54,707 nucleotides of DNA from an uncultured Candidatus Saccharibacteria bacterium (GTDB taxonomy: Bacteria; Patescibacteriota; Minisyncoccia; Phycocordibacterales; PALSA-1337), in the NCBI GenBank assembly GCA_964357605.1, contig CAYHLX010000006.1, positions 1-54,707 on the forward strand, read 5' to 3'. A program made the position numbers and the translations under genes. Position 1 is the first letter of the stretch. Every line of letters begins with the position of its first letter. Positions 1 through 54,707 of this stretch are shown here, in pieces. Under the pieces are notes generated by a model. It was not told where the DNA came from, did no database searches, and was given only the letters and a program-made list of their open reading frames with translations.

Positions 1-498
1 GGGAGCGGAATAGTAGGTGCCGTGTCCCAGGTCAAATCTGGCGGGGGGAGTGAGGGAAAGGTCATTACCATGCCAGACGACTTTAACACCGATACTCGCG
101 AGCATTTCGGTAATGCGAAAAACTTCTTCAATGCGTGGGGCATTTTTAATAATCGTCTTGCTTTTATTCAAAAGGGCCGCACACATGACCCCGATCGCCC
201 CGTTTTTTGAAGTTCGTACTTTTATTTTTCCTCTAAGTTTGTGTCCACCTTCAATTCTGAAGTTCAATGTACCTTTGGGGGCGAGAGTGACGATCTCCCG
301 ATTGAGTGCGGCACTGATTTTGGAAAGGGTTTCGGTGCTCAAGTTCTGCTCACCTTTTTCGATGCGCGCGACCACACTCTGGGTGGTACCGATTTTGTTT
401 GCGAGTTCGGTCTGAGTCATTCTCTGTTCTTCACGAATCTGGCTAATCATTTTGCCAATATTGGACGAAGGGCTAACCGTTTTGATGGTTTTTTTCAT
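1..498 (-). CDS. murA: UDP-N-acetylglucosamine 1-carboxyvinyltransferase with N-terminal XRE-family HTH (partial, runs off window start)
   Basis: Not in the ORF track; translated by hand from ATG at 498: MKKTIK...IREEQRMTQTELANKIGTTQSVVARIEKGEQNLSTETLSKIS (XRE HTH), then FRIEGGHKLRGKIKVRTSKNGA...NAPRIEEVFR (MurA N-terminus). Confidence 0.9.
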   Translation of the reverse strand, partial: MKKTIKTVSPSSNIGKMISQIREEQRMTQTELANKIGTTQSVVARIEKGEQNLSTETLSKISAALNREIVTLAPKGTLNFRIEGGHKLRGKIKVRTSKNGAIGVMCAALLNKSKTIIKNAPRIEEVFRITEMLASIGVKVVWHGNDLSLTPPARFDLGHGTYYSAP

Positions 499-505
499 AG
501 AAAAG

Positions 506-535
506 AGTATAGCATATACGCTATATATAATGCAA
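506..535 (-). promoter_or_regulatory. sigma70-type promoter of murA with overlapping palindrome (putative operator)
   Basis: Minus strand TTGCAT-18nt-TATACT-7nt-ATG; inverted repeat TATAGC-N6-GCTATA at 508-525. Confidence 0.65.
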
Positions 536-555
536 GAGTAAAAAATCATTGAAAA

Positions 556-564
556 TGTGGATAA
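556..564 (-). promoter_or_regulatory. DnaA box upstream of mreB
   Basis: TGTGGATAA is the exact reverse complement of consensus TTATCCACA. Confidence 0.5.
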
Positions 565-583
565 AAAAGCATATGATTGCCCT

Positions 584-1597
584 ATGTCATTTTTCGGTCA
601 AAAACTCGGGATAGATCTAGGGACGGCCAATACGTTGGTTTTTCTACCAGGTAAGGGAATTGTTCTGAATGAACCATCGGTAGTGGCGGTGTCTGAACAA
701 GATAAAAAGGTTTTGGCGGTGGGTAATGATGCTAAAGAGATGATTGGACGAACACCCGATAGTATTATTGCCTATCGACCGATGAAAGATGGGGTCATTG
801 CCGACTACCGCGTGACGGAAGCAATGCTTCGCTATTTTATAGACAAAGCGGTTGGTAAATGGAATATTTTTAAACCAGAAGTGATGGTCTCTGTTCCGGC
901 TGGGATTACTTCGACAGAAAGGCGAGCCGTGATAGAAGCAGCAATCCGGGCCGGGGCAAGGAATGCCTACGTGGTGAAAGAACCTATTCTAGCGGCGATT
1001 GGGGCGGGTATCCCTATCCATGAAGCCCGGGGACACATGGTGGTAGATATTGGAGGGGGAACGACTGATGTCGCGGTGATCTCTCTTGGTGGAATTGTGG
1101 CTTCTACTTCGGTTAAATGTGCTGGGAACAGAGTGGACGCGGCAATTGCGGATTATCTGAAGAAAACTTTTAACCTGGCGATCGGGGATAAAATGGCGGA
1201 GGATATCAAGATCAAGATTGGCTCGGCGATTCCTCTGGAACAAGAACTGGCGATGATGGTGAAGGGTCGGGACTTTATTACTGGTCTACCTCGCTCTACA
1301 GAACTCAAGACCAATGAAGTGGTGAAAGCGATTAGCAAGGAGCTCCGAGATATGATCAAAGCCATGAAGGATGTCTTGCAGGAGACTCCGCCAGAACTAG
1401 CCTCTGACATTATTGACTATGGAATTATCATGACTGGTGGCACGTCCATGCTCCGTAATTTTCCAGAATTAGTCTACCGTCGTACAGGAGTGAAAGCTAA
1501 GCTAGCTGACGATGCGCTATTTTGTGTGGTGAAGGGTACGGGTATAGCACTAGACCACCTATCTACTTACAAGAAGAGTATTATTTCAAAGAGGTAG
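584..1597 (+). CDS. mreB: Rod shape-determining protein MreB (paralog 1)
   Basis: GIDLGTANT, EPSVVA, DIGGGTTD, GIIMTGG motifs; ATG 584 chosen, 6 nt after TATGAT. Confidence 0.95.
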   Translation: MSFFGQKLGIDLGTANTLVFLPGKGIVLNEPSVVAVSEQDKKVLAVGNDAKEMIGRTPDSIIAYRPMKDGVIADYRVTEAMLRYFIDKAVGKWNIFKPEVMVSVPAGITSTERRAVIEAAIRAGARNAYVVKEPILAAIGAGIPIHEARGHMVVDIGGGTTDVAVISLGGIVASTSVKCAGNRVDAAIADYLKKTFNLAIGDKMAEDIKIKIGSAIPLEQELAMMVKGRDFITGLPRSTELKTNEVVKAISKELRDMIKAMKDVLQETPPELASDIIDYGIIMTGGTSMLRNFPELVYRRTGVKAKLADDALFCVVKGTGIALDHLSTYKKSIISKR

Positions 1598-1614
1598 TAT
1601 CGTATAATATCTCT

Positions 1615-2289
1615 ATGAATCCTTTCCAACACTTCCATCTACTGAATCACCACGCTTATTTTCTCCATTCTTTCAAAGACGCTATTTTTCACCTCAAGGA
1701 TCATCTAAAGGATAAATTTAAAATAAATCATACCGGTAATCCCGATTTTTATTATCAAAAGTTTGAAGTTTTAGGGATTGATGATAGTCGTCGGATCAAA
1801 GAGAATCATCTTTCCAAAGGTTTTGTGGAAGGGGGTAAAAGGATTTTTGTCATTGAATGTGATGGTATGACTCATGAAGCCCAGAATTCACTCCTCAAGA
1901 TTTTTGAAGAGCCTAATGAACATACTCATTTCTTTTTGCTTATGCCGTCTGTAGAAGTTCTTTTGCCAACTCTTCGCTCACGTCTTTTGGTGATTGAATT
2001 TGAAAGGGAAAATGAGAAGGAAAGTTTGATTGAGGTAGAGAAATTTTTAAAATTATCTAAAAAAGACAAAATCGCTTTTGTGGATGAATTGGCCGAAAAA
2101 ATAAGTGAGGAGAAGGCTACCAAGCATGAGGCCCAGATTTTCCTCTCTTCACTTGAGGCGGCAGTCTACAAAAATGGCTTGGAGAAGAACGCCAAAGCTC
2201 TCAAGGCTATTCTCAAGGCTCGTGACTACCTCAATGACCGCTCGGCTTCGGTGAAACAACTTTTGGAATACGTCGCTCTAAGTTTTTAG
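1615..2289 (+). CDS. holB: DNA polymerase III delta-prime subunit-like protein (short form)
   Basis: GIDDSRRIK, MTHEAQNSLLKIFEEP, LLPTLRSR motifs; ATG 1615 is 6 nt after TATAAT. Confidence 0.8.
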   Translation: MNPFQHFHLLNHHAYFLHSFKDAIFHLKDHLKDKFKINHTGNPDFYYQKFEVLGIDDSRRIKENHLSKGFVEGGKRIFVIECDGMTHEAQNSLLKIFEEPNEHTHFFLLMPSVEVLLPTLRSRLLVIEFERENEKESLIEVEKFLKLSKKDKIAFVDELAEKISEEKATKHEAQIFLSSLEAAVYKNGLEKNAKALKAILKARDYLNDRSASVKQLLEYVALSF

Positions 2290-2307
2290 TTGTGATATAA
2301 TTGATGT

Positions 2308-2400
2308 GCCAAGGGGTTATGGTAAGAACCGCATTTCGTGGTTCGACATGTTGCTTGGGGAGTTGGTGTTTGAAGCCATACACCACTCCCCAGGCTTTTT
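2308..2400 (+). ncRNA. Candidate ~90-nt small RNA with its own promoter and terminator
   Basis: TGaTATAAT at 2293-2301; hairpin GAACC/GGTTC (2326-2344); ~16-bp hairpin 2353-2395 followed by TTTTT; frr has a separate TATAAT downstream. Confidence 0.5.
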
Positions 2401-2422
2401 ATTTGTGTTATAATGACTATCT

Positions 2423-2974
2423 ATGGCTTACGACTTTAATAAATTTAAAAAAAGTATAGTTGGTGTGGAGGAATGGGTGAAAAAGGAATTTTTGGGAATT
2501 CGCACCGGACAGGCGAGCCCGGCTTTGTTAGATAGCATAAAAGTAGATTCCTACGGGGCTTTGGTGCCTATTTCTCAAGTAGGCAGTGTTCTAGGAGAAG
2601 GTCCACGGACCTTGCGCATTACCCCTTGGGATAATAGCCAGACTAAAGATATCGAGAAGGCGATCACTGTTGCTAACCTTGGTGTTTCTGTGGCGGTGGA
2701 TGACAAGGGTTTGAGGGTAAATTTTCCAGAATTAACGGCAGAAAGGAGAGCGCAGATTACCAAGATCGCTAAAGATAAATTAGAAGAAGGTAAGAAGCAA
2801 ATCCGTTCACATCGCGATGACATAATGAAGGATCTACAAGGTAAAGAGAAAGAGGGCTCTCTCGGAAAAGATGATGTCTTTAGACATAAGAACGAAGTCC
2901 AAAAAATGGTAGATGAGGCCAATAAAAAACTAGAGGAAATTTACTCAAAGAAAGAAAAAGAAATTCTGTCCTAA
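2423..2974 (+). CDS. frr: Ribosome recycling factor
   Basis: IRTGQASPALLD, FPELTAERR, KKEKEIL. Confidence 0.96.
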   Translation: MAYDFNKFKKSIVGVEEWVKKEFLGIRTGQASPALLDSIKVDSYGALVPISQVGSVLGEGPRTLRITPWDNSQTKDIEKAITVANLGVSVAVDDKGLRVNFPELTAERRAQITKIAKDKLEEGKKQIRSHRDDIMKDLQGKEKEGSLGKDDVFRHKNEVQKMVDEANKKLEEIYSKKEKEILS

Positions 2975-4053
2975 TGATTACCACAATTATTTTTATTGTA
3001 GTTTTAGCGGTACTTATTTTTGTTCATGAACTGGGGCATTTTCTCATGGCGAGAGCTTTTGGGATCAGGGTCGATGCCTTTGCTCTGGGTTTTGGTCCCA
3101 AAATTTTCTCTTGGAAGAGGGGTGAGACAACTTATTCTTTAAATCTCATTCCTTTTGGAGGCTATGTAAAAATCTTTGGTGAAAATCCTGACGATGCTTC
3201 TATTAGTGGGCCTGACAGCTCTAGGAGTTTTGTGAATAAGGCCAAATGGAAACAGGTCATTGTTTTGGCCGCTGGCGTGATTTTTAATTTTATTTTTGCT
3301 TGGATCGTAGTTTCTTTGGCTTTTGTTTCGGGTGTGGCGACTTCCGTAGATAGTTACCCCGAATATGCTGATAGAATGGGTGAAAGCCAGATCACTATAA
3401 CCTATATCGAAGCCCAGTCTCCGGCGGATCAGGCTGGATTAAAAGCGGGGGATGAGATTATTGGTTTTAATTCTGTCGAAGAGATACAAAAGATGGTGAA
3501 TGAAAGTGCTGATAAGGGAATTGCCATTTCCTACCGACGAACTGGAGTAGAAGAAGCAAAAACTATTGTCGCTAAAGAGGGGATTGTGGAAGGTAAATAC
3601 GCCATCGGTATCAATATGGACAATGTTTCTACTTTGCAACTACCGATTCACCTAGCTATTTACGAGGGTGGGAGGTTTACACTTCATATGATGAAACTCA
3701 TTACTATCGGATTCTATGACCTGATTGCGGGCATTTTTGATGGCAGCTCCAAACTCTCGGCTTTGACTGGTCCGATCGGGATTGCTGGTTTGGTAGGGGA
3801 TGCGGCGAAGATGGGCTTTACCTACCTTATGATGTTTACGGCAATGATCTCGATTAACCTTGGTATTTTAAATCTCGTGCCTTTTCCGGCACTCGATGGC
3901 GGACGAATACTTTTTGTGATTATTGAAGCCATTATTAGGAGACCGATCAAACCGGTAGTGGCTAATACTGTGAACGCCGTAGGCTTTGGTTTGCTCATCC
4001 TGCTCATGCTCGTGGTGACTTACAAAGACATTGTTAAGTTGTTTGTTAAATAG
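2974..4053 (+). CDS. rseP: Site-2 protease (RseP/M50) with PDZ domain
   Basis: HELGH zinc motif, GFGP, NLVPFPALDGGR. Confidence 0.93.
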   Translation: MITTIIFIVVLAVLIFVHELGHFLMARAFGIRVDAFALGFGPKIFSWKRGETTYSLNLIPFGGYVKIFGENPDDASISGPDSSRSFVNKAKWKQVIVLAAGVIFNFIFAWIVVSLAFVSGVATSVDSYPEYADRMGESQITITYIEAQSPADQAGLKAGDEIIGFNSVEEIQKMVNESADKGIAISYRRTGVEEAKTIVAKEGIVEGKYAIGINMDNVSTLQLPIHLAIYEGGRFTLHMMKLITIGFYDLIAGIFDGSSKLSALTGPIGIAGLVGDAAKMGFTYLMMFTAMISINLGILNLVPFPALDGGRILFVIIEAIIRRPIKPVVANTVNAVGFGLLILLMLVVTYKDIVKLFVK

Positions 4054-4077
4054 CTGATTTTAAGTTACGATATTCTC

Positions 4078-5319
4078 ATGCGACAATCACTACTTTTTAC
4101 CAAGACTCGTAAAGACGCTCCCAAAGATGAGATTTCCAAGAATGCGGAACTTCTCATTCGCGCGGGCTTTATTCACAAAGAGATGGCGGGAGTGTATTCG
4201 TACTTGCCTCTAGGATTGAGGGTTTTAAATAAAATTGTGCAGATTATTCGTGAAGAGATGAATATGATTGGTGGACAGGAACTTCATCTCACGGCTTTGC
4301 AAGATAAAAAAGTTTGGGAAGAGAGTGGAAGATGGGATGATACCACCGTTGATATATGGTTCAAAACTAAATTGAAAAATGACACGGAACTGGGACTAAG
4401 TTTTACTCACGAAGAACCTCTCACGAAACTGATGACAGAATACTTACGATCTTTTAGGGATTTTCCAGTTTATGTTTATCAATTCCAGACTAAGTTTAGA
4501 AATGAAACTCGAGCTAAAAGTGGTATCATGAGAGGTCGGGAATTCTTGATGAAGGATCTCTATTCTTTTTCTAGAACGACCGAGGAGCATGAGGAATTTT
4601 ATAAAAAAGCCAAAGAAGCTTATCTGAAAGTCTTTTCCCGGATTGGTCTAGGTGAGCAAACTTACCTTACTTTTGCTTCTGGGGGCTCTTTTTCCAAATA
4701 TTCGCATGAATTTCAAACGGTGACCGAGACGGGAGAGGATACGATTTTTATTGATGAAAAGAAGAAGCTCGCGATTAACAAAGAAGTTTTAAATGATGAA
4801 GTCTTGAAAGACCTGGGAGTGAGTAAGTCAGACTTGGTGGAAAAGAAAGCGGTAGAGGTTGGTAATATCTTTTCTTTGGGAACACGTTTTTCAGAAGTTT
4901 TTGAATTAAATTATACTGATGAAGGTGGCAATAAAAAACCCGTGATTATGGGTAGTTATGGTATTGGTCCGGGTCGGGCGATGGGTACGGTTGCAGAAAT
5001 TCTCTCCGACGATAAAGGCTTGGTTTGGCCAGAGTCCATTGCTCCATTTCAGATTCACCTCATTTCTCTTGAGGATAAGGAAGGAAAGGTTAAAAAAGAG
5101 GCCAATGAGCTTTATCAGAAACTAACAGAGAGTGGGACGGAAGTTTTGTTGGATGATCGAGATCTTCGAGCTGGAGAAAAATTTGCCGATAGCGATCTCA
5201 TCGGAATTCCTATTAGAGTGGTGATTAGTGAGAAGACTTTGGCGGAAAACAAACTTGAAGTAAAAGATAGAAAAACCGGAGAGGTAAAAATGGTGGACAT
5301 TTCTTCTTTTCGTGGCTAA
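4078..5319 (+). CDS. proS: Proline--tRNA ligase (short form without editing insert)
   Basis: QFQTKFRNETRAKSGIMRGREFLMKD, GSYGIGPGR, anticodon-binding domain. Confidence 0.95.
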   Translation: MRQSLLFTKTRKDAPKDEISKNAELLIRAGFIHKEMAGVYSYLPLGLRVLNKIVQIIREEMNMIGGQELHLTALQDKKVWEESGRWDDTTVDIWFKTKLKNDTELGLSFTHEEPLTKLMTEYLRSFRDFPVYVYQFQTKFRNETRAKSGIMRGREFLMKDLYSFSRTTEEHEEFYKKAKEAYLKVFSRIGLGEQTYLTFASGGSFSKYSHEFQTVTETGEDTIFIDEKKKLAINKEVLNDEVLKDLGVSKSDLVEKKAVEVGNIFSLGTRFSEVFELNYTDEGGNKKPVIMGSYGIGPGRAMGTVAEILSDDKGLVWPESIAPFQIHLISLEDKEGKVKKEANELYQKLTESGTEVLLDDRDLRAGEKFADSDLIGIPIRVVISEKTLAENKLEVKDRKTGEVKMVDISSFRG

Positions 5320-5362
5320 GTACAGGCATTTTTATAGCATTTTTACCGTAATATGGTAATGT

Positions 5363-6454
5363 ATGGCTATGTCTGAAATTTCTACCAAGAAAGGGTTTAA
5401 AGATTTGAAAGAGAAGGCTTATTCGTATCTTTCTAATGACATCGGTATTGATCTGGGTACAGCCAATACGTTAGTTTATCTGCGGGGTCATGGGATTGTC
5501 GTCAACGAACCCTCAGTGGTTGCGGTGAACCAAAAGACTGGTAGAGTTGTTGCCGTTGGCACCGAAGCCAAAAATATGTTGGGCCGAACCCCAGGACACA
5601 TTGTCGCTGTCCGCCCACTAGTGGATGGAGTCATTTCTGACTTTGAAGTGACAGAAGAGATGATTGCCTATCTTGTAAAGAAGGCCGAGGAATATTCAAA
5701 GAAAATGCTTGGCCCACGAGTGGTCGTGGGAGTTCCTTCTGGAGTTACCAATGTGGAGATTCGCGCTGTTCGTGACGCCACGAAGAATGCCGGAGCCAGA
5801 GAAGTCTATATCGTCGAAGAACCCATGGCCGGAGCTATCGGTATCCGCTTGCCAATCCATGAACCAGTCGGCAGTATGATTATAGATATCGGTGGAGGGA
5901 CAACTGATATCGCCATCATTTCTTTGGGTGGAATTATCAGATCAAAGAATTTAAGAGTGGCTGGTGATAAACTCAATAATGATATTATTTCCTATATCAG
6001 AAATGAATTTAAAATTTTAATCGGAGAAAAGACGTCTGAATATATCAAGATTGCGGTTGGAGCGGTCGTCCCAGGAGAATCACTGGAAACTACCATCCGT
6101 GGTCGAGACTTGATCACTGGTTTGCCGAGAGAGGTGGTGATTACTGATTCTGATATTCGTGAGGCCATGGCTAGTTCTATAGATAGTTTAACCGAGGCGG
6201 CTAAAGAGGTTTTAGAAACTACTCCTCCCGAAATTCTATCTGACGTGATGCATCGGGGAGTTCATCTAGTCGGAGGAGGGGCTTTGATTAAAGGGTTGGA
6301 CGGTTTACTTTCTTCTATACTTAAACTACCAGTCTACATTGCCGAAGATCCTCTGACGGCGATTGCTCGTGGCACTGGCATTATTTTAGAAGATTTGGAA
6401 AAATATAAAGATGTTCTAATACAAAACGAAGATGAGTTACGTTCTCAAAAGTAG
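5363..6454 (+). CDS. mreB: Rod shape-determining protein MreB (paralog 2, mre operon)
   Basis: GIDLGTANT, DIGGGTTD, VGGGAL; precedes mreC. Confidence 0.95.
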   Translation: MAMSEISTKKGFKDLKEKAYSYLSNDIGIDLGTANTLVYLRGHGIVVNEPSVVAVNQKTGRVVAVGTEAKNMLGRTPGHIVAVRPLVDGVISDFEVTEEMIAYLVKKAEEYSKKMLGPRVVVGVPSGVTNVEIRAVRDATKNAGAREVYIVEEPMAGAIGIRLPIHEPVGSMIIDIGGGTTDIAIISLGGIIRSKNLRVAGDKLNNDIISYIRNEFKILIGEKTSEYIKIAVGAVVPGESLETTIRGRDLITGLPREVVITDSDIREAMASSIDSLTEAAKEVLETTPPEILSDVMHRGVHLVGGGALIKGLDGLLSSILKLPVYIAEDPLTAIARGTGIILEDLEKYKDVLIQNEDELRSQK

Positions 6455-7229
6455 TCCCAGAGGTAAGGATCGCTTTCCTCTCTCTTTAAAAATTGCCCTA
6501 GCTATTTTGGCAATAGTGGTGATTCTGCATATCTTTTTTCCTACTTCTTTCTCTACTTTCTTTCTAAGTCTTGCTAGGCCATTTTGGAATTTAGAAAAAG
6601 AAGTGAAATATGGTGAGAATTTTGTAAATATTTCCGAGCTGATCAGTGAGAAAGAACAATTACAGAAAAAGCTGGCTGAAAACGAAGCTCGGTATTTGCA
6701 AGTAGATCTGATTTATAAAGAAAATTTGGAATTCAAAAAAATATTTGATAGAGAGAGGGAAGGGGATTTTGTGCTGGCTCAAGTTCTCAAAAAACCACCA
6801 TTTTCGGCTTATGATATTTTTGTTTTAGATATTGGCTCTAAACAAGAAGTGGAGATTGGGGATCGAATTTACGCTTCAGGATCTGTACCTCTAGGAGAGA
6901 TTGTAGAAGTCTCAACCAATATTTCTAAAGCTAAATTGTACTCCTCTTCAGGGGGAAAATATACGGTGCTCATTGGTGACAATCATATAGAAACTATTGC
7001 TACTGGTAAGGGAGGAGGTTCTTTTGAGGCTAGTGTTCCTCGGGATACAAAAATTTTAAAAGGTGACCACGTTATTATTCCATCTCTTTTTGATTCTTTT
7101 CTTGGAACAGTTCAAGATATTATTTCCATACCATCCAATCCTTTTTCAACCGTGCTTTTCAACCAGCCTTTGAATATTTATGAACTAAGATTTGTGGAAG
7201 TTGATACAGCTACTATTAAAGAAAAATAA
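6432..7229 (+). CDS. mreC: Rod shape-determining protein MreC
   Basis: N-terminal TM, coiled coil, LDIGSKQEVEIGD beta region; position after mreB. Confidence 0.85.
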   Translation: MSYVLKSSPRGKDRFPLSLKIALAILAIVVILHIFFPTSFSTFFLSLARPFWNLEKEVKYGENFVNISELISEKEQLQKKLAENEARYLQVDLIYKENLEFKKIFDREREGDFVLAQVLKKPPFSAYDIFVLDIGSKQEVEIGDRIYASGSVPLGEIVEVSTNISKAKLYSSSGGKYTVLIGDNHIETIATGKGGGSFEASVPRDTKILKGDHVIIPSLFDSFLGTVQDIISIPSNPFSTVLFNQPLNIYELRFVEVDTATIKEK

Positions 7230-7528
7230 TGTCATATTTTCATAAAAATCTATATTTGTTTCGCGCCATCTCGTTTTTTGTTATGCTCGCGTCAATTTTC
7301 TGGGGTTACTGGTGGATGGTCTGGATTTTCGCCATTATTTTTCTGATTATTTTTAAATTGTATTATGAAATCATCATTTGGGGAGTGATGTATGACTCTT
7401 TGTATGGGGCAATCGTACCTTTATTTTGGAATATTAATTTCACTTTTACCATTATTGGCTTTATACTTTTTTTCGGTTCTTTTTTCTTGAGAAAATATAT
7501 CCTTACATATGAGAAAAACATTTTTTAA
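7229..7528 (+). CDS. Small integral membrane protein in the MreD position
   Basis: Highly hydrophobic 99 aa, coupled between mreC and mrdA. Confidence 0.6.
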   Translation: MSYFHKNLYLFRAISFFVMLASIFWGYWWMVWIFAIIFLIIFKLYYEIIIWGVMYDSLYGAIVPLFWNINFTFTIIGFILFFGSFFLRKYILTYEKNIF

Positions 7529-9203
7529 AAATCTCCTAAGTACTAAAGGAAGAAACAGGGAAATCACTCCTGAAGAAATTTTCATGGATTCTAGTAATCT
7601 TCCTCAATTTGATACTAACCAGTTTGAGGGTCGGTTGGATAAACCAATTTCTAAAACTAGCTTGATCATTCTTCTTTTCTTTTTTATTTTTATTGCCGGA
7701 GTTTATACTACCAAGGCTTGGAATTTGCAGGTTAGAGATGGTGAGAGATATAAAGAAAGAAGTGAAAGTAATCGTCTAAGGCACACTCCATTTTTTGCCC
7801 CACGAGGAGTTATCTATGATAGGAACGGTGTAGAATTGTCATGGAATTCTCCTAGTGATGATCCCGACGTACCGTTTAGATCATATAAAGAAGATTCTGG
7901 TTTAGCTCATGTGATCGGTTATGTCCAGTATCCTTCCAAAGATAGTGCTGGGTTTTATTACCAAGAAGATTTTGAAGGAGTTGATGGTGTAGAAAAATAC
8001 TTCAACGATATTCTTCGTGGAGAAAATGGTCTCAAACTGATAGAAGTTAATGCTCAAGGTAAAATTCAATCTGGCAATATTGTTAAACCTCCCAAGTCTG
8101 GAGAAAATATCATTCTCTCCGTTGATTATCGTATACAATCAGAACTTCATAGAGTTATAAAGGGTATAGCAAATCGAGTCGGTTTTGAAGGTGGTGCTGG
8201 TGTTATCATGGATGTCAATACTGGTGAAATCATCGCCATGACTAGCTACCCAGAGTATAGTTCAGAAGTTATGTCTAGTAAGAAAGATACGTCGAAAGTC
8301 AAGTATTATCTTACAGATAAAGCCAAACCTTTTCTAGATCGTGCGGTTAACGGACTCTATGCTCCTGGTTCTATTATCAAACCATATGTGGCCTTAGCCG
8401 CTTTAAATGAAAATATTATAGATCCCAAGAAAAAGATTCAGAGTACTGGTTCTATCTCTATCCAAAATGAGTATGATCCAACCCTACAAACTATTTTTAG
8501 GGATTGGAAAGCTTTGGGTTGGGTTGATATGAGACAAGCCTTAGCCATGTCCTCTGACGTTTATTTTTACACTATTGGTGGGGGGTACAAAGATCAGAAA
8601 GGTTTGGGTATCGTGAATATTAACAAATATATGCAAATGTTTGGCTTTGGAAAAAAGATTGAAAATTCTTTCTTTTCTGGGGCGGCGGGAACAGTGCCTT
8701 CTCCTGAGTGGAAGAAAGCTAACTTTGGTGGAGAGACGTGGAGACTTGGAAACACTTATCATACAGCTATTGGTCAATATGGTTTTCAAACTTCTCCAAT
8801 CCAGATTGTCAAAGCTATCTCTGCGATAGCAACTAAAGGAGTTTTGCGTGATCCGACCATTGTGAAAGGCGAGAGTGGCCCGATTACGACCAATATTGAG
8901 ATTCCTGAATCTTACTTTAATATAATTCACGAAGGGATGAGGCTTGGTGTCACAGAAGGGACGGGTAAGGCTTTAAACGTTCCATATGTCACAGTGGCTA
9001 CGAAGACTGGTACAGCGGAGTTAGGAGTAGAAAAATCAAGTGTAAACTCCTGGGTTACTGGTTTCTTTCCTTATGAAAATCCTCGCTATGCTTTTGCGGT
9101 GGTAATGGAGAAGGGTTCAGTGCATAACCTAATTGGGGCGGCGGCGGTGATGAGAGAAGTTTTGGATTGGATGAGTACTAGTACTCCTGAGTATTTCAAA
9201 TAA
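7509..9203 (+). CDS. mrdA: Penicillin-binding protein 2 (class B transpeptidase)
   Basis: PGSIIK (SxxK), SSD (SxN variant), KTGT. Confidence 0.92.
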   Translation: MRKTFFKNLLSTKGRNREITPEEIFMDSSNLPQFDTNQFEGRLDKPISKTSLIILLFFFIFIAGVYTTKAWNLQVRDGERYKERSESNRLRHTPFFAPRGVIYDRNGVELSWNSPSDDPDVPFRSYKEDSGLAHVIGYVQYPSKDSAGFYYQEDFEGVDGVEKYFNDILRGENGLKLIEVNAQGKIQSGNIVKPPKSGENIILSVDYRIQSELHRVIKGIANRVGFEGGAGVIMDVNTGEIIAMTSYPEYSSEVMSSKKDTSKVKYYLTDKAKPFLDRAVNGLYAPGSIIKPYVALAALNENIIDPKKKIQSTGSISIQNEYDPTLQTIFRDWKALGWVDMRQALAMSSDVYFYTIGGGYKDQKGLGIVNINKYMQMFGFGKKIENSFFSGAAGTVPSPEWKKANFGGETWRLGNTYHTAIGQYGFQTSPIQIVKAISAIATKGVLRDPTIVKGESGPITTNIEIPESYFNIIHEGMRLGVTEGTGKALNVPYVTVATKTGTAELGVEKSSVNSWVTGFFPYENPRYAFAVVMEKGSVHNLIGAAAVMREVLDWMSTSTPEYFK

Positions 9204-9269
9204 CTTTGCATCAAAGCGGTATTTATGGTATCATACCACCACTATACATTTATATAATTAACTAACACC

Positions 9270-9737
9270 ATGAGCGATCTACCACAGTACCTTACAAAGG
9301 AAAAGATGCAGGAATTTAAAAAAGAACTTGATATCCTTAAGACAGAAAAGAGAAAAGAGATAGCTGAACATTTGGAGTACGCCAAAAAATTAGGAGATCT
9401 CTCTGAAAATGCAGAGTATCACGAAGCTCGTCAAGAACAGGCGGAAGTCGAGGATCGCATTAGTCGTTTGGAGCATATTTTAAAGAGCGCAGTAATTGTT
9501 GATGAACAACATGGAGATACGGTAAATATTGGCTCTACCGTTAAGGTTCAGAAAAACGGTGAAAAAGAGACTAAGACCTATAAAATTGTTGGTTCAGAAG
9601 AAGCAGACATGGCTCAGGGAAAGATTTCTAACCTTTCTCCTATTGGTTCAGCCATTATTGGCAAAAGAAAAGGAGACTCTTTTGACTTCTCGACTCCAAA
9701 AGGAAAAGTAAGTTATACTCTTATTAACATAGAATAA
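9270..9737 (+). CDS. greA: Transcription elongation factor GreA
   Basis: GDLSENAEY, ISNLSPIGSA. Confidence 0.96.
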   Translation: MSDLPQYLTKEKMQEFKKELDILKTEKRKEIAEHLEYAKKLGDLSENAEYHEARQEQAEVEDRISRLEHILKSAVIVDEQHGDTVNIGSTVKVQKNGEKETKTYKIVGSEEADMAQGKISNLSPIGSAIIGKRKGDSFDFSTPKGKVSYTLINIE

Positions 9738-9747
9738 TAGCTGTAAA

Positions 9748-11202
9748 ATGGCTTCACTAGAAGAGCTTCGTAAAACCAGATTAGAAAAACTGAAGCTTTT
9801 GAAAGAAGCGGGCATGGATCCGTATCCAAGCAAAATTCCTAGAACTTTTTGTCTTGGTGATGCCAAAAAGAATTTCTTTGAATATGAAAAGTCTGGTCAA
9901 GAAGTTTCTCTGGCTGGACGTATCATGGCGATCCGTGGACAGGGAGCGATTCTTTTTGTCGTTCTTTATGATGGTAGAGGAAAGTTTCAAGCAGTTTTTA
10001 AAAAGGATCAAGTAGAAGAAAAACTTTTCAAACTTTTTACTGACGCAGTTGATATTGGAGATTTTATCTCTGTTACGGGTATATTTTTCACTACTCAAAA
10101 AGGGGAGCAGAGTCTTGCGGTCAAAACTTGGACCATGGCGACCAAGGCTATTCTCCCTTTGCCGGAAAAATGGCATGGGATTCAGGATACGGATGAAAGG
10201 TACCGCAAGCGTTACCTAGATATTTTAATGAACGAAGAGATTCGTGATCTTTTGGTCAAGAAAAGTAAGTTTTGGGACGTGACACGTAGTTTTATGAAAG
10301 ATCACGGTTTTTTGGAAGTGGAAACACCGACTTTAGAAGTGACCACCGGGGGAGCAGAGGCGACTCCTTTCAAGACTCATCACAATGATTACGATCTTCC
10401 AGTTTATTTGAGAATTTCAGTGGGAGAATTGTGGCAGAAGAGACTCATGGCGGCTGGTTTCCCCAAAACTTTTGAGATTGGCAGGATCTATCGTAATGAA
10501 GGTTCTAGCCCAGAGCACCTACAGGAGTTTACCAATATGGAATTCTATTGGTCTTTTGCAGACTATGAAGATGGGATGGAGTTGGTGAGAGAGATGTACA
10601 TGAGGATTGCCCAGGAGGTTTTTGGGACGACCAAATTTACCACTAGGGGACACACTTTTGATCTAGCTCACGAATGGACGAAGATTGATTATACCGAAGA
10701 AATTAAAAAACAGACCGGGATTGATATTCTCAAAGCTACTGATAAAGAAATTTCTAAAAAACTAGATAGTTTAAAGGTGAAGTATGAAGGTACTAATCGC
10801 GAGAGACTTATAGATACTCTCTGGAAATACTGTCGAAAAAATATTTCTGGCCCAGCTTTTCTTGTGAATCATCCGCTGGCGGTGGCTCCTCTCGCTAAGA
10901 CTGTTTCAGGAAAGCAGGTGGCTCAAATGTTTCAGCCAATCCTCGCTGGGAGTGAAGTGGGTAGAGGTTATTCTGAATTGAACGATCCAGTAGATCAAAA
11001 AGAAAGATTTGAAGCTCAGCAGAAGTTAGTAGATGCCGGAGATACCGAAGCCATGATGGCGGATCATGAATTTGTGGAAATGTTGGAACATGGCATGCCA
11101 CCTACATGCGGATTTGGATTTGGTGAAAGACTTTTTGCTTTTTTGGCAGATAAACCAACAAGGGAATTACAAATGTTTCCGCTCATGAGGCCGAGGGAGT
11201 AG
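9748..11202 (+). CDS. lysS: Lysine--tRNA ligase (class II)
   Basis: YRKRYLD, EIGRIYRNEG, GMPPTCGFGFG. Confidence 0.96.
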   Translation: MASLEELRKTRLEKLKLLKEAGMDPYPSKIPRTFCLGDAKKNFFEYEKSGQEVSLAGRIMAIRGQGAILFVVLYDGRGKFQAVFKKDQVEEKLFKLFTDAVDIGDFISVTGIFFTTQKGEQSLAVKTWTMATKAILPLPEKWHGIQDTDERYRKRYLDILMNEEIRDLLVKKSKFWDVTRSFMKDHGFLEVETPTLEVTTGGAEATPFKTHHNDYDLPVYLRISVGELWQKRLMAAGFPKTFEIGRIYRNEGSSPEHLQEFTNMEFYWSFADYEDGMELVREMYMRIAQEVFGTTKFTTRGHTFDLAHEWTKIDYTEEIKKQTGIDILKATDKEISKKLDSLKVKYEGTNRERLIDTLWKYCRKNISGPAFLVNHPLAVAPLAKTVSGKQVAQMFQPILAGSEVGRGYSELNDPVDQKERFEAQQKLVDAGDTEAMMADHEFVEMLEHGMPPTCGFGFGERLFAFLADKPTRELQMFPLMRPRE

Positions 11203-11221
11203 ATTCTATATTAAAGGCCTT

Positions 11222-11252
11222 AAACAGACATTCCGTGAGGAATGCTTGTTTT
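11222..11252 (+). terminator. Intrinsic terminator after lysS
   Basis: AAACAGACATTCC-GTGA-GGAATGCTTGTTTT hairpin. Confidence 0.65.
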
Positions 11253-11264
11253 CGTATTAAGAGC

Positions 11265-11295
11265 TTAACCCCAAGTTATCCCCCTTTTATCCACA
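11265..11295 (+). promoter_or_regulatory. DnaA box cluster upstream of mraZ
   Basis: Perfect TTATCCACA at 11287-11295 plus degenerate TTATCCCCC (11276) and TTAACCCCA (11265) at 11-bp spacing. Confidence 0.55.
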
Positions 11296-11319
11296 TTTCT
11301 ATTACTACGCCTAAACATT

Positions 11320-11388
11320 AAAGTGGTATATAATATCCATTAAGTGGGATGAAGTGGTACGAAATAAAAAGACCACTTTTACTCCACC
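11320..11388 (+). promoter_or_regulatory. mraZ promoter and putative MraZ-binding GTGG repeats
   Basis: AAGTGG occurs three times (two copies 10 bp apart) around TATAAT, plus an inverted CCAC pair 10 bp apart; resembles the GTGG-repeat MraZ operators known at dcw clusters. Confidence 0.65.
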
Positions 11389-11393
11389 AGCAT

Positions 11394-11834
11394 ATGCTAA
11401 TCGGAGAATATCGACATGTTATCGACAACAAAAACCGGTTGTCGCTTCCGGCCAAATTCCGCAAGGAAACCGGAAAAAAAGTAGTCATAACCTCCGGTTT
11501 GGACTCCTGTCTCTTTGTCTTTCCAACAAAGTCCTGGGAATCAATCACCGCTCGTCTCTCATCACCTGATTCTTCCATGCTTCAGGCTGATAGTAGAAGT
11601 TTCAATCGCTACCTTCTCGGAGGAGCCGTTGAAGTTGATGTAGATGCTTTGGGTAGAATGCTCATCCCAGAATACTTGGTCGATCGCGCTAAACTTGGAC
11701 GCAATGTCGTGATCGTCGGAGTTAGGGAGAGAGCTGAAATCTGGGACGAGGCACGTTGGGATGCGTATCGCGCGGAGATAGAAAAAAAGGCCGATGCTCT
11801 AGCTGAAAAGCTTGGGGAAAGCGGCATGATCTAG
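11394..11834 (+). CDS. mraZ: Transcriptional regulator MraZ
   Basis: MLIGEYRHVIDNKNRLSLPAKFR, DALGRMLIP; heads the dcw cluster. Confidence 0.95.
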   Translation: MLIGEYRHVIDNKNRLSLPAKFRKETGKKVVITSGLDSCLFVFPTKSWESITARLSSPDSSMLQADSRSFNRYLLGGAVEVDVDALGRMLIPEYLVDRAKLGRNVVIVGVRERAEIWDEARWDAYRAEIEKKADALAEKLGESGMI

Positions 11835-11839
11835 CGCCT

Positions 11840-12745
11840 ATGTTTGTTCACGAATCAGTTCTTTTAAATGAATCAATAGACTCGCTCAATATTTCTTCGG
11901 GAAAAACATATCTCGATGGAACGTTGGGAAGTGCTGGGCACGCTGCTCTAGCTCTAGAAAGAGCCAAGAGGGATCTAACGGTTATCGGTCTCGATAGAGA
12001 CGAGGATGCTTTAAGGCGCTCTAAAAAGAGATTAGAAAGAGCTGCTGATGACCGGAGTAAAATTCATCTCAAGCTTTCAAGTTACGGTGACCTAGACAAA
12101 GCTCTATCGGAAATTGGCATAGATAAGGTGGATGCTTTGATGCTGGATTTAGGTTTATCTTCAGATCAATTTGAAACATCGGGAAGAGGATTTAGTTTTA
12201 AGAAAGATGAACCCCTCATTATGACTTTTGCCGAAAAACCTGATGAACATGACCTCACGGCCAAATACATTTTAAATAATTGGCAGGAGCAAAGCATTGC
12301 CGATGTGATCTATGGATACGGTGAAGAAAGATATGCCTTGCGTATTGCCCGCAAGATTATTTCATACAGAGAAAGAAAACTGATAGAGACCACTCATGAG
12401 TTAGTGGAGATCGTGAATAGTGCAGTGCCATCAAGCTATAGACACGGAAGAATTCATCCAGCGACCAGAACTTTTCAGGCTTTGAGAATCACTGTGAATG
12501 ATGAGCTTAATACCTTGAAAGAGGGTTTAAAGAAGGGATTTGAAAGACTAAGAAGTGGGGGAAGGATGGCCGTCATTTCATTTCACAGCCTAGAAGATAG
12601 AATAGTCAAAAATTTTTATAAAGAAAAAGTAGTAGAAGAGAAAGCCAAAATTATTACCAAAAAACCAATTGTTCCATCTGAAGAAGAAATAGAGAGAAAC
12701 CCCAGATCTAGAAGTGCCAAGCTCAGAGTCTTAGAAAAAAATTAA
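11840..12745 (+). CDS. rsmH: 16S rRNA m4C1402 methyltransferase RsmH
   Basis: HESVLL, DGTLGSAGH, ATRTFQALRI, NPRSRSAKLR. Confidence 0.96.
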   Translation: MFVHESVLLNESIDSLNISSGKTYLDGTLGSAGHAALALERAKRDLTVIGLDRDEDALRRSKKRLERAADDRSKIHLKLSSYGDLDKALSEIGIDKVDALMLDLGLSSDQFETSGRGFSFKKDEPLIMTFAEKPDEHDLTAKYILNNWQEQSIADVIYGYGEERYALRIARKIISYRERKLIETTHELVEIVNSAVPSSYRHGRIHPATRTFQALRITVNDELNTLKEGLKKGFERLRSGGRMAVISFHSLEDRIVKNFYKEKVVEEKAKIITKKPIVPSEEEIERNPRSRSAKLRVLEKN

Positions 12746-12749
12746 AAAA

Positions 12750-13079
12750 ATGACCAAAGCCATTACAATCACATACACCGTCCTTCACCGCTACCGTGAA
12801 AGGCTTTTTGCCATACTGTTAGCTGCTATTTTGATTGCTTTGGCCTCTTACGTTTTTTTGATCCATAAGGCTGTAGTAAATATCGTAGCTAGAGAAGCGA
12901 CGGTAGAGAAGATCAGTGCCAAATCAAGCAAAGTCGCTGAACTTGAAGGTAAATACTTTACGATAAAAAATTCTATTACTCTAGAAGTGGCCCACCAAAA
13001 AGGTTTTAAAGATGTCTCGATCAGTAACTATATTTCTAAAAAATCTGTTACGGCGATGGCATCTCAACATGAACTCTAG
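12750..13079 (+). CDS. FtsL-like bitopic membrane protein
   Basis: Single TM plus coiled coil, between rsmH and ftsI. Confidence 0.6.
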   Translation: MTKAITITYTVLHRYRERLFAILLAAILIALASYVFLIHKAVVNIVAREATVEKISAKSSKVAELEGKYFTIKNSITLEVAHQKGFKDVSISNYISKKSVTAMASQHEL

Positions 13080-14793
13080 TTTTATATTAAGAATTCGTTT
13101 TCTACTAGTAGTTTGTTGTCTTTTCGCCTTGATTATCATCGGAAAATTGTATGACGTGCAGATCGTTAGTGGGGAGTCGTATCTCAAAAAAGCTGATGCT
13201 CAGTATGTGGCACCCTCAATTTCTGTTTTTGATAGAGGTTCTATTTTTCTAGAAACAAAAACAGGTACCAGAGTGGCGGCAGCGATAGTGAAGGATGGGT
13301 ACACTATTGTGATGAACCCCAAGTTACTCACTGATCCAGAAAATGCCTATGTGGCTATTTCTCAATACATAGATCTTGACCCCAAGCTTTTTGCAGAAAA
13401 AGCGGCTAAAGCCAAAGATGATGACCAGTATGAAGAACTAGCTAAAAAAGTGGAGAGAGAAGTTGGGGAATCCATCGCGGCTCTCAAGATCACGGGCATT
13501 GATGCTTACAAAGAAAATTGGAGAGTTTACTCTGGAAATTCTTTATTTTCTCATACTCTAGGAATTGTGGGATATGATTCAGGAAATAAAGTGGCTGGAC
13601 GTTATGGTCTGGAGAGAAATTATGAAAATGTTCTTTATCGTACTGGACAAAAAGAAAGCGTAAATTTTTTCGCGGAACTTTTTGGTGGAGTCCAAAATGG
13701 TGTTTTTAGTGGATCGGACAAAGAGGGAGATATTGTTACTTCCCTCGATCCCACCCTTGGTAGTTATCTGGAGGAGATTCTTTCGGATACAAAAGATTTG
13801 TGGGGTTCTGATTCTATTGGGGGAATTATTATGGATCCACACACAGGAGCGATTTATGCGATGTCGGCTTTGCCAGCCTTTAATCCCAACGAACTTTCCA
13901 GTGTGAAAAACCCAAAAATCTTTTCCAATCCTCTCGTGGAAGATGTTTATGAAATGGGATCAATTATCAAACCTTTGACGATGGCGGCGGGTATTGATAG
14001 TAAGGTAATTACCAAGAACTCCATGTACGATGATACCGGGTTTCTCATGTTAGACGAAAAGAAAATCTCTAATTTTGACGGTCGAGCTCGCGGTCGAGTT
14101 TCCATGCAAGAGGTTTTGAGTCAGTCTCTAAACATTGGAGCGGCTTATATTGCTTTGAAGTTGGGAAATGAGGAATTTCGAAGATATTTTACCAGTTTTG
14201 GAATCGGAGAGAAAACTGGTATCGATCAGCCCAATGAAGCACGGGGGATCGTAGATAACTTAAGTAGCAAAAGACAGATTGAACATGCGACGGCTTCGTA
14301 TGGACAGGGAATTGCGATGTCGCCCATCTCTACCATCCGTGCTCTTTCTGTGATTGCTAATGGTGGTAAACTGGTTCAACCACATTTGGTGAAGGAGATT
14401 AATTATATTGACGGCACTGTAAAGATGATAGCTTCTGAACCTGGTTTGCAAGTTATCCAGAAGGAAACATCTGACGATGTGACAAACATGTTGATTGAAG
14501 TGGTTGATAAGGCAATTGCTAAGGCACATCCAGATATAAAGATGGAACATTATAGTATTGCGGCCAAAACAGGGACGGCTCAGATTGCTAATCATGGGAA
14601 TGGCGGTTATTATAGTGACAGGTATCTACATTCGTTTTTTGGCTATTTTCCGGCCTATAACCCCCGTTTTATTGTCTTCTTGTACCAGATCAACCCCAAA
14701 GGAGCTCAATACGCCTCTGAAACCCTTGTAGATCCCTTTGTTGACCTGGCCAAATTTATTATAAATTATTACGAAATTTCTCCCGATAGATAA
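13069..14793 (+). CDS. ftsI: Cell-division class B penicillin-binding protein (FtsI)
   Basis: EMGSIIK, SLN, KTGT; dcw position; ATG 13069 chosen. Confidence 0.88.
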   Translation: MNSSFILRIRFLLVVCCLFALIIIGKLYDVQIVSGESYLKKADAQYVAPSISVFDRGSIFLETKTGTRVAAAIVKDGYTIVMNPKLLTDPENAYVAISQYIDLDPKLFAEKAAKAKDDDQYEELAKKVEREVGESIAALKITGIDAYKENWRVYSGNSLFSHTLGIVGYDSGNKVAGRYGLERNYENVLYRTGQKESVNFFAELFGGVQNGVFSGSDKEGDIVTSLDPTLGSYLEEILSDTKDLWGSDSIGGIIMDPHTGAIYAMSALPAFNPNELSSVKNPKIFSNPLVEDVYEMGSIIKPLTMAAGIDSKVITKNSMYDDTGFLMLDEKKISNFDGRARGRVSMQEVLSQSLNIGAAYIALKLGNEEFRRYFTSFGIGEKTGIDQPNEARGIVDNLSSKRQIEHATASYGQGIAMSPISTIRALSVIANGGKLVQPHLVKEINYIDGTVKMIASEPGLQVIQKETSDDVTNMLIEVVDKAIAKAHPDIKMEHYSIAAKTGTAQIANHGNGGYYSDRYLHSFFGYFPAYNPRFIVFLYQINPKGAQYASETLVDPFVDLAKFIINYYEISPDR

Positions 14794-14805
14794 GGTTTAA
14801 TTTTC

Positions 14806-16068
14806 ATGAAATCATTTCTAAAAGATATTCTCGTTGCTATTCTCGAGTTTGAAGCTCGGGCTGTGCTCAAAAAGTACAGACCGACTATTATTGCTATTAC
14901 CGGTAGTGTTGGTAAGACATCGACCAAAGATGCTATTTATTCTGTCTTGTCTAGAACGGGTCATGTGCGAAAAAGTGAGAAAAGTTTCAATAGTGAAATC
15001 GGTGTCCCTCTTACGATCTTGGGTTGTCAAAATGCTTGGAGCAATCCTGTCCTTTGGCTGAAGAATATTTTTCAGGGTCTAGAGTTGATTTTTTTTAAAT
15101 CCACTTATCCAGACTGTCTAGTCTTGGAAGTTGGAGCCGATAAACCTAGTGATATCAGCAATCTGGCTGAATGGTTAAAACCGCATATCGTGGTAATCAC
15201 TAAGGTAAGTGATGTACCTGTGCATGTAGAATTCTTTCCTTCAGCGGAAGCCTTGCTTAAAGAAAAAGCTTTTCTGGTGAAATCTTTGCGTAAAGATGGT
15301 ACTCTAGTTCTTTATGCTGATGATGCCAAAGTTCTATCTTTAGGTAAGGGCATGTCTCAAAAGATCATTACTTTTGGAATGACAAATTCTGCTACTATTA
15401 CTGGTACAAATGATTCGATTGTCTACGAGAGTGGTAGGCCGGTGGGTATTAGTTTCAAATTAAACTATGAAGGGAACAGCGTTCCGGTGGTCATTAAAGG
15501 CGTTTTAGGTAGCCATCATATTTACCCTCTGATTGCCGCTGCTTCGGTGGCTTTAGCGCGAAAAGTTCCTTTATCTGAGATCGTTAGTAAACTTTCGGAA
15601 CATGTGGCTCCCAAAGGAAGAATGAATATTATCAAAGGTATAAATGACAGTATCCTTATTGATGATACTTACAATTCTTCACCCGATGCGCTTCAGGAAG
15701 CTTTAAACACTCTTTCTAAAGTTGAAACTTCTGGTAAAAAGATTGCGGTACTTGGCGACATGTTAGAACTCGGCAAATTTTCGGTTGAGGAACATAAAAA
15801 AGCGGGGGAGCGCGCTTCTCAAGTGGCCTCACTAGTTGTCTCTGTGGGACAAAGGTCTAAAGAGATGCCGGGAGTCTCGGCTTCTTTTGAATCTTCTTTG
15901 CAAGCTCTGGACTTTCTGAAAGACAAGGTGGGTCAGGGAGATTTGGTGTTGGTCAAAGGTTCGCAATCTATCCGCATGGAACATATTGTGAAAGGCTTGA
16001 TGCTAGAGCCAGAGAAGGCATACGAGTTGCTGGTGCGTCAGGAGCCAGAGTGGCTTGCGAAGAAGTAG
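14806..16068 (+). CDS. murF: UDP-MurNAc-tripeptide--D-Ala-D-Ala ligase
   Basis: ITGSVGKTSTK, DDTYNSSP, LGDMLELG, LVKGSQ. Confidence 0.93.
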   Translation: MKSFLKDILVAILEFEARAVLKKYRPTIIAITGSVGKTSTKDAIYSVLSRTGHVRKSEKSFNSEIGVPLTILGCQNAWSNPVLWLKNIFQGLELIFFKSTYPDCLVLEVGADKPSDISNLAEWLKPHIVVITKVSDVPVHVEFFPSAEALLKEKAFLVKSLRKDGTLVLYADDAKVLSLGKGMSQKIITFGMTNSATITGTNDSIVYESGRPVGISFKLNYEGNSVPVVIKGVLGSHHIYPLIAAASVALARKVPLSEIVSKLSEHVAPKGRMNIIKGINDSILIDDTYNSSPDALQEALNTLSKVETSGKKIAVLGDMLELGKFSVEEHKKAGERASQVASLVVSVGQRSKEMPGVSASFESSLQALDFLKDKVGQGDLVLVKGSQSIRMEHIVKGLMLEPEKAYELLVRQEPEWLAKK

Positions 16069-16093
16069 GAATTGTTTTAGAGTAAGAAACTAC

Positions 16094-16165
16094 GGCCCTA
16101 TCGTCTATCGGCTAGGACACATCCTTCTCAAGGATGGAAGCAGAGTTCGATTCTCTGTAGGGTCA
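16094..16165 (+). tRNA. tRNA-Glu (anticodon CTC), CCA not encoded
   Basis: GGCCCTA/TAGGGTC acceptor stem, anticodon arm CATCC-TTCTCAA-GGATG, T arm CAGAG-TTCGATT-CTCTG. Confidence 0.95.
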
Positions 16166-16271
16166 TGTTTGATAAACTTTTTTTATTATGTTAACTTCAG
16201 TTTAGATTCTCTTTGATTCTTTCGGTTTTTAAACTCACTCAACCACAACAACTCAACCACGGAGGTAAGTT

Positions 16272-16949
16272 ATGCAGGATCTCACTGTCCCAGTCATCAC
16301 CCTTGACGGTCTCGCTGGGGTTGGCAAGGGAGCCACACGAAGTGCTATTGCCAAGAAACTTGGTTACAGGGAACTTGATAGCGGGGCGTTGTACCGAGCC
16401 ATTGCTTTTCAGGCTCACAGAATGAATGCCATTCACGATATTCCAGCTATCGTCAGGCTCATTCCCGATATGGACGTGCAGGTCGATGGAGAGGAAATCT
16501 TCATTGCTGGCAAGAGGGTCACGTCCATCGTACGCTCTACTTCCATTGGTAAATTGACCTCGATGCTTGCAAAAGTTCCCCAGATTCGTGATGGAGCGCT
16601 TAGCATGCAACTTTCGGCTCGAGTTGCTCCAGGTTTGGTGGCGGACGGTCGGGATATGGCCTTCATCTTTGAGACGGAGTACCGCTTTTGGTTGGAAGCT
16701 GCGATTGGGGTTCGAGCAAAGCGTCGCCTTGAACAGCTTCGATCCTTAAAAAGACGCCGGGTAAGTTATGCCGGTCTCTTGAGATCAATGCAGGAGCGAG
16801 ATATGGCGGATGTGAGCCGTGAAGTTTCTCCGGCCATCCGCCATCCAAAAGCTTGGATTATTGATACTGGGATTACCAAGGACCCAGAGGAGACAGCCGC
16901 GGCCATTCTTCTCAACTGCCAGGGACTTACAAGGGTCGCTAGAGCATAA
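16272..16949 (+). CDS. cmk: Cytidylate kinase (divergent)
   Basis: ITLDGLAGVGKG, LDSGALYRA, VADGRD, ERDMAD; GGAGG RBS. Confidence 0.85.
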   Translation: MQDLTVPVITLDGLAGVGKGATRSAIAKKLGYRELDSGALYRAIAFQAHRMNAIHDIPAIVRLIPDMDVQVDGEEIFIAGKRVTSIVRSTSIGKLTSMLAKVPQIRDGALSMQLSARVAPGLVADGRDMAFIFETEYRFWLEAAIGVRAKRRLEQLRSLKRRRVSYAGLLRSMQERDMADVSREVSPAIRHPKAWIIDTGITKDPEETAAAILLNCQGLTRVARA

Positions 16950-16970
16950 GTTGTGCCCGTTTCAATTCAG

Positions 16971-17009
16971 CAAAAGCCCGTTGCTGTCTGGAACGGGCTT
17001 TTGTTTTTC
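16971..17009 (+). terminator. Intrinsic terminator after cmk
   Basis: CAAAAGCCCGTT...AACGGGCTTTTG plus T tract. Confidence 0.8.
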
Positions 17010-17065
17010 TGTAAGAAAACTGGACTTAGTACGTCATATTATGGTATAACAAGAGAATAAAATAT

Positions 17066-17413
17066 ATGAAAAATACCTTCTATTCAATCGGTCTGGTGTC
17101 TCTAGTGGCGCTATTTGTAATGTTGGCCCTTCCTTCTATTGTCTCAGCAGAGGACTACACCCCTAGGTATAATTATCATGAATACAGCCAAAGGTTCAAT
17201 TATTACCAGAGTAATCAGGATAACTATTACAATACCTACTATCCACAAGTCTATACACCTCCTGTTTACTATCCTCCTACTAACTATAGCTATAATTATC
17301 AATATAACTATAGCCCAGCGCCCATTTCACTACCGGTCTATACCTATGTTCCCGTTTATCCTGTGAATATGAATTATTATTCTCAGACTTCGTTCGTGAA
17401 TTACTATCGTTAG
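17066..17413 (+). CDS. Secreted Tyr/Asn/Pro-rich low-complexity protein
   Basis: Signal peptide ending VSA-E; mature part dominated by Y, N, P, Q. Confidence 0.7.
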   Translation: MKNTFYSIGLVSLVALFVMLALPSIVSAEDYTPRYNYHEYSQRFNYYQSNQDNYYNTYYPQVYTPPVYYPPTNYSYNYQYNYSPAPISLPVYTYVPVYPVNMNYYSQTSFVNYYR

Positions 17414-17457
17414 TTTTATGATACAATGGCCGTATTAATCGTTAATTAATACCTGCT

Positions 17458-17820
17458 ATGCTCACCCTCGTACACATTATTGGCCAGATCCTTTTCGGCG
17501 GTTTTTTCATTTATCAGGCAATTAATCATTTTTCTAAGTCTCAGGATTTAACAGCTTATGCTACTTCTATGAAGGTTCCAGCTCCAAAAGTAGCTGTTTG
17601 GGGAAGCGGAATTCTTCTTTTTTTGGGCGGGGTTGGAGTCTTGTTTAATTTCTATACTCTGATCGCCCTCATTTTACTGGCAATCTTTCTCATTGGCGTG
17701 ACATTTACGATGCACGCTTTTTGGAACATGAAAGACCCTGGGATTAAAGCTTTCAACTCTATCCAGTTTTGGAAAAACTTGGCGTTATTGGGAGCGGTTT
17801 TGCTCCTAATGCAGTGGTAG
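17458..17820 (+). CDS. DoxX family membrane protein
   Basis: GQILFGGFF, MHAFW, FWKNLALLGA. Confidence 0.85.
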   Translation: MLTLVHIIGQILFGGFFIYQAINHFSKSQDLTAYATSMKVPAPKVAVWGSGILLFLGGVGVLFNFYTLIALILLAIFLIGVTFTMHAFWNMKDPGIKAFNSIQFWKNLALLGAVLLLMQW

Positions 17821-17835
17821 TTAAAGTGGTCACTG

Positions 17836-19998
17836 ATGAAAGAGAAATTTTTAAAACCATATAATCCTGCGGAGACCGAAGATCGGATACGAGATCTTTG
17901 GGATAAAAGTGGCTATGCCAATCCAGACAGTCTGCCAGCTAGGCATCAAGAGCCATTTTCTATTGTTTTACCTCCTCCCAATGTTACAGGGAGTCTTCAT
18001 GCTGGACACGCTTTGACGGTGGCCATAGAAGATATCATGGTTCGTTATGCTCGTATGAAAGGGAAGAAGGCCCTCTGGATCCCCGGTACAGATCATGCGG
18101 CGATTGCGACTCAGTCAAAGGTGGAAAAGGAGCTCGAAAAAAAGGAAGGTAAGAAACGTCGCGATTTTTCTCGAGAAGATTTTGTGAAAAAAGTTGAGAA
18201 GTTTGCCGAAGAAAGTCACAATACCATTGTTAATCAGGTCAAAAGACTTGGGGCCTCTCTAGACTGGTCTAGGGAAGCCTTTACGCTCGATGAAAAAAGA
18301 AGTTTGGCTGTCCGCACCGCCTTCAAGAGAATGTATGATGATGGATTGATTTATAGAGGTTACCGGGTGGTGAACTGGGATCCAAAAGGTCAAACCACTA
18401 TCTCTGATGACGAGATCGTTTATGAAACCAGAAAAACTAAGCTCTATACTTTCAAATATGCTAAAGATATTCCTATTTCTATTTCTACCACTCGTCCTGA
18501 AACAAAACTCGGTGACACGGCTATTGCGGTTCATCCAGAAGACCCTAGATACCAGGAATATGTTGGCAAAGAATACGACACGGTTTTTGCCGGTGAACCG
18601 ATTCGTCTGAAGGTAATTGCTGATCTCGCCGTAGAGAAGGATTTTGGTACAGGAGCGTTGGGAGTGACGCCGGCTCATAGTACTGTGGATTGGGAAATGT
18701 CCCAAAGGCATGGCCTGACTCTAAAACAGGTGATCAATGAATTTGGAAAGATGACCGTTGGAGTCCATGGGGTGAAGGATAAGAAAACGGTTGAAGCTCG
18801 TGAAGCAGTCGTGGTTTGGCTTAAAGAACAGGGACTACTCGAAAAGGAAGAGGAGATTGAGCAAAATATTTCTATTGCAGAGAGAACGGGTGGGGTGATA
18901 GAGCCACTACCAAAATTGCAGTGGTTCGTGGGGGTGAATAGAAAATTTAAGAAGGGAGGTCAAGAAACTACTCTCAAAGAGTTGATGATCAAAGCGGTTA
19001 GTGAAAAACAAATTTCCATTCTTCCGGATCGTTTTGAAAAGGTTTATTTTAATTGGGTGGAGAACTTGCGGGACTGGTGTATTTCTAGGCAGATTTGGTA
19101 TGGTCATCGGGTGCCGGTGTGGTATCGGGGTGAAAAAATCCATTGTGAGATTGACGCCCCTATTGGAGATAGCTGGGTGCAGGATGAAGACACTTTGGAT
19201 ACTTGGTTTTCTTCTGGTTTGTGGACTTTCTCTACGCTTGGTTGGCCGGAAAAGACTAAAGATCTGAAAGAGTATCACCCTACGGCCGTCTTGGAGACCG
19301 GCCGGGACATTCTTTTTTTCTGGGTGGCTCGTATGATTCTCATGTCTACTTATCTTTTGGATGAAGTTCCGTTTAAAAATGTTTATCTACACGGTCTAGT
19401 TTTGGATGGTCAGGGTAGGAAACTTAGTAAATCTTTAGGTAATTTTATTGATCCTCTAGAAGTGGTGGAGAAATATGGAGCTGATGCTTATCGCATGTCC
19501 CTTATTGTGGGAGTTGGTCCGGGGAGTGATAGCAAGGTGGGGGAGGATAAGATTAAGGCTTATAAAAACTTTGCTAACAAGATCTGGAATGCGACTCGTT
19601 TTGTTCTTACTTCTGTAGAGGGGGCGGAAATTGAGCTTGATAAAAAACCTGAGCTTATTGATTCTCACCAAGCTCATATAGAGGAACTTCATAATACTCT
19701 GAAGGATGTGACTCTTGATATGGATAATTTTAGGTATTATTTGGCGGGAGAGAAACTCTACCACTATTTCTGGCATGTTTTTGCGGATAAAATCATAGAG
19801 GAGAGCAAGAGTGCTGTACTAGGCAATGATCCGAAGGCTAAACTTTCAGCACAGTGGATGCTTCTCTATATCTTGGCAACAACCATCAAAGCCCTACATC
19901 CCTTCATGCCATTTGTGACCGAAGAAATCTGGTCGGAGTTACCAATCAAAAACAAAACCCTGCTCATGGTGGAGAGGTGGGGGGGAATAAAGCTATGA
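17836..19998 (+). CDS. valS: Valine--tRNA ligase (lacks C-terminal coiled coil)
   Basis: PPPNVTGSLHAGH, DWCISRQIWYGH, DTWFSSGLW, KLSKS. Confidence 0.96.
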   Translation: MKEKFLKPYNPAETEDRIRDLWDKSGYANPDSLPARHQEPFSIVLPPPNVTGSLHAGHALTVAIEDIMVRYARMKGKKALWIPGTDHAAIATQSKVEKELEKKEGKKRRDFSREDFVKKVEKFAEESHNTIVNQVKRLGASLDWSREAFTLDEKRSLAVRTAFKRMYDDGLIYRGYRVVNWDPKGQTTISDDEIVYETRKTKLYTFKYAKDIPISISTTRPETKLGDTAIAVHPEDPRYQEYVGKEYDTVFAGEPIRLKVIADLAVEKDFGTGALGVTPAHSTVDWEMSQRHGLTLKQVINEFGKMTVGVHGVKDKKTVEAREAVVVWLKEQGLLEKEEEIEQNISIAERTGGVIEPLPKLQWFVGVNRKFKKGGQETTLKELMIKAVSEKQISILPDRFEKVYFNWVENLRDWCISRQIWYGHRVPVWYRGEKIHCEIDAPIGDSWVQDEDTLDTWFSSGLWTFSTLGWPEKTKDLKEYHPTAVLETGRDILFFWVARMILMSTYLLDEVPFKNVYLHGLVLDGQGRKLSKSLGNFIDPLEVVEKYGADAYRMSLIVGVGPGSDSKVGEDKIKAYKNFANKIWNATRFVLTSVEGAEIELDKKPELIDSHQAHIEELHNTLKDVTLDMDNFRYYLAGEKLYHYFWHVFADKIIEESKSAVLGNDPKAKLSAQWMLLYILATTIKALHPFMPFVTEEIWSELPIKNKTLLMVERWGGIKL

Positions 19999-20696
19999 AA
20001 CTATACTTTTTATTTCCTTTAATCTTACAAAAACTCATTTGGATTCCTACCCGCTTAATCCTTATTATTTTTGGACGTATCAAAATACGTGGACTAGAAT
20101 ATCTCAATGAGATACCCGGCAATATAATTTTTGCTTGTAATCATGCAAGTGAGATCGATCCATTTATTATTCCAGCCTCTCTACCATTCTGTTCTCGTTT
20201 TTCACCGCTTTTTTATGCCACACGTGAAAGATCATTTTATGATAGAAATGGTTGGCGCAAGTATCTCTTTGGGGGTTTATTCATAAATGCTTGGGGAGGA
20301 TATACAGCCATTGTTGGTCTGAACGACTATGAGAAATCATTAGTTAACCATATTACTATTGCACGTGATGGAGGTAGTTTTTGTATCTACCCTGAAGGTG
20401 GAATTACTAGTACCGGAAGACTACAACCAGCTAAGGGTGGTTTAGCATATTTGGCCGAGCGTGGTGATTGTATTATTATTCCAGTTGGTGTCTCTGGAAC
20501 ATTTCGTACACACTTTTCTGATTTCTTCCTAGGCAAGAGACATATTATTGTTAATTTCGGTAAGCCGATTACTCAGCAAGAATTACGTTCCCAAGTTATA
20601 CGTACACCAGAACTCGGCCTCCATGCTTATAAATTAGAAGCTGAATATGTTATGAGCAGGGTGGGGGAATTGTTGGAGCAGATACCTAGAAAGTAA
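19995..20696 (+). CDS. Lysophospholipid/1-acylglycerol-3-phosphate acyltransferase family (PlsC-like)
   Basis: NHASEID (HxxxxD), IYPEGG, KGGLAYLA; ATGA overlap with valS stop. Confidence 0.88.
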   Translation: MKLYFLFPLILQKLIWIPTRLILIIFGRIKIRGLEYLNEIPGNIIFACNHASEIDPFIIPASLPFCSRFSPLFYATRERSFYDRNGWRKYLFGGLFINAWGGYTAIVGLNDYEKSLVNHITIARDGGSFCIYPEGGITSTGRLQPAKGGLAYLAERGDCIIIPVGVSGTFRTHFSDFFLGKRHIIVNFGKPITQQELRSQVIRTPELGLHAYKLEAEYVMSRVGELLEQIPRK

Positions 20697-20738
20697 GAAA
20701 GATTTGAAGAATTACAGAAACATGCAATTTCGAAAGTT

Positions 20739-21665
20739 TTATTTTTTCAATTCTGTGATTTCCAAATAAGCACTAGATAGATCAGAAGTTAATTTGTCAA
20801 TCTTTTTATCCTGCTGCATACTATGAAGAATACTCCGTATTAGTAAAATTCCGAGAATTATAGTGACGAATAATGCACTTATACTAAATACTAATGTTTC
20901 ATAATATTTATTTGTAAGTAATATATTAGTTAGTATTAAAGCCCATAAAATAAAAATTACAATTTCTGCAGCTATGATTTTTATGTTAAAGAAATTGTAC
21001 TCAGTTATAGAATATGTTACAAAGATTAAAAATAATAAGAATCCAATATTATCAATACCTAAAAATAAGAAAATAGAAAAATGAGGAAGAATAAAACTAC
21101 TAAAGGCACTTATTGTTAAACTAGAAATCATGCCAATTAAAATGTATTTCAATTGATTTGCCTGATCTTTGTTGGTAGCCTTTCTTTTTGAATCTAATAT
21201 AATCCATAGCATGAAAAAAGCAGTAATTAAGTAGTAAATTGTATACATAGTTAAGCCTAATCCGTGTCCACCTAAGAAAATTCCACCCGGAAGAATTGTA
21301 TTATTATTAAGAATTATAAAATTTGTACAGTATGAACCTACAAAGAAAAATAAAGATATAGGTGCCAATAACAGAAATATTTTCTTACTGTATTGATTTT
21401 TTGTGATCACAAGAGCCCAAATTAAACCTAAGAATATTACTATTGAACCAAAGGCGTAAGTGCTTTTTAACCATAGAACCTCGGAAGATATTCCTGCCAT
21501 ATAACTTGCAAATGTCCATATTGCAGCAAACAATCCAATCAAAGAAAAGATTTGGTTAGGTAAACATCTTGGGTTTTGCATTAATACAAAAGTTCCTAGA
21601 GATATGTTAAAGAAGATAACTAGAATTAAAATCGTACCCATAGTCATTTGTAATGATTTTACCAT
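20739..21665 (-). CDS. Multi-TM sensor-like protein (histidine kinase N-terminal 7TM type) lacking a kinase domain
   Basis: Hydrophobic throughout; C-terminus parallels the sensor of the 23191 kinase but stops before the H-box. Confidence 0.75.
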   Translation of the reverse strand: MVKSLQMTMGTILILVIFFNISLGTFVLMQNPRCLPNQIFSLIGLFAAIWTFASYMAGISSEVLWLKSTYAFGSIVIFLGLIWALVITKNQYSKKIFLLLAPISLFFFVGSYCTNFIILNNNTILPGGIFLGGHGLGLTMYTIYYLITAFFMLWIILDSKRKATNKDQANQLKYILIGMISSLTISAFSSFILPHFSIFLFLGIDNIGFLLFLIFVTYSITEYNFFNIKIIAAEIVIFILWALILTNILLTNKYYETLVFSISALFVTIILGILLIRSILHSMQQDKKIDKLTSDLSSAYLEITELKK

Positions 21666-21721
21666 AATTTTTAGCTATAAATATGAGGGTTTTATATGGT
21701 ATAATTACTTATAATAAAAAC

Positions 21722-22504
21722 ATGTCTCACCACAGCTTTGATTTTAAAGGTAGAAAATTCGATTTAGTTTTAGAAAAATATATAGATCTAAAAGAAATCA
21801 ATCCCCATACAAAAAAAGAAATTAGTCAAGATATACATAGACTTCTTGCTAATTGTTGGGGTAGTTTTCCTGAGGACTTTGTCGAGCAACATATATTTTT
21901 TGGAGATAAAATGATTGTTGCTATAATTAATGGCAAATGTATCGGTCTTTGTGTCATGAGTATTAAGGAGGTTTTTGGTTTGAAAATTCACTATATAGAA
22001 TTTTTACTTGTAGATAAGGATTTTCAACAAGGAGGACTTGGTTCCTTCTTGTCATTTAAGATCCTTAAAGATGAATTAGTTAATAACTTCGCATATTTAT
22101 TACTTGGTAAATCTCTGGAAATATTTTTTATTACTCCCAATATTAGAGTTTTAAGTCACGCCACAAAATTTGCTAGTTTTGTGTACCCTAATCCATATCT
22201 AGCTAATAATGATGGTCAAGTAGAATTGGCTGATCAGCAGACTTGGGAAATTGCCTTGGAATTACTTAAAAGGAGTGATAATCCATACAGAGATCTCAAT
22301 AGAGAGGGACTGGTTCTTACGGGGTCATATTCCAATACTCCATGGTTAATATATAATAATGATAATGCCCCATGGCATAGTAATGATAAAATAAATCTTT
22401 TTGCAAAGAGATATTTGGGCTATCATTCCGGTCAAGATAAAGAGCTTATGGTCAGATTAAACATAAATCTATTTTCCGTAATTAAATATTTATTTAAAAA
22501 ATAA
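21722..22504 (+). CDS. GNAT-fold acyltransferase-like protein
   Basis: YIEFLLVDKDFQQGGLGSFL is GNAT motif A (QxxGxG); ATG 21722 is 6 nt after TATAAT. Confidence 0.7.
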   Translation: MSHHSFDFKGRKFDLVLEKYIDLKEINPHTKKEISQDIHRLLANCWGSFPEDFVEQHIFFGDKMIVAIINGKCIGLCVMSIKEVFGLKIHYIEFLLVDKDFQQGGLGSFLSFKILKDELVNNFAYLLLGKSLEIFFITPNIRVLSHATKFASFVYPNPYLANNDGQVELADQQTWEIALELLKRSDNPYRDLNREGLVLTGSYSNTPWLIYNNDNAPWHSNDKINLFAKRYLGYHSGQDKELMVRLNINLFSVIKYLFKK

Positions 22505-22505
22505 T

Positions 22506-23186
22506 ATGTTACTTAATATTATAATTATAATAGTCTTAATTTTTTTAATTACATATTGTTTTTGGAAATTCTTCTTTTTTTACCGTGATCCAGAAAGGAA
22601 TATCCCTGTAGGAGAAAATATTGTTTCTCCAGCAGATGGCACTATAGTCTATATAAAGAAAATTGAAGGTAATATTGTACCTATTTCAATCAAAAATAAA
22701 AAGATTATTAAACTGGAAGAAATTTTTAAATATAATCCTAATACGTCACAATTTTCGTACCTAGTCGGTATTTTTATGCACCCTACTAGCGTTCATGTCA
22801 ATCGTGCTCCAATTTCCGGTACGATTGAAAAGATTGTATATACTAAAGGCAAGAATTTACCAATGACTTTTATGTGGTGGAGGGTATTATTGAGGATTAA
22901 ACCATATGAGTTATATAGTAATCATATTCTTCAGAACGAGAGAAATACTATTTTATTTAGGGGAAGTATCTCTGTTTTTATTGTTCAAATCGCTGATATT
23001 TATGTAAATAAAATAGAATGTTGGGTAAAAGAATTGCAGCAGGTGATAAAAGGAGAGCGTGTTGGAATGATAAAAATGGGTTCTCAGGTTGACTTACTAT
23101 TTCCATCTTTATCGATATCTAATATTGCCGTTGAGGTTGGTCAAAAAGTGAAAGCAGGTGAGACGATCATAGCACACATAAAGTAA
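22506..23186 (+). CDS. psd: Phosphatidylserine decarboxylase family proenzyme
   Basis: FFYRDPER, VSPADG, VHVNRAP, NERN, GMIKMGSQVDL (GS autocleavage site). Confidence 0.9.
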   Translation: MLLNIIIIIVLIFLITYCFWKFFFFYRDPERNIPVGENIVSPADGTIVYIKKIEGNIVPISIKNKKIIKLEEIFKYNPNTSQFSYLVGIFMHPTSVHVNRAPISGTIEKIVYTKGKNLPMTFMWWRVLLRIKPYELYSNHILQNERNTILFRGSISVFIVQIADIYVNKIECWVKELQQVIKGERVGMIKMGSQVDLLFPSLSISNIAVEVGQKVKAGETIIAHIK

Positions 23187-23190
23187 ATAT

Positions 23191-24813
23191 ATGAATTTAA
23201 ATATAATAGTTTCGATACTTACACTTTCCCTAACATTTCTTTTGAGTATTGTTGTATTACTTGAAGATCATAAGAATAAAACCAATAGATACTTTTTCCT
23301 GTTAGGTTTTTCAATCGTCTTATGGATACTAAATAATATTTTGGCCGATATTGTACATGGGTATAGTTCAGCGCTTTTTTGGGCTAGGCTAGCAATAATT
23401 TGGGTAGCCTTACTACCAGTGTTATTTAATGGACTTATAACTGAGCTTTATTTTTCTCAAGATAAGCTTTATGAAAAAAAGTACAAATTAATACGCTACT
23501 TATCAATTATAATTGTTGGGATAATTGTATTGTTTAGCCAATCTCACTTTAATATAGATTCTATTACTTTACAGCAGAGTGGGATTGATTATCAACCCGG
23601 ATTACTTTATTACCTTTTATTTTTTCAGCTTCTAATAGGTTTTGGTTTTGGTTTATTCTATCTTTTTAAAATCTTTCATTTATCTAGAGACTCAAAAAGG
23701 TCACAATCTGGTTTTATCATAGCAGGGTCTCTAGTGACGGTTTTTCTTGGAATCGTTACCAATATTATTTTTCCTTTACTTGGCTACAGCTATCTTAATG
23801 TTATTGGTCCGCCGAGCGTTCTATTTTTTGTTGGTTTTACTGCAATTGCCGTTCTTAAGCATCATTTATTTAATGTAAAAGTTATCGCTACAGAATTGCT
23901 TGTTTTTTCCTTATGGCTCATTATTCTATGGCGTACTTTGGTTTCAATAAATCTACAAGAAGTGTCAATTAATGGGGGACTACTGATCCTCACTGTTATT
24001 ATCGGCATCTTCCTCATCCGATCCGTCGTGAAGGAAGTTAAACAGCGCGAAAAGATTCAACTTCTCGCTACTGACTTGCAGAAGGCAAATGACCGTCTGA
24101 CGGAACTTGATAAGCAGAAATCTGAATTCGTTTCTTTTGCTACGCATCAACTTCGTGCGCCACTGACAGCTATGAAAGGATATGCCTCACTCATTCTAGA
24201 AGGTGATTTAGGAAAACTATCCAAACAGATCCGAGATGCCATCACCCGTATTTATGATTCATCTAATACTTTGACAAATATTGTGGATGATTATTTAAAT
24301 ATTTCACGTATTGAACTAGGCACCATGAAATACTTATTTGAGGATGTTGACCTAAAAGATCTAGTAAAAAATGTTATAGCTGAATTAAAACCAAGTATAG
24401 AAAAAAGTAAATTAGCTTTTTCTTTCAATGCTGATCAGAATAAAAAATTTGTGGTTCGAGCAGATAAAGATAAATTCAAGCAAATAATTTCCAACCTAAT
24501 TGATAATTCTATGAAATACACTCCATCAGGTGCAGTCACGGTGTCTCTGGAGAAAAAGCCAGAGAATGGTGAAAACAAAATTGTCTTTTCTGTAAAAGAT
24601 ACCGGTATTGGTATCGATCCTCTAGTAATGCCAAAGCTTTTTGCCAAGTTTTCTCGTGCCGAAAATGGCAATAGACAGAATATCCATGGTACCGGTCTCG
24701 GACTCTTTGTGGCGAAGGAAATCGTTTCATCACATAAAGGGAAAATCTGGGCTGAATCAAAAGGAGAAGGGAAGGGTTCCGCTTTCTTTGTCGAACTAGA
24801 AGAAGTTATCTAA
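23191..24813 (+). CDS. Membrane sensor histidine kinase with 7TM-type N-terminal domain
   Basis: H-box ATHQLRAPLT, N-box NLIDNSMKY, DTGIG, GTGLGL. Confidence 0.93.
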   Translation: MNLNIIVSILTLSLTFLLSIVVLLEDHKNKTNRYFFLLGFSIVLWILNNILADIVHGYSSALFWARLAIIWVALLPVLFNGLITELYFSQDKLYEKKYKLIRYLSIIIVGIIVLFSQSHFNIDSITLQQSGIDYQPGLLYYLLFFQLLIGFGFGLFYLFKIFHLSRDSKRSQSGFIIAGSLVTVFLGIVTNIIFPLLGYSYLNVIGPPSVLFFVGFTAIAVLKHHLFNVKVIATELLVFSLWLIILWRTLVSINLQEVSINGGLLILTVIIGIFLIRSVVKEVKQREKIQLLATDLQKANDRLTELDKQKSEFVSFATHQLRAPLTAMKGYASLILEGDLGKLSKQIRDAITRIYDSSNTLTNIVDDYLNISRIELGTMKYLFEDVDLKDLVKNVIAELKPSIEKSKLAFSFNADQNKKFVVRADKDKFKQIISNLIDNSMKYTPSGAVTVSLEKKPENGENKIVFSVKDTGIGIDPLVMPKLFAKFSRAENGNRQNIHGTGLGLFVAKEIVSSHKGKIWAESKGEGKGSAFFVELEEVI

Positions 24814-24866
24814 AAGACGATGCCCCAACTTTTGGTCGGAGCATGTTCGTAAAGGTCAGTGGATTT

Positions 24867-25049
24867 CTATAAAAGCCAAAACTGGATGGTCTGAGGCTTT
24901 TTGGGAATAGGTTTCTCAGAAACCACATCCCTCAGCTCTTGTCTGAGCACCTTAAGCCTTTCCTTCTTGGCTTTGACGATGTCCTTCGTCAAGGGGACCC
25001 CACCATCAAACGGCGATGGCTCAGTCCAATCGATTTCAATTTTTCTCAT
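24867..25049 (-). CDS. Hypothetical 60-aa protein
   Basis: Fills the intergenic gap; TGaTATATT 9 nt before ATG. Confidence 0.5.
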   Translation of the reverse strand: MRKIEIDWTEPSPFDGGVPLTKDIVKAKKERLKVLRQELRDVVSEKPIPKKPQTIQFWLL

Positions 25050-25067
25050 ACTGCCACTAATATATCA

Positions 25068-25520
25068 CTATTTGACTAGTTCGTCAAGCACCACTTTGAC
25101 ATCTTCTCCCTCGGCTTTACCTTTCAATTCCTTCATTATCGTGCCCATAAATTGCCCCATCTTCTTGGGATCTATTGGACCCTCTTTTTTGAGTTTCTTT
25201 TCTACAATTTTCTTGATTTCCTCTCTGCTCATAGAAGCGGGTAGAAATTCATTGAGAACGGCCATTTCTTTCTTTTCTTTTGTCGCTAGATCTTTTCTTC
25301 CACCTTTTTCAAATTGTTCGATAGAATCCTTTCTTTGCTTTACGCCTTTCTTGATAATCGTGAGGACATCTTCATCCTTAAGAAGAGGTGCTGAACTTTT
25401 CTTAGCAATAAGTTCGTTGGAGAAGGCGGCTTGTAAACCACGCAGAACCTCTAGACGAAGTACGTCGTGAGCCCTCATAGCATCTTTAATTTGTTCCTTG
25501 ATATTTTCATGTATTGTCAT
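25068..25520 (-). CDS. GatB/YqeY domain protein
   Basis: IKDAMRA, VKQRKDSIEQFEKGGRKDLA, MGQFMG. Confidence 0.92.
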   Translation of the reverse strand: MTIHENIKEQIKDAMRAHDVLRLEVLRGLQAAFSNELIAKKSSAPLLKDEDVLTIIKKGVKQRKDSIEQFEKGGRKDLATKEKKEMAVLNEFLPASMSREEIKKIVEKKLKKEGPIDPKKMGQFMGTIMKELKGKAEGEDVKVVLDELVK

Positions 25521-25541
25521 AATGCTGATATAATATCATAT

Positions 25542-26582
25542 ATGGAAATGCTTATCATCATTCTGATTATCCTGGTGGTCGTGGCTATTGTTGTGATGAT
25601 GATTTTTTTATTCAGAAAGCCCTCTACAGTCCAAAGCGATGCTGTCGGCCTCAAACTTATCCTAGAGCAGTTAAATGAGATGAATCGTACCGTTGATGCC
25701 AAAATAGGGGAAAGCTCAAAAAATGTCCAATTTCAAATCTCCGAATCTTCCAAGCTTATTAGAGAGGTGACCCAAGGATTGACCAAGCTAGATGAGACCA
25801 ATAAACAAGTCGTGTCTTTTGCTGACCAACTACAGAGTCTTCAAGAGATTTTGAAGAACCCCAAACAAAGAGGGATTTTAGGAGAATATTATCTAGAAAC
25901 TCTTTTAAAAAATATTCTCGCTCCTGGACAGTACAAAATGCAATACGCTTTTGAAAATGGCGAAATCGTGGATGCCGCTGTTTTTGTGAAGGATAAAATC
26001 ATTCCAATTGATTCCAAATTTTCCTTAGAAAATTACAATAAAATTTCTGAAGAAAGAAATCCAGCTGAAAAAGAAAAATTAGAAAAAATTTTTGTTAGCG
26101 ACCTCAAAAATCGTATCCAAGAAACCGCCAAATATGTAAGACCCGGGGAAGGGACAATGGATTTTGCTTTTATGTTCATTCCTCATGAGGCAATCTACTA
26201 TGATCTTTTGATCAATAAAATCGGAGCGGTTACGGAAGAGACCGATAATCTCATTCAGAGGGCCGCTAGCAAATACAAGGTCATTATTGTCTCGCCTACG
26301 TCCTTTCTAGCCTACCTACAAACCGTTTTACAGGGTTTAAAGGCCCTTCAGATAGAGGAGACGGCCAAAGATATCATAAAGAGGGTGGGAGAGCTTGGAG
26401 TGCATTTAAAAAAGTATGAGGATTACCACTCGAAACTCGGTGTATCTCTAGGGACGGTGGTAAATCATTACAATAGTTCCGGTAAGGAATTAAAGAAGGT
26501 GGATAAGGACGTTTTGAGGATTACGGGGGATTCTCCGGGCCTAGAAACCCCTCTTATTGACCGTCCAGACGAGATAGTGTAA
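25542..26582 (+). CDS. rmuC: DNA recombination protein RmuC
   Basis: N-terminal TM, NPKQRGILGE, PIDSKF, DFAFMFIPHE, VSPTSF. Confidence 0.92.
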   Translation: MEMLIIILIILVVVAIVVMMIFLFRKPSTVQSDAVGLKLILEQLNEMNRTVDAKIGESSKNVQFQISESSKLIREVTQGLTKLDETNKQVVSFADQLQSLQEILKNPKQRGILGEYYLETLLKNILAPGQYKMQYAFENGEIVDAAVFVKDKIIPIDSKFSLENYNKISEERNPAEKEKLEKIFVSDLKNRIQETAKYVRPGEGTMDFAFMFIPHEAIYYDLLINKIGAVTEETDNLIQRAASKYKVIIVSPTSFLAYLQTVLQGLKALQIEETAKDIIKRVGELGVHLKKYEDYHSKLGVSLGTVVNHYNSSGKELKKVDKDVLRITGDSPGLETPLIDRPDEIV

Positions 26583-26594
26583 TATGGAAAACCT

Positions 26595-26912
26595 ATGGAA
26601 TATGCCGTAATACAAACAGGAGGCAAGCAATACAAGGTCTCTGCGGGAGATGTGGTGGAGATTGAAAAGCTTGCTGGGGATCATAAAGAAGGCGATAAAA
26701 TCGTCTTTGATAAGGTTCTCTTGGTTGATAATGGCACAGATACTACTATCGGTACTCCTTTTATTGAAAAGGCTAAGGTTACGGCGACTATTACTAAAAT
26801 TGGCCGTGCTCCAAAGGTGACAGTGATAAAATACAAGCAAAAGAGTCGTTATTTCAAGAAAAACGGCCATCGCCAACCATTCTTTGAGGTGAAGATTGAA
26901 GGGGTGAAGTAA
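26595..26912 (+). CDS. rplU: 50S ribosomal protein L21
   Basis: YAVIQTGGKQYKV, GHRQPF. Confidence 0.97.
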   Translation: MEYAVIQTGGKQYKVSAGDVVEIEKLAGDHKEGDKIVFDKVLLVDNGTDTTIGTPFIEKAKVTATITKIGRAPKVTVIKYKQKSRYFKKNGHRQPFFEVKIEGVK

Positions 26913-26961
26913 GTAGGTTGGGAAATATCTTATTGTGGTATAATTATGATGATAAATTGTC

Positions 26962-27144
26962 ATGAATATTTTTAATAAAACAATCAGAGCAGAAAAAAAA
27001 TTTAAGAAGGTTGCAGAAGAGCAACTTGATGAAAACGTGGTAATTATGGAATCTCTTCGTGATTATGATGAAGGAAAAAAACACATTTCAACCTCTAAAC
27101 TTGAAACACGTCTGCCTAATATACGAGTTACTTCTGGAGCGTAA
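26962..27144 (+). CDS. Small protein, putative antitoxin partner of the downstream Doc/Fic gene
   Basis: 60 aa, directly upstream of and overlapping a Doc-like gene; TGGTATAAT promoter upstream. Confidence 0.5.
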   Translation: MNIFNKTIRAEKKFKKVAEEQLDENVVIMESLRDYDEGKKHISTSKLETRLPNIRVTSGA

Positions 27145-27475
27145 ACTTGTCTCTTTCCCACTTACACAAGAAGGAGAAAACAAGATACAATCTCTCGTTA
27201 GCAGTATAACTAGTATTTATTTTGGACAGGAAATATATAAAACAGCTGAAGAAAAAGCTGTAGCTTATCTGTACTTCTTAATCAAAGACCACCCTTTTAC
27301 TGATGGAAATAAAAGAACTGCCTGTCTGACTTTTGAGACGGTGTGTAAACTTAATGGTTTGCAAGCGGATTATAAAGATTACTCTCTAGATGTGGTAGCG
27401 ATATTTATTGAGAAAATTCAGGAACCAGATCATCAAATGGTGATAAAAATTATTTCAGATATGCTTTTTGAGTAA
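27065..27475 (+). CDS. Fic/Doc (death-on-curing) family protein
   Basis: HPFTDGNKRTA Fic motif of the Doc type; start uncertain (27059-27068). Confidence 0.88.
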   Translation: MMKEKNTFQPLNLKHVCLIYELLLERKLVSFPLTQEGENKIQSLVSSITSIYFGQEIYKTAEEKAVAYLYFLIKDHPFTDGNKRTACLTFETVCKLNGLQADYKDYSLDVVAIFIEKIQEPDHQMVIKIISDMLFE

Positions 27476-27546
27476 AGAGTCTATTGTTGATGGGGAACTA
27501 CCAAAGGGTGCTTTTACTCAATAAGTAAAAAGCGACTAAATTTTGG

Positions 27547-28824
27547 TCAAATTTTACTACTTCGCTGTTTTAGTATCTGCTCTTCTGGGCAGTACAGAGC
27601 GCGAATATCACCAGCCAAATAGAATGAACCAACCACAAGTAGGGCATCTTTCTTTCCCATGTTTTTCCTAGCTTTATTGAACGCTTGAATCGGATCATTG
27701 TGCAGATATATGCGCTCTAGAGAAAATCCTTTAGATTTAGCATAATCTACTATTAATTTCGGATTTACGCATTGTCTTACCGTGTTACTGAATTTTGTGA
27801 CATACAGAGTGTCTACTTTGGATAAGAGCATGTCCATGATAGATTGCCAATTTTTGTCTGATGAAATAGAGATCACTACAGAGAGTTTGTTATAAGAAAG
27901 TTTCTCTAAGTTTTGTATCGTCGTTTCTATTTTTGAAACATTATGTGCACCATCTATAATGACGAGAGGATTTTTCTCAACAATTTCAAATCTGGCGGGC
28001 AATGGTGACGGCTTTGATACTTCACCTATATTTAAATACTTACAAATTGTGTTAGCTAGAAGTTTATTTTTTTCTATGTAATCTAGACCGGCTACATTTA
28101 AGGCGTTATAGATAGCCCCAACTTTCGAACACTCATTTTTGAAAATAGATAACAAGACCCCATCTTCTTCTGTGGTAAAGAAATGACTACCTTTTTTAAT
28201 TATTCCGGCTTTATCATAGGCAATTTTTTCTGTTGTATTTCCAAGTACTTGAGTATGATCTAGACTGATATTTGTGATAGCTGTGACTAGAGGATTCTTG
28301 ATAATATTTGTGGCATCATAACGTCCACCAAGGCCCACTTCGAGAACAACATATTCACACTTTTCTTTTTTAAAATAAAGCAGGGCAATAGCTAAGATTA
28401 ATTCAAAATATGAAGGCATACCATGGCGGTCTGATACAGTAGATGTATCAATATGAGGTTTTAGATATTCCACTAAATCAGCAAAAACTGTTGGGTCAAT
28501 GTATTTATTTCCAACTACTATTTTTTCGATAGTACTGGTGACAAAAGGGGAGGTGAATAGGCCAGCTTTCTTCTTGTTTTTCACAAGCGCAGAATGAATA
28601 AGAGAAGAAACGCTACCTTTTCCGGAAGTTCCAGTGATATGAATATATTTAAAACTTTTTTCTGGATTACCAATTCTGTCTAAAAAATCCTGCATTCTCT
28701 CCAGGTACATTTCTGGGTGAGGGTGGGCCGTAAGGTTGGCTTTCTGATATGATCCAGCGATATTGTTGAGACTTTCCAAATAATGGACAGCCTTGTAGTA
28801 TTTTGAGTATTTTTCTGATTTCAT
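27547..28824 (-). CDS. folC: Folylpolyglutamate synthase/dihydrofolate synthase
   Basis: IHITGTSGKGS, EVGLGGRYDATN, IDGAHN, GSFYLAG. Confidence 0.92.
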   Translation of the reverse strand: MKSEKYSKYYKAVHYLESLNNIAGSYQKANLTAHPHPEMYLERMQDFLDRIGNPEKSFKYIHITGTSGKGSVSSLIHSALVKNKKKAGLFTSPFVTSTIEKIVVGNKYIDPTVFADLVEYLKPHIDTSTVSDRHGMPSYFELILAIALLYFKKEKCEYVVLEVGLGGRYDATNIIKNPLVTAITNISLDHTQVLGNTTEKIAYDKAGIIKKGSHFFTTEEDGVLLSIFKNECSKVGAIYNALNVAGLDYIEKNKLLANTICKYLNIGEVSKPSPLPARFEIVEKNPLVIIDGAHNVSKIETTIQNLEKLSYNKLSVVISISSDKNWQSIMDMLLSKVDTLYVTKFSNTVRQCVNPKLIVDYAKSKGFSLERIYLHNDPIQAFNKARKNMGKKDALLVVGSFYLAGDIRALYCPEEQILKQRSSKI

Positions 28825-28829
28825 TGGTT

Positions 28830-29432
28830 TTAGCTCCTATTCTTGAGCGCACTCTTGATCGTCTCTCCATCGGCATACTCCAACTCTGTGCCTGTGGAAA
28901 GTCCGCGACCAAGAACAGATATTTTGATCTCGCGATCTTTAAAATTCTCTTTTATATAATCTCTCAGAAAATCGGCTGTATGTTCTCCCTCGGCATTGGC
29001 ATTCAAGGAAAGAATAATTTCTTTAAATTGTCCCTTAGAGATTCTAGTATTCAATTCTTTCAATCGCACCCTTTTTTCTGGTTCTTTATCTAGGATTGGT
29101 ATCGTTCCGCCAAGAATCAAGTAAAAGCCATTATAGACTTTACTTTTCTCCACAGCTTCAAAGTCTACGTCTCTGGAAACTACCATGAGTTGATTCACAT
29201 CTCTATTTTTGTCGCTACAGATTGGGCAAGTATTACTTTTACCATCTGGGTAAAATCTCAAACATAAGGAACAGATTCGCACACTCTTTTTTATTTCCAA
29301 AATGAGTCTCGAAATTTCTTCTAGATGAGCCGAATTTCGAGTGAGGAGGTAATAGACAAAACGTTTGGCCTGTCTCGGCCCGATTCCTGGGAATTCTCCA
29401 AAATATTCTTTAAGTTTAGAAAGTGGATCCAT
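28830..29432 (-). CDS. recR: Recombination mediator RecR
   Basis: FPGIGPRQAKR, C4 zinc finger, Toprim domain, GTELEYAD. Confidence 0.94.
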   Translation of the reverse strand: MDPLSKLKEYFGEFPGIGPRQAKRFVYYLLTRNSAHLEEISRLILEIKKSVRICSLCLRFYPDGKSNTCPICSDKNRDVNQLMVVSRDVDFEAVEKSKVYNGFYLILGGTIPILDKEPEKRVRLKELNTRISKGQFKEIILSLNANAEGEHTADFLRDYIKENFKDREIKISVLGRGLSTGTELEYADGETIKSALKNRS

Positions 29433-38854: not shown

Positions 38855-39562
38855 ATGAAAATGAAACTACTTGTTGCATTGGCCATTACTTCGGTTGTGA
38901 TTCCCTTGAGCTCGGCGCTGGCGGTGACCTACAATGTCAATGACACGGCCATCTTTGGCTCCGGTAATCCTGACACTGGTTGGACGGTGGAAAGTGGCGG
39001 CGGTGTTACTCTCGGCCTTCGTGGCAAGAACCGCACTACTGGCGACACGTCAAATGTGAACGGCGACTACGCCGTTCCGACCGGCTTCGCTGCCTTGAAT
39101 CGCGGGTTTGGCAACGCGGAGTTCTCGGTTGATACTGGTGCTTCCACTCTGCTTGCCTCGGGGCTCACGTTCTGGTTCGGCTTTGATACCGATGCCAGTG
39201 GTAACAATCTGTTTACGTATCTGCCTCTTGCCGCTGTCACTGACAGTTGGTATGGAAACGATAGCACGGCAAACGGTGGCGGAACGGTCGGGACGTATGC
39301 TCTCGCAGCTATCCACAGCGAAATGCAGAATTCCATTAACCAGTTTCACCTCGGAGTTAATCCGCTGGTTGATGGGACGTATGAATACGAACTCTTTGCG
39401 ACTCAGGGAACTCTCTCAACCGATACACGGGTTGCCTCAGTTGGTGTCACCATCCAAGTTGGCCAAGGCGGCACCTCGGTCCCAGACACTGGATCCTCGC
39501 TCGGCATGCTCGCAGCTGGGTTCACCGGCCTTGGACTTCTCCGGCGCAAGCTGGTGAAGTAA
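38855..39562 (+). CDS. Secreted protein with VPDSG-CTERM (PEP-CTERM-like) sorting signal
   Basis: Signal peptide (ALA-V); C-terminus VPDTGSSLGMLAAGFTGLGLLRRKLVK is motif plus TM plus basic tail. Confidence 0.85.
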   Translation: MKMKLLVALAITSVVIPLSSALAVTYNVNDTAIFGSGNPDTGWTVESGGGVTLGLRGKNRTTGDTSNVNGDYAVPTGFAALNRGFGNAEFSVDTGASTLLASGLTFWFGFDTDASGNNLFTYLPLAAVTDSWYGNDSTANGGGTVGTYALAAIHSEMQNSINQFHLGVNPLVDGTYEYELFATQGTLSTDTRVASVGVTIQVGQGGTSVPDTGSSLGMLAAGFTGLGLLRRKLVK

Positions 39563-39616
39563 ACAATTACATCATATCCTGTCCGCAAGCGGGATTATGA
39601 AGACTACACAAAAGTA

Positions 39617-39652
39617 CCCCGCTCGGCTCGACCAAGCGGGGGAAATTTTTTT
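39617..39652 (+). terminator. Intrinsic terminator
   Basis: CCCCGCT...AGCGGGG then AAATTTTTTT. Confidence 0.6.
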
Positions 39653-39704
39653 ATACAAGATAGGTTGATTTTAATTTTTTCTTAGAGTATTGTTTTATTG
39701 GATT

Positions 39705-39911
39705 ATGAATGAAACAACGAAGACTATTACTACCTACGCAGAATGGTGTGAAGCCCATAACTGCACTCACGCACACTGTCCACTTGAGTGTGAACATCCA
39801 CAACCCTTTGTTGGCGGCGATGGCAAACTCTATTGTGGTAGGTGTTACTTTCAGTGCCACAAAACCAAGACTGAAATGGTAGCTTGTGCCAAAGGAACTG
39901 GAGTATGCTGA
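39705..39911 (+). CDS. Small Cys/His-rich putative metal-binding protein
   Basis: 9 Cys and 5 His in 68 aa (CEAHNCTHAHCPLECEHPQP, YCGRCYFQCH); terminator CCCGGGCTTC/GAAGCTCGGG follows. Confidence 0.65.
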   Translation: MNETTKTITTYAEWCEAHNCTHAHCPLECEHPQPFVGGDGKLYCGRCYFQCHKTKTEMVACAKGTGVC

Positions 39912-39982
39912 CCCCACCAACCCCCGGGCTTCCTCGTGAAGCTCGGGCGGTATTTTTTATATAAAAGAGGTATAATTTCCTC

Positions 39983-42886
39983 ATGTTCGAAAATACTTTC
40001 AATACTCTCTATCAGAAGCTCAATAAACCTCAGAAACAGGCTGTAGATACCATCGAAGGCCCTGTCATGGTCATCGCTGGTCCTGGAACAGGCAAGACCA
40101 CGATCCTTACTCTACGTATTGCCAATATTCTCAAAAAAACTGACACTCCAGCCCACGGTATACTAGCTATTACCTACACAGATGCTGGAGTCAAAGCCAT
40201 GAGGAACAAACTTCAGAATATTATTGGCGATAGAGCCCATGATGTACGCATCCACACTTTTCATGGCTTTGCTTCATCAGTTATAGCCGAATACCCAGAT
40301 CATTTTTTGCACATCGGAGACCTGAAACAGATGAGTGACATAGATCAAGAGTCATTGGTGAGATCTATTATTTCCAATCCTAAGTTTAGAGACGTGAGAC
40401 CAGCCGGAAAACCAGATGCTTATGTTCTAAGTATTATCAAAACCATCGATGATGCCAAAAGAGAAGCTCTAACTCCAGAGATGGTGCGTGAACATGCTCG
40501 GGTTGAAATAGAGAGAATAAAAAATGATGAAGAATCTCTCTCCACGAGAGGAGCGACCAAAGGACAATTGAAAGCCGAAGCCAAGGAGCTCATAGAAAAA
40601 TGTGGGCGCACCAAGCTTTTTGCGGAGGTTTATGAACAATACGAATCAAAGAAACGCGAGGCCAAGAAGATGGATTTCAACGATCTGATCATCGAACTCC
40701 TATTGGCCCTGAAACGTGATGAATTACTCCTGAGACTCCTTCAAGAAAAATACCTCTACATTCATGTAGATGAACATCAGGATACCAACGATGCTCAGAA
40801 TTTTATCGTGGGGCTTATCGCTGAATTTTTTGAGACCCCCAATATTTTTATTGTGGGAGATGAGAAACAAGCTATCTATCGTTTTCAAGGGGCTTCGGTA
40901 GAAAACTTTATGTTGTTACAGAAAAAGTGGCCAACGATGCAGGTTATTCACCTAGATACTAATTACCGTTCTCATCAGGGAATTTTGGATGCTAGTTTTC
41001 AGATGATCGAGAAAAATTATGAAGATGGTGAACATGAAGATTTGCGCCTTAGATTAACCTCAGGTAGTGATGATAAACCACAACCGATTGATATCGTGAC
41101 GGGGGAAAATACCACTGCGATAGAATCTTACTTAGTGAAAGAGTTAAAAAATATCACTCAAAAAAATCCAGACGCTACCATTGCGATTATCGTACGAAGG
41201 AATCGTGATCTAGACAGAATTATTCGTCTGCTAGAATCAAACGAAATTCCGGTATCTTCCGAAAGAAGTGTTGATATCTTCAGTCATCCGGTAGGGAGAG
41301 TTTTCTTTGACTTGTTAGAATATCTTTTTGATTCGTCTCGTACGGATGCCTTGGCCAAAACGATTGTGGCTGGAATGTGGGGTCTTTCTTTTGAAAAAGA
41401 ATTAGAAATGATTAGGAATTTAAAAAGTGGTCGAGAGATTAATCTACCGGCTTTAGAAAAAATCAAAAAAGAGTTACTTACTGACGGGGCTGTGGGTTTT
41501 CTCATCCACGCTGCCCAAGAGTCAGGATTTATTTCCTTGGTTTCAAAGGATCCATCATATGTTCATGTTTGGAGAGGTATTGTGTCTCTTGCGGAATCTC
41601 TCTCTAGGGAAGGTGAGATTCATGATCCACTAAAACTAATTGAAAGCTTGCTGGCCTATCGGACCTCCGCCGAATCCAAGACTGTTAAGGTTTCTGTCGG
41701 GGCTCCAGATGTGCCGATCCAAGCGATGACGGCCCATGGAAGCAAGGGGCTAGAGTTTGATTATGTTTTTATTCCATACGCGACCGAAGAAGCTTGGATT
41801 GGAAAACCGAGAGGAGCCTCCTTTATTTTACCAAAGAAAAGGACGGCGGATCATGATATCCGTGATACCCGAAGGCTCTTTTATGTGGCTCTAACTAGAG
41901 CTAGAAAGCACGTGACCGTGCTCACTTCTCTAGAAGAGTCTGATGGTAAAATGTTATCTCCCTTGCGTTTCATAGAAGAACTTGGTGACAAGAATATTTC
42001 CAATACTACTTTGCCTAGAGTAGGAGTAAACGAGCTTTATTTGGCTAGTGTCTCTCACAAAAAAGAAAAGAAAGGTTCACCTTTGGTCGATTTAGCTAAA
42101 ACAGTTCTAACTGAGAAGGGGTTGTCGGTGACCGCTTTGAATCATTTTATGGAATGTCCCAACACTTTTCTTTATCAAAGTATTTTAAAAATTCCCCAAG
42201 CGCCTTCGGTGCCTGCCGAAAAGGGTAGTGCGATGCATTTTGCTTTTGACCACATTTGGAAAGCTGAAAACAAAAAAGCTAAAAATATAGAAGCCCTGCT
42301 TTTGGAAAAAGTTACTGAATATTTCGGCAATTCCTTGCTCTCAGTTGACGAAAAAGAATCAGCCAAAAAGGAGTTAATTGATGATATTCCTTCGGTAGCT
42401 AAGGCTCTAGAATCCCATTTTACTCAAGGTGAGGGGGCCTCAATTTTTACGGAAACTTGGGTCGAGACTAAATTTGATGGTAAACCAGTAAGTATTCCTC
42501 TCCATGGCAAGCTGGATGCTATCGTAGATACCGGTAAAGATGTCTACGTCTTTGATTACAAGACTCGGCAAGCCATGTCTGTAAATGCGATCAAAGGGGA
42601 TACCAAGAGTTCCGATGGCAACTATTTTCGTCAATTAGTTTTCTACAAGATGCTAGTAGGTAATGATCCACGTTGGAGGCAAAGGAAGATCATTCCTTCT
42701 CTAGTTTTTGTTTCTCCTGATGATAAGGACAGGTGTCCGACGATTACTTTACCGATAGAGTCTAGTGATGTGGAGAAGGTCAAAAAGGAAATTCAGTCAC
42801 TCATTGATAGCGTCTGGAGTGGGGAAATCGCGCAAGCTAAATGCGATGACCCAAAATGTGAGTGGTGTGGAATGAGGGGGATCTAA
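39983..42886 (+). CDS. UvrD/PcrA-family helicase fused to C-terminal PD-(D/E)XK nuclease (AddA/AdnAB-like)
   Basis: AGPGTGKT, VDEHQD, GDEKQAIYRF, HGSKGLEF, YVALTRA; GKLDA...DYKT; Cys motif ECP...CDDPKCEWC. Confidence 0.92.
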   Translation: MFENTFNTLYQKLNKPQKQAVDTIEGPVMVIAGPGTGKTTILTLRIANILKKTDTPAHGILAITYTDAGVKAMRNKLQNIIGDRAHDVRIHTFHGFASSVIAEYPDHFLHIGDLKQMSDIDQESLVRSIISNPKFRDVRPAGKPDAYVLSIIKTIDDAKREALTPEMVREHARVEIERIKNDEESLSTRGATKGQLKAEAKELIEKCGRTKLFAEVYEQYESKKREAKKMDFNDLIIELLLALKRDELLLRLLQEKYLYIHVDEHQDTNDAQNFIVGLIAEFFETPNIFIVGDEKQAIYRFQGASVENFMLLQKKWPTMQVIHLDTNYRSHQGILDASFQMIEKNYEDGEHEDLRLRLTSGSDDKPQPIDIVTGENTTAIESYLVKELKNITQKNPDATIAIIVRRNRDLDRIIRLLESNEIPVSSERSVDIFSHPVGRVFFDLLEYLFDSSRTDALAKTIVAGMWGLSFEKELEMIRNLKSGREINLPALEKIKKELLTDGAVGFLIHAAQESGFISLVSKDPSYVHVWRGIVSLAESLSREGEIHDPLKLIESLLAYRTSAESKTVKVSVGAPDVPIQAMTAHGSKGLEFDYVFIPYATEEAWIGKPRGASFILPKKRTADHDIRDTRRLFYVALTRARKHVTVLTSLEESDGKMLSPLRFIEELGDKNISNTTLPRVGVNELYLASVSHKKEKKGSPLVDLAKTVLTEKGLSVTALNHFMECPNTFLYQSILKIPQAPSVPAEKGSAMHFAFDHIWKAENKKAKNIEALLLEKVTEYFGNSLLSVDEKESAKKELIDDIPSVAKALESHFTQGEGASIFTETWVETKFDGKPVSIPLHGKLDAIVDTGKDVYVFDYKTRQAMSVNAIKGDTKSSDGNYFRQLVFYKMLVGNDPRWRQRKIIPSLVFVSPDDKDRCPTITLPIESSDVEKVKKEIQSLIDSVWSGEIAQAKCDDPKCEWCGMRGI

Positions 42887-43624
42887 CTATTTTTCCTCTA
42901 GTAACAGCGCATCCACCACCTGCTTTACTCTTTCGAAAGGCTGAGCGCCTTCAAGAGGAATATATTTTCCAGATGGAGTGACTAGGATACTAGATGGGGT
43001 ACCTTGGATACCAGCATTCATCCCTTCAAGTAATTGAGAATCTACTTTTTCCTTAAATTTTCCACTAGAGAGGCAACTGTTGAAATCATCAACGTTTAAA
43101 CCGACAAGTTTCGCAATTTTTGGTAGTTCTTTCTGATCAAGACCCTCTGGTGTATCTCCGGTAACGGAAGGGGTAATATCATAGAGACGGTTAGTGTAAG
43201 CCCAGAATTTGTCATTACCACCCAGAGAGCCGGCACATTCTAGAGCTTCAGCCTCTTTGCCAGCATTAGGATGAAGAATACGTCCATTGGCATCAGGTTG
43301 GTAAATAGGGAAATGGCGGTAGACCCAGGCGACTTCCCCAGTCTTTCCGTAGATATCCATAATCTTTCTCATGGTGGTGTGGAAGGATTTGCAGAAAGGG
43401 CAGGCTGTATCAGAATATTCAATGATTTTGATTTTAGCATTAGGATTACCAAAAATATGATCCTCATTACTCACCGCTTTGATCTGTTGCTCCAGCCCTG
43501 GTGGGGTAATTGCCACATTTTTGTTACTAGGGCTTTTGGTCCAGATAATAGCTCCGGCGACAATGGCACCGGCGATGACGATGGCGGTAGGAATGTTTAA
43601 AAGAGCAGCTTGTTTTTGTTCCAT
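42887..43624 (-). CDS. DsbA-family thioredoxin-domain protein
   Basis: EYSDTACPFC, YRHFP, GIQGTP, GAQP. Confidence 0.92.
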   Translation of the reverse strand: MEQKQAALLNIPTAIVIAGAIVAGAIIWTKSPSNKNVAITPPGLEQQIKAVSNEDHIFGNPNAKIKIIEYSDTACPFCKSFHTTMRKIMDIYGKTGEVAWVYRHFPIYQPDANGRILHPNAGKEAEALECAGSLGGNDKFWAYTNRLYDITPSVTGDTPEGLDQKELPKIAKLVGLNVDDFNSCLSSGKFKEKVDSQLLEGMNAGIQGTPSSILVTPSGKYIPLEGAQPFERVKQVVDALLLEEK

Positions 43625-43633
43625 GTGTAATAA

Positions 43634-44371
43634 TTATTTTTTAGCAAATCCTTCTAAGGCTTTTAAAGCTTCTACGGGAATCATGTAGACAATCGTGTTT
43701 GAAGCGTCTGAAGAGACATCATTCATAGACTGCAAGGTCCTCAAGTGGAGGGCTCCGGGGGAGCTAGCGAGCATCTGTGCGGCTTTGGCCATATTTTCGG
43801 AAGCGGCTAATTCTCCCTCTGAAGTAATGATGACCGATCTCTTCTCTCTTTCAGCTTCGGCTTGTTTTCCAATTGTTCTCTCTAAGTCTGGAGGTAGACT
43901 GACATCTTTGAGCTCTACTTTTTGAACTTTGAGACCCCAGTTGTCTGTTTCGATGTCCACAATCTCTCTAATTCTATCCGCAATTTTATCTCGACTTGAA
44001 AGGAGTTCGTCTAGAGTGACTTCACCGACAATGTTTCTCATGGTTGTTTGAGCGTATTGTGAAATGGCATATTTGAAATCTTCAACTTCGATAATCGCTT
44101 TTGAAGCATCGGCTACTTTGTAATAGATAACGGCGTTAACTCTGACCGAAACATTGTCTCTGGTAATCGCATTTTGATCAGGCACATCTACCGCTTTGGT
44201 TCGGATATCTACTTTTTGGTATGATTGAATCACGGGAATGACTAGTCTCCAACCAGGTTCCATGACTCCAGTAAATTTACCGAGAGTGAATCTTACACCT
44301 CTCTGGTACTGGTTGATCTGACGGATACTGATCACTGCAATGAAGATGACGACGTAAATTATATTGAACAT
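43634..44371 (-). CDS. SPFH/stomatin (slipin) family protein
   Basis: ITRDNVSVRVNAV, AQTTMR, QAEAERE, ALHLRTLQ. Confidence 0.93.
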   Translation of the reverse strand: MFNIIYVVIFIAVISIRQINQYQRGVRFTLGKFTGVMEPGWRLVIPVIQSYQKVDIRTKAVDVPDQNAITRDNVSVRVNAVIYYKVADASKAIIEVEDFKYAISQYAQTTMRNIVGEVTLDELLSSRDKIADRIREIVDIETDNWGLKVQKVELKDVSLPPDLERTIGKQAEAEREKRSVIITSEGELAASENMAKAAQMLASSPGALHLRTLQSMNDVSSDASNTIVYMIPVEALKALEGFAKK

Positions 44372-44414
44372 GTTCTTTTTAGTTAATAATATTAATTTGA
44401 CCTAATTATATCCT

Positions 44415-44996
44415 TTAAAACGGCATAGTAAAGGTCATGGCACTTTCAGTTTTTTTCTCCCATTCTTTCGTGTTAAGTTTAATATCAAGAATTTTTCCTG
44501 TTGTGAAGTCTTTATACTTTAACTTTTCGTTTTTTAGGGCAAAGTCATAGAGCTCTTTGGTAATTTTTACATCTTCTAGACAGTATTTAATTATTTTATC
44601 GATCTCTCCATTTTGCCACCAAGTGATGGCTTCTAGACCATGCCCGCTCTTTTTTTTGTTGAGAGTTGCTTCGGCTAGAGTATCTAGTTTTAAGCGGCGG
44701 TTTAGAACATTTCTGACTTCAGCTAGAAGATCTAGACTTTTTATCTTTGTCAGGTCACCAGGGTAGTATTTATTGAGTAGGGGGATGTCAAAATGATCTC
44801 CATTGAAGGTGATGAGCATATCAGCCTGTTCAATCACAGGCCAGAGTTTTTTGAAGTCTTCTTGTAAGTAACTAGTATATTCGTCGGTCAAAGAGTCGTG
44901 GATACAAACTACGGAAATATCAAGAGCCGTTGGATCATTTGACCCTACGTCCTGAAAGAGATTTCGAGTTTCAACGTCAAATGTAATCTTTCTCAT
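44415..44996 (-). CDS. RNase H-like 3'-5' exonuclease domain protein (YprB-like)
   Basis: FDVET, TFNGDHFDIP, YCLEDV. Confidence 0.85.
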   Translation of the reverse strand: MRKITFDVETRNLFQDVGSNDPTALDISVVCIHDSLTDEYTSYLQEDFKKLWPVIEQADMLITFNGDHFDIPLLNKYYPGDLTKIKSLDLLAEVRNVLNRRLKLDTLAEATLNKKKSGHGLEAITWWQNGEIDKIIKYCLEDVKITKELYDFALKNEKLKYKDFTTGKILDIKLNTKEWEKKTESAMTFTMPF

Positions 44997-46239
44997 CGCC
45001 AGTTTCCAGATTTTTGATTTTTAATTTACCAGTTGCAACCTCTTCATCACCGATGCAGATAATGTTGGGGATTTGAATTTTATCGGCATTTTTTATTTGA
45101 TCGCCAATCTTACGAAGAGAATAATCTATGGCGACTCTCAGTTTCTTGTTTCGCAGAGTTTGGGCTACGTCTTGAGCGTAACCCAAAGCTTTTTCGTTCA
45201 AGACGCAGATATAGATATCGGCGAAAGAGAATTTTGTGAGTTTTTTGCCATATGTTTCCATCAAGTCGGCGATCACGACATCTCCAGCGCCAAAGCCCAC
45301 CGCTGGAACTTTGTCTCCACCAAAGAGGGAAAGGAGGTCGTCGTAGCGTCCACCACCAAAAACCGATCGACGGTTCTCTGGGTTTTTATCAAAAATCTCA
45401 AAGACGATGCCGGTGTAATAGTCAAAGCCACGCATGAGAGTTTGGTCAAATCGGACATTGGTAATGCCGAGTTTTTCTAGAGAAGCGATGACTTCACGGA
45501 TTTCTTTCAAGCCCGCATGTTCTTCTTTGGTTTGAGGAAGGTTTTTGGTAAATTCTTCAAAGTTTTCTGAATTTAAGAGAGTGATGAATTGTTCAGTTTT
45601 TTCTCCTAGAATTTCTGTGACACCTGTTTCAAAGATGTCGACTGGGACTTTTTTCTTTTTGTCGATGAGTTTGGAAAGTTTGTGAGCGAGTTCATCTGAA
45701 AGTTCAAAAACATCTCGAGTTATATAGTTCATCAACTTGCGATGATTGAGTCGGATTTCGTAGTCATTTTGAGAGGAGACAAAGTAGCTCATAATATCAG
45801 AGGCCATCTGAATGATTTCTATTTCTGCTTGGAGGCTGGAAACGCCAAAAATATCTACATTTAACTGCCAATGTTCGCGTAAACGACCTTTCTGCGGTTG
45901 TTCGTAGCGGAAGAGGTTGGGTATAGAGAACCAGCGTAAGGGGAAACCGAGTTCACGTTTGCGAGCGGCGACCATGCGAGCCACCGTTGGAGTCATCTCT
46001 GGGCGGAGGGTTACTTCACGATCTCCGCGGTCTGTGAAAGTGTAAGTTTGTTCGTTGATTATTTCTTCACCTGACTTGGCACGATAGAGGTCTGCGGGTT
46101 CTAGAATTGAGGCGTTGTATTCTTGATATCCATATTTTTGAGCGACGTTTTTCCAGATTTCAAAAATCTGATTTTGTCTAGCCATGTCTTCTGGATAAAA
46201 ATCTCTAACACCTTTGTATGGATCTGTGGAAAGTTTCAT
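44977..46239 (-). CDS. hisS: Histidine--tRNA ligase
   Basis: LRPEMT, FRYEQPQKGRLREH, RGFDYYTG, GGGRYD. Confidence 0.96.
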   Translation of the reverse strand: MKLSTDPYKGVRDFYPEDMARQNQIFEIWKNVAQKYGYQEYNASILEPADLYRAKSGEEIINEQTYTFTDRGDREVTLRPEMTPTVARMVAARKRELGFPLRWFSIPNLFRYEQPQKGRLREHWQLNVDIFGVSSLQAEIEIIQMASDIMSYFVSSQNDYEIRLNHRKLMNYITRDVFELSDELAHKLSKLIDKKKKVPVDIFETGVTEILGEKTEQFITLLNSENFEEFTKNLPQTKEEHAGLKEIREVIASLEKLGITNVRFDQTLMRGFDYYTGIVFEIFDKNPENRRSVFGGGRYDDLLSLFGGDKVPAVGFGAGDVVIADLMETYGKKLTKFSFADIYICVLNEKALGYAQDVAQTLRNKKLRVAIDYSLRKIGDQIKNADKIQIPNIICIGDEEVATGKLKIKNLETGDEKDYI

Positions 46240-46259
46240 GTCATTATTGTATCAAAATC

Positions 46260-47009
46260 ATGAAAAATGTCATTATTGCAAATAAAGAGATTGGCGAGAC
46301 ACCACTCGCCTGTTTGGAAAGGGTACGAAGGGAGCAAGGTATTCTTCCTAATATACCCATGACCTATGCGGGAAGACTTGACCCGATGGCGGAAGGGGTT
46401 CTTATTATTCTGGTAGGGGAGGAGTGTAAGGAAAAGGAGAAATATTTGGGACTTGGTAAGGAATATGAGGTGGAAATTTTGTTGGGTGTAACCACTGATA
46501 CATATGATGTGTTGGGATTAGTGCAAGAAGTGAGTATGGGGAAAAACGACCAAAATTTAGTCAATTTTTCTAAATATGTCGGAAAGTTTAAACAGGATTA
46601 TCCGGCTTATTCATCTAAAGCTGTAGGAGGCAAACAACTGCACCAATATGCTCGTGAAGGAAATTTACCAGAGGAAATGCCGACCAAAGAGGTGGAGATA
46701 TATTCAATCGAAAAAATTGGTACGGAAGAAATTTTGGGAGAAAAAATCACTGAAAAAATTATAGAAAAGATCAAGAAGGTCAGAGGCGATTTTAGACAAG
46801 AGGAAATAATAAGAGGTTGGGAAAAATTCGGAGAAAAATACGAAAAACAAAAGTTTGTAATTATCAAACTAAAAGTTAACTGTTCTAGCGGGACTTATAT
46901 GAGATCTCTAGCGAACCGGCTGGGGGCGATAGCTATTTCTATAAAAAGATTACAAATCTTTTCTTCTGGCCCTGGCTCTATCGGTGGTAGTCAAAAACTT
47001 CTTTCTTAG
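46260..47009 (+). CDS. truB: tRNA pseudouridine synthase TruB-like
   Basis: YAGRLDPMAEGVL, TTDTYD, PAYSSK, CSSGTYMRSL. Confidence 0.85.
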   Translation: MKNVIIANKEIGETPLACLERVRREQGILPNIPMTYAGRLDPMAEGVLIILVGEECKEKEKYLGLGKEYEVEILLGVTTDTYDVLGLVQEVSMGKNDQNLVNFSKYVGKFKQDYPAYSSKAVGGKQLHQYAREGNLPEEMPTKEVEIYSIEKIGTEEILGEKITEKIIEKIKKVRGDFRQEEIIRGWEKFGEKYEKQKFVIIKLKVNCSSGTYMRSLANRLGAIAISIKRLQIFSSGPGSIGGSQKLLS

Positions 47010-48740
47010 GCGAACATTGAGCGGAGTGATTTCTAGGTACTCATCTTCTCGCATTGTTTCCAGTCCTTTTTCGATATCTAGTTTCCAGGCTGGGGTGAGC
47101 ATGATGTGCTCATCGTTACCGGATGATCGCATGTTACTCATGGCCTTGCCCTTACAAGGGTTGACTTCCATCTCATCACCTTTTGAAGTATCTCCTACCA
47201 CCATCCCTTCATAGACCTCAGTGGTTGGTTCAATGAAAATTCTTCCTCTTTCTTGTAGATTCCAAAGGGCAAAAGCGAGAGCTTTGCCAGTCATCATAGA
47301 AGTCATGGAGCCGGTTGAATGCTTCTCTATTTCTCCGGCGTATGGTTTGAAATCAATGAAGCGACTAGCGAGAATTCCTTCACCCTTGGTATCAATCACA
47401 AATACTCCTCGATATCCCAACAGACCTCTAGTTGGTATTTCAAAAATCATTCTCGCCTGACCCTCTTTTGTTTTCATGTCTATCATCTGTGCTTTTCTAG
47501 TACCAAGTTTTTCTATAATAGCTCCAGTGTATTCTTCGGGAATGTCTATAGTTAGTTCTTCAAATGGTTCGCTTTTTACTCCATCAATATCTTTGATAAT
47601 AACTTGAGGTTGTGAGACCTGTAATTCATAGCCTTCTCGTCTCATGTTTTCCAAAAGTACAGCAATGTGAAGTTCGCCTCGTCCAAAGACGCGATAATAA
47701 TCATTAGAAGTGAAATCGACTTTAAGACCGACGTTGATTTCTAGTTCTTTCTCTAATCTCTCACGTATTTGTCGTCCAGTGACGAATTTTCCTTCCTTTC
47801 CTGCAAAAGGCGAACTATTTACCAGAAAATTTAGCGAGATGGTTGGTTCATCTATTTTTATGGCTGGAAGGGCTGGTGTCTCGGCGTTGTCGGTCAAGGT
47901 TTCTCCGATATAGATTTGAGGGAAGCCGGCAATGGTGACGATGTCTCCGGCACTAGCTTCGGTAATCTCAATTCTTTTCTTACCTTCAAAAGTGAAAAGT
48001 TTGGTGATTCTGCCTGAACTCACACTGCCGTCTATTTTCTTTTCAAAAACCGTCTGCCCAGTTTTGATGGTTCCATCGTAAATTCTGCCAATCGCTAGAC
48101 GTCCGAGAAAATTGTCATAACCCAGGTTAAAAGTTTGAACGGTGAGAGGAGCAGTCGCGCTGTGATCTTTGTTAGCTGGTGGAACATGTTCCAAAATCAT
48201 ATCTAGGAGGGGAGTTAGGTCCTTTTTCTCATCTTTTGCATTTCTCATGGCGACACCTTCACGTCCAATAGCATAGATGGTCGGAAAATCTAGTTGAGCA
48301 TCGTTGGCGCCGAGTTCCATAAAAAGTTCTAGGACCATTTCGTGACAATGCTCGGGGTTGGCGGCTGGTTTATCTATTTTATTGATAATCACGATTGGTT
48401 TCAGACCGAGCTCTAGAGATTTTTTGAGAACAAATCTCGTTTGAGGCATCGGACCTTCCTGGGCATCGACGACAAGAAGCACGGTATCAATAGAGCGGAG
48501 GACTCGCTCTACCTCTGAACCGAAGTCGGCGTGTCCTGGAGTGTCCACAATGTTGATCTTGGTTCCTTTGTATTCTATGGAAGTATTTTTGGCATAAATG
48601 GTAATACCACGCTCTTGTTCTAGAGCGTTTGAATCCATAGTTCCGTCATCTCCATGTCCGCATTGGGTCATGATGGCGTCGGTGAGAGTAGTCTTTCCGT
48701 GGTCCACGTGGGCTATAATCGCGATGTTTCGGATATCCAT
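46950..48740 (-). CDS. typA: Translational GTPase TypA/BipA
   Basis: [34 protein letters not shown]. Confidence 0.96.
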
Positions 48741-48805
48741 AAAGTTTGTTGAGTTGCTATTAAAGCATAAAAATATGGGAAAAGTCAAATTAGGGATTTA
48801 TTTAG

Positions 48806-48842
48806 ATAAAAGAAAGAACGGCAGCCATAGGGGACTGCCGTT
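48806..48842 (-). terminator. Intrinsic terminator after the kinase-like gene
   Basis: AACGGCAG/CTGCCGTT stem followed on the minus strand by CTTTCTTTT. Confidence 0.65.
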
Positions 48843-48869
48843 GCTTCGTGTAAAGAGAGAGGGTGGCTT

Positions 48870-54707: not shown

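Follow-up and report, generated by a model that had tools for sequence, protein, structure and literature searches.

A candidate make-and-sense cassette of a GNAT-fold enzyme, a Psd-family decarboxylase and a 7TM histidine kinase in a Candidatus Saccharibacteria genome

The window, a stretch of 54,707 nucleotides, carries behind valS a compact gene cassette for a GNAT-fold acyltransferase, a decarboxylase of the Psd family and a histidine kinase of the HisKA_7TM type. On balance we lean towards the view that this cassette serves the synthesis of a small fatty-acyl compound and its sensing by the membrane kinase. This "synthase plus receptor" reading, put forward in the original prediction, is supported by the conserved linkage of the genes, by their fatty-acyl context and by the co-variation of sensor and tailoring enzyme.

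The host is a groundwater bacterium with a tiny genome (692 kb, 99.5% complete). All predicted genes were found (Table 1), and the sequence confirmed the tight spacing of 1 nt between the GNAT and Psd genes and 4 nt between the Psd and kinase genes. The valS stop overlaps the ATG of the PlsC-like gene (ATGA overlap) and the 7TM paralog is flanked by gaps of 42 and 56 nt. A promoter scan returned 23 matches versus 25.0 expected from shuffles, hence no promoter is claimed for the 56-bp intergenic region; terminator-like hairpins, identified by pattern scan, numbered 6 in the region versus 3.4 expected. An AT-rich block after valS is real and extreme, since the segment 20739-24030 has a GC content of 0.299, the lowest value in a sliding scan of the genome (1255 windows of 3.3 kb), but its predicted borders had to be moved. 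It starts after PlsC and stops at the sensor/kinase boundary inside the kinase gene rather than at 24813, and so comprises exactly the 7TM paralog (GC 0.274), GNAT (0.308), Psd (0.305) and the region coding for the kinase sensor (0.321), as compared to 0.38 for PlsC, 0.372 for the kinase part and a genome mean of 0.401 (sd 0.025). This match of the block to the cassette genes counts in favour of the make-and-sense reading.

Table 1. Features of the cassette and its immediate surroundings, in window coordinates
Feature	Position	Strand	Details
valS (valyl-tRNA synthetase)	17836-19998	+	Context only; phmmer vs PDB: ValRS 1gax, E 5.7e-172
PlsC-family (lysophospholipid-type) acyltransferase	19995-20696	+	233 aa; PF01553 55.4 bits, cut-off 23
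Kinase-less paralog of the kinase membrane sensor	20739-21665	-	About 9 hydrophobic helices and coiled linker; divergent from GNAT gene
Divergent intergenic region, 7TM paralog/GNAT gene	21666-21721		56 bp, holds TATAAT-like hexamer
GNAT-fold acyltransferase	21722-22504	+	260 aa; PF00583 only 23.4 bits
Psd-family (pyruvoyl-type) decarboxylase proenzyme	22506-23186	+	226 aa; PF02666 161.5 bits
HisKA_7TM-HisKA-HATPase_c histidine kinase	23191-24813	+	Pfam
Kinase sensor half (HisKA_7TM and two further helices)	23191-24030	+	Residues 1-280; PF16927 48.1 bits
Kinase linker, DHp and catalytic ATPase half	24031-24813	+	HisKA 55.8 bits, HATPase_c 93.3 bits
Terminator-like hairpin between convergent kinase and YqeY genes	24820-24844	-	Pattern scan, consensus match only

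The GNAT-fold protein, which forms the conserved enzymatic core of the cassette, is a member of a small undescribed family, with no more than 25 close proteins found and 147 representatives in a set of 1.84 billion. Its reading frame is open from 21683, with homologs favouring the start at 21722; the core is interrupted by a highly conserved insertion of some 90 residues, and Q115-x-x-G118-x-G120 is conserved. No specific likeness to LuxI or FeeM was recovered: Foldseek and VIA matches of the AF2 model (pLDDT 88) are generic GNATs (NatD E 1e-6; structural Z 10-11.7 with some 145-170 of 260 residues aligned), TofI ranks only 50th among the structural matches (Z 9.5), Pfam gave no match to PF00765, PF21926 or PF13444, and hhalign against a FeeM-like neighbour protein yielded a probability of 0.2%.

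The decarboxylase starts with a hydrophobic membrane helix (residues 1-19), and its G192-S193 cleavage site as well as H92 and H97 are invariant in all four cassette Psds compared. It remains below the cut-off of every NCBIfam equivalog (best 149 vs 183). The gene is the sole copy in the genome and the family scores above cut-off in only 3 of the 401 genomes of the phylum sample. The genome lacks CdsA, PssA/PgsA (CDP-alcohol phosphatidyltransferase) and PlsY, and has no recognisable activated acyl donor system (no FadD/AMP-binding ligase, ACP or CoaE). Taken with the rarity of Psd in the phylum, these absences make bulk PE synthesis by Psd unlikely; the absence of a recognisable donor for the GNAT also counts against the make-and-sense reading. 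Psd enzymes work by a pyruvoyl mechanism that requires a free amino group, and the predicted conversion of N-acyl-serine to N-acyl-ethanolamine conflicts with this.

Nine hydrophobic segments were recognised in the sensor half of the kinase, and the other half carries H-box HQLRAP (His319), G1 DTGIG and G2 GTGLG. No response regulator is encoded in the window and the two of the genome sit elsewhere; in L030 (two copies), L032, L035 and L038, however, the cassette is adjoined by single-domain receivers akin to the one in the genome's pilus operon. A Cls-like PLD gene and the second HisKA_7TM kinase gene of the genome are 20 nt apart. The divergent 7TM paralog was rightly predicted, as BLASTP aligns its residues 27-308 with kinase residues 22-308 (27% identity, E 1e-18). 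This homology stops just short of the kinase H-box, the paralog itself having neither H-box nor Pfam match, and it is kept at the same position in L001, L002 and L005. The PlsC-like protein has one hydrophobic helix at the N-terminus and the motifs HX4D (HASEID) and PEG; its best NCBIfam matches, none reaching cut-off, are to the acyltransferase part of Aas-type acyl-[ACP]--phospholipid O-acyltransferases, and tblastn identified no other copy in the genome. The gene is present as predicted, but its linkage is limited to one clade that shares valS/YqeY synteny (syntenic in L001, L002, L003 and L005) plus one same-order relative, L072, in which a PlsC-376aa-HK operon has neither GNAT nor Psd. 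This clade-bound linkage, the generic GNAT fold and the absence of a response regulator from the window weigh against a make-and-sense cassette.

Family GNAT genes were collected from 19 loci, namely the window, nine from a contig collection and nine from the 401-genome phylum sample; four of the 19 (L001, L007, L031 and L038) end too early to judge kinase linkage. A same-strand HisKA_7TM kinase follows the GNAT in 13 of the 15 assessable loci, the exceptions without it being L009 and L033, and this linkage spans several families of the phylum with differing flanks. The cassette thus recurs, in line with the prediction. The slot between GNAT and kinase is taken by Psd in five loci (window, L002, L003, L004 and L008), by a SAM methyltransferase in another five (L001, L005, L006, L007 and L030) and by a 3TM protein in seven (L031-L037), there followed by ThiF in five and a methyltransferase in four; the small conserved ORF of the ThiF-type loci is this 3TM membrane protein. 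A natural GNAT-methyltransferase fusion exists (P0032). The surroundings support a fatty-acyl or lipid context: FadD11-like long-chain ligases occur in 7/19 loci, alpha/beta hydrolases in 4/19 and PlsC in 5/19, never with FadD in the same locus, a distant ACP-GNAT fusion (P0139) was found, and a Myxococcales GNAT homolog adjoins a patatin-like gene and a cyclopropane-fatty-acid cluster. Neighbours of most loci were annotated by tblastn with a chosen query set, genes outside of which stayed unnamed.

HisKA_7TM kinases were detected in 72 of 151 genomes of the phylum. From 105 matches, 40 other loci were chosen by hand for high score and enough flank, a non-random sample, and none of these contains the family GNAT, Psd or Cls. 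Most sampled kinases have no recognisable synthase nearby; this wide distribution weighs against the make-and-sense reading. Non-homologous synthases nevertheless precede other 7TM kinases at the equivalent place. In three of the 40 loci this is a FeeM/LuxI-like N-acyl amino acid synthase, assigned by Pfam in L070 (PF13444, PF21926, PF00765) and by tblastn in L046 and L054, and a PF00155 enzyme occurs in two, one of them also with FadD and an ABC transporter. L054, with the order methyltransferase-synthase-HK and divergent kinase-less 7TM paralogs, has the same architecture as the window.

A synthase-plus-receptor module predicts that sensor and tailoring enzyme co-vary. Tailoring enzymes and the 7TM sensor do vary jointly, while the GNAT and the kinase domain track organism kinship. 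Between the window and the methyltransferase-type L005, the sensor is 32% identical as compared to 71% for the linker, 65% for the kinase, 58% for GNAT and 61% for YqeY. The window sensor is 68% (L002), 54% (L003) and 48% identical to those of Psd-type loci versus 32% and 29% for methyltransferase-type loci, and the kinase half is 61-66% identical to L002, L003 and L005 whatever the tailoring type. The sensor tree sorts by tailoring type (support 100/100 for the Psd clade, 87/98 for the methyltransferase clade), the kinase tree places L005 inside the window's clade (95/96), and an AU test on the sensor data, with groups defined after the trees had been viewed, rejected a clade uniting L005 with the window's group (p 0.0043). 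Likewise, L036 and L037 have high identity in GNAT (88.5%), TM3 (81%), HK middle (89%) and kinase (80%), versus low identity in ThiF (42%), methyltransferase (24%) and sensor (38%). ThiF-type alleles are common to loci of different families (L034 with L037, L035 with L036), and DNA identity in these loci passes from 0.81-0.84 to 0.33-0.48 and back to 0.72-0.82. The loci show no more than some two to three independent swaps, and the swapped genes form contiguous DNA, such that one neutral recombination tract could carry enzyme and sensor together.

Sensing of the cell's own membrane lipid would give the same co-variation, which is therefore no proof of cell-to-cell signalling. Accordingly, an operon for membrane-lipid remodelling with a homeostatic sensor of the own membrane, and with nothing passed on to other cells, has to be weighed, and we regard it as rather unlikely. 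Host lipids would be scavenged, Psd would convert (lyso)PS to PE, PlsC would re-acylate lysolipids, and the GNAT would N-acylate or N-acetylate an amine headgroup or contribute to aminolipid synthesis in the manner of OlsB/OlsA. The absence of de novo phospholipid synthesis, the location of the sole Psd and sole PlsC at this locus, the Cls-like neighbour of the second kinase and the operon of L072 all favour this. Passages in the literature agree with it, describing CPR cells as lysolipid-rich with lipids taken from neighbours (PMC7242380), lipid uptake mechanisms as unknown (PMC11665869), and a Chlamydia Psd, lysophospholipid acyltransferase and acyl-ACP synthase as acting on host lipids (PMC5693948). 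Against it, a Psd so rare in the phylum is no general solution for scavenged lipids, an interchangeable methyltransferase or ThiF is odd for bulk PE supply, 24-42% identity inside 80-89% identical flanks is typical of recognition loci and not of housekeeping lipid enzymes, and none of the 40 other 7TM kinases has Psd or Cls alongside. Moreover, we know of no coupling of aminolipid operons to kinases.

That the genes share no pathway at all, an ordinary N-acetyltransferase (for protein, antibiotic or polyamine), an ordinary PS decarboxylase and an unrelated envelope sensor kinase being neighbours by descent or operon packing, seems highly improbable. The closest loci (L002, L003 and L005) do share valS and YqeY flanks, so synteny is partly inherited, the top structural matches of the GNAT are N-terminal and aminoglycoside acetyltransferases, and HisKA_7TM kinases are widespread without these enzymes. 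However, the GNAT-to-kinase order persists in remote families whose flanks are unrelated (L008, L030, L032-L037), and the GNAT-methyltransferase fusion, the joint replacement of enzyme and sensor domain between conserved flanks and the 1 and 4 nt gaps all speak for a common function. Microcin C biosynthesis combines ThiF-like, methyltransferase, decarboxylase and GNAT functions, which would fit a ribosomal peptide that is lipidated or an adenylated product similar to microcin C, with the GNAT acylating the peptide or providing self-immunity, ThiF, methyltransferase and decarboxylase modifying the C-terminus and the kinase regulating or sensing. A radical SAM/SPASM gene in L035 and ABC transporter genes near the cassette in L032 and L036 point the same way. 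We nonetheless give this very little credence: the gaps in the window (1, 4, 42 and 56 nt) are too short for a precursor gene, the window cassette lacks ThiF, a radical SAM gene and an exporter, FadD11-like ligases indicate fatty acids, and the small ORF of ThiF-type loci encodes a membrane protein instead of a leader-core peptide.

Under the make-and-sense reading that we prefer, the GNAT would load an amino-acid-derived acceptor with an acyl group, most likely a long fatty one, and the gene that follows would tailor the amino-acid end of the acylated amphiphile. Here this would be done by the membrane-anchored Psd-family decarboxylase, in relatives by a SAM methyltransferase or by the 3TM protein together with a ThiF-like adenylating enzyme, in some cases joined by a methyltransferase. 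Psd probably does not make bulk PE; its most likely substrate is an alpha-amino acid that is tethered to a lipid and retains its free amine, candidates being Ser, Lys or Orn acylated at the side chain, or (lyso)PS that has been scavenged and awaits acylation. Recognition of the product would fall to the co-transcribed kinase, through its membrane-embedded 7TM domain, and probably also to the kinase-less paralog; output might, speculatively, run via the CheY-like receiver encoded within the pilB-pilT-pilC operon. The product may act between cells, or possibly towards a host. Tailoring enzyme and sensor domain would then be traded jointly between lineages and so give rise to "dialects", resembling the comQXP-type pherotype loci, in which enzyme and sensor part are likewise swapped jointly.

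The cassette of the window combines a GNAT-like gene, a tailoring slot that here holds a Psd-family gene, and a HisKA_7TM histidine kinase gene. Its flanks are housekeeping genes: cmk, DoxX and valS precede it, and YqeY, RmuC and L21 follow. The source genome measures 692 kb in 21 contigs, is 99.5% complete and has a GC content of 0.40; groundwater metagenomes contain the stretch, and no RNA data set was among those listed for the locus. The GNAT, Psd and kinase genes had been described as tightly coupled, and reading of the sequence bears this out, since the intergenic distances are exactly 1 and 4 nt.

Genes of the cassette and the preceding valS gene in the window
Feature	Position	Strand	Remark
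valS	17836-19998	+	best solved relative ValRS 1gax, E 5.7e-172
PlsC-family acyltransferase	19995-20696	+	ATG overlaps valS stop
kinase-less 7TM protein	20739-21665	-	paralog of kinase sensor
GNAT-like protein	21722-22504	+	weak PF00583 match
Psd-family protein	22506-23186	+	PF02666
HisKA_7TM-HisKA-HATPase_c kinase	23191-24813	+	three domain matches

The kinase scores 48.1 bits with PF16927, 55.8 with HisKA and 93.3 with HATPase_c, all above the cut-offs, and has H319 in the motif HQLRAP as well as G1 and G2 boxes. The kinase-less 7TM protein aligns to kinase residues 22-308 with 27% identity (E 1e-18) and ends right ahead of the H-box. An AT-rich block following valS had been part of the original observation. 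The block is real, since positions 20739-24030 have a GC of 0.299, the lowest 3.3 kb genome-wide (first of 1255 windows of that genome), but its borders differ: it begins beyond the PlsC-family gene (GC 0.38) and stops inside the kinase gene, where the sensor gives way to the kinase half, the latter with a GC of 0.372. A promoter scan gave matches that were not enriched relative to shuffles. Two further ORFs were observed, a 138-aa Fic/DOC-family ORF downstream of L21 (27059-27475) that is unrelated to the cassette, and a 189-aa low-complexity ORF with a TTG start (24901-25470, plus strand) that overlaps YqeY in antisense and is most likely not a gene.

The GNAT family was followed through 19 loci, namely the window, L001-L009 from a contig search and L030-L038 from a sample of 401 phylum genomes, of which 15 have enough downstream DNA to assess. 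The proposed linkage recurs: a same-strand HisKA_7TM kinase follows the GNAT in 13 of these 15, the exceptions being L009, from a Myxococcales MAG, and L033. The slot between GNAT and kinase is occupied by a Psd in the window, L002, L003, L004 and L008, by a SAM methyltransferase in L001, L005, L006, L007 and L030, and by a 3TM protein in L031-L037, followed by ThiF in five and by a methyltransferase in four. Neighbour annotation is partial, later neighbours having been named by tblastn with our own query proteins or by PDB sequence matches; on this basis the cassette is accompanied by FadD11-like long-chain ligases in seven loci, by alpha/beta hydrolases in four and by single-domain receivers in four. 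PlsC is found at five of the 19 loci, all belonging to the window's clade, and never alongside FadD. A full-length family member occurs in 10 of the 401 phylum genomes and in none of the seven same-order genomes listed, hence the distribution is patchy. Organism labels of MAG records are unreliable, as exemplified by L001, a MAG titled Gammaproteobacteria, whose partial methyltransferase (53 residues to the contig end) is 98% identical to that of L005, titled Saccharibacteria.

A number of loci show peculiarities. In L008 a 610-aa HisKA_7TM-asparaginase fusion (920-2752) precedes genes for an alpha/beta hydrolase, FadD, GNAT, Psd and a 7TM-GAF kinase; this fusion could be an amidase under the control of a sensor domain of the same kind. 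L009 (1561-7972) contains the most distant GNAT member, 34% identical and found without kinase or Psd, flanked by a patatin-like gene and a class-III aminotransferase and adjoining a cluster of cyclopropane-fatty-acid synthase, DUF1365 and amine oxidase. The Psd match of L002 (6797-7367) comes in two pieces in different frames, with residues 80-109 missing, and the kinase match of L004 (1252-3417) in two pieces about 480 nt apart; both may reflect frameshifts, insertions or assembly errors. L007 (4033-7298) reads ThiF, a distant second GNAT paralog of 281 aa, a short 7TM-like ORF, GNAT, methyltransferase and contig end, which suggests that the synthase was duplicated inside the cassette. Finally, L034 has a 337-aa protein with HATPase_c_2 and STAS-like DUF4325 (5540-6553) between the 3TM gene and ThiF.

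The tailoring enzyme and the sensor, i.e. the membrane half of the kinase, co-vary. When the window is compared with L005, a locus of the methyltransferase type, identity is 32% for the sensor, 71% for the linker, 65% for the kinase half, 58% for the GNAT and 61% for YqeY; the window's sensor is 68% and 54% identical to those of the Psd-type loci L002 and L003, respectively. In the trees the sensor sorts by tailoring type, the GNAT and the kinase half by clade. Given the sensor data, the AU tree-topology test rejected the grouping of the kinase tree (p 0.0043) and that of L034 with L035 (p 2e-6), both groups having been named after the trees had been viewed. Within the ThiF type, L036 and L037 are 88.5% identical in the GNAT, 81% in the 3TM protein, 89% in the middle of the histidine kinase and 80% in its kinase half; the divergent parts are ThiF (42%), the methyltransferase (24%) and the sensor (38%). 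ThiF-type alleles pair across families, and the DNA identity profile has sharp borders. Hence, a pherotype-type pattern, in which a signal-modifying gene and a sensor co-vary while the kinase domain is conserved, is present, with few independent swap events. The co-variation supports a sensor that would read the enzyme's product, and it provides evidence that the whole AT-rich block may be an exchangeable unit.

The GNAT of the window scores 23.4 bits with PF00583. Its family is small, with 25 close but unnamed proteins, each about 260 aa long, and, among 1.84 billion proteins, 147 representatives at E <=0.001, of which 43 at E <=1e-30. Its AF2 model (pLDDT 88) has a GNAT core, with a strongly conserved insertion as the remainder. 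Foldseek matched the model to NatD, YhbS and Naa50 with probability 1.00 and E about 1e-6, and VIA gave Z scores of 10-11.7 to many GNATs, with an rmsd of 2.8-4.1 over 130-180 residues; with many acetyltransferases, some 145-170 of the 260 residues can be superposed. The sequence Q/R-x-x-G-x-G/A is the acyl-CoA pyrophosphate-binding motif; the window's GNAT has Q115-Q-G-G118-L-G120, with Q115 invariant and G120 at least 90% conserved among 15 sequences. A relation with LuxI or FeeM had been suspected, but no specific likeness to them was seen: PF00765, PF21926 and PF13444 gave no match at E <=0.1. TofI (3p2h) ranks 50th among the structural matches with a Z score of 9.5, inside the spread of generic GNATs, and FeeM is not listed. 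A comparison by hhalign of the family profile with the FeeM-like protein of L070, one of the other HisKA_7TM loci, gave a probability of 0.2%, the profile retrieved generic GNATs only from the PDB, at E 0.002 or worse, and the ESM Atlas yielded only unnamed GNAT-like clusters. A word-indexed search for GNAT fusions among longer proteins found none, which is weak evidence; an exhaustive search identified a few, including a GNAT-methyltransferase (P0032) and a more distant ACP-GNAT (P0139).

In Psd enzymes self-cleavage at a Gly-Ser site, usually of the form GS[ST], generates the pyruvoyl group. The Psd-family protein of the window resembles the short, membrane-anchored bacterial Psd in its strong Pfam match (PF02666; the score is 161.5 bits for a cut-off of 22, and residues 22-223 cover profile positions 5-198 of 198), its membrane helix at the N-terminus and its conserved Gly-Ser site: G192-S193 (MGSQVD) as well as H92 and H97 are invariant in all four cassette Psds compared. 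It differs in that the third residue of the site is Q rather than S or T, in that it shares its slot interchangeably with a methyltransferase, and in that it falls below the cut-off of each of the 14 NCBIfam Psd/Asd models listed, including the equivalogs of the PE-forming enzyme, the best being NF003685 with 149 bits against 183. Searches of the PDB gave nothing at E 0.01 for the single sequence; those with the profile were confined to the E. coli Psd beta chain (E 1.6) and to a tryptophan decarboxylase (E 1.8), neither match being significant.

CdsA and PssA, the source of PS, gave no match with PF01148 and PF01066 in the 99.5% complete genome, with positive controls in 13 of 14 genomes. A broader search of the genome found no CdsA, CDP-alcohol phosphatidyltransferase, PlsY, ACP, AMP-binding ligase or CoaE, with controls positive in 8 to 13 of the 14 reference genomes. 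The only Psd and the only PlsC of the genome are both located in this cluster, and a Psd above cut-off occurs in just three of the 401 phylum genomes sampled; the two other matches in that sample, in genome G188 and on a 1.7-kb contig of genome G395, have no cassette genes nearby. The lack of phospholipid-pathway genes and the rarity of Psd in the phylum therefore place the enzyme outside the normal PE pathway. As ACP, AMP-binding ligase and CoaE all went without a match, no recognisable acyl donor system emerged from these searches. The PlsC-like protein scores 55.4 bits with PF01553 (cut-off 23) and has HASEID at residue 50 and PEG at 133, HX4D and PEG being motifs of the PlsC/lysophospholipid acyltransferase family; it reaches only 32.7 bits with TIGR00530 (cut-off 102.95) and hence is not assigned as a PlsC equivalog.

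HisKA_7TM is found in 72 of 151 sampled phylum genomes. From 105 matches, 40 loci were chosen by hand for high score and sufficient flank and annotated by tblastn with our own query proteins. None of the 40 has a member of this GNAT family, a Psd or a Cls. A FeeM/LuxI-like N-acyl amino acid synthase lies immediately upstream of the kinase in three loci (L070 by Pfam, L046 and L054 by tblastn), and a PF00155 enzyme lies upstream in two, in one case accompanied by FadD and an ABC transporter. Together with the GNAT described here, three unrelated acyl-condensing types thus occupy one position before this type of kinase. L054 has the order methyltransferase-synthase-kinase with divergent kinase-less 7TM paralogs, and no relative of solved structure was found for the 362-aa gene that follows the L046 kinase. 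A ThiF-like gene is present within about 2 kb upstream of the kinase in 10 of the 40 loci; a single-domain receiver is present somewhere in the locus in 11. PlsC appears once, in L072, from the same order as the window, where the genes for PlsC, a 376-aa Rossmann protein and the kinase overlap.

The second HisKA_7TM kinase of the genome (contig C3, 62508-65184; 5509-8185 in the locus record L040) is separated by 20 nt from a PLD gene resembling cardiolipin synthase (Cls). The latter is devoid of the N-terminal membrane part, scores 251.9 against an equivalog cut-off of 290 and could in principle exchange headgroups. A general tie between HisKA_7TM kinases and phospholipid enzymes, true for both kinases of this genome, was rejected given the counts for Psd and Cls (0/40) and PlsC (1/40). 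The window contains no response regulator. The genome has two, one of the OmpR type beside its own kinase and a single-domain receiver inside a pilB-RR-pilT-pilC arrangement on contig C11 (about 10823-15257; L039), where the 135-aa CheY-like protein lies between pilB (571 aa, T2SSE+MshEN) and pilT (352 aa), with pilC (T2SSF) next. Relatives of this receiver, 36-40% identical, flank the cassettes of L030, L032, L035 and L038, which makes type IV pili a candidate output.

With sequence data as its basis, a make-and-sense module is the best-supported account of the cassette. The GNAT would build an acylated amino-acid-type amphiphile, the enzyme of the variable slot would alter the amino-acid end of this compound, and detection of the modified product would fall to the matched 7TM domain; we infer that all three kinds of tailoring enzyme could act on a carboxylate or amine end. 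The conversion of N-acyl-serine to N-acyl-ethanolamine, earlier put forward as an example, is unlikely because pyruvoyl decarboxylases require a free amine. Either the substrate would be acylated on a side chain, in which case it would resemble PS by offering a free alpha-amino acid tethered to a lipid, or acylation would come after decarboxylation. Seryl-tRNA-dependent transfer, following the logic of MprF/Fem, was rejected, as a carboxyl-linked ester would leave nothing to decarboxylate. A role for the GNAT as maturation factor of the pyruvoyl enzyme, by analogy with PanZ, is out as a general role, since the family also pairs with, and is fused to, methyltransferases.

A rival account has the sensor follow the cell's own lipids, in a form of lipid homeostasis with no molecule travelling between cells. 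The co-variation of enzyme and sensor fits this account too, so it keeps an appreciable, if low, probability. The make-and-sense module in its fullest form, which we offer tentatively and consider rather improbable as a whole, would have Patescibacteria use lipid-amide 'dialect' signals. The new GNAT family would make an acylated amino acid, and swappable decarboxylases, methyltransferases or adenylating enzymes would neutralise its carboxylate; here a recruited Psd-family enzyme would decarboxylate a lipid-tethered amino acid rather than PS. The matched HisKA_7TM sensor would read the product and, via the CheY-like receiver of the pilus operon, steer type IV pili and thereby attachment to hosts or kin.

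Known signalling and lipid systems resemble the cassette in part. In LuxM/LuxN, AinS/AinR, CqsA/CqsS and LqsA/LqsS, a synthase that uses acyl-thioesters adjoins a histidine kinase with a product-binding multi-helix membrane domain. The layout of the cassette is alike, with a synthase adjoining a polytopic membrane kinase that has no periplasmic sensor domain, and by analogy ligand binding may be alike as well. In contrast, the enzyme family is another one, the sensor belongs to HisKA_7TM (PF16927), a tailoring enzyme and a kinase-less sensor paralog are added, and no hybrid receiver or Hpt relay was seen. No ligand is known for HisKA_7TM, and reviews merely list the domain. OlsB/OlsA and GlsB/GlsA combine a GNAT-superfamily N-acyltransferase with a PlsC-family O-acyltransferase, and make a phosphorus-free lipid from acyl donors and an amino acid. 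The cassette shares the pairing of GNAT and PlsC, but its GNAT has no match to PF13444, to which OlsB and GlsB belong; those pairs are without the decarboxylase and the coupled kinase. Here a divergent gene lies between PlsC and the GNAT, and distant cassettes have no PlsC.

In agrBDCA of Staphylococcus, variation falls on the signal-modifying enzyme and on the kinase's N-terminal membrane sensor domain, with a conserved cytoplasmic kinase domain. ComP of the Bacillus comQXPA system likewise has a variable N-terminal membrane domain, a conserved cytoplasmic domain and pherotypes, according to PMC4008528. The cassette is similar in that enzyme and sensor vary and the kinase domain is conserved. 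Unlike the ribosomal peptides of those systems, however, no precursor gene is found in the cassette, and the polymorphism is between genera and families of uncultured organisms rather than among the strains within a species.

Bernard et al. (2020, mSystems; PMC7567580) reported in silico that CPR sensory kinases adjoin 18 LuxI-homolog and 51 CqsA-homolog genes, named the CqsA/CqsS pair and read such pairs as possibly complete quorum-sensing systems. The cassette has in common with them an acyl-signal-type synthase adjoining a transmembrane sensor kinase. Its GNAT is homologous to neither LuxI/FeeM nor CqsA and would therefore escape a homology search for such enzymes, and neither Psd tailoring nor joint swapping of enzyme and sensor is mentioned in the accessible part of that paper. 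A chemical precedent for the proposed logic, acyl transfer combined with an altered amino-acid end as suggested for GNAT with ThiF, methyltransferase or Psd, is N-acyl-cyclolysine (ACL) of Bacteroidota (Linares-Otoya et al., as cited in PMC13419125 and PMC13080023). The ACL receptor is a LuxR-family repressor, versus a membrane kinase here, and in the window a decarboxylase would replace the cyclising enzyme.

The adjacency of synthase and kinase in CPR had thus already been listed, in silico, for LuxI and CqsA homologs (PMC7567580). The GNAT family is new, as are the occupation of the tailoring slot by a Psd-family enzyme and the evidence for the AT-rich block as an exchangeable unit; literature searches on Patescibacteria combined with Psd, lipid acyltransferases or quorum sensing found nothing on this cassette. 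Patescibacteria, which account for a large part of the diversity of bacteria, live in attachment to other cells and are unable to make their own lipids. Their lipid handling is reported as unknown in PMC11665869. For both this handling and the recognition of hosts or kin, the cassette would be a concrete, cloneable candidate. It offers a new acyltransferase family, a Psd-family enzyme with a probably non-PS substrate and a first way to find the target of the widespread HisKA_7TM sensor domain, which has no known ligand. The paired alleles of enzyme and sensor would constitute a natural specificity experiment, in which the products of Psd, methyltransferase and ThiF can be set against matching and non-matching sensors.
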